From: a virus
Reading direction: 5' to 3' (one strand)
DNA length: 64,000 nucleotides
IMG/VR virus record: IMGVR_UViG_3300011115_000650
Shown here: positions 1 through 64,000 of the stretch, piece by piece
Layout: each line of letters begins with the position of its first letter
Numbering within the stretch: position 1 is the stretch's first letter
Program-made: the position numbers and the translations under genes
Notes under the pieces: model-generated
Seen by the model: the letters and a program-made list of their open reading frames with translations, nothing else
The model's database searches: none
What the model was told of the DNA's origin: nothing

Positions 1-393
1 ATGATGTGTCGATCCCCATAGGTTATACGGTTCTCTATAATAGTACTGCTTACTTGAAGCATCATCATTTAAGTTAGGCGATGGACCGGCGATTAATTCT
101 ACAATCTCTCCTTCTACAGGGTATTTTTTAATCGCCGTACTTATAGGGAGTGCTAGAGGTCGAATACTATCTAGAGTTTCTACTGAAAGATCTGTATAAA
201 GTATTGTATATAAGATACCTCCTACACTAGCCCATTCACCGTTATTTTTAAAATACGTATCTACATTACCTCTTGAATCCCTAGGACCTAGAATAATTCT
301 ATTGACCCTAGCTATGATGGTGCCCTGTCCTAGACCCTGTGTAGGATTTTGGTTATATAGGCTGTAATTTACTCCAAGTAGGTTAGATGCCAT
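1..393 (-). CDS. Partial (runs off window start) probable virion protein, possibly baseplate spike/gp5-like OB-fold N-terminus
   Basis: Hand translation from ATG at 393 is open to position 1 (MASNLLGVNY...KKYPVEGEIVELIAG...WGSTHH). PxxGExV resembles gp5/VgrG OB folds. Not in the ORF track. Confidence 0.4.
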   Translation of the reverse strand, partial: MASNLLGVNYSLYNQNPTQGLGQGTIIARVNRIILGPRDSRGNVDTYFKNNGEWASVGGILYTILYTDLSVETLDSIRPLALPISTAIKKYPVEGEIVELIAGPSPNLNDDASSKQYYYREPYNLWGSTHH

Positions 394-398
394 ATGTA

Positions 399-758
399 TT
401 AAGCAGTTAGTTTTTTAGTTACTTCAGGTATATCTATCTTTTTAATTTCAGCGAACAATAATTCCTTATCTTTTTCGGATAGTAATTCTGTATCGCCTTC
501 TGCTTTCGCTGCCACCGACATAGCCTTTTGAACTATGCCTGCCATCTTAATCAAAGCTTCATCATTCTTAACAGCTACCTCCATATACCCTTGTAATAAA
601 GGTACAATTAAAGTAGCATCTCCAGGTTCAGTGACCATGTCTTTTAACTGGCCGACTAGATCCTTGAGTTGCTTTTCTTTGCTTCTGCTATTATCGTAAA
701 TATCTTTGAGTAGAGATGAAAAACTCTTACCTTTAAATAACTCTTGTTCGAAATCCAT
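399..758 (-). CDS. Hypothetical helical phage protein
   Basis: 119-aa ORF preceded by a TATTTATTA late-type motif (~772-781). Confidence 0.6.
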   Translation of the reverse strand: MDFEQELFKGKSFSSLLKDIYDNSRSKEKQLKDLVGQLKDMVTEPGDATLIVPLLQGYMEVAVKNDEALIKMAGIVQKAMSVAAKAEGDTELLSEKDKELLFAEIKKIDIPEVTKKLTA

Positions 759-798
759 ACACTGTTCTTTACTAATAAATAGATCTTTTCTATAAAAA

Positions 799-1548
799 TT
801 ACGAAGGGTGTCCTTGTTCTAGATACTTGTTATGGAGTTTCTTGTAGAGTGTTTTAAGTTTTTTAATGACTTTCGTAATGGTTGGGGTACTAGTTTCTGT
901 AATTTCTCGGATATAAATGTATAAAGCTTTCTTGGATAAGATATCTAGATTCTCTCTCTTTTTAAATAATTCTAGTATAGCATCTGCTACTCTAGCCTCT
1001 TTTTCTTTAGGAAATAACGTAAATAATTTATCGTCAATGTAGTCTACATAAACATCTATGAAATTAACTCTACCTAATTCATAATCCACTTCATCTACCA
1101 ATCCTCCAACAATAGTCTGATCTGTATCTACTTCATCTAAGGTAGCTTTATTCTTGAGTTTCTTATAGTTATTGTTATTGTAAACAATTAAGTACCTCTT
1201 TACAATTGTACCAAAGTATGAGTAAGCTTTACCTTTTTCTTGTTTATATAACTTTAACTTCTCTAATAGTACGCATACCACTTCGTGCTTTAACTCCTCT
1301 ATCGTCTCCACCTCTGAATAATAAAATTTAAAGGTGTGTATGATATTCTCTGCTAATTTATGAAAGGCATAATTGATATGCGTATTAAAGATTTCATTCC
1401 TCTCTATATCATCTTCACTCGTAGTATATCTTACGATTGCATCTTCAGTCTCTTGGGTAAAATAGATATTAGCTTGTTTAGGCTTCCTCTTTCTAACCGT
1501 GCCTTGTTGTGTGAGTGTGATTTCGATCTCGGGTGTGAATATATCCAT
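799..1548 (-). CDS. Phage sigma factor, T4 gp55-like (late transcription)
   Basis: KLAENIIHTFKF...EELKHE...YKQEKGKAYSYFGTIVKRYL resembles sigma region 2 / gp55; C-terminal HTH-like segment. Confidence 0.65.
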   Translation of the reverse strand: MDIFTPEIEITLTQQGTVRKRKPKQANIYFTQETEDAIVRYTTSEDDIERNEIFNTHINYAFHKLAENIIHTFKFYYSEVETIEELKHEVVCVLLEKLKLYKQEKGKAYSYFGTIVKRYLIVYNNNNYKKLKNKATLDEVDTDQTIVGGLVDEVDYELGRVNFIDVYVDYIDDKLFTLFPKEKEARVADAILELFKKRENLDILSKKALYIYIREITETSTPTITKVIKKLKTLYKKLHNKYLEQGHPS

Positions 1549-1552
1549 TCGG

Positions 1553-1828
1553 TTAGTTTGTCTTATTGGTAGTGAATTGATTTAAGGCTGCTTGGATATC
1601 TTTAACGGTTGTGAAAAAGATTCCTATCTCATCATCACTCTTAAAAGCACCTAGTTTATCTATCTCTTTTAATACTCTATCTGATTCTGTGATAGTATTA
1701 GAAAGATCGGATAATATCTGATCCCTCTCAACCACCATTTTCTCTAACTTAGTATTCTTACTGTAAAGGTTATAGATTACATATCCTAAGATTGTAACGA
1801 TCCATAACATGACGCTTGCTATTATCAT
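1553..1828 (-). CDS. Membrane-anchored coiled-coil protein
   Basis: N-terminal hydrophobic helix followed by a heptad-rich segment. Confidence 0.55.
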   Translation of the reverse strand: MIIASVMLWIVTILGYVIYNLYSKNTKLEKMVVERDQILSDLSNTITESDRVLKEIDKLGAFKSDDEIGIFFTTVKDIQAALNQFTTNKTN

Positions 1829-1831
1829 ATA

Positions 1832-2599
1832 TTATAAGTTTTTTAGTATGTTAGCCAAACCTGGATTAGCTTTACCTATCTTCGATACTGCTTCTTTTCT
1901 AGCATCTACTGAGGTAAAACTTTTGGGTTTAGGTTTTGAAGGAGTAATACCGCTAGTTAATCTCTCCATCCACACCCTCTCCCATTCTACTCTAGCTGAT
2001 AATAAATCGGCTTGATGTAAAATTAAAGGTAAAGAGGTTCTTAATCTAGCTTCGTTCTGGTAAGACATTAAATAAGGTTTATTAGATTCATCATATAAAC
2101 CATCATGTAATTTAATACCCAGATATTCATTCTCAGTAACTGGTACACCTATACTCTGTAAGATGAATAAAGTACGATCTGGTACAGTAGAGAAAGTTAG
2201 AGCGGTATTAATTTTATACATGACTCCTTGATTCTTTACCTGCCAATCATTGTCATTAGGGAATACTCCAGACTTATCTCCAAGACCTAATTTACCTAGG
2301 TCATGATTGATAGCAGCGAAGATTAATTCCTCTTGCGTAAAGGTTAGCGGTGTGTGTTGACTCCAGAGTTCACTCAATTGCAAAGAAGCCTTAACTACTC
2401 TATTGATATGGTCTACATAGCCTCCAGGGAGACAGTTATGATAGGTCTCTCTAATAGAAGCAGGTGCTAGTACTAGATGATCTTCAATAGACTTATAATA
2501 GGTAAGTAAAGCTTCTTTACGCGGAGACTCAATATAGGTCTCGATGTTGGTCAAGAAGATTTGGTAATTTTCTTGAATCTGTTCAGCTGTTAATTGCAT
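1832..2599 (-). CDS. HD-domain phosphohydrolase (YhaM-like)
   Basis: APAS..YH..GGYVDH, NHDLGKLG, LHDG and LHQAD motifs. Confidence 0.8.
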   Translation of the reverse strand: MQLTAEQIQENYQIFLTNIETYIESPRKEALLTYYKSIEDHLVLAPASIRETYHNCLPGGYVDHINRVVKASLQLSELWSQHTPLTFTQEELIFAAINHDLGKLGLGDKSGVFPNDNDWQVKNQGVMYKINTALTFSTVPDRTLFILQSIGVPVTENEYLGIKLHDGLYDESNKPYLMSYQNEARLRTSLPLILHQADLLSARVEWERVWMERLTSGITPSKPKPKSFTSVDARKEAVSKIGKANPGLANILKNL

Positions 2600-2639
2600 A
2601 TTGTTATATATTTAATAACCAATATACGGACTTATTAGC

Positions 2640-2822
2640 TTAATTCCAACTATCGCTCTCATTATTTACTAAAGTTTGTATATCGGCTAACTTTTCTTTG
2701 ATATCCTCAATCTCTAACTTTAGGTCTCTAATCGGTTTACCGATCGACATACTAGAATCTAGACTAGTTAAACGATTTACTACGGTCTCTAGTTTACTAG
2801 TAACTACTTGTTTATTTCTCAT
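2640..2822 (-). CDS. Small coiled-coil hypothetical protein
   Basis: 60 aa, overlaps the stop of the glutaredoxin gene. Confidence 0.5.
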   Translation of the reverse strand: MRNKQVVTSKLETVVNRLTSLDSSMSIGKPIRDLKLEIEDIKEKLADIQTLVNNESDSWN

Positions 2823-3109
2823 AAGTTTTGTTTTATTAATATAACGGCGTGAGGTATTGAATCATAAGTCATAACAGTATCGCTAAAAGCAGTATGTTGA
2901 CAATCTTCACCTGTTAGGTAAATACTTTTAGTTAATTTTTTAATGTGTATGATAGGATATAGAGTAGTTGATAGTAATCTTTCTACCTTATCTGCTAATT
3001 CTGCATTAATATCGGCATCGATATTCTTATAACTAATACCTTGACCATTTAGTTCTTTTACTAGAGCATTACATCGACTACAACCTTCTAGCGTATATAT
3101 TTGTAACAT
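2819..3109 (-). CDS. Glutaredoxin/NrdH-like protein
   Basis: IYTLEGCSRC CxxC motif and a YP cis-Pro motif. Confidence 0.75.
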   Translation of the reverse strand: MLQIYTLEGCSRCNALVKELNGQGISYKNIDADINAELADKVERLLSTTLYPIIHIKKLTKSIYLTGEDCQHTAFSDTVMTYDSIPHAVILIKQNL

Positions 3110-3208
3110 TTTATTTCTATTTTTTTATTCTCTCTTTCTTACTATCTTGCTATTTTTTAATAGTTATTGATTTAGCAAAAAGCTAATGTTTTTTCTTCAT
3201 ATTTCCAA

Positions 3209-3544
3209 CTAGTTCACTAGCTTTTTTTCTAGCTGGTCTAGTATTAGTACAATCTCTATAGATTCTTCATAGTATTCATACTGGGTATACAGATTTAATA
3301 ATTTTTTGAAGTAGGTCTGCATGCTTGTAGCCTGTTTTGGATCTAACTTATTTAAAAACTCCTCAGGATCAGATTCCATAGCCTCCCACACTCCCATCAC
3401 AGCTATATCCAGGATTTCAAACACCGTATCTATCATCCCAGGATCAACTTGAGAAAGAAATTCAAAATCAGCATCATCGTAAGGAAGATATTCGGTAACC
3501 ATACTCTTATATATATCTATATAGTTATAAATAGTACTAGACAC
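3209..3544 (-). CDS. Acidic hypothetical protein
   Basis: ORF track; the true start may be the internal Met downstream of the TATTTATAA motif at ~3525-3533. Confidence 0.5.
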   Translation of the reverse strand: MSSTIYNYIDIYKSMVTEYLPYDDADFEFLSQVDPGMIDTVFEILDIAVMGVWEAMESDPEEFLNKLDPKQATSMQTYFKKLLNLYTQYEYYEESIEIVLILDQLEKKLVN

Positions 3545-3645
3545 AATAAAACCCTCCCTCTAGAAATAAATTAAAGAAGAAAGGTTATCTTGGATTCTAG
3601 CCCTTTTTTTAAAAGCCTTATACCTTTGTTATGATTTGAGATAGA

Positions 3646-4182
3646 CTAGGGAGATGAAGGGCTATCCATTGTCTGGCTATAGGTTTGATAGTCCTGTCCT
3701 AACACTTCAATGATATCAGCCGCGGACTTAGAATCGATATAAAATCCCTCTCTCCTTGTCGATACCCTATAACCTCTCTCCTGTAGATATTGATGAACGT
3801 CCTGTTCTAGGTAACGAGCATTGACGCATTTATATCTAAAGACTGGAAACCATGGAGAGATGACACCGGTTACGGAATTAATCTCGCGAGTCCGTTGCTC
3901 GACCGAGGTCGTGGTCATGCCAATTTTACATACACCTGGTATATCTTTATTGACTAGGATATAAACCCATTCTGGTTTACGGATACCACCTGATGGGTCA
4001 AAGATTGCGTCACCGTAGTAATTGACCTGCTCCCATCCATCACCTAGAGGAGTGAGAGTAAAACCAATCGCCCTCTGACATAACTGGTTTGAGGAGGGGG
4101 GTAGGTAGACATGATACTGTGCCTGTTCGGGGGTTAGTCTTTTCATTTGAATTAGGTTTTTTTTAATAGCATCGTAAAACAT
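3646..4182 (-). CDS. T5orf172/MUG113-type GIY-YIG domain protein
   Basis: WVYILVN...CKIGMTT..VEQR..EIN...LEQDVH...REGF. Confidence 0.75.
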   Translation of the reverse strand: MFYDAIKKNLIQMKRLTPEQAQYHVYLPPSSNQLCQRAIGFTLTPLGDGWEQVNYYGDAIFDPSGGIRKPEWVYILVNKDIPGVCKIGMTTTSVEQRTREINSVTGVISPWFPVFRYKCVNARYLEQDVHQYLQERGYRVSTRREGFYIDSKSAADIIEVLGQDYQTYSQTMDSPSSP

Positions 4183-4408
4183 TGCGAGGGGGTATCTGTA
4201 GTCCCTGTAACGTATCTTGGAGGGATTTTAGTTCCTGGGGAGTTAATCTGAAGGAGAACCTACCTCTAATCCTTGATGGAACTATTTTAAGGGGTGTGGG
4301 TATACAACCTTGTATTATATATCGAAATCTATCTAGACTAGATACGACTACTGTTTTACCTTGATAGGGATATATATTTTGCGTTGGGGATGAAATTTTT
4401 GTCGGCAT
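4163..4408 (-). CDS. Hypothetical protein
   Basis: ORF preceded by an A-rich leader, overlaps the next gene. Confidence 0.35.
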   Translation of the reverse strand: MPTKISSPTQNIYPYQGKTVVVSSLDRFRYIIQGCIPTPLKIVPSRIRGRFSFRLTPQELKSLQDTLQGLQIPPRNVLRCY

Positions 4409-4847
4409 TGAAACTTGGGTTTTATGTTTTTTAAATTTTTTTGTCTGTTTGGAAAAAGATATGAAGATATATTTTGTATGAGGTCGAGATTTGAACAGCT
4501 TGGCTAACTTCCATTAAGCCAACCTATCCTACCTAACACTGTATATGGGCTATAACCATGTTGGTGGAATAGTGGTGTCATACTGCCGGCAGTCGTGGTA
4601 GGACTTGGGTCACTTTTTCCCCCCGGTCGAGAAAAGAGTTCGTGAACTAGTCTCTGTATACCTCTCTCCATACGGCTAGATACCATAGTACGGCTATACC
4701 CCTCCACACCCAGTGCCACTCCAGAGGATTGAAGCTACCTCCTATTATACTCGATAGTAACCACATTACTAGAGTCATTACTAGTAGTCTTAGTATCTTT
4801 ATCATTTTTTATTAGTTTAGTTTACCCTGGATTGATTACTTGATTAG

Positions 4848-5174
4848 TTACTTCACCTCCTCTAGGATTATATAACCATCTATATCCTTATCATGGCGAG
4901 TTGTAACATAGGTTAAGGTAACAGTCTTGTATACACTACTGCCGTGTTCATTAGGCATATACCTCACTCTATTTGATACAGTAGTACCTGTACTATACTT
5001 TACTACCTTACGACTACCTTCTACACCATACCACTCTACTAACTGCTTAGCCCAATTCCATACCTCATCTCCTTTACGTACTGGCGTACCTTCATCACAA
5101 GCATCAGGATAGATACGCTTTGTATTCTTTTTAATTAGATTGATTGCATGTACTGCTTCTTTGTAAACTGACAT
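4848..5174 (-). CDS. Cassette hypothetical protein
   Basis: Has its own promoter repeat at ~5188-5232. Confidence 0.65.
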   Translation of the reverse strand: MSVYKEAVHAINLIKKNTKRIYPDACDEGTPVRKGDEVWNWAKQLVEWYGVEGSRKVVKYSTGTTVSNRVRYMPNEHGSSVYKTVTLTYVTTRHDKDIDGYIILEEVK

Positions 5175-5229
5175 AGTATTTGTTTTTGATTGTACCTAAA
5201 TATAGGATATTGGATTCATACTACCAACT

Positions 5230-5832
5230 TTATTTACCTCTCATCTTGGCTACTGCCTCTGCTAGTTCATCGAAGTCCTCAAAGGTAACCACTTGGTCAT
5301 TTATCTTGATACCCTTCTCAGTCACCTCTGCTATATAATCATCGGAGATATGTACGTGAATTGGTTTAGGTCCTTTATGTACTAGTCGTACTGATTGGAG
5401 TGGATAGTAATAGTCATTACCCTTTCCATCTAATTGAACACCAGCATTATCTGGTACTTCAGTAACAACACACTCCTCACCTATAGCATTATCCATATCC
5501 TTAGACCACCTATTATCCCAACCTAACTCATAACTAGGTACCTTATGAGTAACCTTTACTATGTCACCTACTTCCAGTGTACTTCTTTCTACTAAGATAG
5601 CATGGATACTCTTCTCCTTCTCCTTTACCTCTTCTACCTTGATTAAGTCTGATGCTTCATAGCTATTAGCACCTCCATTACTCCAATCAACATAGTAAGG
5701 TAAACTACCATCCTCTCCTTCAATACGAGCTATCACACCTTCAACATCTTTTGGATTATACTTACTAATACCATAGTACTCTGACGACACACTAATCATT
5801 ACTTTATCACCTACTTTTAATTTCTTATTCAT
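5230..5832 (-). CDS. Protein with two SH3/KOW-like beta-barrel modules
   Basis: LKVGDKVMI and LEVGDIVKV repeats. Confidence 0.5.
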   Translation of the reverse strand: MNKKLKVGDKVMISVSSEYYGISKYNPKDVEGVIARIEGEDGSLPYYVDWSNGGANSYEASDLIKVEEVKEKEKSIHAILVERSTLEVGDIVKVTHKVPSYELGWDNRWSKDMDNAIGEECVVTEVPDNAGVQLDGKGNDYYYPLQSVRLVHKGPKPIHVHISDDYIAEVTEKGIKINDQVVTFEDFDELAEAVAKMRGK

Positions 5833-5894
5833 AATGTTTATTTTTAATTGATTTATCTAAAGATAAGAAGAAGGCCCCTAAGGGCCAACTTTAA

Positions 5895-6233
5895 TTATTG
5901 GCCTCCTAGGTAATCTGTTATAGAATTTTCAATAGCATCTCTAACCTTATCACATATACCTCCTAAATCTAAATCTACACTATCTAATTCTAATTTGTTA
6001 TCGTAGCTAATCTCAAATTGAGCACTACTTAAATCAACCACATCATCTGTACTAGCATCCTCTATAACACTACTTACTCTATCACTCACTACCTTGATTA
6101 ATAAATCAACCTGATCTTTATCTAATCCTTTCTCTTCCTCCTGGATACCTTTAATGATACTGATTACTTGTTCTTGACTGTAGAAGCTCGGTAATTGGCT
6201 TTCTAATAACTCGATTGTTTGTTGTTTGTTCAT
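5895..6233 (-). CDS. Acidic cassette protein
   Basis: D/E-rich; own promoter. Confidence 0.65.
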   Translation of the reverse strand: MNKQQTIELLESQLPSFYSQEQVISIIKGIQEEEKGLDKDQVDLLIKVVSDRVSSVIEDASTDDVVDLSSAQFEISYDNKLELDSVDLDLGGICDKVRDAIENSITDYLGGQ

Positions 6234-6292
6234 AACGTTTTTTATTTTTTGATTATACCTAAATATAGTTACTTTGTTTCATACTACCAACT

Positions 6293-6580
6293 TTAAATTT
6301 TAAAAATCTGAATATAATCTTCACCATCTCCATTCATATCCATCGCCCATTTCAAGAAAGATTTTGTAGGATTTTTAGGCTCTTTTCCTGTTTCCTCTAC
6401 TTCTGTATCCATCCAACTTCTAAAATCGAAAGTATCTTCAATCTTTTTGATTACTTGCTTACCTGTTGCTTCAAATAAATCAGGACCCTCTCCTCCATAT
6501 CTTTCATATTCTTCTATACTAACTAAATAAGTTTCCTCTGGAATAATACTTGTGAATTTGATTGACTTTAATTGTTTCAT
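6293..6580 (-). CDS. Acidic cassette protein
   Basis: Own promoter; ends NGDGEDYIQIFKI. Confidence 0.65.
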   Translation of the reverse strand: MKQLKSIKFTSIIPEETYLVSIEEYERYGGEGPDLFEATGKQVIKKIEDTFDFRSWMDTEVEETGKEPKNPTKSFLKWAMDMNGDGEDYIQIFKI

Positions 6581-6655
6581 AATTTGTTATTTTTTGATTA
6601 TACCTAAATATAAGATATACTATCCAGACTAACAACTTTATTTGGTAACTTTTTT

Positions 6656-6775
6656 TTAATGCCTCAAGCAAGAATGTCCTGGAGGAAAGAAAGTATAAGC
6701 ACGAGTGCCTATTCTAGGAGAGCAGCTTGATAAAGCGATAACGATTAATACTGTAATGACTACTAATTGTTTCAT
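6656..6775 (-). CDS. 39-aa predicted lipoprotein (not in track)
   Basis: MKQLVVITVLIVIALSS-CSPRIGTRAYTFFPPGHSCLRH; signal peptide plus LSSC lipobox; own promoter at ~6803-6845. Confidence 0.7.
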   Translation of the reverse strand: MKQLVVITVLIVIALSSCSPRIGTRAYTFFPPGHSCLRH

Positions 6776-6833
6776 GATTTGTTATTTTTTGATTGTTTAT
6801 TAATATACCTAAATATAGTTACTTTGTTTCATA

Positions 6834-7061
6834 CTACCAACTTTTATTTAATAAAGTCTGGAAATTATTCCCTACTAATTCACGAGCCTTCTCTTCATCA
6901 AATCCTTCACCTGCAGGCTTAGTCTCATCATAGCAGTACTTATCTAATAGCTCTTCTGAATCAGTTCTAAACCTCTCTCCATTACATAATTCGATAATAA
7001 AAGTTCTACCTGTAGCTGGATTGAATGTAGAGGTAGGAGTAAGTTTTGTGATTGTAGACAT
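6834..7061 (-). CDS. Cassette hypothetical protein
   Basis: Own promoter. Confidence 0.6.
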   Translation of the reverse strand: MSTITKLTPTSTFNPATGRTFIIELCNGERFRTDSEELLDKYCYDETKPAGEGFDEEKARELVGNNFQTLLNKSW

Positions 7062-7118
7062 ATTTTTTATTTTTTGATTATACCTAAAGATAAGTTAAAT
7101 GATTTAAACTACCAACTT

Positions 7119-7184
7119 TTATTTAATATTATTTTTATTAATACTAACGATAAAGATGATGATTAAAATGATTACTACTGTCAT
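7119..7184 (-). CDS. 21-aa hydrophobic micro-peptide (not in track)
   Basis: MTVVIILIIIFIVSINKNNIK exactly fills the gap between two promoter repeats. Confidence 0.5.
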   Translation of the reverse strand: MTVVIILIIIFIVSINKNNIK

Positions 7185-7247
7185 ATTTTTTATTTTTTGA
7201 TTGTACCTAAAGATAAGTTAAATGATTGAGACGAGCAACTTTATTTA

Positions 7248-7406
7248 TTACACTAATTCATTTTCTATAATTGTGTAAGTTTTTCCTGAACAGTAAAGTC
7301 TAGCATAGTCAAGAGCTTTATCGTAGGTTGTAAAACTTTTAACATCGTCGCGAAAGATTTCAACATCGTCAGAAAAGAATGGAATAACAGTGTAAATTTT
7401 TTTCAT
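7248..7406 (-). CDS. 52-aa cassette protein (not in track)
   Basis: MKKIYTVIPFFSDDVEIFRDDVKSFTTYDKALDYA...; own promoter. Confidence 0.65.
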   Translation of the reverse strand: MKKIYTVIPFFSDDVEIFRDDVKSFTTYDKALDYARLYCSGKTYTIIENELV

Positions 7407-7469
7407 TTTTTTATTTTTTTTTAATTATAACTAAATATAGGGTAAATGATTGAGACGAGCAACTTTATT

Positions 7470-7661
7470 TTATTTATTTCTACGATACGCCTGATAGTCT
7501 AAGATACATTCTATAACCTCTTCTTCTTCTAATTCCTCACCTGGGTACTCTTCGAAATTATATATCAAAGATTCTACGTAGTCGAAATCATCAGCTTCAT
7601 CAAGAGATAATCCATGAGCATCTAGCCAATTGAAGACCTGTGTTTTTAAGCTTACTATCAT
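7470..7661 (-). CDS. Highly acidic cassette protein
   Basis: Likely start MIVSLK downstream of the promoter repeat (the track start reads through the promoter). Confidence 0.6.
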   Translation of the reverse strand: MIVSLKTQVFNWLDAHGLSLDEADDFDYVESLIYNFEEYPGEELEEEEVIECILDYQAYRRNK

Positions 7662-7750
7662 ATTTGTTATTTTTTGATTATACCTAAAGATAAGATATAC
7701 TATCCAGACTAACAACTTTATGTTAAATTATTTTAGACAAAGAAAGAGTA

Positions 7751-8245
7751 TTAAGCCTTCTTCCTCTTAGCGTCTCTTAATGCTTGCTTATGCGCTTCTG
7801 ATAACGGTTTACCTTTCTTAGATAGACTACATTTCTTTCTTATCTCTTCAGTCCTTTCGTAAGGCACCTTACCCTCCATCCACTTTTCAACAACCTCCCT
7901 AGGTATCTTTCTACCTGTCAAGGTCTTAGATATCTTAGCTTTAGTCTCTTCGCTTAACCTACCCGCCCTAAAATGCAAAGGAGTATACCTTAAATTCAAC
8001 CCCTCATCTAATACCTTAAAATGCTCCTGCCAAAACCTCTCCCTCTCATTAAGCTCTTCTAGAGAACATTCCTCTAAAACTTCGAACGTGTGACTATCTA
8101 CTGCGTACTTAAGAAAAGATGCATGTAACTTAGGCTGTCCCTTGCACCCACACTTTTTATAATGACGCCACCTTCCTTGTATATCTGTACTCTGACCGAT
8201 ATAGACCCTACCCTTAGGGTTCATAATTTTGTATATTCCTATCAT
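7751..8245 (-). CDS. GIY-YIG homing endonuclease with NUMOD3-like repeats
   Basis: IGIYKI...VYIGQS...RW..Y, LNERE, SEETKAKIS, SEAHKQ. Confidence 0.85.
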   Translation of the reverse strand: MIGIYKIMNPKGRVYIGQSTDIQGRWRHYKKCGCKGQPKLHASFLKYAVDSHTFEVLEECSLEELNERERFWQEHFKVLDEGLNLRYTPLHFRAGRLSEETKAKISKTLTGRKIPREVVEKWMEGKVPYERTEEIRKKCSLSKKGKPLSEAHKQALRDAKRKKA

Positions 8246-8372
8246 AAAAAAAGCCTCTGATTACTGTAAAGATCTGGTACATCTCTACAATGAAAAAGAG
8301 GCTAATAAGTTTTAGCATTCGAACAGGTACCAGCTATTCTATATAATATAAATAGCTATAAAGTACTACTTT

Positions 8373-9170
8373 CTAACAATATTCTTCAGCTAATTCAAAT
8401 AACTTTTCATTTAAAGCTACATCGGCTTGGATATTTACAATCTTTCGAACCCTCCTCTCCTTCTTGTCTGCTCCTATCATCGTAAATCCGCCTCTCACTA
8501 AACGCTCCTGTACACGATTTAAAGTAACCCAGATACTCGATCCATCATCCTCAGCTCTAGTAGAGGTTAAGACCTGATTGATTTCATAATCATCTACTAA
8601 TCTTTCTTCGCCAAATCTAGCTTGGATGGCTTTATAAGCGAATGATCTTTGCTCATCTGGTGTCATCATAGTCTGAGAGAATACATTAATCTTCTCTACC
8701 ATCTTAGGTAAGCTCTCTACAACACTCTGTACCAGCTTCTGAAGATCTTCGAAGGTATATCCAAAGTGACGTAAGCTGAATTCACCTAAGTCCTTACTCT
8801 TTACAATCAATCCATTTGAACAGATCATACGAAAGATACCAACAGAGAACTTTAACTTACCCCAACCTCTTGCATTGTTCTGAATCAAGATCTGAGGATA
8901 GGCCTCAATCTCACCTTGATCATCTTTGATAAAGATATCTGGATGATAGAATACTACCATATGTTTACCGAACTTCTTTTGAATCTGGTTCTTAGTCTTC
9001 ATCGTCTTAGCATCCGATACCTGCCATCCAAGCTTTGCCATATCATCTACGATTTGATGAGTGGGTAAGAAGACATACTTCTCTGATACCTGATCATAAG
9101 GCTTTGTGGTGTAGACCTGTGGTGCTCTTTCTTTGATTTGCTCTGGTGTTAATGTTACTAATTTTTGCAT
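8373..9170 (-). CDS. DUF932/DUF945 family protein
   Basis: SEKYVFLPT, KHMVVF, GIFRMICSNGL, R.EDD..SIW..LNRVQE.L..GG, LNEKLF. Confidence 0.8.
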   Translation of the reverse strand: MQKLVTLTPEQIKERAPQVYTTKPYDQVSEKYVFLPTHQIVDDMAKLGWQVSDAKTMKTKNQIQKKFGKHMVVFYHPDIFIKDDQGEIEAYPQILIQNNARGWGKLKFSVGIFRMICSNGLIVKSKDLGEFSLRHFGYTFEDLQKLVQSVVESLPKMVEKINVFSQTMMTPDEQRSFAYKAIQARFGEERLVDDYEINQVLTSTRAEDDGSSIWVTLNRVQERLVRGGFTMIGADKKERRVRKIVNIQADVALNEKLFELAEEYC

Positions 9171-9244
9171 AATGTCTGTATTGTTTTTATTATTTAACTA
9201 AAGATACGATAAAGTATTCATACGAGCAACTTTATTTTAATTTA

Positions 9245-9344
9245 GTCATACAGGGTATAGTCTAACCGCCTTAATTATTCCAGAGACTCACCTAGTTTTA
9301 TCGGCCGATTATTGACTAGGCTTAGGCTTTATACCCTGTATAAC
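9245..9344 (-). ncRNA. Candidate ~100-nt structured RNA
   Basis: 15-bp closing stem GTTATACAGGGTATA/TATACCCTGTATGAC with an inner CCTAGT/ACTAGG helix; no ORF. Confidence 0.45.
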
Positions 9345-9350
9345 GATATG

Positions 9351-9440
9351 TAGTCAGGACAGGATTCGAACCTGTTAGGAGTTATTGACTATTACCTCCG
9401 CCGCTCACTCGGTGCGTCTAACCAATTCCGCCACCTGACT
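9351..9440 (-). ncRNA. tRNA-like RNA (Leu-type scaffold, non-canonical anticodon arm)
   Basis: Acceptor AGTCAGG/CCTGACT+A, D arm GGCGGAATTGGTTAGACGC, T arm ACAGG-TTCGAAT-CCTGT; no 5-bp/7-nt anticodon stem-loop. Confidence 0.7.
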
Positions 9441-9450
9441 ATTTTATAAC

Positions 9451-9561
9451 CTACATTCTATTATGATAGAACCAGGTTTTGCTATGTGAAGGACAATTTG
9501 TACTTCTGCAACTTGTAAGACCTAAAACTACTACTGCTAATACTGCTAATACTTTTTTCAT
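9451..9561 (-). CDS. 36-aa predicted lipoprotein (not in track)
   Basis: MKKVLAVLAVVVLGLTS-CRSTNCPSHSKTWFYHNRM; LTSC lipobox; own promoter. Confidence 0.7.
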   Translation of the reverse strand: MKKVLAVLAVVVLGLTSCRSTNCPSHSKTWFYHNRM

Positions 9562-9629
9562 AACTTTTAATTTTTGTTTGTTTTTTAATATACCTAAATA
9601 TATGAACCTTATTTCAGACTACCAACTTT

Positions 9630-9824
9630 TTATCCTAAAAATACTGCTCTATCTTTACTAAATTTTGTACTCACATTTAATTCAGTAGCCCACTCATAGA
9701 ATGATGCAGTAACATAGCCTCCAACCGTTCTTCTACTAGGAGTAGGGACTGGAGTACCTCTTTTCTTCTTACCGACGATATTGCGTTTTGCTTTTAAGAC
9801 CAGTGTTGTGATTTGACGTTTCAT
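9630..9824 (-). CDS. Basic cassette protein
   Basis: Own promoter. Confidence 0.6.
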   Translation of the reverse strand: MKRQITTLVLKAKRNIVGKKKRGTPVPTPSRRTVGGYVTASFYEWATELNVSTKFSKDRAVFLG

Positions 9825-9880
9825 AACTTTTTTATTTTTGATTTATCTAAAGATAGGATATTGGATTCAGACGAGCAACT

Positions 9881-10138
9881 TTATTTCTCTAAAGATTCCA
9901 TAAATTCTTGCATAGTATCTTCCTCACCTTTAAAATAACCTAATACTTCAAACTTACCTTTTTCCATATCGGAAATTAAAATACCTAAACTCTCATAACT
10001 GTCAATCACAGCTATCAAATCCCCCATACCTTTAAAATGATCCTGGTATTCATTTAATGTAATATCGTAGCGTCTATCAGACCATAGTTGAATTGCATTA
10101 CCTACTAAATTTTCTTTTGCACTTGATAATAATGACAT
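9881..10138 (-). CDS. Cassette hypothetical protein
   Basis: Own promoter. Confidence 0.6.
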   Translation of the reverse strand: MSLLSSAKENLVGNAIQLWSDRRYDITLNEYQDHFKGMGDLIAVIDSYESLGILISDMEKGKFEVLGYFKGEEDTMQEFMESLEK

Positions 10139-10152
10139 ATTTTTTATTTTTT

Positions 10153-10197
10153 GATTATACCTAAATATAGTTACTTTATTTCAGACTACCAACTTTA
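10153..10197 (-). promoter_or_regulatory. Representative Bacteroidota sigma-A-type early promoter (-33 TTG, 20-nt spacer, -7 TATATTTAG)
   Basis: AAAGTTG GTAGTCTGAAATAAAGTAAC TATATTTAG GTATAATC matches TTG-N19-21-TAnnTTTG with a terminal G>A change. Confidence 0.8.
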
Positions 10198-10199
10198 TT

Positions 10200-10397
10200 T
10201 TAAAACTCTCCTAATTTTAATCCATTCCAAAGTTCATCTAATCTCTCATCTGAAATCCTAACTGTAGTATCTGGACATTCTGAGATTAACATTCTAACAA
10301 GTCTCAATCTTTTAGAAGCCATTTCCGGATTAGTTGTAAGTTCTATTTCCATATCTTCTAAATGGCTAAGAACTATTATGCTTACTTTTGTTGTCAT
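10200..10397 (-). CDS. Cassette hypothetical protein
   Basis: Own promoter. Confidence 0.6.
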   Translation of the reverse strand: MTTKVSIIVLSHLEDMEIELTTNPEMASKRLRLVRMLISECPDTTVRISDERLDELWNGLKLGEF

Positions 10398-10457
10398 ATC
10401 TTTTATTTTTGATTATACCTAAATATAGCTACTTTATTTCATACTACCAACTTTATT

Positions 10458-10610
10458 TTACCAATTATACCACCTAAAACTTTTACTACCGCATTTACAT
10501 TTAAACTCTCTAGCCCATTTCTTTAATGTAAAATTGTACTTTCTGCGAGACTCTTTACCGCAGCTATGACATTGACACTTTTTAACTTCCAAATGATGAT
10601 TATTAGCCAT
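10458..10610 (-). CDS. 50-aa basic Zn-ribbon-like protein (not in track)
   Basis: MANNHHLEVKKCQCHSCGK...FKCKCGSKSFRWYNW; own promoter. Confidence 0.6.
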   Translation of the reverse strand: MANNHHLEVKKCQCHSCGKESRRKYNFTLKKWAREFKCKCGSKSFRWYNW

Positions 10611-10672
10611 ATCTTTTATTTTTGATTATACCTAAATATAGGTACTATTATTCAAACGAGCAACTTTAACAC

Positions 10673-10699
10673 AAAAAAAAATCCCCTAGAAAGGGGACT
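10673..10699 (-). terminator. Intrinsic terminator
   Basis: GTCCCCT-TTCT-AGGGGAT hairpin followed by a T run. Confidence 0.75.
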
Positions 10700-10732
10700 T
10701 AGTGGTGTTGTCATAAGATAGGGTTAGGACAA

Positions 10733-10969
10733 TTAAGCTGATAATACAGCTACTTCTGTTTTAAGGCGAGATACCAATTGGGCGTTGGTTAATCTACGGT
10801 TCGCCATTCGGTAAGCGGCTGAGGTGATTGAAGAATTGAATCTTCTGCCATTCATTACATTGCTAACGTGAGATACTGAGTACCCACTCTCTGTGGCTAG
10901 CTTGGTTAGATCTCCTCTACGTCTCTTTTGCTGAAACTTAGCTACCTTTGTGATTTCTGTTAAATTCAT
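10733..10969 (-). CDS. XRE-like HTH DNA-binding protein
   Basis: GDLTKLATESGYSVSHVSNVMNGRR. Confidence 0.7.
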   Translation of the reverse strand: MNLTEITKVAKFQQKRRRGDLTKLATESGYSVSHVSNVMNGRRFNSSITSAAYRMANRRLTNAQLVSRLKTEVAVLSA

Positions 10970-11035
10970 ACTGCTTGTTTTTATTTACTATTTTAATATA
11001 AGGACTCTGATTCAATCGACCAACTTTATTTTTTT

Positions 11036-11395
11036 TTAATCTTTATGATTTAGAGTAGCCCAGAAGTAGATAAAACCTATCAGGGATACTAATAAGAATA
11101 TACCATCTAGCCCTAAGAAGAATAATATTACAGAATCGATGTCTCCCTGTAAATTACAGAGGATAATTACTTGGATGATAAGTCCTATACAAAACAGGCC
11201 AAACGCTCTCTTTCCTATTCTCTCCCCTGTCTGGCTATCTGGCTTCCTACCCTGTAGCCTAGCGTAACAATCGTATATACCATTCCATCCAGCTCCTATG
11301 ATAAAGTATACAACTAGGGTTATGATTAAGAACTTCAAGGTCTCAACTATACCATCAAGTAGGGCTAGGGTCGAAGATTTGTTTTGATCTGACAT
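11036..11395 (-). CDS. Membrane protein (~3 TM)
   Basis: Three hydrophobic stretches. Confidence 0.6.
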   Translation of the reverse strand: MSDQNKSSTLALLDGIVETLKFLIITLVVYFIIGAGWNGIYDCYARLQGRKPDSQTGERIGKRAFGLFCIGLIIQVIILCNLQGDIDSVILFFLGLDGIFLLVSLIGFIYFWATLNHKD

Positions 11396-11417
11396 AGCAG
11401 TTTAATGTTTTAAAGGT

Positions 11418-11669
11418 TTAATATTCTTCTTCTACATCGAAGTTATCCTCTTCCTCATACACTTCATTCTCTACATTGGCTAGGAATGTATCCAAGTTAT
11501 TCAATAGGCCATCAAATGGCTTTTCGATCATAGCTACAAAGTCTGATTCCTCGACCGAGCTAAAGCCAACCGTAGCAGCATCAATGCTAGCATTCTCTCT
11601 TAGGGTTTCTAATTGCTCTCTTAACTCCTGTAATAGTTCTACTTTTGAATTTTGTTTCCTTCTTGACAT
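11418..11669 (-). CDS. Acidic hypothetical protein
   Basis: C-terminus EVYEEEDNFDVEEEY. Confidence 0.6.
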   Translation of the reverse strand: MSRRKQNSKVELLQELREQLETLRENASIDAATVGFSSVEESDFVAMIEKPFDGLLNNLDTFLANVENEVYEEEDNFDVEEEY

Positions 11670-11692
11670 ATGATTTTTATTTTTATTGATTG

Positions 11693-12022
11693 TTAATTAA
11701 TTTCACTACCTGTCTCTCCTAATAGTATTCTTTCAGCATACCAATAACTCACATCCTCCATCGGCATCGTCATCATCAACTGACGCAGCATCTGTTCTTC
11801 CATATGATTAGCCTTTAGATACTCTTGCATATCCTCTCCTGTCATCTCTGCTAACTCCATATCATCCTCATATATCCAATTAGCATAATTATCCTTACCC
11901 TCTACCTGAACTCGATAAGAACTATCCTCACCTGCCTCGGTAATAAATCCTACATCACCTTTCTTTAGTATCGATTGACGTGCATCTAATACTCTTACTT
12001 TTTGACCTACTCTAAATTGCAT
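11693..12022 (-). CDS. SH3/KOW-like module protein
   Basis: FRVGQKVRV...GDVGFI..Y.V. Confidence 0.5.
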   Translation of the reverse strand: MQFRVGQKVRVLDARQSILKKGDVGFITEAGEDSSYRVQVEGKDNYANWIYEDDMELAEMTGEDMQEYLKANHMEEQMLRQLMMTMPMEDVSYWYAERILLGETGSEIN

Positions 12023-12098
12023 ATTTTTTATTTTTATTGATTATACCTAAATATATGAACTACTATTCGTACTAACAACTTTATTTTAACTAATTTTA

Positions 12099-12133
12099 AA
12101 AAAGAGGCCACCCCGTAGAAACAGGGCAGGCCG
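12099..12133 (-). terminator. Intrinsic terminator after the RadA-like gene
   Basis: GGCC..CCCTG-TTTC-TACGGGG..GGCC hairpin followed by a T run. Confidence 0.55.
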
Positions 12134-12149
12134 TTTTTACAATCAAAAA

Positions 12150-13046
12150 TTACGAGTTTAAAGAATATTCACCATCCACCTCTTCCTCCTTCTCCTCAAC
12201 CAAAGTTCCATAATGAATATCCTGATTATTTAGTTGGTAAGTAAATTTAATACCTGCTTGACCGTTTCTATTTTTTGAGAACATAATATAAGTTCCTCCT
12301 CCCTCTCTCTCCCCTTCCCTCTTTAATTCCATATGCGCATCTGTGATATGCTTAATCTTATTTGAACCTACAAACACTCCTGCTTTAGTTACTTGTTGGA
12401 TTAATAGGAATGAAGTATACTTTCCTAATTCATTATTAGCTTCATTATGCTCAACGCATAAATCAACCAACCACTTCTCTGCCTGGCTCTGAGACATACT
12501 AGCATCCTCTTTAACCGATTCTAATACCTCAACTATACTATCGATTAGGATATAGTCATATCCCTTTTTAAACAACTGCTCTATAACTTCCTTAGAGTTA
12601 TAATTCATGAAATCAGAAGTAAAGATAGTCTCCAAGTTACCAAAAATTGGAAACCTTTGAGTATACTTAAACATTTGAATCTTTGACATCTCAGCACAAA
12701 CAAACAAACATTTTAATTTAGGATTCTTTAACTGTAAACTAGCCAAGGTATGTAGCAATACAGTCGTTTTACCAACCCCTGGATCTCCTGTAGCCATTAT
12801 ATTAGTTCCTACTGGAACACCTCCCTCGTATGAGAAGATAGTATCCAATACCAACCCTGTTTTATTTATTTTTAACATGTTGGAGTTTATATTAATATGA
12901 TCCAACTTTACTACCTTACCGAAGTCTATGACTTGAGGTACTTTAGGCTCCATAACCTGGCCTGATTTTCTTACTAGGTACTCTTCAAGAGTTAATCCTA
13001 GATCTTTTGCTTTTTTAGTAGCGTAATACTTTTGTGTGTAAGTCAT
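12150..13046 (-). CDS. RadA/Sms-like RecA-superfamily ATPase
   Basis: Walker A GDPGVGKT, Walker B ILIDS, QVTKAG..GS..IKHITD and the KNRNG (KNRFG-like) motif; lacks the RadA Zn finger and Lon domain. Confidence 0.8.
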   Translation of the reverse strand: MTYTQKYYATKKAKDLGLTLEEYLVRKSGQVMEPKVPQVIDFGKVVKLDHININSNMLKINKTGLVLDTIFSYEGGVPVGTNIMATGDPGVGKTTVLLHTLASLQLKNPKLKCLFVCAEMSKIQMFKYTQRFPIFGNLETIFTSDFMNYNSKEVIEQLFKKGYDYILIDSIVEVLESVKEDASMSQSQAEKWLVDLCVEHNEANNELGKYTSFLLIQQVTKAGVFVGSNKIKHITDAHMELKREGEREGGGTYIMFSKNRNGQAGIKFTYQLNNQDIHYGTLVEEKEEEVDGEYSLNS

Positions 13047-13119
13047 GTTGTAATTTTTTGATTATACCTAAATATAGGTTAAATGTTTCAGACTAGCAAC
13101 TTTATTTTAAAATAATTTT

Positions 13120-13227
13120 CTACTCTTCATCACTTTCAAATACACAATGTTCATAACATTCAGGACATATACCTATGTCTTCTGAAGTAACCTCTGCTAC
13201 CGCTCCGCAACAATTTGATGTTATCAT
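13120..13227 (-). CDS. 35-aa Cys-rich protein (not in track)
   Basis: MITSNCCGAVAEVTSEDIGICPECYEHCVFESDEE; own promoter. Confidence 0.65.
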   Translation of the reverse strand: MITSNCCGAVAEVTSEDIGICPECYEHCVFESDEE

Positions 13228-13287
13228 ATCTTTTATTTTTGATTATACCTAAATGTACGAACTTTATTTCAGACTAGCAACTTTATT

Positions 13288-16177
13288 TTAAAAATCTTTC
13301 CAAGTAGTATGCTTACTTCTTATTTCTAGGTATTCAAAATGCTCTGCTAATTGGAAAATATCCATACTAAATTCCATCTCTTCACACATACTACTTACTT
13401 CAACTTCACAATCATACCAAGCAACTTCTTTGTCCCATCTACTATCTTTTATAACATCAGAACCTAAAATTTTAATAACATCATGTTTCATGATAATTAC
13501 CTGACTGTCTAATACTAAATTTTTTGTGCACTTTAATAGCATATGTTTTAATTTTTGATTGTACCTAAAGATAAGTAAAAGGCCCCGAAGGGCCAACTAT
13601 TTTGTAAACTTTTTTTAATTTATTTTGCTAAAGCAAAACCTTGTACCTTGGTAATAGCCTCCGTAATATCCCACTCTTCCAGTATTAAGCCTAGCATAAT
13701 GGAATTTAAAACCTCTTTTTTCCATTTCAGTAACCACAGCTGCTTTTTGCGAATCAGTAACCTGTAATCCACAAAATTTAACTCCGACAGCTTTTTGACC
13801 TTTTGGTTTACGGCTATCTGAGAATACATACCTACCTGTTCCTAAATTTAAACTTTTTAAAACCTTTCTTAATTCAGACGTAACTGTTACTTTTGACATA
13901 TTATTTAATTTTTGATTATACCTAAATATAGCTACTTTATTTCGATTAGGCAACTTTATTTTTCTGGGTCTTCAGGTACTATAAATATGCCAATTTCTGG
14001 TACATCAACTTCCTTACCGGCAAGTTCATCAATGAAATACATTCTACCATCCTCTCCTTCAAACATCATATCATCAGTCCAATCCTCTACGTTATTAAGA
14101 ACACTAAATATGATATCTCCTCTCATAGAAGACTCAGTTCTACCCCTGTTATCAATAGTTTCTGTGCAACAAATAATTTTAATTGCCATGTTTTATTATT
14201 TTTTGATTATACCTAAATATAGGATATTGGATTCAGACTACCAACTTTATTTTGCAAAAGTTTTAATAATTGCTTTCATTTCACCTAATTCCTTTTTCAA
14301 CTTCTTCATATCATATGAACCTTTACAAGCAGTTTTATAACCCTCCTCTGAACCAAATACCTCAATAAACCTAGCACATTTTTCTTTCCAATATTCTCCT
14401 TCTAATTCAGAAGCCCATTTGTATCCAAAATCATTAAAGTCTCTTGAATCTCCTAAACTAATACCATTCTCAGTCATATTAGCAATATTCAACATCCTAT
14501 CCCCTATTATCGATAATAAATCCTGGGAAGTAAAATTGTAATTATTTTTCATAGCATGAAAGTTAACACCTACATTTGAAGTATCTACTCCTACTCCTGC
14601 CCTACACCATACCTTGTAATGATCAAATGGTCTAATATTCTCCCACATACCATCTGAGATTTGACCTGATAATTCATTTTTGAATAATGCTACTTGGATT
14701 TGATTTGCGAAATTAATCTTGTTCATATTTGTTATTTTTTGATTATACCTAAAGATAAGAAATAGGGAGCAATATTCCAACTACTCCCTAAACTTTTTTT
14801 TAAATTAAATTGCTAGAGGAGCTTTTGAAGCAACTTCATCCATAAAATTTAAAGCCTCTTCATCTGACATCAACATTCCATCATACTCTAAATGCACTGA
14901 AAGCCTAACATCATTATGCAGTAGACAATCTTCTAATGCAGCATAGACAGCTAAATTATCATAGGCCGATAAATCCATTTCAGCAACATAATCGTCTGCA
15001 CTATCTTTCTCAATTCCAAATCCCATTTTAGCATAAGCTTCAATTTCGCTAACATCGATAAAAGCAAATAATTTTTTTGTCATATTGTTTATTTTTGATT
15101 AGACCTAAATATAGGCTTTTAATTTTAGACTACCAACTTTTTTTTAAATAAAATCTGAAATAAATTCATCTACTTCCTCCTCACTTTCTAGAGCTAAAAA
15201 TAAATCTCTCCCATTAATTCCTAAATTCTCCTCTATAGCATTTTCAATTTCTGAAGATCTAACTGTTCCAAATTTTGTCTCTAAATAGCTAATTGCTGTA
15301 AACATATTTTTTATTTTTGATTAGACCTAAATATATGAACTAGTATTCAGACTACCAACTTTTATTTTAAACTATATTCTAATTGTTTGAATAGATTATA
15401 GCCTGTAGGAGAGGGGAAGTAACGCTGAAACCAATTCGATACTGTTAGATAAGGTATAGTCTCTTGATTGACAAATTCCTCTCCAAAGCATTGACAGGCA
15501 TAAGGATATTCTTTGGCTAGATGTAATCGAACTTGGTTGGTTTCAAATGAAGTTATCATATTAATTTGTTTTTGATTATACCTAAAGATAAGTAATAGGG
15601 AGCAATTAAACAACTACTCCCTAAACTTTTTTTAACCTCTACTAGTACTTAACTAACTCTGCAGAATTTACAAATACTAGAGCTCCTAAATCCTCTTGCG
15701 CACTTTCCTCTAAAATTTCTACTTCAAACCACTCCCAAGTTTCTGGCTTATCTAATTCCGGAGCTATTCCCTCCATAGCTTTAGAACAAGTACTAGGCCC
15801 TTCCTCAAACTTAACCTCTCTAACTACTCTAACTTTATCTTCCCATAGCGTAACATACTCTTCTCCTACTTTAATTTTGCTTTGCATATTTTTTATTTTT
15901 TGATTATACCTAAATATAGTATATTGGATTCAAACGAGCAACTTTATTTTGATTATTCTTCGGAATAAATCTCCCATTCCTTTCTTAAATTGCTTTTAAA
16001 AGTTTCCTGAGAAGCTTTATCTAAATCCTCAAATCCAATTTCAAATTCATCTCTCAATATCTCATCAAAACCTTCAATACTCTCCTTAATATAGGATTTC
16101 TTATTAGGATAATCTCCTGGGAAATTATCATCGAAGAAAAATTCATTTACAAATTGGGTAATTTTTTGATTTTGCAT
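13288..16177 (-). CDS. Run of nine single-gene cassettes, all hypothetical (13288, 13615, 13956, 14247, 14805, 15144, 15362, 15642, 15953)
   Basis: Each follows a promoter repeat. Track starts containing 'IFRYNQK' are promoter read-through; true starts are the next Met. 15144-15305 (MFTAISYLE..., 53 aa) is not in the track. Confidence 0.65.
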
Positions 16178-16238
16178 AACTTTTTATTTTTGATTATACC
16201 TAAATATAGATTAATTATTTCAGACTAGCAACTCTTTT

Positions 16239-16394
16239 TTAATAGGGTAGAGAAACTCTTCTATCCCTCCTCCTATCATAGGCCTTCTTATTCCTATGGA
16301 CTCTGTGCCTGGAAACTCTTTGACCTGTCTCCAATTCGATCTGCCTGGAAACCTTTCTTTGAAGGGAAGTGATTAGGGAAGCTTCTACTCGCAT
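16239..16394 (-). CDS. 51-aa very basic protein with an ArfA-like tail motif (not in track)
   Basis: MRVEASL...SRQIELETG..VSRHRVHRNKKAYDRRRDRR; own promoter. Confidence 0.5.
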   Translation of the reverse strand: MRVEASLITSLQRKVSRQIELETGQRVSRHRVHRNKKAYDRRRDRRVSLPY

Positions 16395-16831
16395 ATAACT
16401 CTTTTTTGATTATACCTAAATGTATGAACTAGTATTCAGACTAGCAACTCTTTTTTAGAAAGGTATTAAACTCTTTTATAGGTAATAGAGACTTCCGAAC
16501 ATAGCGATAGAGACCTACTACTAAGTCTCTTTGAATAATTTTGATTGAACTCTTTTTTGTACTCCAAGAACAACAGTGTGAGGGTTTGGTTATAAAGTTT
16601 CTTATACGGCACCTGTCCGGCTTAACCTCTGTTCTTCTTTTGTACTATTATAAATAGGCACCTCCAACTCTTTTTTAACTCTTTTTTTAAAGGTGCCTAA
16701 CTCTTTTTTAGAAATAAACTCTTTTTACTAGACCCTTTCATCTCCCTTAGCTAAACTCTTTTTTGTATAAAGGTATAGCCTACACATGGAGCATTTAATC
16801 TCCCCAGGCTATGAAAGGGCTAGCAATAGAA

Positions 16832-17125
16832 TTAGATCAGGCCTAGATTCTTAGCCCTCACATAACCAACCTCCTTACCCGTTTTTGGATTGAGATACTT
16901 TTGTTTGGTCTTAGGTAAACTCTTTTTAGGGCTTACAACTCTTTCTTTGTCTACAACTCTTTTTTCATGAGTGTTAGCGAATGTACTAATCTGGATAGTA
17001 CTACCTGGTAATTCACCTCTTTCTAACTCTTCTACCATTATTGGATTGTATTCCGAATGCTCGGTATCGAAATGCCATATCGAACTCGTACCATCCTCTG
17101 ATTTGTAATGTCTTTGAAATTTCAT
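16832..17125 (-). CDS. Hypothetical protein
   Basis: Own promoter; carries AACTCTTT repeats internally. Confidence 0.6.
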   Translation of the reverse strand: MKFQRHYKSEDGTSSIWHFDTEHSEYNPIMVEELERGELPGSTIQISTFANTHEKRVVDKERVVSPKKSLPKTKQKYLNPKTGKEVGYVRAKNLGLI

Positions 17126-17206
17126 AACTGTTTTTTTATTTTTATAAAGATAAGGAAAAGAAAGGAGACTAGCAACTAATCTCCTAACTCTTTTTTCAAC
17201 TCTTTT

Positions 17207-17488
17207 TTACTTCCCGCTATAATTAGCAGGGTCGGTTATAATCGCAATCGTTCTCTCAACCGCCTGATCTAAATTAATTTTCCCTAATTCTAAATCCTCC
17301 CTCATTGCAATTAACGAATCCGCCATCCCATTATTAAAATAGCCTTTAGGGACTTTTATTCCTTTATTTTCTGGAATATTACCCTCTACAAATTCCTCAA
17401 TTACAACCTCCCCAAATACATCCGGGCCGGCTTTTACATTTTCTAAACTCCAAACTGAAATTGCATTTTTTAAATTTTCCTTCATCAT
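17207..17488 (-). CDS. Hypothetical protein, first cassette of the array in transcription order
   Basis: Preceded by two tandem promoter repeats (~17505, ~17605). Confidence 0.6.
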   Translation of the reverse strand: MMKENLKNAISVWSLENVKAGPDVFGEVVIEEFVEGNIPENKGIKVPKGYFNNGMADSLIAMREDLELGKINLDQAVERTIAIITDPANYSGK

Positions 17489-18047
17489 ATTGTTTATTTT
17501 TGATTATACCTAAATATATGAACTCTTTTTCGACTTTCCAACTCTTTTTTTAATTAATTTAAAATATTTTTTTTATTTTATTTCCCTCCCTAATTAATTA
17601 ATATACCTAAATATAGGGGCTTATTTTCAAGTCGCCAACTCTTTTTTTGGGTTTTAACTCTTTTTTCCTTTTGTCTAATAAAGGCAGGTAAAGGGTAGAA
17701 ATTGTCTAATATAGTATGGGGAACTGTATATATTTTCTAAATTTCCTAAGGAAGTTGGACGTCTGAGACAGGCTAGCCTCGGTACCAGGTTCTTTATTTA
17801 TAAACGTTCCCCCTTTTTTTCTATACATCTTCACTCTCCATTCCTACCTATTAGTGTTTTTCCTTACCTCTCCTCTCTTTCCCCGTTTCTATATTTTCTA
17901 CTTCCTACTTTTTTTATACACTATCTCCTTCCCTCCACTCATCTAAGTTTCTTTCTTATATCTCTTAATTCAGTAGCAATCAACCATAGCGGTACCCCTA
18001 TCATTATCGAGGATATAAATTGTATCATATAGTATTTATTTCTCGTT

Positions 18048-18803
18048 TTACTTCTTTTTAAATTGTTCTAATAAATCAATCGTTCTTTCAGCCCCATCGT
18101 ATTTTGATTTTGAGTGCAGCATTTCACCATAAACATTTCTATTTTTATCGGGGTATGTTGCTACAAATTCCGCAAAACTAATCATTTCTTCCTCACTATA
18201 CACTCTTTTAGCCATAAAATAAGCTCCATGTTTAAACTCAACAAAAGCAGTTTGTTTCTCTTTTTCTTCTTTATAGACATCTGAAAAAGTTTTTGCTGTA
18301 CTTTCAATTAAATCTTCAATACTTTGTTGTTTAGTTTCTTCTACTGGAATGATGATTTTGTAATCTAAATCCCATTCTCCTTTAGTTTGCCAAGATTCTA
18401 TTTTAACCTCCTCACAACTTGGATTCTTAACAAACCATTCTAAAAAATCATCATCAATAGCTTGTACGCCATCTTCAATTAAGTCTTGGTCTGTTGTTAG
18501 GATTATTTTTTTAGGTTTAAGATTAATGTGAATACTAAAAGGTTGAGCTATTTTAGACACTCCAGGAACAGTTAATCTTTCATACCAAACAAATTTGTCT
18601 TCCTTTTTAGTACATTTAAGAATTTCATTTAAGTTAGTCATAAACCAATCCCCTTCTTTAATCTCTTCATCAGAAGTGATGTAGATGTTTTGAGGTTTAC
18701 AATATGATGTATTAGGAAAATTTTCTCCTAAACATAATCCATTAGCTCCTACATAAGCTAACCTACTTAGTTTGTCTGTTGGTAGTAAATGTATATTTTT
18801 CAT
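18048..18803 (-). CDS. Hypothetical phage protein
   Basis: 251-aa ORF with a promoter variant at ~18820-18855. Confidence 0.65.
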   Translation of the reverse strand: MKNIHLLPTDKLSRLAYVGANGLCLGENFPNTSYCKPQNIYITSDEEIKEGDWFMTNLNEILKCTKKEDKFVWYERLTVPGVSKIAQPFSIHINLKPKKIILTTDQDLIEDGVQAIDDDFLEWFVKNPSCEEVKIESWQTKGEWDLDYKIIIPVEETKQQSIEDLIESTAKTFSDVYKEEKEKQTAFVEFKHGAYFMAKRVYSEEEMISFAEFVATYPDKNRNVYGEMLHSKSKYDGAERTIDLLEQFKKK

Positions 18804-18858
18804 TGTTGTTTTATTATAAACTAAAGATAAGAATTTTATTTTGACTAAGCAACTTTAT

Positions 18859-18970
18859 TTATAAAGAAATTTCAAATCTATCTCTCATTCTCTCAATAGT
18901 CTCTTCTGGGCAGTCGTGTACATTTTTAGAACCATGTCTATTCTCTTACTATAAACAATACTTTATTCAT
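18859..18970 (-). pseudogene. Internally deleted AAA_33/P-loop (polynucleotide-kinase-like) gene
   Basis: N-terminus MNKVLFIVR joined out of frame to C-terminus ENRHGSKNVHDCPEETIERMRDRFEISL*; Walker A and core absent. Confidence 0.7.
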
Positions 18971-19623
18971 CTCACTTCTGTTTCGTGGTGATCTTGTGGG
19001 ATTACTGATGTCTTATTTGGCCTATCTTTTAGTATCGATACTACCTCTCTTAGTTCGTAGGGTATTAAATCATTACCGTCCATACCTACGTCCATTGATT
19101 TGCCTGGCATTATTTTCTTATACTGAGGTAGATGAACGTGACCAAATAAATGATAGGTACCTTTGTTCATATCATGCCAGCTACAGATTGGAAAGTGGCT
19201 CAATACAAAATTAAACTTCTCTACAATCCTATTGTTTACAGGCCTTACTACTTCCAGTCTTGTGTATTGGTATACTCCTTTGAATAAATCCTGACAGTTA
19301 CCTCTATTGTTTTCAATATGGTGATCGTGGTTACCTAGTATAAGGTAAATGTTTTTACATATTATCCTGTCTCTGAATTCTTGAATAGATTCAAAGCCAC
19401 CAAACGACCAATCACCTAAGTGTACTAAGATATCATCTTGACCTACTGTTTGATTGATACCGTTTATTATAGTAGCATTCATTCGGTCTATAGTCCTAAA
19501 GTCTCTAGTCTTATCCAATCCTCCCGTCCAATTACTCACACCCCTACATATATTTTTGTGCCCGTAGTGTGTGTCGGAGGTAAAGAATATTTTCTGGTCC
19601 TTATTTAATTGTATTGTTAACAT
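18967..19623 (-). CDS. Calcineurin-like metallophosphoesterase
   Basis: SDTH, HLGD, GNHD, SHFP and GHVH motifs. Confidence 0.85.
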   Translation of the reverse strand: MLTIQLNKDQKIFFTSDTHYGHKNICRGVSNWTGGLDKTRDFRTIDRMNATIINGINQTVGQDDILVHLGDWSFGGFESIQEFRDRIICKNIYLILGNHDHHIENNRGNCQDLFKGVYQYTRLEVVRPVNNRIVEKFNFVLSHFPICSWHDMNKGTYHLFGHVHLPQYKKIMPGKSMDVGMDGNDLIPYELREVVSILKDRPNKTSVIPQDHHETEVR

Positions 19624-19630
19624 ACGCTAC

Positions 19631-19735
19631 CTACTTTTTAGAGATTACAATTATTAGTACTACAACAGTTACCATGAGTAGTGGATGATCATTACACCAA
19701 TCCCCTATCCTATCTATATACTCACTAATTTTCAT
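19631..19735 (-). CDS. 34-aa single-TM peptide (not in track)
   Basis: MKISEYIDRIGDWCNDHPLLMVTVVVLIIVISKK downstream of a promoter variant at ~19760-19795. Confidence 0.45.
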   Translation of the reverse strand: MKISEYIDRIGDWCNDHPLLMVTVVVLIIVISKK

Positions 19736-19870
19736 AGTTAAATCGTTTTACTGTTCGTACTAAATATATGAATTATTCTTCATACAAACAACTTTATTTT
19801 TATAGCTGTCTAGTTATAAGCCTTTCATCTCCCTAGTCTATACTAGTAGTAGTAATAAGGTGAAGGAGAA

Positions 19871-20143
19871 TTATTTTAACCTCTTCTCCCACACCTCCAT
19901 AGGTTTCTTTGTCTTGGTGTTCCATTCCTTATTCATCCTAGATACTAATTCTTCGTAGTCCTCTTTTAGCTTCTTCTTGAGTTTACGTTCCTTGGTTGAA
20001 TGATACTCGGTCTTGATTCGCTCCATTTCTATCTCTCCAGCCGTGGTATAGTCTAGTTCAACTACCTGTATGCCGTCTAGGTTGTAGGTATGTATTTGAG
20101 TTAGTTCACCATCTTGTTCTTTACTTGTATACTTGTAGTTCAT
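19871..20143 (-). CDS. Hypothetical protein
   Basis: ORF track. Confidence 0.55.
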   Translation of the reverse strand: MNYKYTSKEQDGELTQIHTYNLDGIQVVELDYTTAGEIEMERIKTEYHSTKERKLKKKLKEDYEELVSRMNKEWNTKTKKPMEVWEKRLK

Positions 20144-20216
20144 GCTTGGTTGGCTTTGATTGAATATAGAAAGAAAGGGAGAAGATATTCAAACCCGTCT
20201 CCCTTCCTACTCTAAC

Positions 20217-21377
20217 CTATATATCAAATCGGATTACTAGACAGCTATTACCGCCTAATACTCCTGATGGAGCTTCATCCTTACCAACATTATGTACTGG
20301 GTATGATTGTGGGTATGCTTTTATAAATGCTATAACGTAGTCGAATGCTGCTAATGACCATTCTCTATTAGCATTTGGTAATGGTATGAATATTCTACTT
20401 TTTTCTTCATCAATAACTACTTTATAACCTGCATAAATTACCTTACCAATCTTTTTAACAGCTTCCTTAATTGCTGAAGAACGTGTAAAGGTTGGGAAAT
20501 ATTTACTTAGCATCTCAACCTGTGCTGAATCAGCTTCTTCAAATGCTTTAGATACTGCAGGATGAGCAACTTCATAACTATCGGCAAATATATCCGATTT
20601 AATCGTTTCTTCGATTATACTCTGCCATTTACTACATACTTGTGGATGTATTTCACTTAATTGCTTTCTTGTAACTGTGTACTTTGTCATAACTGTATTT
20701 GTATTTGTTTTATTATTTACTAAATATTCGATATCGGTTGTTGAAAAAGACCAAGATTCACTTCCTTCAAATTTAAAGTTGTATCCATCTGAGTCAAGAG
20801 ACTTAATCACTACTTCTTTACCTAAAAAATGATCCATTAAACCACTAGCATTCCAATAAACCGGTCTTTCACTTACCAATCTTACTGTATCACCTACTTT
20901 ATACTGTGGTGTTGATGTCTCGGTTGTTGCAAAACCCCTAGTATCTGCTCTTCTAAAATCCTTTAAGTAGAACCATAAACAACTATCTCCTTCTAATTGG
21001 AATGTTTCACCTTTTACTGATTTGATCTTTCTACCAACATCGTAATTAAATGATTCTCCACATACCGTCGTAACTGGTAGGTTAATTGCTGACACTACAT
21101 TACCTTTTCTTAATTTTACAGTAGTTGCTGTATCGTTGTATGGTGTAACGTCTTGTGGGTTATAGTAATTACCTTCTACACTTATACCATTATACGGTTC
21201 AACTGAGAAGCAATGGTAATCATTATGGTAATCATCATAAGTTCCTGTATAGTACAGGAATGGTTGATTAGCTTTTTTAGCTTTACTCCATTGACTACAT
21301 TCATCTAAGCTATCCCAATTTCGGGCTGTTTTTTGATGAGGTACGTACTTGTTACCTACTATTAATTTTGTACTCAT
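20217..21377 (-). CDS. Mosaic multidomain protein (SH3/KOW-like modules plus 'VCSKWQ' domain)
   Basis: Shares a ~65-aa domain with the 23701 and 41957 ORFs. Confidence 0.7.
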   Translation of the reverse strand: MSTKLIVGNKYVPHQKTARNWDSLDECSQWSKAKKANQPFLYYTGTYDDYHNDYHCFSVEPYNGISVEGNYYNPQDVTPYNDTATTVKLRKGNVVSAINLPVTTVCGESFNYDVGRKIKSVKGETFQLEGDSCLWFYLKDFRRADTRGFATTETSTPQYKVGDTVRLVSERPVYWNASGLMDHFLGKEVVIKSLDSDGYNFKFEGSESWSFSTTDIEYLVNNKTNTNTVMTKYTVTRKQLSEIHPQVCSKWQSIIEETIKSDIFADSYEVAHPAVSKAFEEADSAQVEMLSKYFPTFTRSSAIKEAVKKIGKVIYAGYKVVIDEEKSRIFIPLPNANREWSLAAFDYVIAFIKAYPQSYPVHNVGKDEAPSGVLGGNSCLVIRFDI

Positions 21378-21432
21378 AACGTTTTATTTATTTAACTAAA
21401 GATAAGAATGTTTATTGTAACGACCAACTTTT

Positions 21433-21723
21433 TTACTTTAAAAATGATAAAAGTTTTGGCTTAGGCATTATACCTACATTCTTTAGGACGATGCTTCCAT
21501 TTTGGATAATTACAACGGTGGGTACGGAAGTAACCTGGTACTGAGTAACTAGATCAGTATCTTGGCTAGCATCTATCTTGGTTAACGATGTTCCGGTTTG
21601 ATTACAAACCTCCTCGACTGTAGGATAGAACATTCGACATGGTGCACAGGTGGGGGTGGAGAAGTATAAGACTTGCTTCATAATAGATTGTTTGTTTCTA
21701 TTAAGATACGGACTCTTCCTCAA
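21433..21723 (-). CDS. Thioredoxin
   Basis: YFSTPTCAPC and VTSVPT; probable start MKQVLYF. Confidence 0.85.
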   Translation of the reverse strand: MRKSPYLNRNKQSIMKQVLYFSTPTCAPCRMFYPTVEEVCNQTGTSLTKIDASQDTDLVTQYQVTSVPTVVIIQNGSIVLKNVGIMPKPKLLSFLK

Positions 21724-22171
21724 ACTTCCAACCCTGCAGTTCAGAATATTTTTTTAGGTATAGGTCAGCAAATTCATCGGCCTGTCTCTCCATTGGATGA
21801 TTCCAATAGTCTACTTTTAGGTAGTGGTATAGTTGACGGGGTTGTTGAGAGTGGCAGTATTCATGTAGCAGTGTCCCCAGGACCTCTTTCATGGTATAGC
21901 TAGACTTGCAGTATAGTAAGATTGTATTGGAGGTGTAGTCCATCAAGCCATAAAAGTCTCCCTGTCTCCATAGAGATTTAGTTTTATAGGCCCATTTTAC
22001 TTGTAGAGTGTCTGGATTAGAATATGACTTCCAGGTTGTGTACTTCTTGGTGAAGTTTAGATTGTTTTGATAGGAAGTATCAGGTACCTCTTTTTTAATC
22101 CATTCAAATATGTTATTGATTAATTCCTGTAACTGCTGTTGGGGTAAGTCCTTTACTGTTAAATCAAGCAT
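21701..22171 (-). CDS. Zincin-like metallopeptidase domain protein
   Basis: TLLHEYCH..Q and a downstream P.ERQA. Confidence 0.6.
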   Translation of the reverse strand: MLDLTVKDLPQQQLQELINNIFEWIKKEVPDTSYQNNLNFTKKYTTWKSYSNPDTLQVKWAYKTKSLWRQGDFYGLMDYTSNTILLYCKSSYTMKEVLGTLLHEYCHSQQPRQLYHYLKVDYWNHPMERQADEFADLYLKKYSELQGWKFEEESVS

Positions 22172-22203
22172 AAGAGAAGAGGTATATTAATAAATAGTGT
22201 AAA

Positions 22204-22231
22204 TAAAAAAACCTCTTGGTTAAAAGAGGTT
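22204..22231 (-). terminator. Intrinsic terminator
   Basis: AACCTCTT...AAGAGGTT hairpin plus a T run. Confidence 0.65.
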
Positions 22232-22249
22232 CTTTGTTTATTAATATGT

Positions 22250-23353
22250 CTACTGGTAGAGAGGCATAAACCAAGCTGCAGGACTTCCTGCTATACTAAC
22301 TGATACCCAAGCTACTGGGGTTTCAGTATTAGTAGGTGTATTGAACACGTTAGTATTAAAGACTAGTGGAGTATCTGCTTTTATAAGCATAGAACCAGTT
22401 ACGGTTACATTACCTTTGATAATATGAGATGAACCTGTTACTAGTAAAGAACCGGTAATAGTGTTTGTACCAATGATGGTCTTAGATCCACTTATGAATA
22501 CACTACCCGTTATTGTCTTAGTACCAATTAAGGTATTTGAACCTGTTACAGATAGTGAACCTGTGATAGCTGTCGTACCATTGCCGTCGATATTAATTCT
22601 CTCTATAGAGTTAGTCTTGATAGAAAGGGTATTATTATTCCCGGTTGCATTCAAGATAGAAGTACCGCCTGTATTTGCTTTTAGGTTTAGGGTAGCTGAA
22701 CCAGCACCACCAGGTGCAATTGTAAGATCTATATCTCCAGATGTTTGCCCTGAAGCAGTTATGTGATTGGAGTTTAGATATAGAGCAGTTGAGGTTAGGG
22801 TAGTGGTGGTTGAGTTTATATTAGTAGTAGTCGAAGTTAGGGTATGGGTAGAACCGGATGCCACTAAAGAACCTGATACTGTAGTGGTACCTCTAAAGGT
22901 GTACGTAGATCCTGATGCTACTATAGAGCCTGTGATTTGAACTGGACCGATTGCTTTTAAAGCTATACCTGTATCCGTTGTAGCGAGTATACCTGTCCCC
23001 GTTCCTGTAGAATATCCTTGAACACCTACACTACTGTCTGTTTCACTGTATATGCCTATCTGAGCATTAGAGTTTACAGCAAGACTTGTACCTGCAGAAT
23101 TAGTAATTGTTAGAGCGTCATCTCCAGTGTTAGCAGTAAGCGTTAATGCTCCTCCTGCTGTTTCAGATAGAATACTACTCCCAGTAATCTTGTTTGCAGA
23201 TGAAAATACAGCTACCCTATTTACTGAACCTGAGATAGCTGTATTTATCGAAGATGAAATAGATCCGGTTATGTATAGGAAATTGTTATCTAGTTCTGTA
23301 TATGTTAGTGGAGATCCTTTTTGGAGTCTCAAAGTAAGTGAAGTAGCAGGCAT
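22250..23353 (-). CDS. Fibre-like virion protein
   Basis: N-terminal LTLRLQKGSPLTYTELDNNF anchor-type motif; T/G/S-rich (I/V)TGS repeats; late-type motif upstream. Confidence 0.6.
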   Translation of the reverse strand: MPATSLTLRLQKGSPLTYTELDNNFLYITGSISSSINTAISGSVNRVAVFSSANKITGSSILSETAGGALTLTANTGDDALTITNSAGTSLAVNSNAQIGIYSETDSSVGVQGYSTGTGTGILATTDTGIALKAIGPVQITGSIVASGSTYTFRGTTTVSGSLVASGSTHTLTSTTTNINSTTTTLTSTALYLNSNHITASGQTSGDIDLTIAPGGAGSATLNLKANTGGTSILNATGNNNTLSIKTNSIERINIDGNGTTAITGSLSVTGSNTLIGTKTITGSVFISGSKTIIGTNTITGSLLVTGSSHIIKGNVTVTGSMLIKADTPLVFNTNVFNTPTNTETPVAWVSVSIAGSPAAWFMPLYQ

Positions 23354-23394
23354 GGTATGGTGAGCTTATTTAATATAAATATCTCACCTTTTGA

Positions 23395-23610
23395 TTAACA
23401 CCTTCCTCTTGTTCTACTTAAATGCTGGAGATGCTTTGCCGTTGAACTATCTCGTATGATCTGTAGGGAGTTAGTTGCCTTAGCATCTGCTATAATCAAA
23501 CCTGAATACCTTTCGGTTGAGGAATGATTGACACAGGTATCTGGATATCCTAATGCTACTCTCTTTGGGTGGATTACTGTTCCGCAAACTTTACATTGAT
23601 GTGTTGCCAT
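23395..23610 (-). CDS. DksA/TraR-like zinc-finger protein
   Basis: CKVCG..IHPKRVAL.YPDTCVNH. Confidence 0.55.
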   Translation of the reverse strand: MATHQCKVCGTVIHPKRVALGYPDTCVNHSSTERYSGLIIADAKATNSLQIIRDSSTAKHLQHLSRTRGRC

Positions 23611-23700
23611 GGTGTATAACTTTTATTTTACTAAAGATAAGAAAAAAGGACCAATTTTCCAACTGATCCTTTATCTTTTTTTCTATTGGGGAAGGGGGGA

Positions 23701-24546
23701 CTATTTATGCTTAAATACAATCATTGTATCTCTATCCGAAGTCCTTTGTGGATTAGGCATAATAATTGCTTCATATTTACTTGAATCAAATATAATTGAT
23801 TTACCTCTGAATTCTTTCGGTACAGAACCCCTACCTATTACTATCTTATCAGTTTCAAATACATTTGCTTCAAAATCTCCTGTCGCTAATGTAACATAAC
23901 CATTATCTGGTTTGGTAAAAATCTCTAGCAACAATGCTACTTGGTCTTTATCTGCTTCATCGAATGCTTGGGTGATTAGTCCATTAGGTATTTCGAATGA
24001 ATCAGCAAACATATCTAACTTGATCGTCTCTTCGATTCGACTCTGCCATTTACTACATACTTTACTGTGGATTGACTTTAACTGTGCCCTTGTGGCGGTT
24101 TGTGTTGTTGACATAACTGTGTTTTTATTTGCAGGTTGAATATATGACTGTTGTTTTTCCTCTGAAATGATTTCTGCCCATTTACCATGGTTATATATAC
24201 ATCCTTTACCATTTTCTCCATAGATTTCATTAATACCATCACTTTCTTTATTCCAGTTCATACTTCCCACTGTAAATACATCATAATCACCAGCAGCACA
24301 TTTATACTTTGTACCTATAGGATATAAGCGTTTGGCTTGTTCTAGTAGCGTTTCTTCCTTAACTACTTCCATGTCGTAGTCTCTTACAACAAAGCTATCA
24401 CAACGATATGCAGTATACCCAAATCCATCTGTTGGACCGGTATACTCCTCTCTAATTGTTACAACGTCACCTATTGTATATCCATGTGCGTTTGAATTGC
24501 CTGTAATTCTTACTTTTGTACCTGCGAGTAGTTTTTCTTTTTTCAT
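23701..24546 (-). CDS. Mosaic multidomain protein ('LLEQAKRLYP' and 'VCSKWQ' domains)
   Basis: Domains shared with 41957 and 20217. Confidence 0.7.
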   Translation of the reverse strand: MKKEKLLAGTKVRITGNSNAHGYTIGDVVTIREEYTGPTDGFGYTAYRCDSFVVRDYDMEVVKEETLLEQAKRLYPIGTKYKCAAGDYDVFTVGSMNWNKESDGINEIYGENGKGCIYNHGKWAEIISEEKQQSYIQPANKNTVMSTTQTATRAQLKSIHSKVCSKWQSRIEETIKLDMFADSFEIPNGLITQAFDEADKDQVALLLEIFTKPDNGYVTLATGDFEANVFETDKIVIGRGSVPKEFRGKSIIFDSSKYEAIIMPNPQRTSDRDTMIVFKHK

Positions 24547-24615
24547 AACTGTATTTATTATGTTTTAATATTATATACTAAAGATATGAAGACATTTTCA
24601 GACTAGCAACTTTTT

Positions 24616-24921
24616 TTAAAAAAGATTGTATTTTTTTACTAGCAGCTTTAATCTCTCCTGGTCTTCTGATTGTAGGCTAGTGAGTGGGGTTAACTTTTTA
24701 AGAAATAGCTCATCCTTCTTTAAGTCCTTTAACCTAACTTCGGAGTGTGGGGTGTGTTTACTTCCCCAAAATACTGTCTCCTCTTCTACCTTCTGGAGTA
24801 GGAGTTGGTGTTGATGTCTCCAGTCTCCTTTTTGGCCTAGCTTCTTTAGGGCCTGGGCCTGGGTTTGAGATTTTAGAATCTGTTCTGATATCTTATTTAG
24901 GTATTTGGGATTAAATTTCAT
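24616..24921 (-). CDS. Basic hypothetical protein
   Basis: ORF track; operonic. Confidence 0.55.
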   Translation of the reverse strand: MKFNPKYLNKISEQILKSQTQAQALKKLGQKGDWRHQHQLLLQKVEEETVFWGSKHTPHSEVRLKDLKKDELFLKKLTPLTSLQSEDQERLKLLVKKYNLF

Positions 24922-24929
24922 CGCTATTA

Positions 24930-25601
24930 TTATAATCGGTCAATGAATTTAGCTGCTGGATTGTCTTCTTCTTTAGATAGTAGACCTAATTGACGGAAAT
25001 GTTCTTCGTAGAAGTCATCCAATTCCCAAGCCGTTTGATTGGGCTGTTGTATGGTTGCTCCTGCATCTTCGAGGTAATTAATTTGACGGGGTGAGAAGAT
25101 GTCACCAACATGTAGAAAGTAATGGTTGTAGCATAGTAGGTGTATATTCTCCAACTCCCAATTATGTCTATTACCATCTTTAAAGGCCAGGATTAGCGGT
25201 ATCTTAAAATCCAATACCCTAGTCTCACAAAATCCACATACACCACATTCTGGTATTAATAGACCTTCGTGTAACAATCTATTCTTTAGCTTCTCTATCG
25301 AATAACTTTCAGTACTTATACCTCTTCTTAGTAACTTCTCCAAGATAGGTTCGTTAGCTTCATATTGAAATTTAGGAATACCTTTACCAGTCCTATTCTT
25401 ATGTATCTCAAATAGACTTGCCTTCTGTACGGGGTCCCAGTATTGTTTAGCATATAACCGGTAGGTGGGATAGGATACGTTTAGGTAGCGTGACGCCGCT
25501 CGATTACTCTTGGTGAACTTCATCGCCTGACGGATCTGTTGTTCGGTTAATAGCTTGGAGGGTCGACCGTAGTGTTTAACATTATCTACTTCCTCACTCA
25601 T
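24930..25601 (-). CDS. HTH plus HNH-like (His-Me finger) protein
   Basis: AASRYLNVSYPTY; CGVCG...KDGNRHNWELENIHLLCYNH. Confidence 0.65.
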   Translation of the reverse strand: MSEEVDNVKHYGRPSKLLTEQQIRQAMKFTKSNRAASRYLNVSYPTYRLYAKQYWDPVQKASLFEIHKNRTGKGIPKFQYEANEPILEKLLRRGISTESYSIEKLKNRLLHEGLLIPECGVCGFCETRVLDFKIPLILAFKDGNRHNWELENIHLLCYNHYFLHVGDIFSPRQINYLEDAGATIQQPNQTAWELDDFYEEHFRQLGLLSKEEDNPAAKFIDRL

Positions 25602-26696
25602 CTATCTTTGGGTTTACTTTTAATAAAAGGTTCCATAAATCCTGAGCATTGTCTAGAGGGATTGGATTGTTGTTCTCGTCTAAAGGATAGTTGATAGTAC
25701 CGTCACTATTCTCCCTCTCCCATAGATAGAAATTTACCAACTCACATGCCTCTCTTCCAAACTTCATCAAGAATAAAGCATCAATGACTTCATAGAAAGG
25801 TTCTTCGTAGGTTCCAAAATCTAATCTTAGGTCGGCAAACAATAAAGTAGACCTAGTGGACATCATCTGTAGACTGGTAATGATACCAACAAACAAATCT
25901 CTAGTCTGGATCTGTTTGGTTTGCTTCTTCCTCTTAACTGTTGACTTTATGTTTAGTAGATGGTCGATGGCTTGTCGTATATTTTGGTATGGGTCTTGAG
26001 ACATAACTTGTATTATAATTTGGGGTTAAACTAATTGAGGTTCTAGTCTAGACTTCATCTCCTGTAACTGTATACATAATTCGAAGTCTTCTTTTATGGA
26101 GAAGTATTGGATGCATTGATCGAGTGCATTAGGCCAATCCTTTCTTTCGATCTCTATAAAATGATTACTACCATTTATCTCTACCAGGGTAGCTGTCTTC
26201 TTTCTAGACTTGATTGCATCTTGAATAGCTAGGTGAGCTTCTTGATAGACGATCCTGGCTAGATCGGGTGCTTCCAAGATCCTATCCACCGGTGTACTCT
26301 CTAGAGGCTCTATACTGATATTCAATATCTTTCTAACTTCTTTCTTTTGCTTCTTTGCTGACATAGACTATTGATTGATTAAGCTCCTTGAATTACTTTC
26401 TTCATGATAAAATCTGATATAGAGACTAGAGGTATGATAAAGCCTATGATCATAGGGTTTCTAACCTGAGTATCTCTATCGATCTGTATGCCGTAGTCGG
26501 CAAACTTCTTCTGTAATATAACAGCAATCTTATTTGCAATCTCAGATAACTGTCTAATGTCTATGTTTTGATTCTGAGGTACAAATCTCATCTTAATGCC
26601 TCTCTTGGTTTCATTAATGTTTGTATCGAACACAACACCAAACTGCTCTCCTTCTAGAGTAACAACGTATTGTGGTTTAGGTATGATTGTTGGCAT
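25594..26696 (-). CDS. Three operonic hypothetical proteins (25594-26004, 26026-26364, 26379-26696)
   Basis: ORF track; 26026 ends in a UVR-like EDFELCIQL helix. Confidence 0.55.
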
Positions 26697-26722
26697 AGTA
26701 TAGTTTATTTAATATAAATAGT

Positions 26723-27898
26723 TTAAAGTAGCTGATTAGTATAGTAAGGTGAGTCTAATCTGATAAGTTCTTTTTCATGAGTCTTTAAATTATTAACTGT
26801 TACTCTAAAAATATCTAATTCGAATTCTCCAACCTCTCCTGATTCTTTTAGTATGTCTGGTAATTGCTGTAACATGTTAAACGAATTGTTAGTCAGAGAC
26901 ATAGCATCAAAATCAATCAAGATATAGTTTTGCTTCTCATTACCGTACGGTCTAATACGTTCCCTTAGGTTGAATTTTGTATTGGGCTGTTCTTTATTTA
27001 TATAGTCCTTATAATCACAATCTACATAAATTGTTGAACACCAAGGTTCAAGTACTTCTAATAGGTGTAGGTTACAGTTCCTAACCACAAAGCCGATATC
27101 GTACTTAGAAGGTATGATCGGATATTGGTAATCGTCGTTCTTAATCCAACTACCCCATTTACGCAAATAATTTCTACCTGCTTTAGCAGATACTACTTTA
27201 AAGTAATCGTCATCTTTACCCACTTGATCGTTCCATCTATGACCTCTGCAGGTTAGGTGGTAGACAAATGCATCTCTACTCTGGATTAATTCATACCCAG
27301 CTAATATCCATCTCTGAAAGATATCTGAGTCTTCATACGGGAATGGGGCAAACAAAGGATCATGTCCTCTTATAGCTTGAAAGTCTTCTTTGTAGAGTAT
27401 CCAGGGAGCAAACATTCCCTTAGTTGTTTTATCTTTTTCGTAACCGGCAATTGTATCTACATACTCTTCAAACATCTCTATATTCAAAGTATCGAAGTCT
27501 TGACCGAAATCTTTTACGATCTTCTCTTTACCTTCAGGGTGTAAAGGAGGTTCGATTCTAGTACCACAAACAACTGTACCCGGTTTTAGATGCTTAACCA
27601 TATTCTGAATATAGTTAGGGCCTAGAATCATATCAGCATGTAAGATACCAACTACATCGTTAGTAGCTTCTCTGATTCCAATATCGTATAAGATAGTATG
27701 ACCTACTCGAGTACTCCATCTCAAGTGTAGAACCTTGTCATCTGATTTAGCAATTTGCTGCATCCACTCCCAAGTACCGTCTGTGGACGCATCGTCTAAT
27801 AAAACAATTTCAGCTTCAGAGGCATGTTTCTTTATTGAAGCGTAGACGTTCTTAAGATGGTTAATGTTGTTATAACTCGGTATTATAAATGATATCAT
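26723..27898 (-). CDS. GT2-family glycosyltransferase
   Basis: SFIIPSYN, DDASTDGT, HADM, YEDSD. Confidence 0.85.
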   Translation of the reverse strand: MISFIIPSYNNINHLKNVYASIKKHASEAEIVLLDDASTDGTWEWMQQIAKSDDKVLHLRWSTRVGHTILYDIGIREATNDVVGILHADMILGPNYIQNMVKHLKPGTVVCGTRIEPPLHPEGKEKIVKDFGQDFDTLNIEMFEEYVDTIAGYEKDKTTKGMFAPWILYKEDFQAIRGHDPLFAPFPYEDSDIFQRWILAGYELIQSRDAFVYHLTCRGHRWNDQVGKDDDYFKVVSAKAGRNYLRKWGSWIKNDDYQYPIIPSKYDIGFVVRNCNLHLLEVLEPWCSTIYVDCDYKDYINKEQPNTKFNLRERIRPYGNEKQNYILIDFDAMSLTNNSFNMLQQLPDILKESGEVGEFELDIFRVTVNNLKTHEKELIRLDSPYYTNQLL

Positions 27899-27899
27899 A

Positions 27900-28589
27900 T
27901 TATTGTTTTTGGATTGTGAACCCCCATATTACATTTGGAGTCCATGGATTATATACTTGGTAGTAATCCGGGCTATTAATCTCCGGGGTAACTATCTCCC
28001 AATTGGTGAAGTCTTCTGAGTAGTAAAACTTTTCGTCTGTAATCTCGTAACCATTCCTCTTACACTCAGCTTTTATCAAACCCTGTCTTTGGTGGTTGTA
28101 GTACCGTAAAAAAGGTTCCCCCGATGTTTCGTAGTTCATATACGGCCCTGCAGGTAGAGTGATCATTAGTTTAGAATCTAGATCTTTTAATAGTTTACAA
28201 GCTTTATTAATACCTCTAAGATCGTGGTTCCAGTAACACTTATCATCTTCTGCTAAACCATTTGCCATTCTATTACCAGCAAACCAAAATCCAAAATGCT
28301 CAAATACCGATACTGATATAACATAGTCGTATTTATTCGATTCATCAAATTCAATAAAGTCGCTCTGTATATGCTTCCAGTTAGTATTCTCTCTCAACCA
28401 GCATCCCGGTTCCGAAGGCATAATGTCTGTAGTAGATACATTGGTAAAACCTTTTTCGTGAATAGTCTCTGAGACTCCTTCTATCCCTCCCTGACACTCG
28501 CCAATAATTAAAACTGTCTTTGTAACATCAGTAAGCTGATCTGCAAAGTAGGGGACTTCTACAATCTTTGTACCTGATAATTTTATCAT
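27900..28589 (-). CDS. SAM-dependent methyltransferase-like (DUF268-like)
   Basis: VLIIG, YDYVISVSVFEHFG, ITLPAG. Confidence 0.6.
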   Translation of the reverse strand: MIKLSGTKIVEVPYFADQLTDVTKTVLIIGECQGGIEGVSETIHEKGFTNVSTTDIMPSEPGCWLRENTNWKHIQSDFIEFDESNKYDYVISVSVFEHFGFWFAGNRMANGLAEDDKCYWNHDLRGINKACKLLKDLDSKLMITLPAGPYMNYETSGEPFLRYYNHQRQGLIKAECKRNGYEITDEKFYYSEDFTNWEIVTPEINSPDYYQVYNPWTPNVIWGFTIQKQ

Positions 28590-29308
28590 ATTTTATAATT
28601 TTCTCCGTACTGTCTTAGCTGTAAATACAGTAACCCCAGTTCAGAATTATTGAAATAGTTATACATATTTGTCTCAGCTAGTCTACAAAACTCACTTACT
28701 CCTATATTAATTTTATTTTGTTTAAAGGTCTGAGAGTTTAGATGACATATAGTATTAGTGTCTGACACAGTGGTTTTAATATTATTCTGTTCTGTAATAC
28801 ACCCTGCGTAGAAATCTAACCCCCATCCATAGATCAACTCATCAGGGAAGTGTTGTATCTTTTCTAGAACATCTCTTCTTATTAACGGACATTGAAAATC
28901 AACCCACCTTACTTCACGCAAACCCTTCCCCCAGTTCCACATCTGCTTCCAATGACATTGTTCAACTGAAGCATTTATAACAGATGGTGAGTATACACCA
29001 GCATCTGCACGACGTGCTTCTTTTAAGGAGGTCGTAAGGAATGATGGTCCGTGAAAAATTAAATCGTTATTTAAAAAATATAGGTAGTCGTGATTTGTTG
29101 TAAGGAAATATTCTAACACAACATTAAATCCTCCACCAAAGTATATGTTATTATCTAACTGGTGTGTGGTTGACTTAGCTAAAGTTTCTTTGGATCCATT
29201 ATCGACAACCATTAATTCACATTGATTAAATAGTGTATCTTTTTTTAACTGGTCTACTAAATTATCTGTTAGATCTGGTAGATTGTGGTTTAGGGTTGCT
29301 ATTAACAT
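28586..29308 (-). CDS. GT2-like glycosyltransferase
   Basis: VVDNGS, FGGGFN, FLNNDL, GWGLD. Confidence 0.75.
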   Translation of the reverse strand: MLIATLNHNLPDLTDNLVDQLKKDTLFNQCELMVVDNGSKETLAKSTTHQLDNNIYFGGGFNVVLEYFLTTNHDYLYFLNNDLIFHGPSFLTTSLKEARRADAGVYSPSVINASVEQCHWKQMWNWGKGLREVRWVDFQCPLIRRDVLEKIQHFPDELIYGWGLDFYAGCITEQNNIKTTVSDTNTICHLNSQTFKQNKINIGVSEFCRLAETNMYNYFNNSELGLLYLQLRQYGENYKI

Positions 29309-29310
29309 GT

Positions 29311-30147
29311 TTAGGTATATGGTGGTGATAGTTGATCAAAAGTATAATTCGTTTTATGTAAATGTAGATATTCCTTATAAGATACTAAATTATTTTCATT
29401 TAACCAACTACTATTTAGTTCTGATATGCTTTGGCCGTTCATATCAATTCCATTTGATAAGTAAGGGTAGTAACCTAATCTAGAAACAACGAAGGGAAAT
29501 ACTCCTTCAAAATAGTACCTATCTAATTTAGAATTAAACCATACATCCGTGATAAGCTCTAGGAATTTTTTAACTACGATTCTTTTAACAGCATACAAGG
29601 TATGTATATAGAAAAAGTTAGCATGCGTATAAGGTAGTGCATCTGTTAGAGTATTTTGAAATAGCGGTATTTCAGTATCCTGTTCTTGATAGTTGTTATG
29701 TTTGTTATAAGCTATACCGAGCATTCCATATGATCCTATACCAGTATGCTTATGTAAAAAAGTTTCTACGTTTGACCTATCGGATAAAAAACTATTAATG
29801 TACCATTCCCGTAAATAGTCACTATGAGAATTTACACCACTTTTAGTATGTATAAACCAATAAGTATCGTAATCAGTATTAGATTGCTTAACTAATTTAA
29901 GAGCAAGTTGATACGCAGATGCATCACTAAGTGTGTATAAACTTTCGGATACTCTTGCTAATCCTTTTATATTTAGATTTGAATTATTTATAAGATCCTC
30001 TACAGCTTGTGTAGAATTTGGATTAATGCCTACGTAAATATCACAATCTGAGAAGTCTTTCTTAAACTCGTCTAAGAAGTTTTGTAATACGAATAACCTA
30101 TCATCCGATAAGATAGTGCAGGCGAATATAACACAGCTCTGTTTCAT
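29311..30147 (-). CDS. RgpF-like glycosyltransferase
   Basis: WFIHTKS...REW, RYYFE. Confidence 0.5.
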   Translation of the reverse strand: MKQSCVIFACTILSDDRLFVLQNFLDEFKKDFSDCDIYVGINPNSTQAVEDLINNSNLNIKGLARVSESLYTLSDASAYQLALKLVKQSNTDYDTYWFIHTKSGVNSHSDYLREWYINSFLSDRSNVETFLHKHTGIGSYGMLGIAYNKHNNYQEQDTEIPLFQNTLTDALPYTHANFFYIHTLYAVKRIVVKKFLELITDVWFNSKLDRYYFEGVFPFVVSRLGYYPYLSNGIDMNGQSISELNSSWLNENNLVSYKEYLHLHKTNYTFDQLSPPYT

Positions 30148-30148
30148 T

Positions 30149-30763
30149 TTACTTCTTTGTTATAAATGCTATTGGGGATACGTTACCTTGTTCAACATTC
30201 ACAGTTTTAATATTTTGAAGCAGGTAGTTAATTTCTTCCTGAGTCATGCAAGTGCTTATTAATTCTCCTGTGCTGTTGTAATGGTGTAGCATTTGTAGTG
30301 TGTCAGTATCACCTGGTCTGGTATAGGCAGGGTTGCCTGATGTATGTAAATCTTCTACTACAAATATTCCGCCAGATTTTAAATACTTAAACATAGTTCC
30401 TAGAGTAATTTGTTGCTGATGCATCATATGCCCTCCATCGTCAATAATGATATCGAATTCCTTGTAAGATTTTTCTATAATAGCCTCTAAATCAGCTCTG
30501 ATAGATTGATCGCCTAGTAAGATTGTAGTATCTTTGAGTTTAATATGTGTTAGGTCTAATATATCTACTCCAACTAGGTTACCTACGTTAAAATAGTCTC
30601 TCCACATTCTAATACTCTCTCCTTGCCATAGTCCTATTTCTAGAAAGTTCTCTAGACTATCTCTATACTTACTGAAGTACTTTTCATAGATCTCTAAATA
30701 GTTGTGGTAAACTGCTCCTTTGTCTGATTTATAGCCTAAGCTAATTTCTTCTAATGTTTTCAT
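30149..30763 (-). CDS. Sugar O-methyltransferase (MycE/TylE-like)
   Basis: SDK...HNY..IYE, LEIG...GES..MW, GDQS, FDIIIDDGGH, GGIFVVEDL. Confidence 0.75.
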   Translation of the reverse strand: MKTLEEISLGYKSDKGAVYHNYLEIYEKYFSKYRDSLENFLEIGLWQGESIRMWRDYFNVGNLVGVDILDLTHIKLKDTTILLGDQSIRADLEAIIEKSYKEFDIIIDDGGHMMHQQQITLGTMFKYLKSGGIFVVEDLHTSGNPAYTRPGDTDTLQMLHHYNSTGELISTCMTQEEINYLLQNIKTVNVEQGNVSPIAFITKK

Positions 30764-31545
30764 AAATTAAAGTTATAAATTGATTGTAAACCTATTCCTA
30801 GATATTGTTTAGATATTTTATCTGTAGTATAATTATAATGTTTATCAAAATCGTATTGATGTGTATAGTGGTAATTTTTAAATAAAGGGCCTTTTGGCAT
30901 TAGCCTAATTTCTTGAGTTGCTAACAACCACTCTCCATACCAGGTGAATTCAGATCCATTTACATTAATTAAGTCTACAAAAGTTAAGTTATTTGGAACT
31001 AGGTAGTTATCGTTAAGACTCTTCCAAACTTTACTTGACCACACTGTAGGACCTGGTCCAAAATCATATATTACTCCTTTCCTTCCAAATAGTTCCATTA
31101 TCTGCAATCTCTCTTTTGTGAATGATTCATAAGGATCAAACCCTAATGGATGTTTATCCATAAATTCAAAAAAGGACTTGTACTCATGACAGATTGTATA
31201 AGGAGTATCCTCATCAAACATAAAATCCGATATTGAGAACGGCTTAATAAAAAAGCAATCTGAATCGATACATAGGTAGTTTTCACATAAATCTAATTTC
31301 CAGAATTGACTCTTAACTATTTGCTGTCCTTTCCACCCTTGATTTGAGGTATCTATATCCTCATCTCTAAGTAACGTATAGTCTTTCTCTCCCAGTACTG
31401 TTCTAAATAATTCAAGATCTTTGGTAGGTACCGATATGTAGAAAGGAATCTGGTCTACGTTGTACCTGAGAATACTGTCTAGGAGCTGTTTTACCCTATC
31501 TACATCTTTGTCATAGGACTTGCAATAAAGTACTATCTTACTCAT
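30760..31545 (-). CDS. GT-A-fold nucleotide-sugar transferase-like (DUF6492-like)
   Basis: GWKGQQIVK, YLCIDSD (DxD), SEFTWYG. Confidence 0.55.
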   Translation of the reverse strand: MSKIVLYCKSYDKDVDRVKQLLDSILRYNVDQIPFYISVPTKDLELFRTVLGEKDYTLLRDEDIDTSNQGWKGQQIVKSQFWKLDLCENYLCIDSDCFFIKPFSISDFMFDEDTPYTICHEYKSFFEFMDKHPLGFDPYESFTKERLQIMELFGRKGVIYDFGPGPTVWSSKVWKSLNDNYLVPNNLTFVDLINVNGSEFTWYGEWLLATQEIRLMPKGPLFKNYHYTHQYDFDKHYNYTTDKISKQYLGIGLQSIYNFNL

Positions 31546-32170
31546 AGTATGTTATAATTTTGAATGATTCGACAAAACCTTTCCCTTTTTTCATACATTG
31601 AAAGTTTGTATGGAATCCATCTAGTACTTCACTATTAAAATAAGGTTTATCTATCTGTGATTTGAACCCCTGTAGCATACTCTTCTTCGTTTCGTAAACA
31701 TCGTCAAGAGATACGAATAAGTTTGGTTCCCAGGCATCTAATGTAGATGGCGATCTATATTGAATTATGCTGTAAGGAGTCGCTCTCGATAACGGGGCAG
31801 CTAATGAAGAAACCGACACATGTTCGTGGTGACTGTCAAACTCTGAGGTAATAAGTATACATTCATACTTATTTTTATAAGCGTAGGTGTCCTCAATGTA
31901 CTTTACCCACTCGTCAATGCCCCTAGTTCTAAATACAGGAACATCGCTAAAGTAGAGGCTGTAATTAGTTACTCCGCTTCTTGACCAAGCATCTTTAACT
32001 TCCTGATGACGTGCTTGACCTGTTGTAGTATCGCAGTAACCACCTTCTGTTAAACAAAGGATATCAAAATGTGTACCTGGGTGCTTTAGCACTGCACCTG
32101 CCATGCTATATTCGGCATCATCCGGGTGAGGAGCTAAACATAATGCTCTATTAAAATTTAAAAACTTCAT
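31538..32170 (-). CDS. PIG-L/LmbE-family N-deacetylase
   Basis: APHPDDAE, DSHHEH, FKSQ. Confidence 0.8.
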   Translation of the reverse strand: MKFLNFNRALCLAPHPDDAEYSMAGAVLKHPGTHFDILCLTEGGYCDTTTGQARHQEVKDAWSRSGVTNYSLYFSDVPVFRTRGIDEWVKYIEDTYAYKNKYECILITSEFDSHHEHVSVSSLAAPLSRATPYSIIQYRSPSTLDAWEPNLFVSLDDVYETKKSMLQGFKSQIDKPYFNSEVLDGFHTNFQCMKKGKGFVESFKIITYYE

Positions 32171-33018
32171 TATTTTCTTTTTAAGTTAAATAAAAATCCA
32201 TGTGGTGCAAATAACCTTATACCGTATCTTCTTAGAAAATCTCTAAAAGCATCTGAGACTGTATCGTGTTCTCCTGTATAGGTGATTTTTTCCACGTTAA
32301 TAGTTAGCTCATTTACTTTAATAAAAGGGTACTCCATTTCAAAGGTAAAATTCTCAACCTTGTAGTAAGAAATTAACTTTATAAATTCTTTTTTAATTGT
32401 ATCAAATATACTGTGTTTGTCTTCTAGGGAAGGTTCTTCAACCATTTTAACTAGCTTTGCAGGAGCACCGACATAGATGCCTTTAGGTGTTGTTAGAGAC
32501 TTAGTTACGGTAGCTTGAGCGCCAATGACTACATTATCTGTAATATCTACTCCACTCATAATAACTGTCTTCCATCCTACAATAACATTGTTACCTATTG
32601 TAACTCCTTGAAATAATCTAGGGTAACCTTCTAAGACGGATGCCCAAAAGCCATGTGTAATAATATCTACATCGTGAGATAGTCCTACATCGTCTCCAAT
32701 TGTGACTGGACAAGCTAGATTAATATGTCCTGTGTGACATACCACTCTATTACCTATTTTTAATTTAGCGTCAGGAAATCCTGCTGCTCCTCCTCCGATA
32801 AACATTCCTCTCGAGTCGGTCGGAACATTAAAGAAATAATCTCCGATAATAATCTCTTCAGCATTAGCTCTAAATCGATCTCCTACTACACTATTAGCTC
32901 CTATTTGAAACTTACCTCTAACTCTAATATCTATATCTCTACCGTATTTAAAATTATCTCCTAATATAATTTCACTACCTTCAATATGTACATTTTTTTC
33001 TTTATCTTCAAATACCAT
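32170..33018 (-). CDS. Hexapeptide-repeat (LbH) acyltransferase
   Basis: VTIGDDVGLS..V.IITH, VTIGNNVIVG, VVIGAQATVTKS, GAPAK. Confidence 0.85.
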   Translation of the reverse strand: MVFEDKEKNVHIEGSEIILGDNFKYGRDIDIRVRGKFQIGANSVVGDRFRANAEEIIIGDYFFNVPTDSRGMFIGGGAAGFPDAKLKIGNRVVCHTGHINLACPVTIGDDVGLSHDVDIITHGFWASVLEGYPRLFQGVTIGNNVIVGWKTVIMSGVDITDNVVIGAQATVTKSLTTPKGIYVGAPAKLVKMVEEPSLEDKHSIFDTIKKEFIKLISYYKVENFTFEMEYPFIKVNELTINVEKITYTGEHDTVSDAFRDFLRRYGIRLFAPHGFLFNLKRK

Positions 33019-33665
33019 TATATAATCCCTCCACTTATGTTAATATTCTGTCCAGTAATATACGAAGTTTTTATCAAATAATCAACTGTATTATAAAGCT
33101 CTTGAATACTTCCCCATCTTTTTGCTGGGATATTATTTTTGATAGTCTCTCTAAAAGACTCTGGAATTTTATAGGTCAGTCCTCCATCAAAGTATCCTAA
33201 CTGTAAACTATTACAAGTTACATTCTTTCCTATATTTTCTAATGCAACTGTTTTTGTAAAACTGTCTACAAATCCTTTACACCCTGAATATATACTTGTG
33301 CTTATAACTGGATGGTCTGCTAGTACTGATGAGAGTAATACAATTCTTCCATACTGTTTCTCTCTCATTTGAGGTAATGCACAAGAGGTTACGTTTATAG
33401 TTCCTTTGATATTAATATCAATTTGTTTTAGTACCTCAGAGTAACTATCTTCTGTATACTTATGTAAGAAACTATCGTAGTTATATCCACTTAAGTTAAT
33501 TAGTATATCAACTTCGTTCGTATTAAAAAATGACTGTACAGCAGCGTAATTAGTTACGTCTACATCTTTAGAACCTACTGCAATTATGCTATAGTGTTCT
33601 TTTAATAAGGGGACTAGTTGACTTCCTAACCCTCCTGTTCCTCCAAATAGTGTTATCGTTTTCAT
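33018..33665 (-). CDS. FabG-like short-chain dehydrogenase/reductase
   Basis: GGTGGLG, GRIVLLSS, YSGCK (YxxxK), IPAKRWG, YITGQNINISGG. Confidence 0.8.
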   Translation of the reverse strand: MKTITLFGGTGGLGSQLVPLLKEHYSIIAVGSKDVDVTNYAAVQSFFNTNEVDILINLSGYNYDSFLHKYTEDSYSEVLKQIDINIKGTINVTSCALPQMREKQYGRIVLLSSVLADHPVISTSIYSGCKGFVDSFTKTVALENIGKNVTCNSLQLGYFDGGLTYKIPESFRETIKNNIPAKRWGSIQELYNTVDYLIKTSYITGQNINISGGII

Positions 33666-34348
33666 TTTATTTCAATTTTGCTAGACCAGTTACTACTCTC
33701 CCTATTCATATGTTGTATGTAGTGCTTCTCATCTTCTGGAAGATTTTCTGGATCATAGTAGAAAGGAGCATGTTTTACTATGTAAGGAGTTCCTACTCTT
33801 AATGTATCGTTACTCCAATCTGGCATAGTACCCGGTGCATGAACTGCAAATGTGGTATCTATAGGATGTGGATATAACCATATATCTCCATCTAATATAC
33901 CATTTGTCCAGTAATCAGATTCGTATCCGTGCACCCATTTGTTAAGTGGGTAGTTTAGATCAATATCATCTATCCTGATTGACATGCCTACTTTAGACTT
34001 ACTGTACTTAGTAGCATAGTTAATTAAATCTCCAATAAAGTTATCAGGTACTTGTTCCTCAGGAATTATATCACTGTCATTAAACACATACCAGTTCGAT
34101 ATTAGTTTTATAAATTTTGGATGGCCTGCCTGTACTAGTTGCAAAAAAGCTTTACTACTATTCGGAACGATATCGTTAACAAAGACATCGACTCCTGATA
34201 TTTTATACCAGTCTAATAACGGCTGATATGTAGATTGATTATCTATGATTACTATGTTGGTATAACCTTTTTTCTGTAGAATCTTCACCTGTTCTACTAG
34301 TGGATGTAACCTATCTCTGTTTAAAATGACTATTGGTGTATGTTTCAT
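33662..34348 (-). CDS. GT2-like glycosyltransferase
   Basis: IVILNRDR, IIDNQST, FNDSD, IDTTFA. Confidence 0.65.
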   Translation of the reverse strand: MKHTPIVILNRDRLHPLVEQVKILQKKGYTNIVIIDNQSTYQPLLDWYKISGVDVFVNDIVPNSSKAFLQLVQAGHPKFIKLISNWYVFNDSDIIPEEQVPDNFIGDLINYATKYSKSKVGMSIRIDDIDLNYPLNKWVHGYESDYWTNGILDGDIWLYPHPIDTTFAVHAPGTMPDWSNDTLRVGTPYIVKHAPFYYDPENLPEDEKHYIQHMNRESSNWSSKIEIK

Positions 34349-34354
34349 ATTAAT

Positions 34355-35293
34355 TTATTTTTTCCATTTAATAAGACCAGCTCCCCAGGTCCATCCTGAT
34401 CCAATTGATGCTAGTAACACTGTATCTCCATCTACTACTTTTCCTGACTTAACTAATGTATCTAATGCAATTGGAATAGACGCGGCAGCTGTATTAGCAT
34501 ACTTATCCATAACTGTAATTACTTTCTCAAAAGGAAGTCCTACTTTATCCGCAACAACTTCTAACATTTTTATCCCCGGTTGATGTGGAACTAAAAAAGC
34601 TACTTTGTCAATTGGTATGTTATTTGTTTGGAGTATATCGTTAATTGCAATTGGTAGATTATTGGTACCTGTTTCAAAAACTGCTTTACCATTCATTTTA
34701 AACTTACCTCCTATAGGAGTAGTAAAGGCTTCTTTACCTCTTCCATCTGAATAGATCTTTGTAGTTATCCATCCTTCATCTGATTTAGATAATACAACTG
34801 CTCCAGCTCCGTCTCCAAAGTATACACAATCCCTACTCTCCTTATTTGTAATTTTAGAATACGTTTCAGAAGCTATGAGTAAGATATTTCTATATGCTCC
34901 AGCTTCTATGAGAGGAGTTGCTATATTTAATCCATATAAAAACCCTGAGCATACTGCATTAACATCGAAACTTGGACAGCTTACTTCTAACTTCTCTGCT
35001 ACAATACAAGCAGTCGATGGAGATATTCTATCTGGACTCGAAGTAGCTATTATCATAAGATCTATTTCATTCTTACCTAATCCTGAGTCTTCAATAGCTT
35101 TTAGAGCTGCTTTATAAGCTAAATCAGACGTTAGTTCGTTATTTGCTGACCATCTCCTCTCCTTTATTCCTAAATGATTTTCTGTCCACTTTGCATTCGC
35201 TCCATACCAAGTTTCTAACATTTCATTAGTTACAATTGCATCAGGCAGGTATGAACCAATTCCAGCAATATTTACGTTATATTTTTTACTCAT
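34355..35293 (-). CDS. fabH: 3-oxoacyl-ACP synthase III (KAS III)
   Basis: GSYLP, GIKERR, catalytic C (AVCSGF), FGDGAGA, H (VPHQ), N (ANTAAAS), G.GWTWG. Confidence 0.9.
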   Translation of the reverse strand: MSKKYNVNIAGIGSYLPDAIVTNEMLETWYGANAKWTENHLGIKERRWSANNELTSDLAYKAALKAIEDSGLGKNEIDLMIIATSSPDRISPSTACIVAEKLEVSCPSFDVNAVCSGFLYGLNIATPLIEAGAYRNILLIASETYSKITNKESRDCVYFGDGAGAVVLSKSDEGWITTKIYSDGRGKEAFTTPIGGKFKMNGKAVFETGTNNLPIAINDILQTNNIPIDKVAFLVPHQPGIKMLEVVADKVGLPFEKVITVMDKYANTAAASIPIALDTLVKSGKVVDGDTVLLASIGSGWTWGAGLIKWKK

Positions 35294-35294
35294 A

Positions 35295-36146
35295 TTAATA
35301 CTGTGCTATCATTCCGTATTCATCAAATATAGGCATTTTCCCCCATTTCTCCAACCATTTAGTAGTATTTTTTTCTTCTGCTTTTTTTTGTCTTTGAGAT
35401 GATTGACCTCCATTTTCTTCTAATCTATGAGAACCTCTTGCTCCAAAGTGCCATACTATAGAACTAAGTGGTAGTACAAACCTAACCCCATGCTGTAACA
35501 TTCTTAAAAATAAATCCATATCGTCCCAAGACGTCGGAGCAAATCTAGGATCGTTACCTCCTACTTCATTCCACACAGACTTTTTAACCAGTCCTGATAC
35601 TCCTTCTCCTTTTGGAATTTCAAAGTATTCATTTATCTCTTTAAATTCTTCGATCCAATTCTCAAATGCTTGAGCTAAAAAGCTATCATGATAACATCCG
35701 AAAATATCTTTGCTTACTATAGTGGTTCCCGGTCTCTGAGGAGATCCAAACATATCCGGTTCTATTCTATATGAATTAACCCATAACTTTTCTTCTGGAT
35801 ATGCTTGATGTATCTTTAGCAATTCAATATCCCAGTCCTTAGTGACATAAAAATCTGAATGAAGAAAATTAATATATTCGGTCTCTACTCTTTCAGCACA
35901 GAAATTCATTCCCCCTCCAATTCCTTTCGGTAAATCTGTATGAATATCTATATAATGTGTGATATTGTAGGCTTTTGCATTTTCTACTAACCATTCATTC
36001 GTACCATCAGTACAATTTTCAGCATGTATAATAAAAGAAGCGTCTTTAAAGTAGCTGTTCTTTCTTACCGACTCTACTGCTAATTTTAGATACGGTAGGT
36101 TATTATATGTTGATATACAATGTGTTACCGGGTTAGAAGGTACCAT
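35295..36146 (-). CDS. GT2-family glycosyltransferase
   Basis: ISTYN, CTDGT, HSD, WDDMD; paralogous to 26723. Confidence 0.8.
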   Translation of the reverse strand: MVPSNPVTHCISTYNNLPYLKLAVESVRKNSYFKDASFIIHAENCTDGTNEWLVENAKAYNITHYIDIHTDLPKGIGGGMNFCAERVETEYINFLHSDFYVTKDWDIELLKIHQAYPEEKLWVNSYRIEPDMFGSPQRPGTTIVSKDIFGCYHDSFLAQAFENWIEEFKEINEYFEIPKGEGVSGLVKKSVWNEVGGNDPRFAPTSWDDMDLFLRMLQHGVRFVLPLSSIVWHFGARGSHRLEENGGQSSQRQKKAEEKNTTKWLEKWGKMPIFDEYGMIAQY

Positions 36147-36768
36147 AATAGTTATTTTGTTTTTCTTGTCTTTGAATTGTCTTAGGATGAATTAAATCTA
36201 ATCCATGATAGGTTGGAAATACTTCTCCTAATAGTAACTCAGTAGATTGTAATCTCTCATGCACCCTACCATACCATTGAATATCTTTCCTATTCTTACA
36301 TAACCTGGTTTGATAGTCTGGATAGTTGATCCAGTTTTTATCGTTTAGATTCCATCCCCATTTCTTAATATGTTCATGAGTTATACCTTCTACTGTATTG
36401 ATTCTTGGTATCAAGAATACATCGTGGTTAGGATTAAGGTCTAAGATCTCAGGAAGATTCCCTAGTAAGTCTTTTCCTAAATACTCATCAGCATCTATGA
36501 AAAAGATATAATCCCTTGTACAATGATTCTTTAGATTGTTTTTAAATGTAGCAAAGTCTCCATTTAGTCCAAAGTATATTCTATGGTATTCGTATTTACT
36601 ACCTACGTTGTATTTAACCGCTACCTCTTTTACTTCTTCGGTAGCAGTATTATCTAATTGAACTACTATTTCATCTTCGGGTCTAATATGTTCGTTTAAT
36701 TGGTCTAGTAGCCGTTCTAGTTCTTGATGTTCATTACAGGCCGTAATTGCATAACTGATTGATGGCAT
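36133..36768 (-). CDS. GT2-family glycosyltransferase
   Basis: ISYAITACNE, FIDADE, PDYQ.R, VHE. Confidence 0.85.
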   Translation of the reverse strand: MPSISYAITACNEHQELERLLDQLNEHIRPEDEIVVQLDNTATEEVKEVAVKYNVGSKYEYHRIYFGLNGDFATFKNNLKNHCTRDYIFFIDADEYLGKDLLGNLPEILDLNPNHDVFLIPRINTVEGITHEHIKKWGWNLNDKNWINYPDYQTRLCKNRKDIQWYGRVHERLQSTELLLGEVFPTYHGLDLIHPKTIQRQEKQNNYYGTF

Positions 36769-36771
36769 AGA

Positions 36772-37236
36772 TTACTTCTTTTTAGATTCTTGTACGTCAA
36801 AAAATCCAATATAGCCTAGAGCTTCTATGAAATCTTTACCGAAGAACTTCATCGTCGAAGCATCTGATTTAAACTTGATGCCTTTATTGGCTAGTTGTTT
36901 CTTTTCTTCTGTGGTTAGTTTTCTAACCTGTATACCACACCACTCTACTAATCCTGATTGAGGACTGATGCCTAAAAAGACTGTACCCTTCTCAGGGAGG
37001 TTAATTGTGTTGGGGTACCAGATCCTCCCCTCTTCATCGATATGTTTGATGTCTTTGTATAACTCCGGTAGAGTTTCTTCGTAAGCCTCTATATCAAATT
37101 CGTCTACAGTCTGAGCATCAGTGGTTGAACACCCACAGCTAAAACAGTAGTAGCTGAATAAGGTTTCGTTGAGGGGGGACTTATAACAAGCATCCCCCTG
37201 GCATTTTGGACATAATATTAATGTATCTTTTTCCAT
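36772..37236 (-). CDS. Zn-ribbon hypothetical protein
   Basis: CPKC...CFSCG. Confidence 0.55.
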   Translation of the reverse strand: MEKDTLILCPKCQGDACYKSPLNETLFSYYCFSCGCSTTDAQTVDEFDIEAYEETLPELYKDIKHIDEEGRIWYPNTINLPEKGTVFLGISPQSGLVEWCGIQVRKLTTEEKKQLANKGIKFKSDASTMKFFGKDFIEALGYIGFFDVQESKKK

Positions 37237-37237
37237 G

Positions 37238-38545
37238 TTAATCTATCTTTTTCAATTTTGGTAGTTCGATCTTCTTTAGAGTCGGTAGTTTTAAGATTAC
37301 AGGTTTAGTAAACTTCTCTTCTACGATCTTACCCAATACTTCGGTCATAGCCTCTAGAGAGAATTCAGTCTTGGCTTTGTGTGCCTGTCTTTTACCTGAG
37401 GTCTCAAACTTCTTATAATCATCAAATACCGTCTTCCACATTCCTTTTAGTGCTATGTCATCGACTTGGAACCAACTCGACTCCTTAATCAACATATTCG
37501 GTACTACAGAAGAAGGATGTAGTGGGTGTAGCTGGCCAGGCAATAAAAAGCTAAATTGCGGATCAAGGAAATCCAGCTGACCAGACCACCCTGAAGCGAT
37601 GACCAATTTCTTAGATTGTGTAAATTCTAATAATGGTCTTCCGTATCCCTCTCCTTTTGTAATAGATACCATCGCTCTTACCTTTGGATGATTATATAAA
37701 TCATTCATATCCTTATCATCCACCTCTCCATGTAGTACGTAGATTGAAGGTAGATCACCTTTAATAGACTTCCTGATGATGTCTATCTTTCTTAGTATCT
37801 CATCTCGGTCCATTATCGAAGCACCTGCTTGAGAGGTCTTTAGTACTAATGCCGGTCTAGATTTCTTATTCTTATATGCTTCCAGGAATGATTTAATCAT
37901 ATAGCCTACATTCTTTCTATCATGACCAATCTCTCCTTGCATCCAATGCCCTACGAATAGAAAGCAGAAATCCTCTTTTATATTATCTAATGTATGGACT
38001 AATTCTGTCTTTTCCAACTTTTCTTGATAGAAATATTTTGTTACGTCTAATCCTTCAAACAATACTTCAACCGGTTTCTCTAACTTAACCTGCTTTATAG
38101 GCTGGCCGTTCTGGTCCTGGATTGTAAAGTTAGCTTCTTGGAATACTTTTTGGGCATGCTTAGAAGATACTAGGGTTAGATTCATTCTATTTATACCCTC
38201 CACCCATGATGGGTCACAGATCGTAGTCTCAATACCTGCTGTCAGGCCTAGATTAAAGGTCTTACCTACGGGTTGGAATTCATTAGGTACAGTAATCTGT
38301 ATCCAATACTCAGGCTGTTTAGGTAATTGGTTACCTTGTAGGATTAGAGGTTGCATCCATCCCCATTCCTCTTTATTCTTTTCTATAAAATTCCATGGAG
38401 TCGCTCCCCATCTCTGAGATAGTATCTTAATCTCCCATTCCTCTTTCTTTAATGTGTAGAGTGCTTTAATGAAATCTCTACTACGTGCACCATACCCAGA
38501 ATAAGTATCTGGGCAGGCTGATATAACGCATAACGGTTTGTTCAT
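37238..38545 (-). CDS. GT4-like (GT-B) glycosyltransferase
   Basis: SGYG, DRKN, GEGYGRPLLE, SGQLDF. Confidence 0.85.
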   Translation of the reverse strand: MNKPLCVISACPDTYSGYGARSRDFIKALYTLKKEEWEIKILSQRWGATPWNFIEKNKEEWGWMQPLILQGNQLPKQPEYWIQITVPNEFQPVGKTFNLGLTAGIETTICDPSWVEGINRMNLTLVSSKHAQKVFQEANFTIQDQNGQPIKQVKLEKPVEVLFEGLDVTKYFYQEKLEKTELVHTLDNIKEDFCFLFVGHWMQGEIGHDRKNVGYMIKSFLEAYKNKKSRPALVLKTSQAGASIMDRDEILRKIDIIRKSIKGDLPSIYVLHGEVDDKDMNDLYNHPKVRAMVSITKGEGYGRPLLEFTQSKKLVIASGWSGQLDFLDPQFSFLLPGQLHPLHPSSVVPNMLIKESSWFQVDDIALKGMWKTVFDDYKKFETSGKRQAHKAKTEFSLEAMTEVLGKIVEEKFTKPVILKLPTLKKIELPKLKKID

Positions 38546-38688
38546 ATTTTTAATGTTTTTACTTTTATTAGATTGATGAGTTCTTCAAAGGTACCTACAG
38601 TTTCAACCTCTTCATCTTTTATTTCAATACCGTACTTAGATTCAATAAGCTGTAGTATTTCAATTTTGTATACTATATTCTCTTCCAT
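38542..38688 (-). CDS. 48-aa acyl-carrier-protein-like mini protein lacking the DSL serine (not in track)
   Basis: MEENIVYKIEILQLIESKYGIEIKDEEVETVGTFEELINLIK aligns to ACP helices II-IV; its stop overlaps the next ATG (ATGA). Confidence 0.65.
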   Translation of the reverse strand: MEENIVYKIEILQLIESKYGIEIKDEEVETVGTFEELINLIKVKTLKI

Positions 38689-38703
38689 ACCTATAGTAAT
38701 TAC

Positions 38704-40146
38704 CTAATAAGTTAGTTTGTGTCTGATTTGTTTTTTAGGTATATCTTTTACTTCGATGAATTGGAAGCTTGGACGAGGTTTAAACGTTGTAAATGTCTCT
38801 TCTAGAGTCTCGATAACATTCTCACACATATGAGGTGATGTCATCTTGGCTTCAGAGGACATAACCCATTCTCTCCCTTTCATTCCCTTTGATTCTCTAA
38901 TGCTTTTAGGTAGGTTGTACACTTGTTCTATTGCTTGAGCTACCTCTCTAAAATCACATCTATCATCGAAAATATAAGGTGTAGGTACCGAACCTACTAG
39001 TGATAGATTTGAAGGGAAGACCGGTACCGCCCACTCACCACACTTCTTATAAGTACCGAAGTGATTGGAACAAAAGTTTTCGTCGAAGTCTATCCAATTA
39101 CCCTCCTCATCTTCAAACCTCATCTGATCTTGCATACCACCGGTTACGTTACCGATGATCATAGTACCTGTGATTAGAGATTCGGTTAGAGATAATCCCC
39201 ATCCTTCATTCGAAGATATCAAAGCAGTAACATCAGCTAGATTGTATAGGTAGTTCATCTCCTGTACCCCGTACACCTTATCGGTTATTACAACGTTACA
39301 GAGTTCTGGATCACATAATAGGTCTTTGACTGCAAGTAGATCGGTTCCATTCTCGTCTACCGGTTGGGTGTGTAGTAGTAGGACACATTTCTTAGCCTTC
39401 TCCTCACCAATCTTTTCACAAAACTGTCTATAAGCTAGTATTAGATCGGAGGTAGATTTCCTACGTATGTTTCTTGCATTATAAAATACTACATACTCGT
39501 AATCCTTCTCTCCGAATACAGTCTTTTTGAAGGCCGTAAACCGGTCGTTTTGTTCCTTATCTGTCTTATCGATAGGATAGAAGTGTTTTGGATTAATACC
39601 ATGTGGTATATACCTCAATACCTTCCCCTCTTGTTTAGGTCCTAGGACTAGCTTATTAATGTTTAGGGTCTGTTTTGAAATCGCCATCAAAGCATCACAA
39701 GATTCATAGTAGGGTTCATTATAGAGAGGTGCTGGTAGATCATCCCAGATGTTTAGATAGATCATCGGGATCTTTCTTCTAATCTCATTCTCCATCTGAA
39801 ACAACCATATCCAGTATCTTGGATCGGTGAAGAACATAATAGCATCTGGTTTCTCTATATCTATCAATTGACGGATAACTTCTGGAGAACCATACCCATT
39901 GTGTGGATACATGATGATTGAAGAATCTTCGATGTCGTTATGACCATTAGTGTCTAGGGAGAGATCTAGTCTCTTACCATGCTCGGGGTGATTAATGCCC
40001 GCTCCTAGATTAACCCAATTAAATCGGTGTGAGGTTCCGACCACGATCTCTCTTGCCATGGTAGCGATTCCAGATTGCATTCTGATATCGTCAGATAGTA
40101 ATAAGATCTTCTTACGTTGTTGTTGAGGTATGTACCCTGCTTTCAT
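38704..40146 (-). CDS. GT4-like (GT-B) glycosyltransferase
   Basis: SGIATM, RNIRRK, NEGWGLSLTES, TGGMQDQ. Confidence 0.85.
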   Translation of the reverse strand: MKAGYIPQQQRKKILLLSDDIRMQSGIATMAREIVVGTSHRFNWVNLGAGINHPEHGKRLDLSLDTNGHNDIEDSSIIMYPHNGYGSPEVIRQLIDIEKPDAIMFFTDPRYWIWLFQMENEIRRKIPMIYLNIWDDLPAPLYNEPYYESCDALMAISKQTLNINKLVLGPKQEGKVLRYIPHGINPKHFYPIDKTDKEQNDRFTAFKKTVFGEKDYEYVVFYNARNIRRKSTSDLILAYRQFCEKIGEEKAKKCVLLLHTQPVDENGTDLLAVKDLLCDPELCNVVITDKVYGVQEMNYLYNLADVTALISSNEGWGLSLTESLITGTMIIGNVTGGMQDQMRFEDEEGNWIDFDENFCSNHFGTYKKCGEWAVPVFPSNLSLVGSVPTPYIFDDRCDFREVAQAIEQVYNLPKSIRESKGMKGREWVMSSEAKMTSPHMCENVIETLEETFTTFKPRPSFQFIEVKDIPKKQIRHKLTY

Positions 40147-40183
40147 TTATGTGTAACTTTAGTTTAGTGTTGTAAGGGGGGTT

Positions 40184-40375
40184 TTAAATGCTACCGGTAT
40201 AATAGGTATTCAAAGTATTGTTGATCATAGACCTGAATTCAGGATCTGTGACATACAAGTACATCGACCTATCGGTTAGCTTTTGTAGGGATAGCTTTGT
40301 TCTTACACAAGCTACCTTAAAATCGTCAAATAGCTGTGTATTGACTTTTACCGAGGTTAGTTGTTGTTCTTTCAT
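40184..40375 (-). CDS. Small ribbon-helix-helix-like protein
   Basis: LTSVKV...LFDDFK..C...LSLQKL. Confidence 0.45.
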   Translation of the reverse strand: MKEQQLTSVKVNTQLFDDFKVACVRTKLSLQKLTDRSMYLYVTDPEFRSMINNTLNTYYTGSI

Positions 40376-40445
40376 TGTTAAATGTATTATCTATATTTAT
40401 AAATATATAGATGTACACCTAAACAACCTGCTTTCTTAAATAAAA

Positions 40446-41393
40446 TTATGATTCTTTTTTGACCGCTACCGGACCTTTATCACAGAATTCTGTATGGTTG
40501 AAGCTACAAAAATTGCAGAGCGGTCCAGGTTTAGCTTCATACTCCCTATCGGTCTTATACTTACCGTCTGGTGTGAAGACTTCGTTGATGAAGGCGATAA
40601 AATCTTCGTAAGCTTGTCTGAGTTTGATCTTACCGTTTGCGGGTTGGAATTGTTGGATCCTTGGTATTGGAAATTCTGCTGATTCGAATACCTTTCTCTT
40701 TACGATAAAAAATTCAACATGAATCTTCTCTTCCGGTACTCCGGTTAGTTCGGAGAAGAACTTCTTGTATAGTATGATTTGGTTTAGCTTGGTTTGATCC
40801 TTCTTCTCAAAATCTGACCAGCCTTTAGTAGAGGTTTTAATATCGTAGATTGTATATCTATCTAGGATACTATCGTAGAGTACAAAATCGATATGGCCTC
40901 TAAAGAAAACATTGTCTATCCCTGTATTAGCCTTTAAAATAACGGGGATCTCTATTCCTATTAGTTCTGTATCACGTTTGGTAAAATAACTGCTTCTCCT
41001 CTTTCTAAACCAGTTTAAGATAGTTATACCGTCTTGATAGAATTCTACTAATTCTTCAGGAGTGGAGAAGTGTACACCCTTACAATCTTTGACTGCTTTC
41101 TTGTACACCTCTCTAAATCTCTCCTTAAAGAAATCTTCTATATCGATTCTATCGGCTGCTGCTCCAGATTCTTCAAACATCGTCTTAAGGTATTCCTGTA
41201 ACGTTTCATGAATCGCAGTACCAAAGGTAGTATGAATGGAAGGCTTGAAATCCTGCTTCTTCATAATATAGTTCAAAGACCACTGATGAGGACAGTGACG
41301 GTAGGCAGAGTATTGGCTATAAGATACAGTCTTCTGAAATCTATAATCTACCTCTACCTTTGGTATCTTGATTCGGTTAGTTTTTTTGGCCAT
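40446..41393 (-). CDS. PD-(D/E)XK Cas4/AddB-like exonuclease
   Basis: SYSQ..Y..CP, FGTAIH, GHID, IYDIKTS, Q..LY, C-terminal CNFC...C. Confidence 0.85.
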   Translation of the reverse strand: MAKKTNRIKIPKVEVDYRFQKTVSYSQYSAYRHCPHQWSLNYIMKKQDFKPSIHTTFGTAIHETLQEYLKTMFEESGAAADRIDIEDFFKERFREVYKKAVKDCKGVHFSTPEELVEFYQDGITILNWFRKRRSSYFTKRDTELIGIEIPVILKANTGIDNVFFRGHIDFVLYDSILDRYTIYDIKTSTKGWSDFEKKDQTKLNQIILYKKFFSELTGVPEEKIHVEFFIVKRKVFESAEFPIPRIQQFQPANGKIKLRQAYEDFIAFINEVFTPDGKYKTDREYEAKPGPLCNFCSFNHTEFCDKGPVAVKKES

Positions 41394-41953
41394 ACAGTCG
41401 TCTTATAATGTCTCCTAATTCTCTATCGTTAGGTGTTTTTGTAACTAGGTCTTGGATTGTGTTTAGGGTCGTGATTTCCTTTTTAAGGTATTGAGCCAGA
41501 TCGAGGGCTTCTTCATAGGCATGCTGTAACATATTCTGATGATTATTATCACCTAATGTAGTACCGTACTTAAGTAGCCCTCTATCTGCTCTCGATTTTA
41601 GATCCTCCATCACCGACGTTGTAATAGGGTCTTTTGGTTTTTCTATATAGCTGTTATCCATTATAATGGTTTGATGAGAGGGGCTAGAGGTATCTAAACC
41701 TTGCCCCTATTTTTAGAATTGTTTCTTCTTCTTCCTGGGTCAGTTGATTCCATCTACCAGATATACTTGATAGGTGTTCTTCAAATATCTTCTCACCGGC
41801 AGACATTCTAGAATGATCTACAAAGTTTTTCATTTCCAGGTCTCCGTTTTCTATTAAAGCTTCTATTAGCTTTTTAATATCCTCTGAATCGCATTCGTAT
41901 AGAAAATCATCTACGTCTATTTCTAGATCTTCGTTTACATCAAATCTTGGCAT
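41377..41953 (-). CDS. Two hypothetical proteins (41377-41661 with GLLKYGTTL..LQHAYEEALD; 41684-41953 acidic)
   Basis: ORF track; operonic spacing. Confidence 0.6.
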
Positions 41954-41956
41954 AAA

Positions 41957-43033
41957 TTAGTTTTTAGTTGGGATTAAACATTGAACACCGTACTCATCTG
42001 CTTTGATTTCCCACTTAAAATCAGATGTTAAGTAAAATGCTTTACCGCCGTATTTTCCATTCTCTCTTACATCAATTAATTCTCTACAGCTTTTTCTAAA
42101 TAATTTTACATCTTCAATCCATTCATTCATATTAACCTCTTTTGATTCTAGGGGTTGATAGAAATACTTTAGTAGTAACTTAGTTTGGTCTGAATCTGCT
42201 TCTTTAAATGCTTCAATAAGTAAATCATTCGGTACAAAAATAGATTCATCGAAGATATTCTCTTTTAACTTGTCTTCGATTACAGCCTGCCACTTACTAC
42301 ATACGTGACTGTGGACTGTTTTTAAATCGCTTCTTGAGATTGATTGTTGTGTTAATTCTGCTATTGGCATATTTGTTGGTTTAATTTCTTCAGTTGGAGG
42401 TACAAATCCTTCTGGCATAAGTTTGTAGTTTATGTTTAAGTAACTCTTTTTTAAAGCTTCAGAACAGCAATAACCTACGTGAGAAGGAAAGTTTGCTTGT
42501 GAATGATTTATAATTAAACCATATTCTCCTTTTTTAACGTTTCCTCCATTTGGAAAATCTACTAAAGCTTGAATATACCTGCCTATATGACTAGAAAGAA
42601 TATCATAGTACTTAATTTGTTCAGGGATTATTTCCGCCCATCCTCCCCTATCTGCATCGTAAATACATCCGCATCCTTTTGCTCTTCCATACCATCTAAT
42701 AGTATCCCACTCGTCTAATCTAATTTCATCTAAAGAAACAATTGGACCTCCACCACAATCATGTAAACATTTGAATTTAGTACCTACTGGGTATAATCGT
42801 CTAGCTTGTTCTAGTAATGATTCTTTTCTTCTTTCAGATTCAAATAATATCCATGTACCTTCTTTAAAGAATTGACGTACGTCATCTGAAGGGTAGCTGG
42901 TAGAGCCTTTGTCACGAAGTTCCCATTTCATATGAACTCTACCTTCTTCTACTTTAGTAATAGTGTAGATAGTCTCCTTATTAGTATAGTGGTAAAATCT
43001 CTTTCCAACTAAATTGCCTGTTAATGTATTCAT
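41957..43033 (-). CDS. Mosaic multidomain protein ('LLEQARRLYP' and 'VCSKWQ' domains)
   Basis: Domains shared with 23701 and 20217. Confidence 0.7.
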   Translation of the reverse strand: MNTLTGNLVGKRFYHYTNKETIYTITKVEEGRVHMKWELRDKGSTSYPSDDVRQFFKEGTWILFESERRKESLLEQARRLYPVGTKFKCLHDCGGGPIVSLDEIRLDEWDTIRWYGRAKGCGCIYDADRGGWAEIIPEQIKYYDILSSHIGRYIQALVDFPNGGNVKKGEYGLIINHSQANFPSHVGYCCSEALKKSYLNINYKLMPEGFVPPTEEIKPTNMPIAELTQQSISRSDLKTVHSHVCSKWQAVIEDKLKENIFDESIFVPNDLLIEAFKEADSDQTKLLLKYFYQPLESKEVNMNEWIEDVKLFRKSCRELIDVRENGKYGGKAFYLTSDFKWEIKADEYGVQCLIPTKN

Positions 43034-43161
43034 AACGTTTTTATTTTTTAAATACTGATGCGATTAATTTTTCTATTGCTTGATAGTCTATTTCCATAAC
43101 TATTTGTTTATATACTATAACTAAAGATAAGAACTGTTCTTCATATAACCAACTTTTTTTT

Positions 43162-43440
43162 CTAAGCTTCACCTTTTATATGAGAGTAGTATTGAGTGAA
43201 AACTTCCACCCCCGGAGAATCTTTTACCAGATAATCTATAACTTTGGCATGAGAGGCAATTACTTCAGACGACTCATTAGCATACTTAATCAAATTAATG
43301 ATATCGGTATTTTGAGTATGCTGTTCTTTGTCTAAGAGGTTTACTACCTTGGTTAGACTCTGTAATTGAAAACTCAATGCAATACTGTAACATAACGAGA
43401 ATAATGTTACGATTGAAAGTATGATTATAGCTGTTATCAT
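43162..43440 (-). CDS. Membrane-anchored hypothetical protein
   Basis: Probable start MITAIIILS (track start 43533 overlaps the upstream gene). Confidence 0.5.
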   Translation of the reverse strand: MITAIIILSIVTLFSLCYSIALSFQLQSLTKVVNLLDKEQHTQNTDIINLIKYANESSEVIASHAKVIDYLVKDSPGVEVFTQYYSHIKGEA

Positions 43441-43469
43441 ATATGATTTTATATTTTGAAGATATGTTA

Positions 43470-43709
43470 TTACCCTTTTTCTTCCACAGTACGTAACTGT
43501 TCTGGGATAAACTCCTGGTTGACTGCACCGCATTTAGAACAAGCAAAGATTGGAATTGGTACTACAGCATCTTGGGTGGTACCGGTTAGAAACTTAGAGG
43601 CTTTTCTTAGTAGCACTCCTTGAATGAAGACTTGGTTCTGACATTCATCACATTCAAAGGCAACGGTCTTGTTTAGAGATACGTTTAGTTTAGGGGTTTG
43701 TTGTTGCAT
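43470..43709 (-). CDS. Zn-ribbon protein
   Basis: CDEC...CSKCG. Confidence 0.65.
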   Translation of the reverse strand: MQQQTPKLNVSLNKTVAFECDECQNQVFIQGVLLRKASKFLTGTTQDAVVPIPIFACSKCGAVNQEFIPEQLRTVEEKG

Positions 43710-43825
43710 ATTTATTCTGTTTATATAATAAAGATAAGTTATATCTTACAGACTAGCAACTATTAGACATAAAAAATCCCCTTATAAAAAAGGGGAAATT
43801 AATTTATAGTGTAGGTAGAATTTCT

Positions 43826-44038
43826 TTAAACCGTAGGTACATCCTCGGCAAAGAAGTTAGATAGAAACTTAGCCAGTCCAGCTACAATCAACACCCCTAC
43901 AGCAATATTTTTATAATCACTAGCAAAGCTGATAGTTGATACCGTCATCGCACCTGCTAGTAGAGCATCTGCAGTACGGCGTATTCCCTTTGGTGTTGGT
44001 TTCCAGTAATAGAACCATCCGAATTTTATTTTGTTCAT
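43826..44038 (-). CDS. Small 2-TM protein, holin-like
   Basis: YWKPTPK..R..D followed by two TM helices; late-type motif upstream and terminator at ~43770-43797. Confidence 0.5.
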   Translation of the reverse strand: MNKIKFGWFYYWKPTPKGIRRTADALLAGAMTVSTISFASDYKNIAVGVLIVAGLAKFLSNFFAEDVPTV

Positions 44039-44065
44039 AGTAAGTCTATTTACAATAAATAGTAC

Positions 44066-44094
44066 AAAAAAAGGTAACCATTACTGATTACCTT
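44066..44094 (-). terminator. Intrinsic terminator closing the RNA-gene transcript
   Basis: AGGTAATCA-GTAA-TGGTTACCT followed by a T run. Confidence 0.75.
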
Positions 44095-44116
44095 CTAGTG
44101 GAGACTTACAATAGGG

Positions 44117-44734
44117 CTACTTTACTTTTTTACCTCTTACCCATCCTTCAGGTACTGGATCATCTTTTGTTATCTTTCTAACCTCTACTCCATTTGTGAT
44201 GTATCTTACACCGTACTGAGAGTTTAACACTCCTTTCTGTTTTAAAGCGTTTGCTAATCCGATTTTCTTTTTCGTCTCTTCTCTATGCTTCCTACCTATC
44301 CAGTTTGGTACTGTAGGTTTACGAGTTCCACTTTCGTAAAGCTTTTTATTTCTTTCACTACATATTTTGGAAAACTTTTCTTTGAAGACCGGGTCTTTTA
44401 GTTTCTCTTTAAACCCTCGAGTAGCAGCTAAGTGTGCTCCACCTACACCTCCTGTTTTTAAATTCATACAGTTGAGATCTTTCATTAGATCGTCATTAAC
44501 AAGTTCTTTCTCTCTCTCAGCTAACTCCTCACGAGTGCTATAATACTCTAAAATTTCACATTTAAAATTAGATTTACCGTGCTTTCTAATAGCTCTTCTT
44601 AATCTTGTACCACTTCCAAGATAACCATCTTTTAAATTTGAAGTAGAATGCATTCCTACATAATACTCTCCGTTTAAAAGATTGGTTGTCTTGTAGATGA
44701 AGTGATGTTTTTTACTTTCATTGATGTTTGCCAT
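44117..44734 (-). CDS. GIY-YIG (Seg-like) homing endonuclease
   Basis: FIYKTTN..NG.YYVGMH...DGYLGSG, CMNLKTGG.GG, NUMOD3-like HREETKKKI; start MANINE follows a late-type motif. Confidence 0.85.
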   Translation of the reverse strand: MANINESKKHHFIYKTTNLLNGEYYVGMHSTSNLKDGYLGSGTRLRRAIRKHGKSNFKCEILEYYSTREELAEREKELVNDDLMKDLNCMNLKTGGVGGAHLAATRGFKEKLKDPVFKEKFSKICSERNKKLYESGTRKPTVPNWIGRKHREETKKKIGLANALKQKGVLNSQYGVRYITNGVEVRKITKDDPVPEGWVRGKKVK

Positions 44735-44743
44735 ATCTATCTT

Positions 44744-44758
44744 TATAATAAATAGTAC
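44744..44758 (-). promoter_or_regulatory. Representative late-type promoter motif (C/A)TATTTAT(T/A)
   Basis: Recurs shortly upstream of starts at ~775, 8350, 22192, 23377, 26716, 40400, 44056, 44750, 56961, 60217, 63198 and 63956. Confidence 0.6.
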
Positions 44759-44779
44759 AAAAGTCAAAAAAGTGCCCGA

Positions 44780-45326
44780 GGAGATGACGGGAGTCGAACC
44801 CGTGTCTTGATATGGAAACGTAACACCAACGTCTCACACGCTTAGCTACTCTGTTCTACTCAGAAGCAGGAGGTAGATCTAGGGTGGAATGCTTATCTCA
44901 GCAGCAGACGTACGAAACGTTCCCTTGATTAGTAATGGGACTGTAGTGGTAGCTACAGTAGGTCCACCACTTGGTTGATTCGGGTTCAACCAAGAAAACC
45001 TTTAGAGATCACCTACCAAAGGTAAATGATTAACTCAACCGCCCCGATTACACACATTCTTGACGGGGATCATTCCAACATTGTGACCACTTTACGGTAG
45101 TTGGATATGCAAATTTTGTAACTATTCTGTTCCAAGGTCAGTCACCAACCTGAAGATTACGCTGCTACAGCAACTGACTCGAAAGCCATGTTGATGATAG
45201 ATGCACCGATTTCTTGACGAGATGTTTTTTCTGCGTTTATTGTTTTACAAGTATTTAAGGACGTTCATGCTTTGTCCGCGTGTGGTGCTACCCTTCTGCA
45301 TACCAATCAAATGCCAGGACATCCCC
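44780..45326 (-). ncRNA. ssrA: tmRNA (~547 nt)
   Basis: 5' GGGGATG pairs with 3' CATCTCC including G3.U; T arm ACGGG-TTCGACT-CCCGT; tag ORF 45157-45234 AEKTSRQEIGASIINMAFESVAVAA*. Confidence 0.9.
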
Positions 45327-45338
45327 ATATTATTTTAG

Positions 45339-45437
45339 TAGTCAGGACAGGATTCGAACCTGTATGAAATATCTTAGGCATGTTTCTTCGCGTTTAATAC
45401 TTCTCACCGTGTGCGTCTACCATTCCGCCACCTGACT
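45339..45437 (-). ncRNA. tRNA-like RNA, same scaffold as 9351-9440 with a different core
   Basis: AGTCAGG/CCTGACT+A, GGCGGAATGGTAGACGC, ACAGGTTCGAATCCTGT; no canonical anticodon stem. Confidence 0.7.
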
Positions 45438-45499
45438 ATTTAGACTTCTAAAACCCATCTCTTATCGAGGTAAGGAAACTTAGTCCAATGTTTTTTGCG

Positions 45500-45576
45500 T
45501 AGTCAGAGCCGGACTCGAACCGGATAAGTAACCATTACTGGATTCGGAACCCGTTCCTCATTACACCCATCTGACT
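45500..45576 (-). ncRNA. Degenerate tRNA-like RNA (possible CCG loop)
   Basis: Acceptor AGTCAGA/TCTGACT+A, T arm CCGG-TTCGAGT-CCGG; abnormal D arm. Confidence 0.5.
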
Positions 45577-45694
45577 ATCATTAAAAGGTAATGGAAGTTC
45601 CTCGACCTCTTCCTAAGTTCAGTACCTTTGTGCCCTGCCCTTTGTTTTACACCTCTTTAAATAAATATAAGTACTTTACTTCGACTTTCCAACT

Positions 45695-46117
45695 TTAGTC
45701 TACAATAGTTTCCATTGTATGTGGTACAATCCATCTAATACAGTCCTGAGGTAATCTATTGATGTGTTTGTAGTTATTAATGTATCCCATCATATTAGCC
45801 GACCCTATTGCATTAGCACTATGTACTTTAACAGTTACTACCGGTTTGCCTTCTAACCATTGATCAACTAACCACTTAGTACAGTCCATACCTGTCTTCT
45901 CAGTTATGTTATCATAGTCTAGAGTGTAGTTGTGATAGACATTTGTATGCCATTCCTTCATTGCACTATCTCCTAAATCATGATCTAGTGAAATTAGTTC
46001 GATATTTTCTAGTCCTATCTCGTTGATAGTATCTACAAATTCATCGTAATTACGAACCACAATCCACTCTTGATCGATTGGTGTTCTTAGATCGTCTAAG
46101 TATATTAACTTTTTCAT
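45695..46117 (-). CDS. Receiver-like 'cyclic-phosphate processing' domain protein
   Basis: IYLDDLR.P, W..VRNY.EF, ISLDHDLG, TG.D...WL, VHSAN..G. Confidence 0.65.
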   Translation of the reverse strand: MKKLIYLDDLRTPIDQEWIVVRNYDEFVDTINEIGLENIELISLDHDLGDSAMKEWHTNVYHNYTLDYDNITEKTGMDCTKWLVDQWLEGKPVVTVKVHSANAIGSANMMGYINNYKHINRLPQDCIRWIVPHTMETIVD

Positions 46118-46120
46118 ATG

Positions 46121-46202
46121 TACCTCTGGTAGGACTCGAACCTACAATGTCTGTGACTCCTGATCCTAAATCAGGCGGCTATACCAATTCGCCTACAGAG
46201 GC
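46121..46202 (-). tRNA. tRNA-Leu (anticodon TAG)
   Basis: CCTGA-TTTAGGA-TCAGG, long variable arm, GTAGGTTCGAGTCCTAC. Confidence 0.85.
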
Positions 46203-46328
46203 AATTTACAACTTTTAACAGGTCAGTATGAGTTGCCAACATATCCAGTTTACGATCTGGCTCTCTAGTGTGCTTCGATATTGAGAGGCTGAGAGGAACT
46301 ACGACCTTGTGGCCTGCAAGGTACATCG

Positions 46329-46400
<72 letters not shown>

Positions 46401-46525
46401 ATCTAATAAGGCAACCTGCTATTTACTAAACCTTATAAAAGGCTTAGCTTTACCTCCTACCCTTGGTTAGCTACTCCAAAGTTTAGATATAGGATGCAGG
46501 TGGATCTGACTCCAGGTATAATGTG

Positions 46526-46600
46526 TACAGTATACGGGATTCGAACCCGTGATCTTTTCCGTGAAAGGGAAACGACTTAAGCCGACTTGTCCAATACTGC
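46526..46600 (-). tRNA. tRNA-Glu (TTC)
   Basis: TTTCC-CTTTCAC-GGAAA; acceptor GCAGTAT/ATACTGT. Confidence 0.85.
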
Positions 46601-46606
46601 ATTAGG

Positions 46607-46678
46607 AGCTATGAGCCATCCCGAGTAGGCGCCTCCGGTACTAAATGACCGGGTTCTTCCATGTTAAACTATCATAGC
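46607..46678 (-). ncRNA. Degenerate cloverleaf (tRNA-like)
   Basis: GCTATGA/TCATAGC stem, D-like arm, CCGGT-8nt-ACCGG arm, abnormal T arm. Confidence 0.4.
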
Positions 46679-46684
46679 CTGTTA

Positions 46685-46873
46685 TTAATACTTATTAGCA
46701 CTACCTACACATCTATTGAATGCACTCTCTGCTTCTGAGATATTACTGTAGGTATATTTTGGGTTGGTGTTATGTCCACTTACCGAGAAATTATTTAACT
46801 TCTTAGTAACCGGATTTACTTCCGCCCATAGATTGTGTCCGCTCTTTTTTAGGATTAGCACTTTGTTATTCAT
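46685..46873 (-). CDS. Hypothetical protein within the tRNA cluster
   Basis: Own promoter repeat at ~46892-46928. Confidence 0.55.
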   Translation of the reverse strand: MNNKVLILKKSGHNLWAEVNPVTKKLNNFSVSGHNTNPKYTYSNISEAESAFNRCVGSANKY

Positions 46874-46942
46874 GTTGTTTTCTTTTTATATAGTAAAGAT
46901 AAGTAATTTAATTCAATCGACCAACTTTATATTCTTGAATTG

Positions 46943-47024
46943 TTCCGCCGAGAGGACTCGAACCTCTGAACCCGTTAGGGAGGGGATTTACAGTCCCCTG
47001 CAATTGCCACTATGCGACGTCGGA
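46943..47024 (-). tRNA. tRNA-Tyr (GTA)
   Basis: GGGGA-CTGTAAA-TCCCC, long variable arm, one acceptor-stem mismatch. Confidence 0.8.
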
Positions 47025-47128
47025 ATTTTAATTTAAAAAACAATCTTATAAACCTCCTTTAAGGTGTCTTTCAGATACCCAGGCATGGAGCCAGGGCGTT
47101 GTTTGCCTCTGAACAGCTTTTTGTATTG

Positions 47129-47199
47129 TTACCGCAAATGGATTCGAACCAATACTGACAGAACCAAAAACTGGAGTGCTACCATTACACTATGCGGCA
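47129..47199 (-). tRNA. tRNA-Gln (TTG), with stem mismatches
   Basis: TGCCGCA/TGCGGTA acceptor, loop TTTTGGT, GGTTCGAATCC. Confidence 0.7.
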
Positions 47200-47275
47200 G
47201 TATCTAGTAGCTTGATATCTGATCAAGGCCATGTCTTAGTAACCTTTTACGGTCTTCCGATCTCCTACTAGTTTG

Positions 47276-47347
47276 CACCGAGTCAGGGAATCGAACCCAT
47301 GTCCATGTAAGGTTTTGGAGGCCCACCGCTTCCTTAAGCTACCCGGC
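47276..47347 (-). tRNA. Atypical tRNA-Trp (CCA)
   Basis: Loop CTCCAAA, G discriminator, short D arm, GGGTTCGATTCCC. Confidence 0.55.
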
Positions 47348-47403
47348 ATTTATCTATGTATATATATTAAATATAAGAACTTTCTTTTGACTTTCCAACT
47401 TTT

Positions 47404-48183
47404 TTACAAGTATTTTATGTCTACTGCACCTTCTTTAGTTATTAAAATAGCTGTTTTATTTTCAACCCAGTCTCCTGAGTTTAGATAATGGTAATTGTTT
47501 ATTTGACGATTAGCGGGTTGATGTATATGTCCACAAATCACTCCTTGACATCCATTGTATTGAGCTAATTTAATAGCTGCTGTTTCGAAGTCGTTTATGT
47601 AGTTGGTTGCTAATTTAACACTAGACTTAATCTTCTGTGAAAGAGATAGGTAAGGTAATTTTCTCCATACTCTATATCTATTATACCATCTATTCAACCA
47701 CAATGCTAGATCGTATCCAACTGAACCTATCTTGGCAAGCCATTTGTATTTTGTTGTGAATATATCTATTACATCTCCATGAAATATGTAGTACTTGTCC
47801 TTTATGTACACATCATCTATAAACCACTTAGTTGTCTCCAGTACGTAGTCTTCCCTGATTTCGATATTGGTAAACTTCATACCAATAAATTCAGCTAAAA
47901 ATTCATCATGATTACCTCTAATCCATATTATCTTAGTTTTGTGAGATAGCTTGAGTAGTTTGGAGATAACTTTAGTGTGTTGTTTTCTCCACTTAGTTCC
48001 TCTTTGTAATGCCCATCCATCTACTATATCCCCATTTAGTATCAATAGGTCAGTTTGATGTGTGTCTAAGAACTCAATGAATTCTTTTGTTTTACTGTCT
48101 TTTGTACCTAGATGTAAATCTGATACAACGATTGCTTTGTATTTAATTCCAGTACCCATAATCTTGTTTATACCAATTTTCAT
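47404..48183 (-). CDS. LpxH-like (UDP-2,3-diacylglucosamine hydrolase family) metallophosphoesterase
   Basis: SDLHLG, LNGDIVDGW, GNHDE, FHGD, CGHIH, NSGDWVE. Confidence 0.8.
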   Translation of the reverse strand: MKIGINKIMGTGIKYKAIVVSDLHLGTKDSKTKEFIEFLDTHQTDLLILNGDIVDGWALQRGTKWRKQHTKVISKLLKLSHKTKIIWIRGNHDEFLAEFIGMKFTNIEIREDYVLETTKWFIDDVYIKDKYYIFHGDVIDIFTTKYKWLAKIGSVGYDLALWLNRWYNRYRVWRKLPYLSLSQKIKSSVKLATNYINDFETAAIKLAQYNGCQGVICGHIHQPANRQINNYHYLNSGDWVENKTAILITKEGAVDIKYL

Positions 48184-48841
48184 TATTTCTGTTTAACCAT
48201 GATGACCAAGCTAGCTTTATCATATAGCCTACACCCTTATTATCAAAACGTCTAGGAGAGGTGTAGACAAACCTATTTAGTATCTTGAACTTGTTAGGTT
48301 TAATTTTTTGAGATAGATGATAATCTTCTGCTATCTTATCTTCTTGATTAAATCCACCTAACTTGTTGAATATTTCAGTCTTAAATAACATAAATCCACC
48401 TACAGCAAAAGGTTTTGTTACCCAAGATATCAACTGTATAACATCAAATATCCTATATACCCAATTGTATTCCCCTGTTAATGTTTTGAATCTACACGTA
48501 ACTAAGTCTAAATCTTTAGTAGTGATACTATCGAGTGATTTTGCTAATAAGTCTTTATCCCTTATCTCCATATCAGCATCTAGGAATAGGACATATGGTG
48601 TTGTAACCAATTTAGCTCCATTATTACGTGCAGTTGCTGGTAGGCCTCCCTCTGTAATCTCTACACCAGGGTACAACTCAGGCATAAATTTACCAATATA
48701 CACACTACGTAATCTACCTGTCGAGGAATCTGCTACTATAATTCTACACTGTATCGATTGTTGCTTTAGCGATCTAAGTGTTCTAAATAGTTTAGTACCT
48801 TCGTTCTTACACGGTATAACAATTGTTAGTAATTCGTTCAT
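48143..48841 (-). CDS. GT2-family glycosyltransferase
   Basis: IVIPCKNE, ARNNGA, FLDAD, GGF...AED, TSPRRF. Confidence 0.85.
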   Translation of the reverse strand: MNELLTIVIPCKNEGTKLFRTLRSLKQQSIQCRIIVADSSTGRLRSVYIGKFMPELYPGVEITEGGLPATARNNGAKLVTTPYVLFLDADMEIRDKDLLAKSLDSITTKDLDLVTCRFKTLTGEYNWVYRIFDVIQLISWVTKPFAVGGFMLFKTEIFNKLGGFNQEDKIAEDYHLSQKIKPNKFKILNRFVYTSPRRFDNKGVGYMIKLAWSSWLNRNNENWYKQDYGYWN

Positions 48842-51297
48842 AAATAGTCGTAAATTAATTCTTCACCATATTGCATCGTCCGTAGAGTCCTAAATTTAGC
48901 TTCATCGTCTAACGGTTTGGCTTCATTGATATCTAGAGACCATTGTGTCTTACCTCCATCGGCTAACCCGGTGAAGTATCCCTGTTCTCCTAATACAATA
49001 AACCAATCCCGTTGTTCGTTTTTTTGTTTAGTCTTCTTCACCGCTAACTATTTTAACTAGTTGATAAATACAAAACCCTAGTATGGTAGATAATGTTACG
49101 AGCAATATACCTGCTGCTATAAAAACTCCAATAGCCCTTGCTGTCTCATTTACTGTTGATGCTACTATGCCTCCTATTATTAGTAGTGTTATTAGGGTTG
49201 CTATTATTTTATTTTTCATTGTTTAGTATTGAGTTAATGTATTGTTAGTCTTCTTTACATTTATCACATTGAGTAGAACATTTCTTAAAATCATAATCTT
49301 CTTGAGCATTGGCACAACATTCATCATGACAATAAAAATCTTCCTCATCATTAAAAAGATTATGAATAACTTTATCCCAATCAGCTGCCCATATTATTTT
49401 TTTAATCAATGCTCTTAGTTCTTCTTCTGAAAGAATGTATTTGTTTTCTTCCTTCTTAACATTACATTGCATATAATTTCCTTCATCATCAGGGTCACAC
49501 TTTACTTTGAAATGTGTTACTTGGTTACCACAAGGAATATATATAGTTTGTTTATTTAGTTTATTCATTATTTATTTTTTACAAATATACGAAATATTTT
49601 TATATTAAACAACTTTTTCTAAACAATATCTTATTCCAGCTTCATAAGCTTCTGTTGGTGAGTTAAAATAATGTTGGTATAAGTACTCGGTTTCTTCTTC
49701 ATTCATCTCTTTTAATTTATCAGAATGTATATATCTTTTATACCCTATTAGTGATAAATTTGTAACCACCCATTTAAAATTATGAACATTTGGTTCATTT
49801 ACTACTGAAATAAATTTATGGTGTTTCTCATACAACCACATTATAACATCTGCTATGGTTGGGGCATTAATATTTAAACTAGTCCACTGAACTGAATTAG
49901 CATTCGTATCAAAGTAATAGTGTGATAACGGATGTATTTCACCTGATTTGTAATGTTTAAAATATGAATGTCTACCTAATTCATAATCATTATCTTCAGT
50001 TTGAAGATATTCAAATCCTTTTTCTTTTAACAATTTAGCTAAAAGATAACTTATTGGTTTATTCATTGTTTAATAGTTTTAAAATTACATATTCTTTTGA
50101 TGGGTCTATATTTTTTGCTTCTAAAAATTCATTTAAAGTATCACACTTATACCAATTATCTCCTGATACTCCTTTTGTAAATGTAAAATCTTTAATTAAT
50201 TCTTTAACTTGTTCATTTGTTAATGTAGATGTAGTTCCTATTATCTTATGTTTATCTAATCCTTTCACCTTTAAATGATGTGTTAATCCTTCACTATTTG
50301 AATTACGTGAAATCTCATCAAATCCAAGTGTTATTCCATTATATGTTGTTAGTGTTTGCATTAGTTAAGTTTTAATATAAATCTTCTGAAAATAATCTAT
50401 CCCCTCTTATTTCATTCAAATCTAATACTTGATTTTGTTTTAATGCAATTTGCAATCCTTCTTCACGACTGACAAATCTATTTTTAGATGTTAAGAAGCC
50501 TTGTTCATTTTCGCCACTTTCTGCATCTCTTAAACCAGTTATTGCACATTTTGAATAAATACATTGTCCGTGTCTTAAACCACAAAAAACAATCCCTTTA
50601 TCTAAATTTGTGGGAAGATATACTTCTATTGGCATTTCTTTTTTAAGTTCAATTTCTTTATACCAAATTGCGGCACATAATATTCGTTCCATAGTACTCT
50701 ACTTTATTGTTCAATTAGATTGTATAACTTTAAAAAATATTGATTTAGGATAGTACCCACCAAATACAAACACTGTAACTGGACACAACCACAAGATATG
50801 CTCTGTAGATACTTCTTTGTAGAAGCCTCCAAATTGGATTGGATGACCGTACTCTTCTAATACTTCTACATCCGCTCCCATACCCGTCATTACTAATTCA
50901 CTTTCACTACCTTTAAAATCTTCATCACTAATCCTTAATATTACTTCATCACCGTTATTAGATAACCGGTCGAGTAGAGTATCCGCACCTGCTACCATAG
51001 CTAGATTACCTTTGGTGCCTAGTCCTGCTTCTAAAAATTCAGGTAGGTCAATAAACCACCCTTGTTCGTCTTTGTAAAATCTGTGTACTGCTAACATATT
51101 GATTGATTTAAAATGATTATTACTATAGAGATACTTACCATTACGGCATTAATATACTTTACCGAACCTTCATCATACTCAAAGTACTCTTTAAGGTTCT
51201 TTACTTGGCCTGTAATCTGTAGAGCTTTATAGATAGCTAGATTACTGTAGAGTATTAGTATGGATGCTAATACGATGTTGAGTGTTGTGTGTATCAT
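48838..51297 (-). CDS. Run of small hypothetical genes (48838, 49028, 49245, 49605, 50059, 50372, 50711, 51091)
   Basis: Tightly packed same-strand ORFs; 50711 has WFIDLP...MVAGADTLLD...WLCPVT (DUF6717-like). Confidence 0.6.
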
Positions 51298-51308
51298 AAC
51301 TTGTTTTA

Positions 51309-51776
51309 TTATAGTGTTAAATATTTTCTACAGATGTCTGCTTGTTCCTTTAAAGATTGTTTTCTAGCAGCAGCAGAAGCAGCAGTAGCAGCAGCAGCAT
51401 AAATAGCAGTAGTAGCATCAGCATCAGTATAAGCAGCAGCATAAGCAGAAGTAGCAGCAATATAAGCAGCAGCATAAGCAGAAGTAGCAGCAGCATTTAA
51501 TTCATCTAAAGTAATAATTCCATTACCATAATTTATTGCAGCATCAACGGCGGCAATACTTCTATCATCTTTCATAAGATGTCTAACAGTATTAGCACAA
51601 TGACCCTTAGCTAGTGTTAATTCTCGTAAGTTGTCAGGATAGAGTTTTGCATATGCCCATAACATCCAATCGGCTCTTTCACATGTTGTAAATGCTTCTT
51701 GCAATGTTTTATCCTTTACCCAGTTTAGTGCTTCTTCACAAGCATTAATGTTTTCTAGTTGTTCTTTAAATATCAT
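51309..51776 (-). CDS. Ala-rich hypothetical protein (Imm5-like fold possible)
   Basis: CERADWMLW, DDRS..AVDAA, duplicated AATSAYAAAY. Confidence 0.55.
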   Translation of the reverse strand: MIFKEQLENINACEEALNWVKDKTLQEAFTTCERADWMLWAYAKLYPDNLRELTLAKGHCANTVRHLMKDDRSIAAVDAAINYGNGIITLDELNAAATSAYAAAYIAATSAYAAAYTDADATTAIYAAAATAASAAARKQSLKEQADICRKYLTL

Positions 51777-51788
51777 AACTTGTTTTAT

Positions 51789-51908
51789 TTAATTTTCATA
51801 TTCATTATTACAGCAATCACATCTATAATAATACTGGTTGCTAAATCCCCATACTATTTTATAGAATGTTTTAAATTCCTGGCAAAATTTACAATATAAG
51901 TGTTTCAT
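51789..51908 (-). CDS. 39-aa Zn-ribbon protein (not in track)
   Basis: MKHLYCKFC...YRCDCCNNEYEN downstream of a promoter repeat at ~51925-51960. Confidence 0.55.
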   Translation of the reverse strand: MKHLYCKFCQEFKTFYKIVWGFSNQYYYRCDCCNNEYEN

Positions 51909-51941
51909 TAATTACTTATTTATATACTAAAGATAAGGACT

Positions 51942-52682
51942 TTATTTTGACTTTCCAACTTTAAAAGAAGAATTTTCATAAATTAAATATTCTCCGCTAC
52001 TATCCTGAGTATCGATGAAGTAGTATCTTCCTCCGGTTGATTTACCTTCGATATCAATTTGTGATTGATAGGTATGTCCAACTACTTGGATTAGTTCTTT
52101 CTTTAGTATACTCTCTTTATTTGCCTTCATTAAGTATTTAGGTCTAATCCATATTGGAGTCTGACCTTCACTGTCTCCACCTTGGTCTCCAAATCTGGTA
52201 GGAGTAAAAGAAAACTGCTTTGGTTTATATGTAAACAGTTCATTTAAGTCTGTAGCTAGAGTATCAATAGACCAACTCTTATAGAACAGAGGACCAAAGG
52301 TATTATCTAGAAATAGATGTGATACACCGGCATGTGTACACAATATGTTCTCAAATTGGTATGCCATTTGTAGGTGTTCTCTATTCTCGTCTATAACCTG
52401 AACGATAGAAGGTGCTAGATTACGTTGATAGCCACTCGTACCCGTATACCCTACTTCAGGGAAGTAATGGTGATCGTGATTACCGATTAACAGTACTACT
52501 TCTTTACCAGATGTCTTCTTGTATTCAATAATCTCTTTGAAGTTATGAATCTGGTCTATACCTGGTATATCAAACGAATCAAAATAGTCTCCAATAAAAA
52601 TTACTCTGTCGGGGTTTTCTTGATGCACCATTAGTTTCCAGGTTGCTCGACCGTGTACATCGCCAATAAAAATTGTTTTCAC
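51942..52682 (-). CDS. Calcineurin-like metallophosphoesterase
   Basis: GDVHG, IGDYFD, GNHD, THAG, GHT. Confidence 0.85.
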   Translation of the reverse strand: MKTIFIGDVHGRATWKLMVHQENPDRVIFIGDYFDSFDIPGIDQIHNFKEIIEYKKTSGKEVVLLIGNHDHHYFPEVGYTGTSGYQRNLAPSIVQVIDENREHLQMAYQFENILCTHAGVSHLFLDNTFGPLFYKSWSIDTLATDLNELFTYKPKQFSFTPTRFGDQGGDSEGQTPIWIRPKYLMKANKESILKKELIQVVGHTYQSQIDIEGKSTGGRYYFIDTQDSSGEYLIYENSSFKVGKSK

Positions 52683-52683
52683 T

Positions 52684-55600
52684 TTATCTAAATTTTAATT
52701 CTAATATAATACAAAAAATTATGCCTACGGCAAATATTCCACTCCACAATAAACCTTCTTTAGCTCCTTTACTCAAGATAAACTTATTACTATTCATCCC
52801 ACATCTATATCCATGCATCCAATATTCTCTTTCACTTGATGTTCCCTCATTGTTCATATTCTCCCATGCTTGTTCGGCTTGTAGTTTCTCTTTATGTCTC
52901 CGTAGCTTTCTCTTAGTAATAGCTTCTTCACTCATGTCTGCTGTCATAATTTATTCAGTTTAGATTGTCCTAATGTATAAATTTGATGGAAGTCTTCCCA
53001 TTCTTCAGGAGTTAGTTCTAATAGTCTTTCTCCAACACTTCTTAATTCCCAGTCTTCACTACCCTTTTCTATAAAAGCAATAACAAAACAATAAGGAGTG
53101 TCATCAATTCTTTCAACCCATTTAACTATTTCATATAATGGTTTATCTTTTTTAGTAGATGTGGATTCTCTAAATTCAAGATTGTTTATTCTAATTTTCA
53201 TAACTTACTTATTTTATATTCTACTTCATCAATTAATTCACCTGGTATTCCATCACAATAAAATCTACCCATTCCAAACTTTTCTTTTATTTGTGTAAAT
53301 TTAAAACCTGGATATGTAATAAACTTTTCAAATTGTCCGTCTAACCATTTAATAAATTCATCATCTCCTAAACTTAATCCATAATGTCCTTCCTCTAAAT
53401 AGTTTTTATATTTTTCATTAAATTGTTCTATGTTCATAATTCTATATTTTATTATTTAGTAAATAATCATCTAATACAGATGTTATACTTTCTTTGTTTA
53501 TTTCTACACTTGGAATATACATTTGAGAACCTTCATTCCAAATCTTACCATTCTGTAAATAAACACTATCAGCAGCTTTCTCTAATAACTCTTTACCAAA
53601 TTCTCTTTGATTTTCCTCTAATTGTTTGATTAGATATTCAGCATTATGTGAATATAAATGATTTATTTTAGCTCCATCTTTTTCTAATATAAACGGTTCA
53701 AGTATTTCTTTTATTGATTTCATACTTCTTGTATTTTAGTTTGTATCATAATTGTTTATTTAGATTGTCTAACTATTTTAACTGATGTATTGTTTTGTAA
53801 TTTAACATTAGGTGGTTTCAATTCTTCTAAATTATCTTGTATCCAACTTTCTGTTACTTGTTCTATTGGTGTATTAGGATGGTCTTTAGTAATTAAAGTA
53901 AACGTGGTATTTTGATTACTTCTTCCGTTTAGATTACAATTAATTATTTTTATTATAGTCATAATTGTTCAATATAAAGTTTAAATAATTCTTGTGTTGT
54001 ATGAGGTACTTCTTCTTCCCCATAATCTCTCCATTGATTTAAATCATAGTCATAACAATAATTATCAAAACACCATTTATTAAATTCTATACAATGTTTT
54101 TCAACAAACTCATTAATATTCTCCACTATCAATTTATTCTTATCATGGGATAGTTCAAAACTTCCATATCTATCCCAGATTTGTTTTTCTATTTTATTCA
54201 TTGTTTATTTTTTAAATATTAATGTGTCACCTACTGAATATTTGTTGCAACTATCTATAAAAAAATTAATATTATAATCACCAATAGCATATCCGTATTT
54301 ACATATCATTAATTGATAATTTTCGATTTCTTTTGAAGTTATTACAGGATTATGTAAATTACTTTTTAATCCACACCCAATAATAAACATAGATGCAATA
54401 AGTAGTGTTGTTAATATTCTTTTCATTTTATTTATTTATAGTATTAAGTTAATGTATTGTTCTTTTATAGGAGCATCATAATCACGTCTTTCATAATTTC
54501 TTTCTTGATATTCTCTTTTTACACCTGCTATAAAAGCATCACTAATTACTTGTTCCATTTCTTCTTTACTTAGAACATACTTGTTTGTTTCTTCTTTTAA
54601 CCAATGAGTAGGATAATTATCTTCTATATCACTTGTGTTAAAGTTATTTGGAAGTTGAAAGTAAGCTGTTCCTATTCTAGGATTTAATAAATCATTCCCT
54701 CTATTTTCTAAAATAAAAATAGCAGTTTTGTCTTTAGGTAATTCATCCTTTACACTTACAGGTACATATACCTTATCTGTTATTGTTAGTTTATTCATTG
54801 TTCTATTTTTTTCTGTCTTCTCTTATCATAGTTAATACCATATTAGATATAGTATCGTACCCCTTAACCTTATTGATTAATTTCCCATCCTCTCTAAAAT
54901 TAAATACCACACCCAGTTCATCAACTATCTCTAATTCATTAGCAGTTGTATGAGATAGATTACCTAATGCTACTTCGAGTTGAATATTTCTAACGTCGTA
55001 TTCTGTTAACTCTACTTCTCCAATATAGTATTTGGGTGGTGGTATGATGGGTATTACCACATGACCGCTTTTAATCTTTATAACCTTATAGTTATTATTT
55101 AGTACTTTCATAGCTTTTGTATTTGTTTTTCTCCAACATATAAATCTGGAAATAATCTTCCTTTTAGGTTTTCACTATCAACTAAGTAATACCATGTACC
55201 TTGATGAGTTTCTCTTGTATACCAAATATACATTTCCTTATCATGCCATTTAGGATATTCTTTAGCTATTACTTTTACTTTTTCCATCTTTTACAATTTC
55301 AATTAATTTAATTAAACAAGCTTGTTCTGCTTCTTCGTAGGTATTAAAATAAACCATCTGATTATAATACTTATAATGATTATAATCACATTCCGTTATC
55401 CAAAAATAATAAGAACCTTCCACTCTTTTATGTAATAAACCATCTATTTCATACTTCTCTCTAAACCATCTAAATGCTTGTTGGTATAGTGGTGCTAAAC
55501 ATTCACCTTCTCTAAGAAAATCTTGTTTAAATGAAATTGAATTAGGAGAATAACCATGCATCCCATCAGTAATACATAATTGTATGTTATCTCCTTTATA

Positions 55601-55996
55601 TTTAGGAGTATTTGTCCAAAAAGTAAAACACTCTTCATCAAATCCAATTGACTTCATATCAAGACTTGGTTGATACGGCACAAATTCTTTAGTCATAACC
55701 TTATTTATTTTATTATACAATAAAGATAAGGACTTTATTTTGACCAAACAACTTTATTTTAACCAAAATTTCCACCATGGTTTTGAAGGAGTTACCTTAG
55801 GCTTACCCACTAACGTGATGTGGTTGTAGAGAGAGTTTATAGTCTTATAAACTGTGTAGTGTTGGGTTGGAGGTATTTTAGAGATGTTGACCTGTATATG
55901 GACAGGAACGTGTAGTATTTCTCCATTCTCCATTATCTGAAGTTCAGTATCTACGATGAGATACTCTTTGTTTAGATGTTTTGTATTTCGAATCAC
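52684..55996 (-). CDS. Run of ~12 small hypothetical genes, including a predicted lipoprotein (54205-54426)
   Basis: Abutting or overlapping ORFs; 54205 has a signal peptide plus IIGC; an extra 59-aa ORF lies at 55108-55287. Confidence 0.6.
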
Positions 55997-56058
55997 CCGG
56001 CATATAAGTATTATTCGTGAACAAAATGATATGTTAGTATCTAGTATAAATATATAGC

Positions 56059-56094
56059 CTAATTGGAAAGTGGTGCTTTAATTGTTGGGTGTGA
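56059..56094 (-). pseudogene. Stranded duplicate of the thyA 3' end
   Basis: Encodes SHPTIKAPLSN* versus ThyA SHPAIKIPLSN*. Confidence 0.8.
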
Positions 56095-56104
56095 TTAAAA
56101 TACA

Positions 56105-56929
56105 CTAATCTACAAACATCCAATTGTATTTATTTGAGTTGCATCTGTAGTTAACTAATCCTCTCGTAATACCAAAAGCTTTTGCTGCTTCCTGACCTGT
56201 TTGATAGAGAACACCATCAGCTTTTACTTTCTTGCTATTTGAAGGCTTGATTGTTCTAGCATTAGCGTACTCTCTAAGCTTCTGTTTAGTTTCTTCCGTA
56301 TGGGTCTTTCCGTAAAATGGATTGTTAGCTCCTGACCTATCTCTACATTTACCGCAAGCTTTAGACGTCGGATCTATTCTTGCTCCACAATCACAAAAGG
56401 TACGTCCTCCTTTCCAATTTGGATTATTATCACCTTCATAACTTCGACGATTATTCGTACACCTCTCGATCAACTCGGTTGGCTTTTGCTTGCCTTTCCA
56501 GTACCCTTCCTTTCCATACATTCCATTATTCTGTCCTCTAACCTTAGTAGACCTCTCCTCTCGCTCTTCTGCTGATAGAGAATCCCAATACTGCTTTGCT
56601 GTTATTGATTTCTTTTCAAGGTACTCCGGATCGGTGTAGTTGATAAAACTAGAGGTATCACCACCGGTTCCTCCTTCAGTTAGGTTGTATCCGTTTTCGA
56701 TAGCGTTCTTTTCTTTAATCCAGTAAACCTCTCTACTGTTAAGATCTTCCTTATCTATACACTCTTCTAAGATACACTTTGTAAAATTCTCTAGCCCATA
56801 CTTCTGTATAGCTGCTTTGATTAGCTTGCCACTACCAAAATACGAATCGAAGTTAGATCCGCTATACTGTCCAATGTACATTTTTCCATTGAGATTATTT
56901 TTAATCTCGTAGACTATAAATCTTTTCAT
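56105..56929 (-). CDS. GIY-YIG homing endonuclease with NUMOD3
   Basis: IVYEIKN..NGKMYIGQ, YFGSG, GYNLTEGG.GG, NPFYGKTHTEETKQKL. Confidence 0.85.
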   Translation of the reverse strand: MKRFIVYEIKNNLNGKMYIGQYSGSNFDSYFGSGKLIKAAIQKYGLENFTKCILEECIDKEDLNSREVYWIKEKNAIENGYNLTEGGTGGDTSSFINYTDPEYLEKKSITAKQYWDSLSAEEREERSTKVRGQNNGMYGKEGYWKGKQKPTELIERCTNNRRSYEGDNNPNWKGGRTFCDCGARIDPTSKACGKCRDRSGANNPFYGKTHTEETKQKLREYANARTIKPSNSKKVKADGVLYQTGQEAAKAFGITRGLVNYRCNSNKYNWMFVD

Positions 56930-56984
56930 ATTGATACTGTGTTAGGTTTACCCTTTAATATAAATATCAGAAAAGTAGAAAAAG

Positions 56985-58148
56985 CTAATTAGAAAGTGGA
57001 ATTTTTATAGCTGGGTGGCTTTGATATCCTTCGATAATAAAATCACCAATCTCATAATGTGCGATGTCATCAACTTTACTATTTAGTATTTTTAACTTCG
57101 GTAATGGGTATGGCTCCCTACTAATCTGTTCCTTAACACCATCAATTTGATTTAGGTAGATGTGACAATCTCCCATATTCGCAATTAATTCATCAGGAAC
57201 CATATTAACTTCTTTGGCTATGATTTCTAAAAGTAGAGCATAACTTGCGATGTTGAATGGGGTACCCAACGGAACATCTTGACTTCTAGTATTATACATT
57301 AAAGAGATTGCTCTGGTTGGGATATTCCATTTATTCATTAACTCAATTATGATGTCATCTTCATTTCTACTATGTCCATAATCTAATAATGATTCATATT
57401 TAAGAACATCAATAGCGTAATCCTTTCTTTCATTTAAACTCAACTCTCTTGTATAAACTTGAAATCCATAATGACAAGGTGGAAGTACCATTGAATCCAA
57501 TTCTCCAACATTCCAAGCATTAACCATTAATCGTCTTGAGTCTGGATTTGTTTTAAGGTCGTTGATTAGGTTTGCGATTTGGTCAACTGCACTCGTTTCT
57601 ACTACAATACTATCATCTGACATATTGTACATTTCCTCAAATTTTCTACGTCTAACATTAGTTGTTTCCCATCTTCTCCATTGATGTCCATAAATTTTTC
57701 CGAGTGACCCCCATTTATTAGCAAACTCATCATCTGTTTTGATTTTGTTGATAAATTCTTCTTCTGATAATATCTCACCATTTTCATTAAATGGTGTTGG
57801 TTTTATTTTTTTACCACCATCTATTTTTAAATAAAAATCATATACTTCTTTATTTTGATTAATTTTTTCAAAAAACGATTTATATGCGTCACCTGTCCAG
57901 ATATTACATTCATTATCAACTAAGTACTTAATATTAGTATCTCCACGTAAGAACCAAAGAAGCTCAGTTACCATAGTTTTAAAAGCTATCTTCTTGGTAG
58001 TTAGGAGTGGAAATCCTTCGGACATTTTATGTCTTATCTGTCTTCCAAATACTGATATAGTACCCGTTCCTGTTCTATCTTGTTTAGTTACCCCATTGTC
58101 TAAAATGTCTTGGAGTAGGTCTGTGTATTGTTTATCTATTGTATTCAT
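56985..58148 (-). CDS. thyA: Thymidylate synthase with large insertions
   Basis: DRTGTGT, FPLLTTKK, ELLWFLRG, DSRR, LPPCH, RSQD...PFNIASY, GDCHIY. Confidence 0.95.
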   Translation of the reverse strand: MNTIDKQYTDLLQDILDNGVTKQDRTGTGTISVFGRQIRHKMSEGFPLLTTKKIAFKTMVTELLWFLRGDTNIKYLVDNECNIWTGDAYKSFFEKINQNKEVYDFYLKIDGGKKIKPTPFNENGEILSEEEFINKIKTDDEFANKWGSLGKIYGHQWRRWETTNVRRRKFEEMYNMSDDSIVVETSAVDQIANLINDLKTNPDSRRLMVNAWNVGELDSMVLPPCHYGFQVYTRELSLNERKDYAIDVLKYESLLDYGHSRNEDDIIIELMNKWNIPTRAISLMYNTRSQDVPLGTPFNIASYALLLEIIAKEVNMVPDELIANMGDCHIYLNQIDGVKEQISREPYPLPKLKILNSKVDDIAHYEIGDFIIEGYQSHPAIKIPLSN

Positions 58149-58509
58149 AACTTTCTATTTTTGTATCTTTGTATGTTATTGTGATTAGTTTGGTTGGTAT
58201 GTTTGCTTCATCCATAGCTTTATTATGACCATCAGGATAGTGTAACATTTTACTTTGCGCTTCTAATTCCTTTCTTAAATCTAAATTTTTGTAAGCAATT
58301 CTAAACCTTTCATCTCTACTCAATTCCCTTTCCTCAATCTTTAATCCCCACTTTTCAGAGAACTCAGGATTGGTTTTACATTTGTTGATGAACTCTTCTT
58401 TCCCATACCAATCACCATATATTTGATTTTCACCTTGCACAACATCGTGAATATATGTGAGGTAATTCTCATACGCTTCATCAATAATCTGTTGTTGTTC
58501 ATTATTCAT
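58132..58509 (-). CDS. Stand-alone paralogue of the ThyA insertion segments
   Basis: EEFINKCKTNPEFSEKWG, RELSRDER and NIPTKLITITY match ThyA inserts. Confidence 0.7.
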   Translation of the reverse strand: MNNEQQQIIDEAYENYLTYIHDVVQGENQIYGDWYGKEEFINKCKTNPEFSEKWGLKIEERELSRDERFRIAYKNLDLRKELEAQSKMLHYPDGHNKAMDEANIPTKLITITYKDTKIESYEYNR

Positions 58510-59592
58510 AACTTTCTATTTTATCGTTGATATATTTTACTAATTGATCGGCATATTCTACATACCATTGTCTGTAGTTGTGAAACATTTTATCCTTTAT
58601 TTCTTCGAAATCACTATAGTGTTTGAAGCAATAATGTAGCCCTTCTTGTTTTATTCTTGATTGAATACGAATCCAATCTTCCTGAGTATTTACTTCTACT
58701 TCGTATCTTTCTCCGCCTACGTATCTATTCAAAGGTATTGTGTATTTGAAAGATTCACTATACTCTACTACGTCTTCTATCCATCTTAAGATTAGGCCTT
58801 CAGGATAGTTTTTATCTAAGTCTTCGGCAATATCTGACATATTAAAGTAATAGATATCTCCGAAATTAGCTATTCTGCCTACTTCATCACTCACCCAATA
58901 TTCAAATTCTACTTTGTGCTTCTCGCAGAATAACTTTACGTATTTATTGCAAATTTCTTTGTATTGTTCTTGTAATCTTGGTTTCATATTTTTATAGTTT
59001 GTTTTTAATATTAGTCCCACCATTCGTGAGATCTTTCTTCTAAAATTTTCCATAGTAACTTATTAGCCCTTTTCTCATTAGCTAACCCCACATACAAACT
59101 TAATCGGTCTTTATCTACTTCATCTGGACGTTCTAGCTTTACTTTGCGTAATGTATTTGGATACTTTGCTAAATAATCATCAAACTTCTCCCATACAATC
59201 GTACTGTCCATTGTAGAGTAATCTGGATAGTCTTCACATGGTGTAAAGCTCCATTTAAACTCATGATAGTCATATTTCTCCAGACCGTAAAACTCTTCTA
59301 ATTTCCTTTCTAATAAGTTTAACACTGTAGTCATATCACGGTTATTTCTTTCAATACCCATATGTCTATTACTTTTAACTAAATGCTTTCTTTGAAATTC
59401 AATCTTCTTCTGTAGCATTCTTAGTATGAATGAATCATCCCAATCTCTATCTTTCCATAGAGTTGGTATCCATCTTATGATGTTGTGTATACTATAGCAA
59501 AAATAGTGTATTCTATAATTTACATGTCTATACCATAACTTTCTATCCCATGCTGAATCGTTAGGTACTTTTAGTTTGTGATAAGTTTTCAT
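58502..59592 (-). CDS. Two hypothetical proteins (58502-59053, 59011-59592)
   Basis: ORF track; 59011 has WKDRDWD and a C-terminal WWD. Confidence 0.6.
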
Positions 59593-59930
59593 TATTTAAC
59601 AAATATTTGAATTAATATAATTAAGATACTCAATCCCAGACATACTAGAGTCTTAGGTGTTAGCGGTTCTTTAAATAATAGATACGATAAAACTGTAAAA
59701 ACGATAGCTCCTAATCCAAAACCAATTAATCTTGAGGGCCATAACTGACCATCGAATGCTTCAACAAAGCATTTTACCGATTTCATGAACATATACGTTA
59801 CCGGTATACCCATTAATAAGGAAAACCATAGGTTATTCTTAATCCAATCTATCTTTAACTGTCCCTGTAACTGTAGGAACGTTATCACTTGTGCCGTTAA
59901 TCCCCATAGTATCCCGTAGAGTATTTTCAT
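59592..59930 (-). CDS. 4-TM small membrane protein (DMT/SMR-like)
   Basis: Four hydrophobic helices, LFKEPLT.K..V.L.L. Confidence 0.55.
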   Translation of the reverse strand: MKILYGILWGLTAQVITFLQLQGQLKIDWIKNNLWFSLLMGIPVTYMFMKSVKCFVEAFDGQLWPSRLIGFGLGAIVFTVLSYLLFKEPLTPKTLVCLGLSILIILIQIFVK

Positions 59931-60043
59931 TATTGGTGTATTCGTGTAAGTATGTGTTCTGCCATAAAAAAAGTCCTTATAGTTATTACTGTTATATAAT
60001 AAAGATAAGGACTTTGAATTGTGTTTCCAACTAATAGTTCGGA

Positions 60044-60190
60044 TTACTTCTTGATGCTAGTAGTATCTTTTACTACTTTAGTAGTGTCTACTTTTACTGC
60101 AGTTGAATCTGTAGTAGGTGTTGGAGCGGTAGTTGAACTACAAGCTACTAAAACGATTGATGCTACTAGAGCTACGATGATTGTTTTCAT
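60044..60190 (-). CDS. 48-aa Thr-rich lipoprotein (not in track)
   Basis: MKTIIVALVASIVLVA-CSSTTAPTPTTDSTAVKVDTT; late-type motif upstream. Confidence 0.65.
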   Translation of the reverse strand: MKTIIVALVASIVLVACSSTTAPTPTTDSTAVKVDTTKVVKDTTSIKK

Positions 60191-60223
60191 GTTTTGTTTT
60201 TAATTTTACTGTTTATAAATAGT

Positions 60224-61873
60224 TTAGAATCCCATGTCCATTCCTAGATCTGGTTGTTGTTCTGTTTTCTTGTCTTCTTTCTTAGTAAAGATTACTGACT
60301 CGGTAGTTAGGATAGTGCCTGCTACTGATGCTGCATTCTCTAGAGCGATCCTGGTCACTTTAGCTGGATCTAATAAACCCGTCTCATATGCATCCACTAC
60401 CTTACCTAATTTAGCGTCATAGGTAGCGTTTGTAATATCAGCAGTTTGAATATCATGTAAGATTGCATACCAATCTTCGATACCGGCATTACTTAAGATC
60501 TTCCTAAACGGTGCTTGACAGGCTTGATGTATAATCCTTACACCCTTTCTTTCATTCTCTGACCATTCCGTAGTCTTACTAACCGCTTGATTAAAGGCAT
60601 TGATCAGAGCTACTCCACCTCCAGGTACTATACCTTCAGCTAGAGCGGCCTTGGTAGCAAATAATGCATCCTCTACCCTATCCTTCTTCTCTCTCATCTC
60701 TACTTCTGAATTACCTCCTACTGTAATAATGGCTACACCTCCAATTAACTTACCTAATCTCTCCTGTAACTTCTCTTTCTCGTAAGGTGATACTCCAGGT
60801 CTATCTAATTGATCTTTGATCTCTTGAGCTCTTAACTTAATTGCTTCTTCGGTTCCTTTACCGTCGATGATAGTTGTCTTCTCCTTATCTACAGCCACTG
60901 TCCTAGCTTTGCCTAGCATAGTCTCTAACTGCATAGCATTGAGTTTCTCCAACTTTAAGCCCTTGTCCTTACTTATCACCTGTCCTCCGGTTAGAATAGC
61001 GATATCCTCAAGCAATAGGGTTCTACGCTCACCAAAGTCTGGTGCCTTAACTGCGCAAACCTTTACAATACCTCTCATCTTGTTAACGATTAGAGTAGCT
61101 AGAGCTTCATCACCGAAGTCTTCTGCAATCAATAACAAAGACTTATTCTCGGCATTTGCCTTAGATAGGACCTGTACCATCTCTTGAGCAGTATTAACTC
61201 TACCGTCATAGATCAAGATATAAGGATCATCTAATACACTCTGCATGGTGGTGTTGTTGGTAACGAAGTAAGGTGATTTATAACCTCTATCAAACTGCAT
61301 ACCCTCGACTACTTCTAAAAAAGTCTCTCCGGTCTTAGATTCTTCAATCGATACCAAACCCTCTCTACCTACCTTCTCTAAAGAGGTTGCGATTAGGTTT
61401 CCTACCTCTTCATCACCATTACCTGAAATCATAGCCACTTGCTTGATCTGAGCTTCGGTAGAGATGTCTTGAGCTTGTAGCTTTAATTCCTCTACCACTA
61501 ACTTTACTACCTTGTCTATACCCTTCTTAACTTCAACCGGGTTAGTTCCTTGGTCGATTAGCTTTAAACCATCTTCAACGATCGTAGTCGCTAATATGGT
61601 TGAGGTTGTAGTACCATCACCTGCTTCATTAGCAGATTTGATTGAGACTTGCTTAACTAGTTGAGCTCCGATATTCTCTACCTCGTCTTTTAGTTCCGTA
61701 AAAGCTTTGGCAACAGCAACACCATCTTTGGTTACCCTAATGCCATTTACTTTGTCTTCAATTAAGACCGTTCTACCACCAGGTCCTAGGGTCGAAGAAA
61801 CTGCTAGGTTTAGTTTCTTAATGCCCTGGGCTAGTTTTGTTTTTAGTTCTGTGCCTGTTATGTTTTCTATCAT
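60224..61873 (-). CDS. groEL: Chaperonin GroEL
   Basis: [48 protein letters not shown]. Confidence 0.97.
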
Positions 61874-61876
61874 ATG

Positions 61877-62281
61877 TTATAGTGTTGAATTTAATGCGGT
61901 TAGAGGTGTTTCAATATCATTCTCCGGTAATACTGGTGTCTCTATTAATAGTTGTTTAAGCGTCTCTTGTCTAGCTACGGGAGTGTCTACGATTCTAGAT
62001 AAGATTTCGGTTACTTTAGTGATGTAGTATTCTTGGTTATCAATACTTATACGCTGGCTACTCATCTTTGGTACTATAACCTTTACTCCTGGATAGAGTT
62101 TGGGTTCAGATACTAATTGACCGGTGTGCCAGTTAAAGGTACTGTCTACTGCTACTACTTCAGCTATCTCAGGTCTTTCCTTACCCATATCCGGGATTAT
62201 GATATTACCTGCCATCTGTTCTTGTTCTTCGATGGGTTTTAAGATTACATGTCCATTTAATGGATCTAGTGTTGATGTCAT
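61877..62281 (-). CDS. groES: Co-chaperonin GroES with a C-terminal extension
   Basis: PLNGHVIL...GNIIIPD..KERP..AEVVAV; adjacent to groEL. Confidence 0.85.
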   Translation of the reverse strand: MTSTLDPLNGHVILKPIEEQEQMAGNIIIPDMGKERPEIAEVVAVDSTFNWHTGQLVSEPKLYPGVKVIVPKMSSQRISIDNQEYYITKVTEILSRIVDTPVARQETLKQLLIETPVLPENDIETPLTALNSTL

Positions 62282-62529
62282 ATACTTGATTCTTGTTTTA
62301 ATTCTTCTTTGGGTGATTCTTCGATAAGAGGTTGGACAGTTTGGTCATCTTCAATAACTTCGGCTTCAGGAACTAATTCAACAAAGTACAATACGCCATC
62401 TTTCTTCAAGACTTTGTCTGCACCTAGTTGCTCTTTCCAGGATTCGATGTTAGGTCGATATTCTTCTTTTAACTTACGTTTTAGGACATAGAGGCTGTCC
62501 TCATGCTTGATAAACTCTGTACGAAACAT
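62278..62529 (-). CDS. Hypothetical protein
   Basis: Operonic with groES; promoter variant at ~62535-62566. Confidence 0.55.
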   Translation of the reverse strand: MFRTEFIKHEDSLYVLKRKLKEEYRPNIESWKEQLGADKVLKKDGVLYFVELVPEAEVIEDDQTVQPLIEESPKEELKQESSI

Positions 62530-62570
62530 ATTTTAATATAACTAATTTATTTTATAAAACCAACTTTCTT

Positions 62571-63179
62571 TTAATGTTTTTTCATCTTACACATAATATC
62601 TTTTATGTATAACGTTTTTAGATGTATTAGATCTAATTCCTCTTCGGTTAAATTTATATCCTCGTGAATCCACATCGCATATACTGTACCGTATTTAATA
62701 TGATCTCCAATTCTAAACATGTATGATGTCTCAATACCGTGATAACGATTTATGTCTACTACTGCCGGTCTTGGATAATCTTTACCCACTCTTACAAATC
62801 CTCCTTCTGAGTTATGTAGTTCTAGTAGGGTCTCGCATACCGGGCTGATCGGTACTTTTTGATAATCTAACATCATCTCCCTAGTCGTTACATCAGCTTT
62901 TTCATAGGTCATTGATGCATAGTTAAACGGTAGTCCATTTATGGCTGCATTACCGTTGTGGTACTCTACTACTGCTACTCGATTGGCTCCTAATAGAGTT
63001 CTAATCTCAACTAATACTTCATTGATTAGTGCACGATGTTCGGTGTTGTGTAAAAAATCTTTAGCTTCATCAACAGGTTTACTAAATTTCTTCTTTACCC
63101 AGGTCACTATATAGGGAGCAACTGCTGCCAGTATACCACCCACTATCATTCCTACTGTCTTTAGTATGTCTTCGTTCAT
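62571..63179 (-). CDS. Single-TM protein with a GAF-like soluble domain (holin-like)
   Basis: N-terminal TM; ANRVAVVEYHNG...SMTYE. Confidence 0.5.
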   Translation of the reverse strand: MNEDILKTVGMIVGGILAAVAPYIVTWVKKKFSKPVDEAKDFLHNTEHRALINEVLVEIRTLLGANRVAVVEYHNGNAAINGLPFNYASMTYEKADVTTREMMLDYQKVPISPVCETLLELHNSEGGFVRVGKDYPRPAVVDINRYHGIETSYMFRIGDHIKYGTVYAMWIHEDINLTEEELDLIHLKTLYIKDIMCKMKKH

Positions 63180-63230
63180 TTAAGCTAATTACTCTAATAA
63201 ATAGTCTAACATCTCCGAAAAGTTTAGTGT

Positions 63231-63965
63231 TTATACAGCATTTTTTAACTTCCAAACATACCCTTTGTGTGTTTTAATATGCCCGTGAACACACCTACTT
63301 ATTCCCGATACATTAAATCCATCTTTAATAGCATCCTCCATCTTATCGTAGTCCTGCACTTCTTCTAAAGTGTCTTTGTCGAGACAGATTACAGCTTTAT
63401 TAAAACCAGGCCTACCAATCTGCCATCCGGGGTATTTAACTAGGTCAGTTTTATTTATAAACTTAACCTCTCCGTTTTTATGTATATGTATATTACCGGT
63501 AGCTAATGCTCTCCCTTTTCGTCCTGCAGATAAATAACATTCACGATTGCAATAATTAGCTACAGGTCGTACATGTGAATTAATTCTAGAGTTTTCTTTA
63601 CCGCAACTACTACATATAATAGTAGTTTGTCTCAGCTTTTCTTTTTGAACCTCTTGTTTTAGTCTCTGGTATACTCTACTGCTCGGGATATATCTTTTTT
63701 TAGTTTTATTTTGTTGACACATTGCGTAAGCAGCATAGAGTAATTTGCTATTTCCTCGATGTATTTCACATAGCAATAAATGAGCGATAAAGTGTTCTTT
63801 AGCTGTCAAAGCTACTATGTTTTCCTTACTATTATCACCTCCTAAACATTTAGGTACTACGTGATGTTTTTCTACATACCCTTCTAATTGCCTACTCTTT
63901 GCTCTTGATATTAGACTGTCGTACAATGTACTGTAGTTCATACTGTCTTTATTATAAATAGGCAA
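63231..63965 (-). CDS. HNH homing endonuclease with a NUMOD1-like C-terminus
   Basis: EKHHVVPKCLGGDNSKENIVALTAKEHFIAH; ISRCVHG..KTHKGYVWK; probable start MNYSTLY. Confidence 0.85.
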   Translation of the reverse strand: MPIYNKDSMNYSTLYDSLISRAKSRQLEGYVEKHHVVPKCLGGDNSKENIVALTAKEHFIAHLLLCEIHRGNSKLLYAAYAMCQQNKTKKRYIPSSRVYQRLKQEVQKEKLRQTTIICSSCGKENSRINSHVRPVANYCNRECYLSAGRKGRALATGNIHIHKNGEVKFINKTDLVKYPGWQIGRPGFNKAVICLDKDTLEEVQDYDKMEDAIKDGFNVSGISRCVHGHIKTHKGYVWKLKNAV

Positions 63966-64000
63966 ACTATGTGGCTCTAGTGACCTTCTTTCATATTTTT

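Follow-up and report, generated by a model that had tools for sequence, protein, structure and literature searches.

Why does a large freshwater Flavobacterium-type phage carry fatty-acid-type enzymes in the middle of a block of glycosyltransferase (GT) genes, and on what would the products of such a block act? We examined this for IMG/VR virus record IMGVR_UViG_3300011115_000650, for which a stretch of 64,000 nucleotides, hereafter the window, was analysed. The original prediction, made from the sequence alone, described positions 26723-40146 as one tightly coupled minus-strand operon with about nine GT-like genes, an intact KAS III (FabH), a FabG-like short-chain reductase (SDR), an LbH (hexapeptide) acyltransferase, a PIG-L deacetylase and two methyltransferases, and proposed that the phage removes an N-acetyl group and installs its own (hydroxy)acyl group on a methylated glycan attached to virion proteins, DNA or the host surface. 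The described gene content was confirmed, with the exception of the second methyltransferase. The proposed function was supported only in part, because the enzyme assignments and the deacetylate-then-reacylate logic fit everything we tested, whereas the chemistry is still inferred and the target is narrowed rather than shown.

We first asked whether the genes are what they appear to be. All of the named genes are at the stated coordinates on the minus strand, and neighbouring genes overlap by 1-14 nt or are 1-6 nt apart. Profile searches with Pfam and NCBIfam, together with PHROG, PDB and structure-neighbour searches, gave the assignments collected in Table 1.

Table 1. Features of the glycan locus, in window coordinates, with the observations on which each assignment rests (Pfam and NCBIfam scores are given against their cut-offs).
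Coordinates	Strand	Feature	Length	Observations
38704..40146	-	Frame gene 1: GT4 glycosyltransferase with an E-x7-E motif	480 aa	Pfam Glycos_transf_1 31.0 against 26.4; best solved relative chlorovirus B736L, 3oy2; 41-98% identical in all 17 related phage loci, in immuto and in Microcystis phage Mel-JY01
38545..38688	-	ORF resembling ACP helices II-IV, without the phosphopantetheine serine; a 159-bp insertion specific to this phage	48 aa	Pfam PP-binding E 0.021; only hit of an AcpP HMM among 2398 ORFs (E 7e-4, HMM positions 41-76); absent from the 97%-identical sibling L005 and from L001-L003
37238..38545	-	Frame gene 2: GT-B-like glycosyltransferase with an E-x7-E motif	435 aa	PHROG 2170 glycosyltransferase, E 1e-10; weak NCBIfam match; present in all related loci
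36772..37236	-	Frame gene 3: zinc-ribbon protein	154 aa	C9, C12, C31 and C34 invariant; model pLDDT 87, no fold match except its own orthologue; no longer fused forms found
36133..36768	-	Frame gene 4: GT2; left cassette breakpoint at its 3' end, about 36155	211 aa	Pfam GT2 43.0 against 23.3; nucleotide identity with the sibling contig ends at 36155
27899..36154	-	Swappable cassette, 11 genes	8256 bp	Unrelated 8357-bp cassette in the sibling contig (L005 plus L100); contigs in one metagenome run (X6) diverge at 36145 and 36177
35295..36146	-	Cassette GT2	283 aa	Pfam GT2 47.1 against 23.3
31538..35293	-	Five-gene module, proposed to make an acyl-aminosugar; absent as one unit from L014		In L014 the homologue of the 283-aa GT2 directly abuts the DUF6492 homologue; in L003 the same five genes are contiguous, in a slightly different order
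34355..35293	-	FabH (KAS III) with C115, H237 and N267	312 aa	Both KAS III domains; TIGR00747 292.6 against 292.1; NF006829 319.6 against 249; best solved relative S. aureus FabH, 1zow, E 3e-68; no PHROG family matches
33662..34348	-	GT-A-like protein inside the module, proposed HexNAc transferase	228 aa	ESM Atlas cluster labelled 'Glyco_tranf_GTA_type', 94% viral; DSD motif visible; no Pfam or PHROG hit
33018..33665	-	Short SDR ketoreductase	215 aa	Pfam adh_short_C2 94.9; best solved relative acetoacetyl-CoA reductase 4kms, E 1.8e-25, followed by many FabGs, with Ser and YxxxK aligned; far below the FabG equivalog cut-offs
32170..33018	-	LbH acyltransferase with a conserved C-terminal alpha/beta domain of about 85 aa	282 aa	Pfam hexapeptide hits; MAT/GAT, OatWY and LpxD the nearest structures; more than 120 full-length homologues at least 62% identical
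31538..32170	-	PIG-L/LmbE-family de-N-acetylase	210 aa	Pfam 39.4 against 28.2; BshB1 model E 8.6e-12; AHPDD and HxxH metal motifs kept
30760..31545	-	DUF6492 protein	261 aa	Pfam 36.9 against 22.9
30149..30763	-	Probable SAM methyltransferase	204 aa	Methyltransf_31 and Methyltransf_24 below the gathering score, E 3e-5 and 1e-4
29311..30147	-	GT-A-like protein (RgpF/WbsX-like), a lead only	278 aa	ESM Atlas structure neighbours, TM 0.60-0.67
28586..29308	-	GT2-like/DUF707-like protein	240 aa	Sub-threshold Pfam hits; 72-80% identical in L003 and L014
27900..28589	-	Protein predicted originally as a methyltransferase, unverified	229 aa	No Pfam, NCBIfam or PHROG hit; best PDB hit E 0.48
26723..27898	-	Frame gene 5: terminal GT2; right cassette breakpoint at its start codon	391 aa	Pfam GT2 82.9 against 23.3; 95% nucleotide identity with the sibling contig resumes at 27898
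56985..58148		ThyA		PCH and FNIASY motifs kept
L005 and L100 together make up the contig of a sibling phage; L001-L003, L006 and L014 are related phage loci.

The Cys-His-Asn triad of FabH is real and was invariant in 10 homologues. Of the roughly nine GT-like genes, four are firm, as they pass Pfam cut-offs (the GT4 and the three GT2s with full scores in Table 1), and five rest on weaker evidence: the GT-B-like frame protein by its PHROG family and motif, the GT2/DUF707-like protein by sub-threshold matches, the DUF6492 protein by that family alone, and the 228-aa and 278-aa proteins only by ESM Atlas leads.

The block is not a chance collection of genes. The whole operon recurs at 45-80% amino-acid identity in three other viral contigs, and error-free pieces of it occur in four sequencing runs from four studies. 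More than 100 FabH homologues and more than 120 LbH homologues at 55-90% identity were found on contigs up to 165 kb, and the cassette occurs in virus-particle metagenomes and in independent freshwater and river metagenomes. We also considered whether the block is inert cargo, that is, a recently captured, unexpressed fragment of a host capsule locus. The search for RNA data found none for this phage; however, the nearest cellular proteins are only 38-51% identical, which is not the near-identity to a host locus that had been named beforehand as grounds for rejecting the prediction. In addition, the operon is kept at 45-90% identity across many phage contigs with catalytic residues invariant, its G+C content matches the rest of the window, and its genes are intact and translationally coupled. 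We regard this possibility as remote.

We next compared the locus with its relatives, which revealed the main structural point that the original prediction had missed: the block is a conserved frame around a swappable cassette of 8.3 kb. The frame consists of two GT4 enzymes (the second identified by sequence only as GT-B-like), the zinc-ribbon protein, a GT2 and the terminal GT2. The sibling contig is 95-98% identical in nucleotides from window position 45262 down to 36155 and again from 27898 down to about 12187, but between those points it carries unrelated genes: GT11, UDP-galactopyranose mutase (Glf), RmlD-like, FkbM methyltransferase, GT17-like and GT2. The cultured phage immuto has the same frame at the same site, with a cassette of a WecE aminotransferase, a PglB-like acetyltransferase and an epimerase. 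Eight more loci carry cassettes with GDP-mannose-dehydratase-type enzymes, RmlD, DegT, GT10/GT11, FdtA and formyltransferase, and contigs within a single metagenome diverge at the left breakpoint.

Within the cassette, FabH, the 228-aa GT-A-like protein, SDR, LbH and PIG-L behave as one insertion/deletion unit, because L014 has the same cassette backbone without these five genes. The order FabH-SDR-LbH recurs in a second, divergent phage cassette, that of L006, at 47% identity. A homologous run, PIG-L-FabH-SDR-LbH, sits in a polysaccharide locus of an Ignavibacteriales bacterium (L020), whose LbH is 38% identical to the phage enzyme over its full length, and a Prolixibacteraceae capsule-type locus (L019) has the order FdtA-FdtA-FabH-SDR-(314-aa ORF)-DegT-Wzx. 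The nearest cellular relatives of the module lie in capsule or O-antigen loci of FCB-group bacteria. In proteobacterial hits, by contrast, the SDR match lies about 1.1-1.2 kb beyond fabH rather than abutting it, which we read, from the spacing alone, as the housekeeping fabH-fabD-fabG operon.

These observations bear on the possibility that the functions are uncoupled: the LbH enzyme would simply be an O-acetyltransferase using acetyl-CoA, while FabH and the SDR would top up 3-hydroxyacyl or fatty-acid supply in the infected cell or make a small diffusible molecule. Consistent with this view, the best family and structure matches of the LbH enzyme are sugar O-acetyltransferases (maltose/galactoside, OatWY), its model is mediocre (pLDDT 69), and it cannot be assigned to N- rather than O-acylation. 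No thioesterase or ligase links the steps, and no intact ACP is encoded in the window or in eight related phage records, so that the acyl carrier must be the host's ACP or CoA. Moreover, L006 has no PIG-L in its 74-kb record, indicating that the deacetylase is not obligatorily tied to the acyl genes. On the other hand, FabH, SDR and LbH are adjacent in the same order in two divergent phage cassettes and in a bacterial locus, they are lost together with PIG-L and a GT-A in L014, and in the best bacterial hits FabH-SDR pairs sit inside amino-sugar pathways (FdtA/DegT) and not in fatty-acid operons. We consider the uncoupled reading unlikely.

What, then, is the acceptor? Modification of a host surface polymer is the usual reading of "LPS/cell-wall" auxiliary genes in aquatic phages: the enzymes would act on the host's lipid-linked O-antigen or capsule intermediates during infection, for example to block superinfection or to stop progeny adsorbing to debris. 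In favor of this, the acyl module's cellular relatives sit in capsule or O-antigen loci, cassette variability could track host serotypes, and the island lies among DNA-metabolism genes (PD-(D/E)XK nuclease, HNH) and not in a structural operon. However, none of the island proteins scored has a transmembrane segment (the 480-aa GT4 was left out of this count), and no priming transferase, flippase (Wzx), polymerase (Wzy) or ligase appears in this cassette or among the 25 commonest Pfam families of 75 proteins from eight other cassettes. This argument is limited, since the GT2 and GT4 enzymes of bacterial surface loci also lack membrane segments, and peripheral GTs of this kind can still work on host lipid-linked intermediates. 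The frame (nuclease, GT4, GT-B, GT-A, methyltransferase, GT2) also recurs in a Microcystis cyanophage, whose host envelope is unrelated to that of Flavobacterium, and near-identical phages, presumably with the same host range, carry unrelated cassettes. Host envelope remodelling is thus disfavored, although it remains the leading alternative.

A second possible acceptor is a modified base of the phage genome, which would help evade restriction. Phages glycosylate their DNA with varied glycans (Pyle et al. 2024, as cited in PMC12619734), the island sits next to a nuclease and other DNA-metabolism genes, and cassette diversity could reflect an arms race with modification-dependent nucleases. However, LC-UV-MS/MS of the DNA of immuto, which has the same frame GTs, showed canonical dA, dC and dT plus fdPreQ1 in place of dG, and no glycosylated nucleoside was seen (PMC10516641), although these data could miss bulky adducts that resist digestion and they concern a different cassette. 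The ThyA of our phage is an orthologue (52%) of that of immuto and keeps the thymidylate synthase motifs, as originally noted for FNIASY, and no hydroxymethylase or kinase lies in the island. About nine GTs plus methyl and acyl tailoring also far exceeds any known DNA glycan. We regard DNA as a very unlikely target.

Several known systems resemble parts of the locus. The mycobacteriophages Che8, Corndog and Myrna reportedly glycosylate their virions (Freeman et al. 2023, as cited in PMC12619734) using operons of soluble GTs, with methyltransferases in some, that build a glycan in the cytoplasm, there on capsid and tail-tube subunits; our phage has a Bacteroidota-type host, far more genes (16-17), the frame-plus-cassette architecture and the FabH/SDR/LbH/PIG-L module, and its island is not beside structural genes. 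Giant viruses (chlorovirus capsid glycans, including the GT B736L, and mimivirus fibril sugars) also encode host-independent, soluble glycosylation systems with methylated and amino sugars, and ESM Atlas neighbours of the 278-aa protein include Nucleocytoviricota clusters, but these are viruses of eukaryotes for which no ketosynthase-based acyl group and no cassette swapping between near-identical genomes are known to have been described. Bacterial O-antigen and capsule serotype loci, including L019 and L020, share conserved flanks with a swapped central region, the same enzyme repertoire and the PIG-L-FabH-SDR-LbH module, homologous at 26-51% identity, whereas the phage locus lacks the Wza, Wzz, Wzx and Wzy functions and the priming transferase, and no membrane protein was detected in it.

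The proposed logic of deacetylation followed by acylation is that of lipid A (LpxC, then LpxD with 3-hydroxyacyl-ACP), mycothiol and bacillithiol (MshB/BshB, then acylation) and teicoplanin (Orf2*, then an acyltransferase). Every characterised PIG-L family member (MshB, BshB, PIG-L, teicoplanin Orf2*, archaeal Dac) deacetylates a GlcNAc glycoside, not a nucleotide sugar, and in mycothiol, bacillithiol and teicoplanin synthesis this step is followed by N-acylation. The phage deacetylase belongs to the family of MshB, BshB and Orf2*, and its acyltransferase is an LbH enzyme like LpxD, whose donor is a 3-hydroxyacyl group, as is proposed here. However, none of the phage proteins reaches an equivalog cut-off for LpxD, BshB1 or FabG, the acyl chain would be short, from one FabH condensation, and the acceptor would be a glycan and not a lipid or a thiol precursor. 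The LbH N-acyltransferases AntD (anthrose) and FdtD/QdtC, which put acetyl or 3-hydroxybutanoyl-type groups on amino sugars, appeared among the fold neighbours of the phage enzyme at Z 10.9-11.3, but they tied with O-acetyltransferases and LpxD in this search; they act on dTDP-sugars and have no PIG-L partner, and the phage enzyme has the extra conserved C-terminal domain.

Taken together, our analysis establishes the gene identities, the frame-and-cassette architecture, the modular inheritance of the five genes, their kinship with bacterial polysaccharide-locus modules and the solubility of the products (as far as they were scored). The order of reactions, N- rather than O-acylation, the chain length, the use of host ACP and the acceptor are inferred; no acceptor protein has been identified, and no chemistry has been measured for any member of this phage group. 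The interpretation that we favor, somewhat more likely than not, is a phage glycan-assembly locus built like a bacterial serotype locus. In this view, the conserved frame lays down a core sugar chain on an acceptor that the phage itself supplies, most likely a virion protein, and the middle cassette, exchanged whole between otherwise near-identical phages, decides how the chain is extended and decorated. In this phage the cassette would hold a self-contained five-gene unit that adds one N-(3-hydroxyacyl) amino sugar: the 228-aa GT-A enzyme would add a HexNAc, the PIG-L enzyme would remove its N-acetyl group on the assembled glycoside, FabH would condense a short acyl-CoA primer with the host's malonyl-ACP, the SDR would reduce the 3-oxoacyl product to 3-hydroxyacyl (C4 from acetyl-CoA, or a short branched chain), and the LbH enzyme would transfer that group to the freed amine. 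Further GTs and at least one methyltransferase would then finish the glycan. The cassette most likely swaps the acetyl group of an amino sugar for a short 3-hydroxyacyl group.

The DNA analyzed here is part of a large tailed phage in which nearly all ORFs lie on the minus strand, and it carries six tRNA genes, GroEL, ThyA and a recombination nuclease. The G+C content is uniformly low (0.29-0.40) with no step at the glycan island. The closest cultured relative is Flavobacterium phage vB_FspM_immuto (160 kb), with which GroEL is 56% identical, ThyA 52%, and the two large glycosyltransferases 62% and 52%. Exact copies of the FabH and LbH proteins lie on a 156-kb contig, whereas the island had no nucleotide match in the phage collection. 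The tblastn hits of FabH in that collection were at most 38% identical, and most of them lie in unannotated short records and look like host fragments. Elsewhere in the window, the thymidylate synthase is 387 aa, about 100 residues longer than the Pfam model because of internal insertions that are shared with immuto and with two uncultured phages of more than 600 kb. A 155-aa protein contains an Ala/Thr/Tyr-rich tandem-repeat tract encoded by 9-nt repeats.

Coordinates of the island and of other features in the window and in related loci
Feature	Sequence	Coordinates	Strand
Glycan island, 17 ORFs	window	26723-40146	-
Protein originally called a second methyltransferase	window	27900-28589	-
Five-gene acyl module	window	31538-35293	-
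48-aa ACP-like ORF	window	38545-38688	-
63-aa ORF upstream of the first glycosyltransferase	window	40184-40375	-
Ser/Thr-rich, fibre-like protein	window	22250-23353	-
Segments with the promoter-like motif	window	5196-24611, 43121-43154, 51927-51960	-
155-aa repeat protein	window	51309-51776	-
9-nt repeats within its gene	window	51360-51525	
Thymidylate synthase (ThyA)	window	56985-58148	-
GIY-YIG homing-endonuclease-like gene	L005, sibling phage	8623-9375	
Two extra ORFs between nuclease and GT4-480	L005, sibling phage	4206-5835	
Capsule-type locus with FabH-SDR	L019, Prolixibacteraceae MAG	7161-11747	
Capsule-type locus with FabH-SDR	L020, Ignavibacteriales MAG	7331-10499	
GT4-480 orthologue annotated as two ORFs	L099, Microcystis phage Mel-JY01	9025-10516	

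The original prediction described a tightly coupled operon of glycosyltransferase-like genes interleaved with FabH, a FabG-like reductase, a hexapeptide acyltransferase, a PIG-L deacetylase and two methyltransferases, and our analysis confirmed this observation, except that the second methyltransferase found no support. In the island, which has 17 minus-strand ORFs counting the 48-aa one, neighbouring ORFs overlap by 1-14 nt or are 1-6 nt apart. Family searches confirmed FabH, an SDR, a hexapeptide acyltransferase, a PIG-L deacetylase, a probable methyltransferase and four glycosyltransferases above Pfam thresholds, and five further GT-like assignments rest on weaker evidence.

FabH has both KAS III domains (PF08545, 88.5 against a cut-off of 24; PF08541, 99.6 against 26.6) and passes two NCBIfam subfamily cut-offs, NF006829 (319.6 against 249) and, only just, TIGR00747 (292.6 against 292.1). 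Its Cys-His-Asn triad (C115, H237 and N267) is invariant in an alignment of ten phage and bacterial homologues and aligns with S. aureus FabH 1zow, with which the protein aligns end to end. FabH matched no PHROG family. The SDR (adh_short_C2, 94.9) keeps the catalytic Ser, Tyr and Lys, as the Ser of SSV and the YSGCK motif align with acetoacetyl-CoA reductase 4kms, its best solved relative, which is followed by many FabGs. However, it is only 215 aa, residues 1-33 do not align with FabG models, and it scores 116 against the TIGR01830 equivalog cut-off of 297.75; it is FabG-like but should not be filed as FabG. The PIG-L protein scores 39.4 against 28.2 with PF02585, and its zinc-binding motifs APHPDDAE and HHEH align with the archaeal diacetylchitobiose deacetylase.

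The acyltransferase belongs to the LbH enzymes: the Pfam Hexapep match is just under the cut-off (25.5 against 27), but phmmer gives E 8e-11 to maltose O-acetyltransferase and a fold search places it among LbH enzymes at Z 11-14. LpxD models score about 24-29 bits against cut-offs of 207-242. Its structural model was of modest quality (pLDDT 69). Foldseek returned nothing below E 1e-3, and VIA-align tied O-acetyltransferases, LpxD and sugar N-acyltransferases at an rmsd of about 12 Å; the fold search did not separate N- from O-acylation.

We searched viral contigs with FabH and with the 435-aa glycosyltransferase (GT-435), which gave 17 related loci. A presence/absence matrix showed that five genes occur throughout almost all of them, the PD-(D/E)XK nuclease, GT4-480, GT-435, the 154-aa zinc-ribbon protein and GT2-211, and that everything downstream varies. 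The model of the zinc-ribbon protein was good, but it had no fold match in PDB or BFVD beyond its own orthologue, and no longer fused relatives were found.

The clearest case is a sibling contig (L005, continued as L100). It is 96-98% identical in nucleotides to the window from 45262 down to 36155, then shares nothing for 8357 bp, and is 95% identical again from window 27898 onward for at least 15 kb. The breakpoints coincide with gene boundaries, namely the GT2-211/GT2-283 junction and the start codon of the terminal GT2. The sibling's cassette encodes GT11, UDP-galactopyranose mutase, DUF3431, an RmlD-like reductase, GT2+DUF5672, an FkbM methyltransferase, a GT11-like protein, a GT17-like protein and a GT2. 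The sibling also has a GIY-YIG homing-endonuclease-like gene inserted between GT-435 and the zinc-ribbon gene and two extra ORFs between the nuclease and GT4-480, all three of which the window lacks.

Phage immuto has the same frame at the same site, between the nuclease and an HNH gene, but its cassette holds WecE-type aminotransferases, a methyltransferase, a mannosyltransferase, a PglB-like acetyltransferase and an epimerase. A Pfam census of 75 proteins from eight more cassettes listed GDP-mannose-dehydratase-type enzymes and epimerases (13), GT2 (10), RmlD (9), DegT (5), FkbM (4), PglF-like (3), GT11 (3), GT10 (3), nucleotidyltransferases, FdtA and a formyltransferase. In one freshwater metagenome, contigs that match the frame run into unlike sequence exactly at 36145 and 36177, although each is a single contig and this support is weak. 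The island is therefore a serotype-like locus, in which a conserved frame surrounds an 8.3-kb exchangeable cassette. We could not find this architecture, the larger finding of the analysis, described in the searchable literature.

Within the cassette, FabH, the 228-aa GT-A-like protein, the SDR, the LbH enzyme and PIG-L behave as one unit. A related viral locus, L014, shares the cassette backbone (GT2-283 at 58% identity, DUF6492 at 52%, the GT2-like 240-aa protein at 72% and the terminal GT2 at 62%), but its GT2-283 homologue directly abuts the DUF6492 homologue and the five genes are missing. In another FabH-bearing contig, L003, the five genes are contiguous, with the GT-A ahead of FabH. 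A second, divergent cassette, in L006, again has FabH-SDR-LbH in that order, with FabH and SDR 47% identical to those of the window and an LbH of 180 aa, next to a UDP-GlcNAc 2-epimerase and a PhyH dioxygenase; no PIG-L occurs in that 74-kb record.

To trace the origin of the module, 185,579 species genomes were scanned with a FabH alignment, and the best hits (46-51% identity) were in FCB-group and neighbouring bacteria. In the Ignavibacteriales MAG (L020) the order is PIG-L, FabH, SDR, LbH, the LbH being 276 aa and 38% identical over its full length, C-terminal domain included, and the genes sit among sugar amidotransferase, HisH/HisF-like, DUF354 and Wzi-like genes. In the Prolixibacteraceae MAG (L019), FabH-SDR sits between two FdtA isomerases and a DegT aminotransferase inside a Wza-Wzz-Ugd...Wzx locus, which is the context of an N-acylated 3-amino-3,6-dideoxyhexose. 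Neither of these capsule-type loci has an ACP gene, and they are probably uncharacterised pathways for N-(3-hydroxyacyl) amino sugars in FCB-group bacteria. In the lower-ranking proteobacterial hits the SDR match lies about 1.1-1.2 kb beyond fabH rather than abutting it, which we read, from the spacing alone, as the housekeeping fabH-fabD-fabG operon. The phage module is thus a diverged relative of a bacterial polysaccharide-tailoring module, not a recent capture.

The interpretation originally offered, that the phage removes an N-acetyl group and installs its own (hydroxy)acyl group on a methylated glycan, is partly supported: it is plausible and strengthened by the modular and comparative evidence, but unproven. 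Whereas the gene assignments, the frame with its cassette and the behaviour of the five genes as a unit were read from the sequence comparisons, each step of the following scheme is inferred, including condensation of acyl-CoA with malonyl-ACP by FabH, its primer specificity and the acyl donor of the LbH enzyme. In this view, the module's own GT-A would add a HexNAc and PIG-L would remove the acetyl group on the glycoside; all family members characterised so far (MshB, BshB, PIG-L, Orf2* and archaeal Dac) act on glycosides. FabH would then make a 3-oxoacyl thioester by a single condensation, the SDR would reduce it, and the LbH enzyme would transfer the 3-hydroxyacyl group to the amine in the manner of LpxD. 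The weakest link is the LbH enzyme, whose best sequence matches are sugar O-acetyltransferases. Literature searches linking 3-hydroxybutanoyl sugars with FabH, or phage auxiliary genes with fabH, gave nothing useful.

We next asked if the phage supplies an acyl carrier. PF00550 found nothing in eight related phage records, and an AcpP HMM built from 30 bacterial loci hit only the 48-aa ORF in the window. This ORF matches only ACP helices II-IV and has Asn where the phosphopantetheine serine should be, and it is a 159-bp insertion between the two GT4 genes, absent from the 97%-identical sibling and from the other FabH-bearing contigs. It was rejected as a working carrier because it lacks the serine and helix I and is absent from these relatives, but it could be a remnant of an ACP gene or a degenerate ACP-like protein. 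No intact ACP is thus encoded, and the carrier would be host ACP or CoA.

As for the acceptor, the island proteins scored and the Pfam hits showed none of the membrane components of a Wzx/Wzy-dependent surface polysaccharide locus. No 19-residue window exceeded Kyte-Doolittle 1.6 in any island protein scored, a set that did not include GT4-480, and no priming phosphoglycosyl transferase, flippase or polymerase appeared among the Pfam hits for the island or among the 25 commonest families of the other cassettes in the census. The frame recurs in Microcystis phage Mel-JY01 as nuclease, GT4, GT-B, GT-A, methyltransferase and GT2, and the GT4 pair has tblastn matches of 25-32% identity in an uncultured 484-kb phage and in Rhodothermus phage RM378. 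The acceptor is therefore unlikely to be a host-specific surface glycan. The Mel-JY01 orthologue of GT4-480 is annotated as two ORFs (573 and 909 nt), which is either a split gene or a sequencing or annotation frameshift; no paper on this phage was found.

Glycosylation of DNA, as in T-even phages, is also argued against, although the evidence is indirect for this phage. LC-UV-MS/MS of immuto DNA showed canonical dA, dC and dT plus fdPreQ1 only (PMC10516641), and the ThyA of the window is an orthologue of immuto's and keeps the thymidylate synthase motifs. A phage-made protein acceptor, most plausibly on the virion, remains the best reading by analogy with mycobacteriophages and giant viruses, but it is not shown. 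The glycosyltransferase genes do not lie in or beside a virion structural operon; the structural genes lie outside the window, and the neighbours of the island are a PD-(D/E)XK nuclease, small ORFs and an HNH endonuclease. The most Ser/Thr-rich ORF of the window, 3.4 kb downstream, encodes a repeat-rich, Gly/Ser/Thr-rich, fibre-like protein with 32% Ser+Thr overall and 63% in its richest 30 residues. It had no Pfam or PHROG hit and no match in the phage collection, and it was not in the parts of the related loci that were examined, so that it is only a candidate acceptor.

To look for the control of the island, we counted the abundant promoter-like motif of the phage, AGTTG-N-TWNNTTTAG, which has 38 copies in the window against 0.5 expected by chance. 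None lies between 24612 and 43120, an 18.5-kb stretch that includes the island, so that the island is not driven directly by this class and must use read-through or another promoter class. A sigma-70 promoter/terminator scan was uninformative, with fewer promoter-like sites than in shuffles. Just upstream of the first glycosyltransferase lies a 63-aa ORF that is 95% conserved in the sibling contig, with a 183-bp ORF at the same place in immuto; its N-terminal pattern, judged by eye only, suggests a ribbon-helix-helix regulator. No RNA dataset was listed as containing the cassette. Error-free contigs of the cassette occur in virus-particle metagenomes and in freshwater and river metagenomes from other studies and years, and more than 100 FabH clusters and more than 120 LbH clusters of this type exist in metagenomes.

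Virus-encoded glycosylation is established for chloroviruses, mimiviruses and mycobacteriophages but is hardly explored in the large phages that dominate fresh water. The locus shows three things that are open to direct test because the cultured phage immuto has the same frame. First, phages keep a conserved glycan-building frame across hosts as distant as Flavobacterium and Microcystis. Second, the tailoring cassette is exchanged whole between genomes that are otherwise 95-98% identical, which is the signature of diversifying selection on an exposed structure. Third, a fatty-acid-synthase-type pair, FabH and a ketoreductase, has been recruited together with a deacetylase and an LbH transferase as a portable unit, by inference for an N-acyl amino sugar, and the same unit in uncharacterised bacterial capsule loci would be explained at the same time.

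One further reading, which we regard as tentative, is that abundant freshwater phages display strain-variable "glycotypes" on their particles, combining a conserved glycosylation frame with whole-cassette exchange between near-identical genomes as in bacterial O-antigen switching, and that one cassette uses a virus-encoded ketosynthase and ketoreductase to hang a 3-hydroxyacyl (lipid A-like) amide on a virion glycan. As far as we could find, that would be the first viral acyl-glycan made by a FabH-type enzyme, and it would also imply that something in nature, such as host defences, grazers or adsorption surfaces, selects on phage surface sugars. If the glycan is on the virion, phage "serotypes" would become a variable to consider in phage ecology and in adsorption and decay studies.

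Follow-up and report, generated by a model that had tools for sequence, protein, structure and literature searches.

A conserved phage family of half-size acyl carrier proteins without a cofactor site, and a member recently gained between two glycosyltransferase genes

The window analyzed here, a 64,000-nucleotide (64-kb) stretch of DNA of a freshwater phage from IMG/VR record IMGVR_UViG_3300011115_000650, encodes on its minus strand a 48-residue protein, mini-ACP, that is homologous to helices II-IV of acyl carrier proteins (ACPs) and has lost the serine that bears phosphopantetheine. Profile and structure comparisons show that mini-ACP and its relatives descend from type II ACPs, and that the gene is a genuine, expressed-type member of a phage-specific half-ACP family, with thin transcript support. 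Our leading proposal, to which we assign a probability of roughly one half, is that mini-ACP is a cofactor-less docking module derived from ACP that acts as a decoy or a regulatory subunit for a putative ACP-recognising partner.

Results

Position and recent gain of the mini-ACP gene

Re-reading of the sequence confirmed the 48-amino-acid open reading frame of the original prediction and placed it on the minus strand, between two glycosyltransferase (GT) genes. Its translation begins MEENIVYKIEILQLIESKYGIEIKDEEVE.

38542..38688, minus strand: mini-ACP gene of 48 codons and a TGA stop, with homology to ACP helices II-IV alone
38704..40146, minus strand: upstream flanking GT4-type glycosyltransferase, 480 aa and 62% identical to immuto gp181, lying outside the element
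37238..38545, minus strand: downstream flanking GT4-like glycosyltransferase, 435 aa and 53% identical to immuto gp180, lying outside the element
38689..38706, minus strand: TAG stop of the upstream GT4 gene (38704-38706) and a 15-nt spacer in frame with mini-ACP, a layout that is not conserved in relatives
38542..38545, minus strand: ATGA overlap between the mini-ACP TGA and the downstream GT4 ATG, predicted to give translational coupling
38547..38707, no strand assigned: inserted cassette of 161 nt, absent from near-identical strains, which have 12 nt in its place

The frame indeed continues that of the upstream GT4 gene, resuming five codons past its TAG (VITIG, 38689-38703, then ATG), and the stop and start shared in ATGA are those expected of the translational coupling to the next GT4 that had been proposed. 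Short metatranscriptome contigs cover 38456-38606 and 38695-38873 only, leaving the middle of the gene uncovered, and may reflect DNA carry-over. An exact-match search of IMG/VR for the mini-ACP gene of the window gave no match.

Comparison with close relatives shows that mini-ACP is a recently gained accessory gene (a moron), placed exactly between two otherwise adjacent GT genes. In a contig of run X9, from a 98%-identical strain, position 38546 is joined to 38708 and mini-ACP is absent. The GT genes likewise lie side by side without it in viral contig L076 (9 nt apart, the two GT proteins being 98% identical) and in Flavobacterium phage immuto (2 nt apart), and none of the 79 evaluable GT-pair loci has the gene. 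In the mini-less strains the upstream GT4 stops at an unchanged residue, with TAA as its stop codon. In another lineage (L132) this GT junction holds an unrelated small ORF.

Descent from the C-terminal half of ACPs

The proposed likeness to ACP helices II-IV is more than chance by sequence and is seen in the structure as well. A profile of the family compared with all PDB sequences retrieved ACPs almost exclusively, always through their C-terminal half (best match 2lol_A, E 5.9e-5, query 9-45 on ACP 44-80), and PHROG 5934, annotated as acyl carrier protein, matched the family at E 1.4e-6. The Pfam PP-binding profile (PF00550) aligned through positions 35-67 of its 67 only, at 15.5 bits and below the cut-off of 20.8; 28 of the 55 family members matched it at E of at most 1 (best 0.0016). 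These sequence comparisons support homology to the C-terminal half of ACPs and not full membership of PF00550. The nearest full-length relatives (for example P0098, P0106 and P0111) carry the DSL motif.

An AlphaFold2 model of mini-ACP (pLDDT 85.9) contains three predicted helices:

38632..38682, minus strand: helix 1 (residues 3-19), equivalent to ACP recognition helix II and the best-conserved part of the family, with K8, E10, I11, E16 and Y19
38599..38616, minus strand: helix 2 (residues 25-30), equivalent to ACP helix III, with invariant D25 and E29
38551..38589, minus strand: helix 3 (residues 34-46), equivalent to ACP helix IV, with a variable surface and a variable lysine-rich tail

The model superimposes on ACP helices II-IV with a TM score of 0.85 and an rmsd of 0.6-1.3 Å across 43-44 residues, and all 11 matches with Z of at least 5 in a VIA-align fold search were carrier proteins. 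In the profile and fold searches alike the matches span ACP residues about 34-81, and the structural match to PP-binding domains is one to helices II-IV only. The four-helix bundle with its helix I and long I-II loop is absent from this 48-residue protein. A three-helix unit without helix I exposes a hydrophobic face and might need a partner or dimerisation, and the modelled monomer may differ from the real state of the protein.

The absence of helix I holds at the level of the DNA as well, in agreement with the original prediction. No neighbouring frame supplies an N-terminal half: no helix I or DSL motif occurs in any frame near the ORF, and a full-length-ACP HMM run over the six-frame translation of the 64-kb window matched through its positions 42-79 only, with no full ACP encoded. 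The C-terminus of the upstream GT4 (…ENVIETLEETF…), joined by read-through, was considered as a source of helix I and rejected because the same C-terminus is present in immuto and in the mini-less strains.

Loss of the cofactor site and retention of the acidic docking face

The profile alignment to 1acp_A (query 12-43 on chain residues 43-74) sets a register of +31 relative to E. coli AcpP. N4-I5-V6 then occupy the positions of D35-S36-L37, and ENIV falls where the phosphopantetheine DSL motif belongs, just as had been noted.

38674..38676, minus strand: codon ATA for Ile5, equivalent by profile alignment to the phosphopantetheine-bearing Ser36 of E. coli AcpP

All family members displayed in the alignments have I, L or V at the serine position, and S17, the sole conserved serine of the family, aligns with AcpP E48. 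From its sequence mini-ACP is therefore predicted not to be phosphopantetheinylatable at the canonical site, and a protein with no cofactor site could not carry an acyl group.

Real ACPs have an acidic helix II-loop-helix III face through which they dock on basic patches of client enzymes. Columns that are invariant or nearly so in the wide alignment are K8, E10, I11, E16, Y19, I21, E22, I23, D25, E26, E27 and E29; all twelve lie in helix II to helix III, and the last helix contributes L37 and K44 only. The acidic recognition surface is accordingly kept, with E10, E16, E22, D25, E26, E27 and E29 at the positions of AcpP E41, E47, E53, D56, E57, E58 and E60. Three AcpP acidic residues are lost: D35, D38 and E48 are replaced by N4, Y7 and S17, respectively. 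D35 and D38, beside the serine, are contacted by many ACP clients, and mimicry of host AcpP would be imperfect because the equivalents of these three residues are replaced.

A conserved and purifying-selected family

Relatives of 45-66 aa form 54 clusters at 90% identity in one search and about 60 at 50% identity in another, and the closest protein matches include P0001 at 94% identity. The family proteins are about 45-50 residues in length. Every one is truncated in this way and has a hydrophobic residue in place of the serine, and start, length and residues are kept across the about 60 clusters, the N-terminus being conserved as MEENI. The ratio dN/dS is about 0.13 at a dS of about 1 (29 distinct sequences, with saturated synonymous sites), indicating that homologues retain the truncation under purifying selection. 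Forty viral loci carry the gene. A scan of 185,579 cellular genomes with one peptide pattern found no cellular homologue, and no family member was found among GenBank phage isolates. Two sequences (P0077 and P0103) are N-terminally extended and still serine-less, and are perhaps over-extended gene calls; three others (P0081, P0100 and P0079) are chimeric or spurious in appearance.

Association with a GNAT-fold gene in other phages

Elsewhere, mini-ACP sits in the replication and ribonucleotide-reductase (RNR) regions of T4-like contigs, and a GT4 or FabH neighbour occurs in none of the 40 related loci. Five large contigs with mini-ACP, three of them at least 90% complete, encode neither FabH nor a full ACP. 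At 26 of the 40 loci the start of mini-ACP overlaps the end of an upstream gene for a 151-aa GNAT-fold protein, p151; at the other 14 there is no p151. Taken from the side of p151 (28 loci), 26 genes are followed by an overlapping intact mini-ACP, even where p151 identity falls to 56% (L074), while L060 has a broken mini-ACP copy with a premature stop and L072 runs out at the contig edge. The pair, a two-gene module of T4-like freshwater phages, moves as a unit among downstream contexts that include portal and class I and class II RNR genes, and one cluster (P0069) is a natural p151::mini fusion.

The GNAT fold of p151 is supported by Foldseek (probability 0.97-0.99) and by VIA (Z 7-7.8 over 105-118 residues). 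Its sequence has no match in Pfam, PHROG, PDB sequences or GenBank phages, immuto included; PADLOC matched neither p151 nor mini-ACP, and no match to p151 occurs in the 64-kb window, where the gene upstream of mini-ACP is a GT4. Co-folding of p151 with its cognate mini-ACP scored 0.01, which gives no answer and is neutral either way. The N-terminal helix of p151 (MIKLTNLLKEIIDIY) might take the place of helix I in trans. The neighbours of mini-ACP include no LYR-type partner.

Discussion

A proposed docking module and its candidate clients

With no canonical phosphopantetheine site, a role in binding alone, as mimic or adaptor, is the sensible reading of mini-ACP, and to this extent the original inference of an ACP-derived, non-acylatable protein stands; its specific assignment to a FabH module is not supported, other carriers having no FabH. 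We propose that mini-ACP carries no acyl group and would use the retained acidic helix II-loop-helix III face to engage a protein that recognises ACP, serving without a cofactor as decoy or regulatory subunit. GNAT-fold p151, whose gene overlaps the mini-ACP start, would be the obvious client in most phages with the gene. Since there is no p151 in the 64 kb of this phage, mini-ACP would here dock on an ACP-dependent enzyme or regulator of the host, the phage's own acyl-sugar enzymes being less likely clients. ACP is among the most connected proteins in bacteria.

The decoy model by itself does not account for the strong tie in position between mini-ACP and the ribonucleotide-reductase and replication genes of other phages. 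A more specific form, which we advance tentatively and at well below even odds, is that the decoy docks at the site where ACP binds host proteins of lipid synthesis (such as fatty-acid or lipid A enzymes) or of the stringent response (such as a SpoT-like regulator) and blocks them, diverting carbon, ATP and NADPH to nucleotide synthesis. Such a block would explain the place of the gene beside RNR genes in most phages.

We also regard as possible, though doubtful, that mini-ACP is an obligate small subunit, regulator or antidote of a p151-type GNAT-fold enzyme, whose partner in this phage would lie outside the 64-kb window or come from a co-infecting phage or the host. The near-constant succession of p151 and intact mini-ACP, the travel of the pair into varied downstream contexts and the natural fusion all favor such a partnership, and several GNAT-fold enzymes are known to dock ACPs. 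However, mini-ACP stands without p151 at 14 of the 40 loci and in the window, p151 is unmatched in the sequence collections searched, and inspection of the alignment by eye shows no evident canonical acetyl-CoA loop in p151.

The phage has an acyl-sugar module of its own:

34355..35293, minus strand: FabH
33018..33665, minus strand: SDR
32170..33018, minus strand: LbH acyltransferase

It is improbable that mini-ACP is an adaptor for this module, for example by tethering host acyl-ACP or gating its delivery. The gene does share a minus-strand operon with the KAS III, SDR and hexapeptide acyltransferase genes, and the module must deal with host ACP because the window encodes no full ACP. Yet mini-ACP is missing from the 98%-identical strains, which keep the glycan operon, and from 79 further loci that have this GT pair; FabH is absent from other carriers, including the five large contigs that also lack a full ACP; and mini-ACP lies 3.2 kb from FabH, at the very junction that is occupied in L132 by the unrelated ORF. 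Together these observations argue against an adaptor for the FabH module.

Far less probable still is the GT-ACP fusion raised in the original prediction, in which mini-ACP would be the C-terminal domain of a GT4-ACP protein made by read-through of the TAG at 38704-38706. The shared frame and the five intervening sense codons are as described, but chance alone puts one frame in three in register, and an in-frame upstream gene recurs at 2 of 40 other loci, both of one lineage and behind nrdB. TAG is an ordinary stop in this DNA, ending 15 of the 89 long ORFs in the window, and no suppressor is found among the six tRNAs of the 64-kb window. TAA closes this GT4 at an identical residue in the mini-less strains, the insertion is recent, and the family has its own conserved ATG and MEENI N-terminus. 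The in-frame position behind the GT4 TAG is accidental.

A decaying remnant of a full-length ACP gene, a unique degraded allele or a functionless chance ORF can be dismissed, for although the frame has 48 codons only, scores below the Pfam threshold and has a relative with a premature stop (L060), the whole family is conserved in this truncated, serine-less form, its start, length and residues are conserved under purifying selection across saturated synonymous sites, and in this lineage the gene was gained recently and not lost.

Implications

We found in the literature no earlier description of a conserved viral family that has the docking half of ACP without the cofactor site. The database label of its members is plain 'acyl carrier protein', a name that misleads when viromes are annotated for metabolic genes (AMGs). 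If mini-ACP is a decoy, it would represent a new route of phage takeover of lipid metabolism and a natural 5-kDa scaffold for inhibiting ACP-client interfaces, themselves antibacterial targets; a decoy that blocks host proteins would be the first viral inhibitor made from half of the host's own carrier protein. If it is instead a subunit of GNAT-fold p151, the two would constitute a new phage two-component system beside ribonucleotide reductase. The presence/absence polymorphism between 98%-identical phages provides a natural direct comparison.

Relation to known systems

With type II ACP (AcpP; PF00550; PHROG 5934, whose phage ACPs include those of Vibrio phage ICP1, Yersinia phage fHe-Yen9-04 and Serratia phage phiMAM1), mini-ACP shares homology over the second half of helix II, helix III and helix IV, the same three-helix arrangement, and an aromatic residue at F50. 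It differs in having 48 residues rather than about 75-85, without helix I and the long loop, in carrying Ile at Ser36, N at D35 and Y at D38, and in having, among most carriers, no link to FAS, PKS or FabH genes.

Carrier-protein-docking GNAT-fold enzymes include acyl-ACP-dependent AHL synthases, toxin-activating acyltransferases and PKS GNAT loading domains. The resemblance here lies in the overlap of the end of a GNAT-fold gene, p151, with the mini-ACP gene at 26 of 40 related loci. In contrast to those enzymes, p151 has no sequence match to any GNAT family, its ACP-like partner has no cofactor, and the pair is absent from the window.

The mitochondrial ACP of Plasmodium falciparum is cofactor-less and works by binding and stabilising Isd11-Nfs1 (PMC8547962), so that a cofactor-less ACP can work through binding alone. 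Both it and mini-ACP are ACP homologues that selection has kept despite the loss of the phosphopantetheine site (dN/dS about 0.13 for mini-ACP). Plasmodium mitochondrial ACP, however, retains the full four-helix fold and has an LYR-protein partner, whereas phage mini-ACP is a three-helix fragment.

Mini-ACP also has much in common with the small host-takeover morons that phages carry between core genes. It is a tiny, acidic protein whose gene one strain has and a near-identical one lacks; the insertion falls precisely at an intergenic junction, with coupling to the gene that follows, and the gene is found in several unrelated contexts. Morons are mostly without recognizable ancestry, whereas mini-ACP clearly comes from a cellular cofactor protein, and this origin allows a testable guess at the class of its target.

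The mini-ACP gene in its operon

The source of the window is a freshwater virome, and runs from 14 studies contain close relatives; the window has a GC content of 34.6%, and every long ORF lies on the minus strand. The mini-ACP ORF and the two GT4 genes around it are arranged as originally described, the strand only having been left unstated. Fifteen in-frame bases (VITIG) separate the upstream GT4 stop from the mini-ACP ATG. The features concerned are:

38542-38688, minus strand: mini-ACP ORF, 48 codons, starting MEENIVYKIEILQLIESKYGIEIKDEEVE
38704-40146: upstream gene, 480-aa GT4 glycosyltransferase with a TAG stop
38542-38545: ATGA, the mini-ACP TGA overlapping the ATG of the downstream 435-aa GT4-like gene
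26723-40146, minus strand: long glycan operon encoding GT2 and GT4 enzymes, FabH (KAS III), an SDR and a hexapeptide acyltransferase
46120-47199, minus strand: cluster of five tRNA genes (Leu-UAG, Met, Glu, Tyr, Gln)
9350-9440, minus strand: tRNA-Leu(GAG), apart from the cluster

The glycan operon lacks an ACP of its own and presumably depends on host acyl-ACP or acyl-CoA. Elsewhere in the window, GroEL-like (549 aa) and GroES-like (134 aa) genes lie at 60224-62281 and recur in the nearest isolate, Flavobacterium phage vB_FspM_immuto; the GroEL-like protein is 48% identical to genes of the mini-ACP-bearing contigs L018 and L041. Three ORFs (7751-8245, 44117-44734 and 56105-56929) have 27-52%-identical relatives adjoining RNR genes in mini-ACP-bearing T4-like contigs. 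On visual inspection they resemble GIY-YIG-type homing endonucleases, and they may serve as vehicles for gene exchange between these phage groups, or as markers of it.

The C-terminal half of an acyl carrier protein

The mini-ACP scores 15.5 bits against Pfam PP-binding, below the cut-off of 20.8 bits, and covers only profile positions 35-67 of 67. The family profile is more informative, with 56 matches among all PDB sequences, nearly all of them acyl carrier proteins and these always matched through their C-terminal half (top match 2lol_A, E 5.9e-5, pairing query 9-45 with residues 44-80). Among PHROGs, 5934 ('acyl carrier protein') is matched at E 1.4e-6. An AlphaFold2 model made with the family alignment (pLDDT 85.9; helices 3-19, 25-30 and 34-46) superposes on ACPs: the best Foldseek matches are all ACPs (TM 0.85, query-normalised; rmsd 0.6-1.3 Å over 43-44 residues), with E-values that are poor because the query is tiny. 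An independent all-against-representatives fold search gave 11 matches with Z of at least 5, all carrier proteins aligned at residues about 34-81.

Alignment to E. coli AcpP (offset +31) places N4-I5-V6 on D35-S36-L37, reference residues that we take from the textbook AcpP sequence, and therefore isoleucine replaces the cofactor serine; the D35 and D38 equivalents are N and Y. Helix I is missing, which leaves a hydrophobic face bare. In a six-frame search of the window, an HMM built from the 11 closest full-length ACPs matched the mini-ACP ORF alone, at HMM positions 42-79 only, with neither a helix I or DSL part in another frame nor a second ACP found within the 64 kb.

A conserved, truncated family

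A word-indexed search recovered 54 clusters (90% identity) of 45-66-aa relatives that are 70-94% identical, several carrying the JGI label 'acyl carrier protein'. An exhaustive profile search of 1.84 billion representatives gave 76 matches, about 60 of them 45-66-aa proteins, some with identity to the window mini-ACP as low as about 45%; full-length DSL-bearing ACPs turn up first in the range E 1e-6 to 1e-3. Every short member starts a few positions ahead of a conserved K8 and has I, L or V at the serine-equivalent position. dN/dS comes to about 0.13 across 29 different coding sequences (dS around 1), and this selection on a truncation common to all short members refutes the proposal of a decaying ACP. 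Conserved columns cluster from helix II to helix III (K8, E10, I11, E16, Y19, I21-I23, D25-E27, E29), and the last helix varies on its surface. The acidic residues among the conserved columns correspond to AcpP E41, E47, E53, D56, E57, E58 and E60, the face by which real ACPs dock on client enzymes.

A one-peptide-pattern scan of 185,579 prokaryotic genomes, each from a different species, found no family member, and neither did a search of about 50,000 GenBank phage records, in which the matches were limited to distant full-length phage ACPs (E of at least 0.2); the family is so far metagenomic and phage-only. In sum, it is nearly certain that the mini-ACP belongs to a conserved, phage-only family of truncated, serine-less, ACP-derived proteins. 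The literature searched held no description of such half-ACPs.

Recent gain between two glycosyltransferase genes

This pair of GT genes is also present in immuto, at 62% and 53% identity, with only 2 nt between its members, and the phage has no mini-ACP anywhere. None of 80 IMG/VR loci with this GT pair carries one either, and the spacing is -8 to +23 nt in 77 of 79 evaluable loci; in L076, where the GT proteins share 98% identity with those of the window, a TAA stop is followed by a 9-nt spacer and ATG. A 19-kb contig from a 2017 freshwater metagenome, with flanks about 98% identical, has 12 other bases in place of the sequence between 38546 and 38708. Thus the 161-nt cassette is a recent gain with strain-level presence/absence polymorphism; the mini-ACP is unchanged in a 2025 sample. 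A different lineage has an unrelated ORF of 56 codons at this junction (L132:4425-4595; MDITESMNKIRDIKK...). The junction is an insertion hotspot that tolerates small insertions.

Neighbourhoods in other phages and the candidate partner p151

Forty IMG/VR loci carry the mini-ACP, none beside a GT4 gene. It is preceded by p151, a conserved 151-aa gene of predicted GNAT fold whose final 14-17 bases overlap the mini-ACP start, in 26 loci, directly by nrdB in 8 and by other genes in 6; nrdA follows directly in 20. Further neighbours include a DnaB/gp41-type helicase, 5'-3' exonuclease, gp32 and T4-type portal. Five large contigs (three at least 90% complete) have exactly one mini-ACP each, and neither FabH nor a full ACP. 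At L018:6154-8010 the gene downstream of the p151-mini pair is a class II-like RNR (with a B12-dependent RNR insertion domain), not class I nrdA, and therefore the RNR neighbourhood spans two classes. The downstream nrdA is interrupted in some contigs, as at L027:1215-2324, a 369-aa ORF with an intein splicing domain at its end (Pfam PF14890, E 2e-5), and its L021 and L026 equivalents.

L013:5561-6016, plus 27 other loci (L048-L075): p151

The usual site of p151 is between nrdB and nrdA in T4-like freshwater contigs. An intact mini-ACP follows in 26 of the 28 loci, even in L074, where p151 is only 56% identical; L072 stops at the contig edge. L060:2940-3010 holds the sole decayed copy seen (MGEENIISKIEIRKLI, then a stop). 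No p151 was seen without a mini-ACP gene behind it in the 28 loci, whereas the mini-ACP is often alone. No sequence family was found for p151, and the only fold matches of its model (pLDDT 85.9) are GNAT acyltransferases (Foldseek E about 4e-3, probability 0.97-0.99; VIA Z 7-7.8 over 105-118 residues). The two genes may form a new module. A metagenomic protein of 141 aa, P0069, fuses p151 residues 1-102 in frame to mini-ACP residues 7-45, and represents a deletion variant or else an artefact of assembly.

A probable binding-only mechanism

With isoleucine for the cofactor serine and a conserved docking face, a non-acylatable ACP mimic is still the best reading, and a binding-only mechanism is probable. 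A cofactor-less, three-helix protein that keeps the acidic docking face under strong selection would most plausibly occupy an ACP-binding site. Several GNAT-fold enzymes are ACP clients, and p151 is a candidate client in phages that carry it. The other candidate is a host ACP-dependent protein, which would explain how the mini-ACP functions alone in 14 loci and in the window phage. An adaptor role for the phage FabH module, also proposed originally, is unlikely since sister strains keep the module without the mini-ACP, which elsewhere occurs without FabH. Read-through of the TAG into a GT-ACP fusion is not supported: an upstream gene is in frame in only 2/40 loci, from one lineage, TAG is the stop of 15 of the window's 89 long ORFs, the six tRNAs of the window include no suppressor, the GT4 of mini-less strains terminates at the same residue, and the family has a conserved start of its own.

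Interference by phages at ACP interfaces is already under consideration, since a 2026 preprint predicts contact between host FabZ and a full-length ACP of phage origin. The mitochondrial ACP of Plasmodium is, like the mini-ACP, a cofactor-less ACP, one that has lost the cofactor and survives purely as a binding subunit (PMC8547962).

Follow-up and report, generated by a model that had tools for sequence, protein, structure and literature searches.

A free-standing GIY-YIG homing endonuclease gene has in all probability been inserted directly behind the tmRNA gene of a freshwater phage, displacing the native trailer of the tmRNA, so that the contiguous tmRNA end would be the working one and a second, downstream copy of that end would be a scar. 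The locus lies in a viral sequence of 64,000 nucleotides (IMG/VR record IMGVR_UViG_3300011115_000650), referred to below as the window, and all of its features described here are on the minus strand. Two origins had been offered by a sequence-only reading of this DNA, an invasion scar or an intron-like element whose removal or looping out restores a chargeable tmRNA. The former has been borne out: in endonuclease-free relatives, the acceptor stem of the tmRNA runs into the very trailer by which the endonuclease is followed in the window. The odd “two ends” would then be the footprint of a homing endonuclease invasion and not a new route of tmRNA maturation.

The tmRNA gene (44780..45326, 547 nt to the last acceptor base) received no call from ARAGORN but was found with the Rfam model RF00023, which matches positions 45326-44779 over the full model (1-374) with 56.6 bits (gathering 47). 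The covariance-model alignment reveals a T-arm, which bears no intron, and a 7-bp acceptor stem formed by the 5′ strand 45326-45320 and the 3′ strand 44786-44780; the two strands include the G3-U70 alanine identity pair. The tag frame comprises 25 codons and ends with Ala-Ala and a stop codon. Both the 5′ half of the gene and the tag frame are identical in the window and in two relatives, L086 and L087.

The discriminator position 73, at 44779, is occupied by T (U73), where the RF00023 model expects the near-universal A; the contiguous CTCC-T end noticed earlier can be read directly from the sequence and is found in the Rfam alignment as well. A review describes A73 as a conserved element of every known prokaryotic tRNA-Ala and notes a severe effect of A73 mutation on the recognition of minihelices by AlaRS (PMC9976931). 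At every one of 60 IMG/VR loci and at 118 out of 120 loci from bacteria, the identical 22-nt T-arm/acceptor sequence is followed by A, with T in none of these 180. A search of IMG/VR for further alleles with a T discriminator returned only the L061 contig, along with two chance matches inside coding sequence. Three of the relatives (L061, L086, and L088) share the T at position 73, and the fourth, L087, has A; the U73 alleles come from several studies and years. Thus, U73 of the window tmRNA is real and unusual. Since L061 and L086, both free of the endonuclease and of any downstream A copy, also have U73, the insertion is not what gave rise to it. The possibility, raised earlier, that endonuclease-free relatives also end in CTCC-T is therefore realized in L061 and L086, though not in L087 with its A73.

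The relatives were found by using as an anchor the 70-aa downstream gene, which together with a promoter-like motif (44061-44049) occupies 43826..44061 and whose product in L061 is 99% identical in amino acid sequence to that of the window. The endonuclease is present in the window and in L088 but absent at the same site in L061, L086, and L087. In the latter three, the acceptor stem passes directly into the sequence found in the window at 44099-44063, which is a trailer with an intrinsic terminator (44063..44099; a hairpin at 44096-44069 followed by a T-run). In the stretch from the tmRNA to the next gene, a terminator scan found no terminator-like hairpin other than this one, and thus none in the interval between the tmRNA and the endonuclease. 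Alignments with the three endonuclease-free alleles delimit an insert of 680 nt (44100..44779), of which the ORF takes 618 nt and the non-coding flanks 45 and 17 bases. The boundary slides by 5-7 nt owing to a short repeat, whose left (44784-44778) and right (44104-44098) copies match at six of seven positions, the mismatch being the discriminator position itself.

The right-hand copy belongs to a pseudo-acceptor (44098..44105, GTCTCC-A-C), a remnant of the tmRNA end with an A-type discriminator. From TCTCC-A-C onward, it is identical to the native tmRNA end of L087. Because the endonuclease-free relatives join the acceptor stem to the trailer, the downstream copy is the displaced native trailer, with a 5-7 nt duplication at its flank. 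The earlier observation of a second, A-type end just ahead of the terminator is thus correct. The suggestion that the downstream match could be due to chance fails with respect to its origin, as the remnant is real and adjoins the acceptor stem in L087, L086, and L061, and holds with respect to conservation, as the copy is mutated in L088.

The insert carries the gene of a 205-aa protein (44117..44734, stop codon included), which matches the Pfam family PF01541 GIY-YIG (29.1 bits, cut-off 22.6) and phrog_314 “homing endonuclease” (4e-38); its score against PF19835 SegE_GIY-YIG, 24.2 bits, is slightly below the cut-off of 25. In the translation, residues 12-14 read FIY and residues 25-27 read YVG, putative counterparts of the GIY and YIG motifs with their catalytic tyrosines. 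No match among PDB sequences was obtained with phmmer. The protein has at least 1290 homologues at E <= 1e-20, and comparison with the 97%-identical copy in L088 gives a pN of 0.012 and a pS of 0.12 (pN/pS about 0.1). Among the named phage genomes of INPHARED, no close relative was found, only short matches to the endonuclease.

Between the tmRNA and the ORF lies a leader (44735..44778) with a conserved T-run/TTGA motif (44773-44764) and a phage promoter-like motif (44754-44740), both of which are common to homologous cassettes in unrelated contigs, as seen in a junction table of homologous loci. The promoter-like motif, TATTTATNNTAAA, has 25 occurrences where 12 would be expected, with exact copies upstream of minus-strand genes, and also precedes other genes of the window phage. 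A scan for sigma-70 promoters found none on the minus strand for the endonuclease, and the promoter reading refers to the phage-specific motif. A 14-nt repeat flanking the endonuclease resembles a duplication but is better explained as two copies of the phage promoter consensus, which also stands upstream of other genes. Taken by its sequence context, the endonuclease gene appears free-standing, outside any intron or intein, and equipped with its own predicted expression signals.

An assembly artefact is ruled out by independent contigs. The left junction, in which the tmRNA end with T at 44779 is followed by the endonuclease, is bridged by contigs X5, X6, and X9 from three other studies, X5 and X9 bridge the right junction too, and L088 has both. 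Exact searches of IMG/VR with a hypothetical empty junction and with the junction of the window itself gave no match. Among assembled contigs from four runs, in which transcript ends are not visible, no joints skipping the endonuclease were found, which does not imply their absence; a contig from an RNA library covers the tmRNA body of an L086-type relative only. Many joints at 45364-45422 turned out to come from unrelated tRNAs.

The pair formed by the window and L088 allows one to see which of the two ends is maintained. Despite a synonymous divergence of 12% in the ORF, there is not a single difference in the last 84 nt of the tmRNA and the first 16 nt of the insert, U73 included. The 17-nt tail of the insert differs at three positions, one of them in the pseudo-acceptor, where a C-to-A change (TCTAC) breaks the G2-C71 pair. 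The calculated helix with the tmRNA 5′ strand has -8.4 kcal/mol for the contiguous end, -6.6 kcal/mol for the pseudo-acceptor, and -2.4 kcal/mol for the pseudo-acceptor of L088. Similarly, the helix by which the insert could be looped out has two uncompensated changes in its 3′ arm in L088, the 5′ arm being unchanged. The pattern of substitutions shows a contiguous tmRNA end that behaves as constrained and a downstream copy that behaves as decaying; the zero divergence of the tmRNA end could also be due to recent gene conversion rather than selection.

The position of the cassette follows a rule. In all 15 groups of homologous loci that were read, the homologous ORF begins 45-55 nt after a tRNA-like 3′ end, which belongs to a tmRNA in nine groups and to a tRNA in six. 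The leader motif, recognizable in 11 of the 15, begins 5-8 nt past the acceptor stem, and the downstream flanks are unrelated among the groups. At seven other tmRNA loci, the same cassette follows a normal A73, and no end is duplicated; in L035, the cassette takes the place of the terminator, again without duplication. On this comparative evidence, the endonuclease family appears to specialize in tRNA-like 3′ ends, and its fixed position there is a new finding. A large GIY-YIG family seems to find its place by the conserved T-arm/acceptor DNA that tRNA-like genes of any kind offer, which would explain the abundance of such endonuclease genes in phage tRNA clusters.

The intron-like alternative supposes that the 680-nt insert is removed from the RNA, or looped out through pairing of its ends, whereupon the tmRNA 5′ end would pair with the downstream TCTCC-A strand to give a chargeable tmRNA with A73. 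The pairing claimed by the sequence-only reading can indeed be formed, with six pairs including G3-U (-6.6 kcal/mol), and the copy is directly followed by A and then by the terminator. The ends of the insert are partly complementary, as was also proposed, even if weakly: pairing of the first and last 30 nt gives -14.3 kcal/mol, a value reached by only 1.5% of shuffles, yet 5% of internal windows pair with the 5′ end of the insert no less strongly than the 3′ end does. A stronger helix, stacked directly on the T-arm, is formed by the seven pairs of the contiguous end. A cmscan of 43900-45600 with permissive filters gave no match at E <= 1 to a ribozyme of the group I, group II, or any other family, and the earlier remark was that the non-coding part is too short for a group I core; the same Intron_gpI model gives 55.7 bits on a true intron in L061 (see below). 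Most of the insert is ORF, and its boundaries do not suit an intron, as the base ahead of the 5′ splice site is A if the insert ends in G, and the insert ends in U if that base is U. Moreover, a second end is entirely lacking in the U73 alleles L061 and L086, and no duplicated one is present at the seven A73 loci with the cassette. Thus, the idea of an element restoring a chargeable tmRNA finds no support, and loop-out or splicing is considered very unlikely. Because the contiguous end is kept, the pseudo-acceptor and the end pairing are mutated in L088, and no ribozyme core is present, the downstream copy is regarded as an invasion scar. It is even harder to believe that the two ends are attL/attR-like repeats left by site-specific recombination of an integrase-type island into the tmRNA 3′ end, and this is held to be extremely improbable. 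tmRNA genes are often sites of genomic island integration with duplication of the tmRNA 3′ end (PMC11915505), and the insertion described here likewise resides there and duplicates a piece of the end; unlike such islands, it consists of a single endonuclease gene with no integrase, its repeat is merely 5-7 nt long, and the same cassette stands after tRNA and tmRNA genes of other phages with no repeat.

Another explanation, unlikely though less so than the two above, is that the tmRNA has been disabled or repurposed: U73 would make it a poor AlaRS substrate, the gene would be decaying or would produce an uncharged decoy against host trans-translation, and the insertion would simply be tolerated. 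The conservation of A73 in prokaryotic tRNA-Ala and the harm done to minihelix recognition by its mutation speak for this possibility, as does the lack of T after the 22-mer in the 180 other loci, and a phage tmRNA-like RNA that has no coding sequence and inhibits the host tmRNA has been reported, as cited in PMC11915505. On the other hand, the gene is otherwise intact, with G3-U70, the T-arm, and a tag frame that the window has in identical form with L086 and L087; no difference from L088 is seen over its final 84 nt, against 12% at neutral sites; and U73 alleles recur across studies and years. Intron splice boundaries, which are intact in the U73 alleles L061 and L086, would be pointless in a dead gene, but a selfish intron needs no benefit to its host.

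According to the preferred explanation, a GIY-YIG cassette with its own phage-type promoter would have been copied in directly after the tmRNA gene, joining it 1-2 nt beyond the acceptor stem and shifting the native trailer and terminator 680 nt downstream. It is supposed that the endonuclease recognizes the conserved T-arm/acceptor DNA of empty alleles and cuts it, the cassette then being copied in by repair, in the way known of T4 SegB in a tRNA cluster; the putative cleavage site is suggested by features common to the flanks. At the right-hand junction, 5-7 nt of the tmRNA end would have remained in duplicate. GIY-YIG enzymes leave 2-nt overhangs, so that the enzyme alone does not explain a duplication of this length, which probably originated from microhomology-mediated repair. 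The contiguous CTCC-U would serve as the working tmRNA 3′ end, produced, as is usual for tRNAs, through trimming of the 3′ end and addition of CCA, whereas the downstream TCTCC-A copy would have no function. The endonuclease would be co-transcribed with the tmRNA as far as the displaced terminator, and the U73 tmRNA is presumably charged well enough to be retained. A U73 tmRNA persisting in several samples may provide a direct measure of the weight of the discriminator in tmRNA charging in vivo.

The endonuclease appears to be of a known kind, namely, a Seg-type free-standing homing endonuclease. In the account given in PMC2988022 (citing Brok-Volchanskaya 2008), SegB of phage T4 is a free-standing GIY-YIG homing endonuclease located between tRNA-Arg and tRNA-Ile; it has the tRNA region as its target and causes the DNA on either side to be inherited preferentially. 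As far as this account goes, the two systems share a free-standing GIY-YIG gene equipped with a promoter of its own (a predicted one in the window), a phage tRNA-type region, presence or absence among related phages, and an endonuclease transcript embedded, presumably also in the window, in a tRNA precursor context; in sequence, the window enzyme, whose cleavage is putative, has the Pfam GIY-YIG and SegE_GIY-YIG matches given above. Unlike SegB, the window gene neighbors a tmRNA, joins it 1-2 nt from the acceptor stem so as to touch the discriminator position, and belongs to a family keeping a fixed position after tRNA-like 3′ ends across many unrelated genes.

A different element occupies the endonuclease-free alleles. 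L061, L086, and L087 bear an ORF-less intron of 208 nt inserted after the second base of the T-loop; in L061, positions 317-538 match Rfam Intron_gpI (55.7 bits, gathering 50, E 2e-13), U precedes the intron, G is its last base, and removal rebuilds a 7-nt T-loop. The distance between the intron site and the cassette join is 19 nt. The three intron alleles have no endonuclease, and the two endonuclease alleles, as well as three contig sets, have no intron; a tblastn search of the examined parts of the contigs with the intron found no endonuclease homologue there. Bacterial genomes searched for exact copies of the intron core gave no match and hence no link to a host; a candidate host among the Bacteroidota is suggested by the intron subsite alone (see below). 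Two different types of selfish element therefore have a common landing site in the T-arm/acceptor region of the tmRNA. Collaborative homing has been described for the cyanophage psbA intron with F-CphI and for T4-like nrdB with mobE (PMC3984707, PMC2988022, PMC2790892). Here, unlike in those systems, the intron and the endonuclease have never been met in one genome, and the relation is one of proximity, with 19 nt between the intron site and the cassette join. Since the two never co-occur among the sequences compared, alternative occupancy or competition seems a better description of their relationship than collaboration. A more far-reaching version, in which the GIY-YIG family and the ORF-less intron exclude each other at a contested site and U73 was selected as protection against the endonuclease at some cost in alanylation, is speculative and judged improbable; if true, a conflict of selfish elements would have pushed a tmRNA identity element off its universal state. 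In any case, the close alleles form a natural set, in which the intron occurs with A73 or with U73 and the endonuclease with U73.

The T-loop of tmRNA is a well-documented site of group I introns (Williams 2002; PMC11915505): 883 unique intron-form tmRNAs are known at four T-loop subsites, and 23 of the 844 introns first screened contain LAGLIDADG endonuclease genes (PMC11915505). The introns of L061, L086, and L087 are exactly of this documented kind, while the window insert is not an intron, and the endonuclease described here is a GIY-YIG gene outside the tmRNA as opposed to a LAGLIDADG gene inside an intron. The intron alleles depart from the documented ones in that they are found in phage contigs and at the subsite after T-loop base 2 (“position 3”), reported from Bacteroidia only (PMC11915505).

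The window comes from a large, AT-rich (~34% GC) freshwater phage genome; it carries a tRNA cluster, a glycosyltransferase block, and genes for GroEL and thymidylate synthase. Its tmRNA gene (45326-44779, minus strand) is found by Rfam at 56.6 bits (gathering score 47) and is not called by ARAGORN; the acceptor stem has seven pairs, G3-U70 among them, and the tag frame of 25 codons ends in Ala-Ala. The discriminator position directly 3′ of the acceptor strand (44779, minus) is T, in place of the A of the model and of almost all tmRNAs. A GIY-YIG homing endonuclease ORF of 205 aa (44734-44117, minus; Pfam PF01541 above cut-off; phrog_314, 4e-38) starts 45 bases past the tmRNA end. The second acceptor-like end, TCTCC-A-C (44104-44098, minus), lies 17 bases past the endonuclease stop codon, and behind it is a terminator-like hairpin (44096-44069, minus), the only one from the tmRNA to the next gene. 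The features described in the sequence-only reading are all real, as judged by Rfam, Pfam/phrog_314, the terminator scan, and reading of the sequence.

Using the 70-aa downstream gene as an anchor, together with an exact-pattern scan of metagenome contigs, three contigs were located that carry the same tmRNA and downstream gene without the endonuclease: L061 (IMG/VR) and, from JGI metagenomes, L086 and L087. Because in all three the acceptor stem directly adjoins the trailer and terminator found behind the endonuclease in the window, the sequence running from 44099 to the terminator represents, on this comparison, the native tmRNA trailer, pushed away by an insert of 680 nt. A short tmRNA-end repeat brackets the insert (left copy 44784-44778, right copy 44104-44098), its copies agreeing at six of seven positions and differing only at the discriminator. 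Contigs from three further studies concur with the window at the junction. Thus, the downstream end is a genuine match, and the displaced trailer bears out the invasion scar, one of the two explanations offered from the sequence alone. As grounds against its own proposal, that reading named endonuclease-free relatives also ending in U and an accidental downstream match; L061 and L086 do end in U, L087 has A73, and the match is not due to chance.

The second explanation held that the insert is intron-like and that its removal or looping out restores a chargeable tmRNA. A second endonuclease-bearing allele, L088, whose endonuclease is 97% identical to that of the window, allows a direct test of conservation. 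The ORFs differ at 22 positions (pS 0.12, pN 0.012), which places the endonuclease under purifying selection, with neutral divergence estimated at ~12%. The last 84 nt of the tmRNA and the first 16 nt of the insert show no differences, U73 being shared, whereas the 17-nt insert tail shows three. One changes the pseudo-acceptor TCTCC to TCTAC, so that the would-be G2-C71 pair is lost; the other two fall in the 3′ arm of the proposed end-pairing, and nothing in the 5′ arm compensates for them. The predicted helix with the tmRNA 5′ strand is strongest for the contiguous end (-8.4 kcal/mol), followed by the downstream copy in the window (-6.6) and that in L088 (-2.4). The complementarity of the insert ends does exist (-14.3 kcal/mol), but it is equalled by 1.5% of shuffles and 5% of internal windows, and its 3′ arm is uncompensated in L088. 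A permissive Rfam scan detected no ribozyme in the window region, the same intron model scoring 55.7 bits on the genuine intron of L061, and no register within the short repeat both places U ahead of the 5′ splice site and ends the insert in G. Because of the L088 changes, the helix energies, the end-pairing statistics, the ribozyme scan, and the splice registers, removal or looping of the insert at the RNA level is rejected, and the proposed restoration of the tmRNA was mistaken. Judged by these substitutions, it is the contiguous tmRNA end that is under constraint, and the copy downstream is a scar in decay.

Since L061 and L086 carry U73 yet no endonuclease, U73 by this comparison occurs independently of the insert, in alleles that lack a second end as an alternative. 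The window resembles a mosaic of U-type and A-type alleles: its tmRNA segment from the last pseudoknot to the T-arm agrees with U-type L086, and its right flank, together with the promoter-like motif ahead of the next gene, agrees with A-type L087; the two repeat copies would therefore carry both natural alleles. U73 is a true rarity: an identical 22-nt T-arm/acceptor sequence is followed by A at 60/60 IMG/VR loci and 118/120 bacterial loci, and by T at none of either. According to a review, A73 is conserved across all known prokaryotic tRNA-Ala, and in minihelices, recognition by AlaRS was severely affected when this base was mutated (PMC9976931). Coexistence with the endonuclease does not require U73, since seven other endonuclease-bearing tmRNA loci keep A73. 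A persistent U73 tmRNA is a point of modest added interest.

The endonuclease family comprises at least 1290 proteins at E <= 1e-20, and the context was read for all homologues fetched by IMG/VR protein search, by individual look-ups, or, in three cases, independently via their tmRNA. The distance from a tRNA-like 3′ end to the start of the ORF is 45-55 nt in 15/15 groups of loci. The neighbour is a tmRNA in nine groups (window, L088, L089, L094, L097, L079, L080/81, L035, L002/40), that of L094 being counted solely by the resemblance of its 3′ part to the window tmRNA, with no Rfam-gathering or ARAGORN call, and a tRNA in six (L090/91, L092/93, L095, L096, L078, L082); L051 has an additional homologous stretch behind a tRNA. 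A conserved leader motif, recognisable in 11 groups, starts 5-8 nt past the acceptor stem. The cassette sites have only the T-arm/acceptor sequence on the left in common, their downstream flanks being unrelated, which makes that sequence the natural candidate for recognition. The element belongs to the Seg-type free-standing homing endonucleases, a known kind; among characterised systems, T4 SegB comes closest, a GIY-YIG enzyme that is likewise free-standing, sits between two tRNA genes, and targets the tRNA region (PMC2988022). What appears new, and of modest interest, is the strict address of this family behind tRNA-like 3′ ends.

The cassette leader contains a promoter-like motif (44754-44740, minus) that recurs upstream of other minus-strand genes of the window, so the cassette has a predicted phage-type promoter. 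Matches to the motif TATTTATNNTAAA number 25 where 12 are expected, a count that no shuffle attains (e.g., 23369-23381, 26708-26720, 56954-56966, and 63948-63960, all minus). The exact copies that were compared with the ORF list precede minus-strand start codons by 15-25 nt, and the motif is probably a phage-specific promoter. Because the tmRNA terminator is now behind the endonuclease, read-through from the tmRNA promoter probably covers the ORF as well, and tRNA-type 3′ processing would then separate the tmRNA from the endonuclease transcript. In the L035 lineage, compared with its endonuclease-free relatives (L058, L023, and others), the cassette replaced the terminator and left no duplication; for this reason, the 5-7 nt repeat of the window lineage would be a by-product of one particular repair event, probably microhomology-mediated, rather than a feature of the element.

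All three endonuclease-free relatives have a 208-nt ORF-less insertion in the tmRNA T-loop (L061 328-535, with the same element in L086 and L087) that matches Rfam Intron_gpI (gathering 50, E 2e-13). It follows the second T-loop base, is preceded by U and ends in G, and its excision restores a 7-nt T-loop. Such introns number 883 unique sequences at four subsites, and the subsite after the second loop base is reported only from Bacteroidia (PMC11915505), which may hint at the host of these phage contigs. Intron site and cassette join are separated by 19 nt, and across the available sequences no genome carries both elements (three alleles with the intron only, two with the endonuclease only). 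The arrangement recalls collaborative homing, where an intron lacking an ORF and an endonuclease encoded outside it converge upon a single conserved site (PMC3984707, PMC2988022). The pattern at the tmRNA T-arm, however, looks like alternative occupancy by intron or endonuclease, which is of modest interest.

Several neighbouring observations may be added. The tmRNA pseudoknot region (44845-45114, minus) is mosaic relative to L086 and L087, with blocks of ~140 and ~60 nt swapped or missing and the 5′ third and T-arm identical; X15, an RNA-library contig, agrees with the L086-type arrangement. The tmRNA is preceded, at a distance of 12 nt, by a 99-nt tRNA-like gene (45339-45437, minus; Rfam tRNA, 40.5 bits; no ARAGORN call) whose acceptor stem, D-arm, and T-arm are all perfect but whose middle, of 49 nt, is non-canonical; L086 has the same shell with an unrelated middle. 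Between the tRNA genes and the tmRNA lies a gene for a cREC_REC protein (cyclic-phosphate processing receiver domain, PF20274, 1.3e-22; 45695-46117, minus).

A second free-standing GIY-YIG endonuclease, I-TevI-like (56105-56929, minus), with zinc finger, NUMOD3, and I-TevI DNA-binding domains each above the Pfam cut-off, lies directly behind thymidylate synthase (ThyA; 56985-58148, minus; ~120 aa longer than the Pfam model) and is preceded by the promoter-like motif at 56954-56966. T4 I-TevI itself is located within the intron of td (thymidylate synthase). Several contigs from related freshwater phages carry GOLLD RNA inside their tRNA/tmRNA clusters at 290-312 bits (L035 771-1177, L051 3209-3610, L002 599-1006, L092 1586-1999); none was found in the window. 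Finally, in tRNA clusters on two contigs from related phages, ARAGORN reports a suppressor-type tRNA with anticodon tta, which reads the stop codon UAA (L095 2555-2628), and a tRNA with the four-base anticodon taac (L096 2577-2649).

Follow-up and report, generated by a model that had tools for sequence, protein, structure and literature searches.

An I-TevI-family endonuclease gene behind an intron-less phage thyA, and the stranded thyA end beyond it: a case for endonuclease-driven replacement of the 3' end

I-TevI is the textbook intron endonuclease, and the origin of the endonucleases that dwell in introns is debated, with endonuclease-gene invasion and collaborative homing as the two proposals. 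Its gene lies in the group I intron of the T4 thymidylate synthase gene td and the protein (PDB 1I3J, 1LN0, 1MK0) is built from a GIY-YIG domain, a linker, a Zn finger, a NUMOD3 helix and an HTH. It cuts 23/25 nt upstream of the intron insertion site and requires CXXXG (PMC2988022). The genes for intronless homing in T4 (SegF, SegG, MobE) are intergenic, patchy among relatives and placed beside a conserved target gene with a distant cut site, and their flanks are co-converted (PMC2988022). In collaborative homing a free-standing endonuclease is aimed at the intron site of other phages, as with F-CphI at the psbA intron site in cyanophages or mobE/I-TevIII (PMC3984707). In the mORF gene hybrids of fungal mitochondria (Allomyces macrogynus atp6; Glomus atp6, atp9, cox2 and nad3), a foreign C-terminus is followed by an endonuclease ORF and then by the stranded native C-terminus, which matches that of an endonuclease-free relative (PMC3630166). 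Finally, T4-type short-linker cassettes (PeSL) are swappable modules bounded by short junction copies. The closest known parallels to the phage locus described below are the mORF hybrids and T4 intronless homing.

The locus lies in a 64,000-nucleotide stretch of DNA (the window), the source of which is a freshwater phage. The features are collected in Table 1. The thyA gene is a single continuous ORF with its own stop, and the endonuclease gene begins at its own start after that stop. A sequence-only reading of the window had described this GIY-YIG endonuclease as free-standing, and the separate ORF, its spacer and its own start confirm the description. The placement resembles that of the T4 Seg and Mob genes and differs from that of I-TevI in being outside any intron, 55 nt after the stop of an uninterrupted thyA. 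An Rfam scan found no group I intron in the window. The absence of an intron here and in the 82 relatives examined also separates the locus from collaborative homing, as does the fact that the target in the window is a presumed one. What it has in common with that process is a free-standing enzyme whose presumed target holds an intron in other phages.

Table 1. Features of the thyA and tmRNA loci in the window.
Feature	Position	Strand	Description
thyA	56985-58148	-	387 aa, intron-less, endonuclease-associated ('X') haplotype; Pfam Thymidylat_synt E 2e-97
thyA 3' module, aa ~279 to stop	56985-57314	-	co-travels with the endonuclease-associated state
td homing-site equivalent (I-TevI)	57231-57302	-	recoded, without CAACG
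Working thyA terminus, recoded	56985-57020	-	ATA AAA ATT CCA CTT TCT; Ile instead of consensus Ala
Spacer, thyA stop to endonuclease start	56930-56984	-	55 nt; promoter-like GATATTTATATTAAAG at 56953-56968
I-TevI-family endonuclease gene, free-standing	56105-56929	-	274 aa; GIY-YIG, linker, Zn finger, NUMOD3, HTH
Junction, endonuclease stop/remnant	56095-56104	-	10 nt; final three bases TAA close the remnant frame
Stranded thyA terminus, canonical type	56059-56094	-	SHPTIKAPLSN-stop, 36 nt
Downstream gene d1	55754-55996	-	80 aa; right flank conserved in L084 and L085
GIY-YIG gene behind tmRNA	44117-44767	-	between 21-nt direct repeats

The 274-aa endonuclease matched the Pfam families GIY-YIG and SegE_GIY-YIG (both past the cut-offs), I-TevI_ZnF, NUMOD3 and I-TevI_DNA-bd, in the same domain order as I-TevI. 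Residues 165-273 align with 1I3J, the I-TevI DNA-binding domain, with an E value of 3.5e-25, and the top full-length phage matches are the intron-borne I-TevI genes in td. The overall identity to I-TevI is about 33-37% and the catalytic domain is a SegE-like variant. Its counterparts of the catalytic Glu and Asn are invariant across the alignment, and no residue of the window-type domain stands opposite Arg27 of I-TevI. On these alignments the endonuclease is a free-standing I-TevI homologue, and the host gene is likewise a thymidylate synthase. The end of the protein, FDNYKYKD, was considered as a decayed remnant of thyA, and this was ruled out on finding that it aligns with the true end of the I-TevI DNA-binding domain. 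As in I-TevI, an operator-like copy of the homing site and a hairpin sequestering the RBS stand upstream of the gene in related cassette types. The operator-like copy is absent from the window spacer, and the fold predicted for the window spacer is not significant (z -0.79, compared with z -2.6 for L055-type spacers and z -3.2 for the T4-type I-TevI leader). The GATATTTATATTAAAG motif recurs in the spacers of most of the endonuclease cassettes found in relatives. The idea that it is a general phage promoter was dropped, there being one exact match in the window and three matches at two mismatches or fewer.

The working thyA ends in GYQSHPAIKIPLSN and a stop (SHPAIKIPLSN-stop), coded AGC CAC CCA GCT ATA AAA ATT CCA CTT TCT AAT TAG, and the remnant beyond the endonuclease gene has the codons TCA CAC CCA ACA ATT AAA GCA CCA CTT TCC AAT TAG. 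The two have 26 of 36 nt and 9 of 11 amino acids in common, and re-reading of the ORFs bore out the codon differences given by the sequence-only reading (AGC/TCA, ATA/ATT, TCT/TCC). This duplication is not due to chance, since the degenerate pattern IK.P..N-stop is matched in the 64 kb window only by the two thyA ends (0.00 expected) and a position-specific score trained on 74 ThyA C-termini reached 42.9 at the remnant against a maximum of 13.6 over 39,959 control positions. The log-odds for the canonical over the endonuclease-associated type were +10.2 for the remnant and -29.6 for the working terminus.

A megablast search of cultured phages gave no close relative of the window, only a 93% patch inside the thyA of Flavobacterium immuto phages. 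The exact junction pattern had no match in viral contigs, and no relative of d1 was found there either; a metagenome scan then yielded two relatives, L084 and L085. L084 has a canonical thyA, no endonuclease gene between thyA and d1, and flanks 97% identical to those of the window. Its thyA ends at the place of the remnant, and the final 26 nt of this working gene, with the flank and downstream gene, are nucleotide-identical to the remnant region. The d1 protein is 96% identical to its counterpart in the relatives (97% for nucleotides). The presence or absence of an endonuclease gene at the same place is also seen on comparing L063 with L073, and L075/L034 with L028/L077. When the remnants were typed across the relatives, 11 of 12 grouped with endonuclease-free termini and the working termini of endonuclease-bearing loci did not. 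The downstream copy is thus, from this comparison, the stranded original end of thyA, as had been proposed, and the endonuclease-free allele of L084 matches the downstream remnant as had been predicted.

The order of new C-terminus, endonuclease ORF and native C-terminus, with the native piece matching an endonuclease-free relative, is the identical geometry to that of the mORF hybrids. The differences are that this is a phage rather than an organelle, that the endonuclease ORF is separate whereas the mORF one is in phase with the host gene, that the stranded piece is only 36 nt, and that the enzyme is of the I-TevI family with a presumed target well upstream of the junction. By contrast, in three relatives (L018, L008, L076) the remnant is joined to the end of the endonuclease ORF at a common (E/D)NY codon triplet, and these are right junctions at microhomology. 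The left edge of the remnant ranges between 7 and 15 codons, a spread that argues against a single, fixed point of crossover. The literature searched contained no report from a phage of a duplicated gene end linked to an endonuclease.

Where such an enzyme might cut was examined by comparing thyA loci, using the best 80 of more than 600 IMG/VR loci. The 58 distinct loci comprise 38 recoded and 20 canonical alleles. The canonical alleles (19 distinct) all encode NQRSVDTFLG/LPFN, where the stroke marks the td intron insertion point, and nearly all have CAACG at the T4-type td spacing. The site in L084, ATCAACG...TTAGGT/TTACCATTCAAC, where CAACG stands 22 nt upstream of GGT/TTACC, is like a T4-type td exon junction. 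In the window it is recoded to LMYNTRSQDVPLG/TPFNIASY, the insertion equivalent falling between 57263 and 57264, and across the homing-site stretch the window and L084 have only 41 of 72 nt in common. A GIY-YIG gene is found 9-64 nt past the stop in 21 of the 38 recoded alleles and in none of the 20 canonical ones. The homing site is recoded in every distinct endonuclease-bearing locus (21/21). Some of this recoding is synonymous (Arg CGT to AGA, Ser TCA to AGY). The recoded haplotype may have arisen only a few times, in which case this association would not be made of independent events. The window enzyme probably targets the classical td homing site, which lies 279 nt before the thyA stop, rather than the terminus; this target would comprise the same codons as the I-TevI target, QRS.D.FLG/LPFN, with CAACG equally spaced. 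The version of thyA beside the endonuclease gene is probably nuclease-proof. The presumed cut site would be ~330 nt from the endonuclease gene, as opposed to within 25 nt of the insertion for I-TevI.

The sequence-only reading had placed cleavage resistance in the recoded terminus itself. The terminus is indeed recoded, and its type splits perfectly into Ala (canonical) and Met, Leu, Ile, Phe or Tyr (recoded). All bearers read ATA AAA (ATG/TTA/ATT/TTT) CCA CTT TCT against the canonical ATT AAA GCA CCT TTA TCA, synonymous changes included, and the core ACC(N)TTTA is common to the terminus and the binding half of the td site. These observations would suit an enzyme whose cut falls in the last ~36 nt of canonical thyA, with the recoded terminus itself as the immunity. 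However, in the window and in 10 other genomes an intact canonical remnant lies just 10 nt from the endonuclease gene, which suggests that the terminus is not by itself a target. In addition, CNNNG is missing 23-25 nt upstream of the putative binding core in most canonical termini, and a far better match to an I-TevI-type site, 279 nt before the stop, is recoded. We therefore hold a cut in the terminus to be very improbable. The resistance determinant is more likely to be the recoded homing site, which is altered in every bearer, than the terminus.

A cut at a distance of 279 nt leaves the perfect split of terminus types unexplained. For the recoded terminus only, a different origin of the change from Ala to a bulky hydrophobic residue may be considered, namely that it compensates in the protein for the change from Phe to Pro/Gly at the homing site, or that it lowers homology to the remnant and so protects the cassette against deletion; in neither case would it serve to avoid the nuclease. 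Phe293 to Pro/Gly occurs together with Ala383 to Met/Leu/Ile/Phe/Tyr in 57 of 57 unique sequences while the intervening stretch is less tightly linked, and the terminal change is a size swap. The equivalent residues of E. coli ThyA would be F171 and A260. The lowering of homology would fit the deletion of the endonuclease gene via short repeats in L013/L014. Compensation does not account for the synonymous changes, which affect Ile, Leu and Ser, and this origin of the terminal change is a tentative suggestion that we think less likely to be right than wrong.

The extent of the exchanged DNA is visible from further comparisons. The window and L004/L003 are 93-98% identical in nucleotides over the 3' module and 64-69% over the 5' part of thyA; with L004, the 98% identity starts just upstream of the homing site and before that point falls in the range of 64-69%. 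The terminus type varies independently of the first two-thirds of thyA (aa 1-268; 16 tree changes, the same as shuffles) and is linked to aa ~270-345 (5 tree changes; 0 of 500 shuffles as low). L075, which is recoded, and L072, which is canonical, are ~100% identical for ~230 nt and then diverge sharply within 5 nt of CAACG. By these comparisons, the exchanged unit takes in the last third of thyA or more along with the endonuclease gene. The window and L084 thyA genes are only ~80% identical over all 950 nt visible, against 97% for the flanks, and given this there may have been more than one exchange between them. The earlier proposal that the 3' end of thyA was replaced is thus upheld for the terminus, but the tract is longer than had been supposed: the linked block begins near aa 279 and the divergence from L084 extends over the whole 950 nt.

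The same scar also surrounds other cargo. In L085, thyX stands in place of mini-thyA, thyA and the endonuclease block, and 21 nt of the thyA terminus are left. Small unrelated ORFs lie between terminus copies in the immuto phages 2-6A and 3-5A and in L057, L009 and L013, and L009 has three serial copies. As the scar is found around thyX in L085 and around small non-nuclease ORFs in the immuto phages, L057 and L009, it can form without an endonuclease gene in cis. The sequence-only reading would not have expected the duplication in endonuclease-free relatives, and in this respect it has to be corrected in part. The terminal scar is by these examples a general product of junction recombination and not specific to the endonuclease, and the thyA terminus bounds thyX and small ORFs much as the junction copies bound PeSL cassettes. 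Unlike in those cassettes, what is repeated is coding sequence, the end of an essential gene, and the kinds of cargo include a nuclease whose recoded target is adjacent. One might go further and suppose that the last ~20-40 nt of thyA are simply a short-homology linker for module swaps with the endonuclease gene as passive cargo. This gives no account of the recoding exactly at the I-TevI-type site in every bearer or of the canonical alleles never having the endonuclease gene, and it leaves the breakpoint at CAACG unexplained. Furthermore, L013 and L014 retain part of the endonuclease spacer and so are, to judge from this, deletion derivatives of an endonuclease-bearing locus. Passive cargo is therefore an unlikely explanation, though it overlaps with homing as endonuclease breaks may feed recombination.

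The anatomy of the locus, the empty-site relative, the kinship with I-TevI, the recoding, the linkage of the 3' block and the breakpoint at CAACG are all directly observed, and in our judgement they are probably to be explained as a whole by endonuclease-driven replacement of the 3' end of a canonical thyA with its original end left stranded. We infer where the cut fell, which way the transfer went and how the right junction formed, as follows. The ancestor would have had a canonical, L084-like thyA ending in ...IKAPLSN-stop directly before d1, with an intact I-TevI-type site in the NQRSVDTFLG/LPFN codons. In a mixed infection, an I-TevI-family endonuclease of another phage would cut this site, and repair would copy the donor thyA from the break onward together with the endonuclease gene behind it. 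The donor thyA would be an immune allele in which both the homing site and the terminus are recoded. The sequence beyond thyA is hypervariable and would offer no long right-hand homology for repair, so that the right junction would form within the final ~26-38 nt of the resident thyA, either at short homologies or by illegitimate joining, leaving a piece of the resident terminus stranded ahead of d1. The resident thyA would remain uninterrupted because the cassette supplies its own complete 3' end, and neither an intron nor an intein would be required. Unlike in T4 Seg/Mob homing, the right flank in the window varies among relatives and the end of the target gene is left in duplicate; no description of such a scar for T4 was found in the literature searched.

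A more speculative extension, to which we give about one chance in four, is that the stranded end acts as the right-hand homology arm of a self-contained homing cassette, whose other parts are the immune 3' module and the endonuclease gene. Any canonical thyA would be open to such a cassette irrespective of the gene that follows, the recoded terminus would block its excision, and nuclease pressure would drive the replacement of thyA by thyX as in L085. If true, this portable-arm cassette would be the splicing-free counterpart of a mobile intron.

This type of invasion is already known from fungal mitochondria; here an uninvaded sister phage is available for comparison. The clade provides intron-free relatives of I-TevI next to the gene that I-TevI itself targets, in a variety of natural states: empty (L084), filled with a stranded end (the window), with the endonuclease gene fused to the remnant (L018, L008/L076), reduced to a deletion scar (L013/L014), immune but lacking the endonuclease gene (L075) and with thyA exchanged for thyX (L085). 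The system opens to study the splicing-free invasion of an essential gene by a nuclease, the part of nuclease breaks in shaping mosaic phage genes, and the escape routes of a target gene through synonymous Arg/Ser recoding and changes to an active-site motif. For annotation, short orphan gene ends by GIY-YIG genes are best read as invasion scars.

A further GIY-YIG gene lies behind the tmRNA of the window, and the sequence-only reading had assigned it the same geometry as at thyA. This did not hold. The 3' end of the tmRNA occurs only once at this locus, and a duplication of the tmRNA end in the style of tRNA islands was ruled out. It is the promoter/leader that is duplicated instead, as a 21-nt sequence at 44049-44069 and 44742-44762.

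In the window, thyA is followed by a GIY-YIG endonuclease gene and then by a second thyA terminus, SHPTIKAPLSN (the remnant), as the sequence-only reading had noted. A degenerate pattern for the thyA ending gave two matches in the window, the working end and the remnant, against 0.00 expected, and a profile built from 74 ThyA C-termini gave the remnant a score of 42.9 where controls reached 13.6 at most, so the second terminus is real. The two ends have 26 of 36 nt and 9 of 11 residues in common.

Features of the thyA-endonuclease locus, of other loci in the window and of relatives' thyA loci (L numbers)
Feature	Position	Strand	Remarks
thyA	56985-58148	-	387 aa; Pfam Thymidylat_synt E 2e-97; C-terminal end ...GYQSHPAIKIPLSN, stop
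thyA patch	57440-57763	-	around active-site Cys
Probable endonuclease target	57231-57302		279 nt upstream of thyA stop
Endonuclease ORF	56105-56929	-	274 aa; start 55 nt past thyA stop
Remnant	56059-56094	-	10 nt past endonuclease stop, in-frame TAA ahead
Downstream gene d1	55754-55996	-	80 aa
GIY-YIG gene behind tmRNA	44117-44767	-	
Direct repeats at tmRNA locus	44049-44069, 44742-44762		21 nt
Third GIY-YIG-like ORF	7751-8245	-	
thyX of L085	1204-1878		Pfam Thy1, E 4e-32
ORFs running into stranded end	L018:5208-5963, L008:5121-5903, L076:5121-5903		...KKYENYQSHPPIKAPLSN, stop
Spacer fused to terminus tail	L013:5071-5349		also L014
Terminus copy after thyA stop	L004:5098-5260		degenerate
Spacers with homing-site half	L055:3951-4015, L018:5146-5210, L015:1947-2009		
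Nuclease-like gene upstream of thyA	L046:364-1212		also L047, L049
ORF upstream of thyA	L069:3285-4004		canonical allele
Cargo behind thyA	L009:5113-6776		

A metagenome scan with d1 as query gave two close relatives, L084 (Ga0114963_10000139) and L085 (Ga0114958_10024116). The endonuclease gene is absent from L084, its flanks are 97% identical to the window and its thyA is of the consensus type, ending ...HHPAIKAPLSN with d1 directly after. Between CAATTAAAG and the stop, and over the next >70 nt, L084 is identical to the window remnant and flank but for one base, and this identity takes in the unusual codons CCA CTT TCC ... TAG. As predicted, the endonuclease-free allele matches the downstream copy, which is thus the stranded original thyA end.

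The proposal that replacement was confined to the 36-nt end of thyA does not agree with the wider comparison. The terminus type required 16 changes, scattered as in shuffles, on a tree of the ThyA 5' two-thirds and 5 changes on a 3' tree that left out the diagnostic columns, where none of 500 shuffles was as low; nearest-neighbour analysis put the terminus-linked block at residues ~270-345. Identity of the window thyA to that of L004 is 64-69% over the 5' part and rises to 98% from RAISLMYN onward, L075 (recoded) and L072 (consensus) are ~100% identical over ~230 nt and diverge within 5 nt of CAACG, and the window and L084 genes are ~80% identical over all 950 nt visible. This linkage and these profiles indicate that the exchanged unit is at least the thyA 3' third plus the endonuclease gene. 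As judged from sequence, thyA of the window and its relatives is a mosaic. The active-site Cys lies in a patch with 93-98% identity to the Flavobacterium immuto phages, L010 and L006, and neighbouring segments are 50-80% identical. The immuto phages are the nearest cultured phages, their match being limited to a 93% patch of thyA.

Among 58 distinct loci, drawn from the best 80 of >600 IMG/VR thyA loci, 21 have a GIY-YIG gene, of several lineages, starting 9-64 nt past the thyA stop. The terminus of all 21 departs from the consensus, as IK(M/L/I/F/Y)PLSN or KIYFPLSN, usually coded ATA AAA ATG CCA CTT TCT. The endonuclease gene is absent from 20/20 loci whose terminus is the consensus IKAPLSN (ATT AAA GCA CCT TTA TCA), and 17 further loci have an altered terminus without the gene (Fisher's test 9e-6, for loci that are related and not independent events). 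Thirteen loci have stranded termini, whose left edge lies at various points 7 to 15 codons ahead of the stop; of 12 that were tested, 11 were classified as consensus type. Directly upstream of thyA, L046 has a second nuclease-like gene, a GIY-YIG with an AP2-domain match below the Pfam cut-off, and L069 an ORF with a weak NUMOD3 match; thyA can therefore have flanking nuclease-like genes on both sides.

Pfam domains of the endonuclease are GIY-YIG/SegE_GIY-YIG, I-TevI_ZnF, NUMOD3 and I-TevI_DNA-bd. Residues 165-273 align throughout with the I-TevI DNA-binding domain as solved on DNA (1I3J, E 3.5e-25) and the N-terminus is alignable to the catalytic domain, as a SegE-like variant which keeps the Glu and Asn equivalents and has no residue opposite I-TevI Arg27. 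The top full-length cultured-phage matches, at 33-37% identity, are intron-borne I-TevI genes in td of T4-like phages. An Rfam scan of the window gave tRNAs and one tmRNA but no group I intron, and thyA is one continuous ORF. Given this and the kinship with I-TevI, the protein is classed as a free-standing I-TevI relative.

I-TevI cuts 23/25 nt upstream of its insertion site and requires CXXXG (PMC2988022). The T4-type td exon junction in the sequence record is CAACGATCAGTAGATGTTTTCTTGGGT/CTTCCATTTAAT (slash, junction). NQRSVDTFLG/LPFNIASY is present in 19/19 distinct consensus-type alleles and L084, and nearly all consensus-type alleles have ATCAACGTTCAGT...TTAGGT/TTACCATTCAAC, with motif and spacing as in the td junction. 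This stretch is recoded in all altered-terminus alleles; the window allele has YNTRSQDVPLG/TPFN and agrees with L084 at 41/72 nt. Some of the changes are synonymous (Arg CGT to AGA, Ser TCA to AGY), so that CAACG is lost with the catalytic Arg unchanged, and the otherwise invariant motif varies (VPLGTP, FPLGIP(F/M/A), VGLGLS, TGLGLG). Remnants of the consensus type persist intact at 10 nt from the endonuclease gene, and a suitably spaced CNNNG is missing from most consensus termini. These observations place the target probably at the td-like site and not, as had been suggested, at the terminus. A cut there does not account for the perfect Ala/bulky split at the terminus. The split co-occurs with Phe293 to Pro/Gly in 57/57, a pattern that points to compensation within the protein, to lowered homology with the remnant or to a second nuclease specificity. 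Ahead of several endonuclease lineages (L055, L018, L015) the spacer repeats half of the canonical homing site (TTTTTAGGACTACCCTTTAAC); this copy pairs with the RBS region, with a promoter-like GATATTTATATTAAA in the loop. These spacers closely resemble the stretch upstream of I-TevI in the T4-type td intron (TAGGACTGCCCTTTAATAAATA; compare L083:1140-1190), which is regarded in the literature as an operator with a late promoter.

Insertion would begin when a consensus thyA allele is broken at its internal site, with an endonuclease-bearing donor presumably acting as repair template. Genes downstream of thyA differ in almost every locus, so long right-hand homology would usually be missing and the right junction may form within the resident terminus, at a short stretch of homology. 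In L018, L008 and L076 the endonuclease ORF continues into the stranded end, joined at an (E/D)NY codon triplet common to the endonuclease tail and thyA. L013 and L014 have the first half (~20 nt) of the endonuclease spacer fused at ACCTTT to the terminus tail, behind which come a small ORF and another remnant, a full one. This is a deletion scar, and the locus shows that an endonuclease gene was lost and that insertions took place in series. L063 is L073 minus the endonuclease gene, as L075/L034 are L028/L077. In L004 the remnant precedes the endonuclease gene instead of following it, and next come a promoter-like motif and a truncated, GIY-YIG-like frame.

Endonuclease-free relatives were expected to have no terminal duplication, which is true of L084 but not of L085, immuto 2-6A, immuto 3-5A, L057 or L009. 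In L085, thyX lies between the same left neighbour as in the window and d1, taking the place of the mini-thyA, thyA and endonuclease genes, and has the final 21 nt of the thyA terminus behind it. It is a non-orthologous replacement still bearing the old gene's scar, so this scar arises also where there is no endonuclease gene in cis. Terminus copies flank small unrelated ORFs in the other four, with three serial copies in L009. The L009 cargo is a 178-aa ORF of no known kind, a metallophosphoesterase and an 89-aa ORF (MKKSELQQIIREE...) whose family is also behind thyA in L057 and L069; a terminus copy lies at the end of each gene or behind it.

The geometry matches that of fungal mitochondrial mORF 'gene hybrids', in which the native C-terminus lies behind an inserted C-terminus and an endonuclease ORF and agrees with that of the endonuclease-free relative (PMC3630166), and the mobility logic matches that of T4 intronless homing (PMC2988022). 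A literature search found no phage report of an endonuclease-linked stranded gene end. The sequence-only reading is thus confirmed in its observation and supported in part in its interpretation, the stranded original being upheld. The same geometry had also been claimed for the tmRNA. However, the direct repeat bracketing the GIY-YIG gene there is promoter/leader sequence (TTTTGTACTATTTATT.TAAA), and no second copy of the tmRNA 3' end was found at that locus. The third GIY-YIG-like ORF of the window matches the L015-type endonuclease (E 8e-14).
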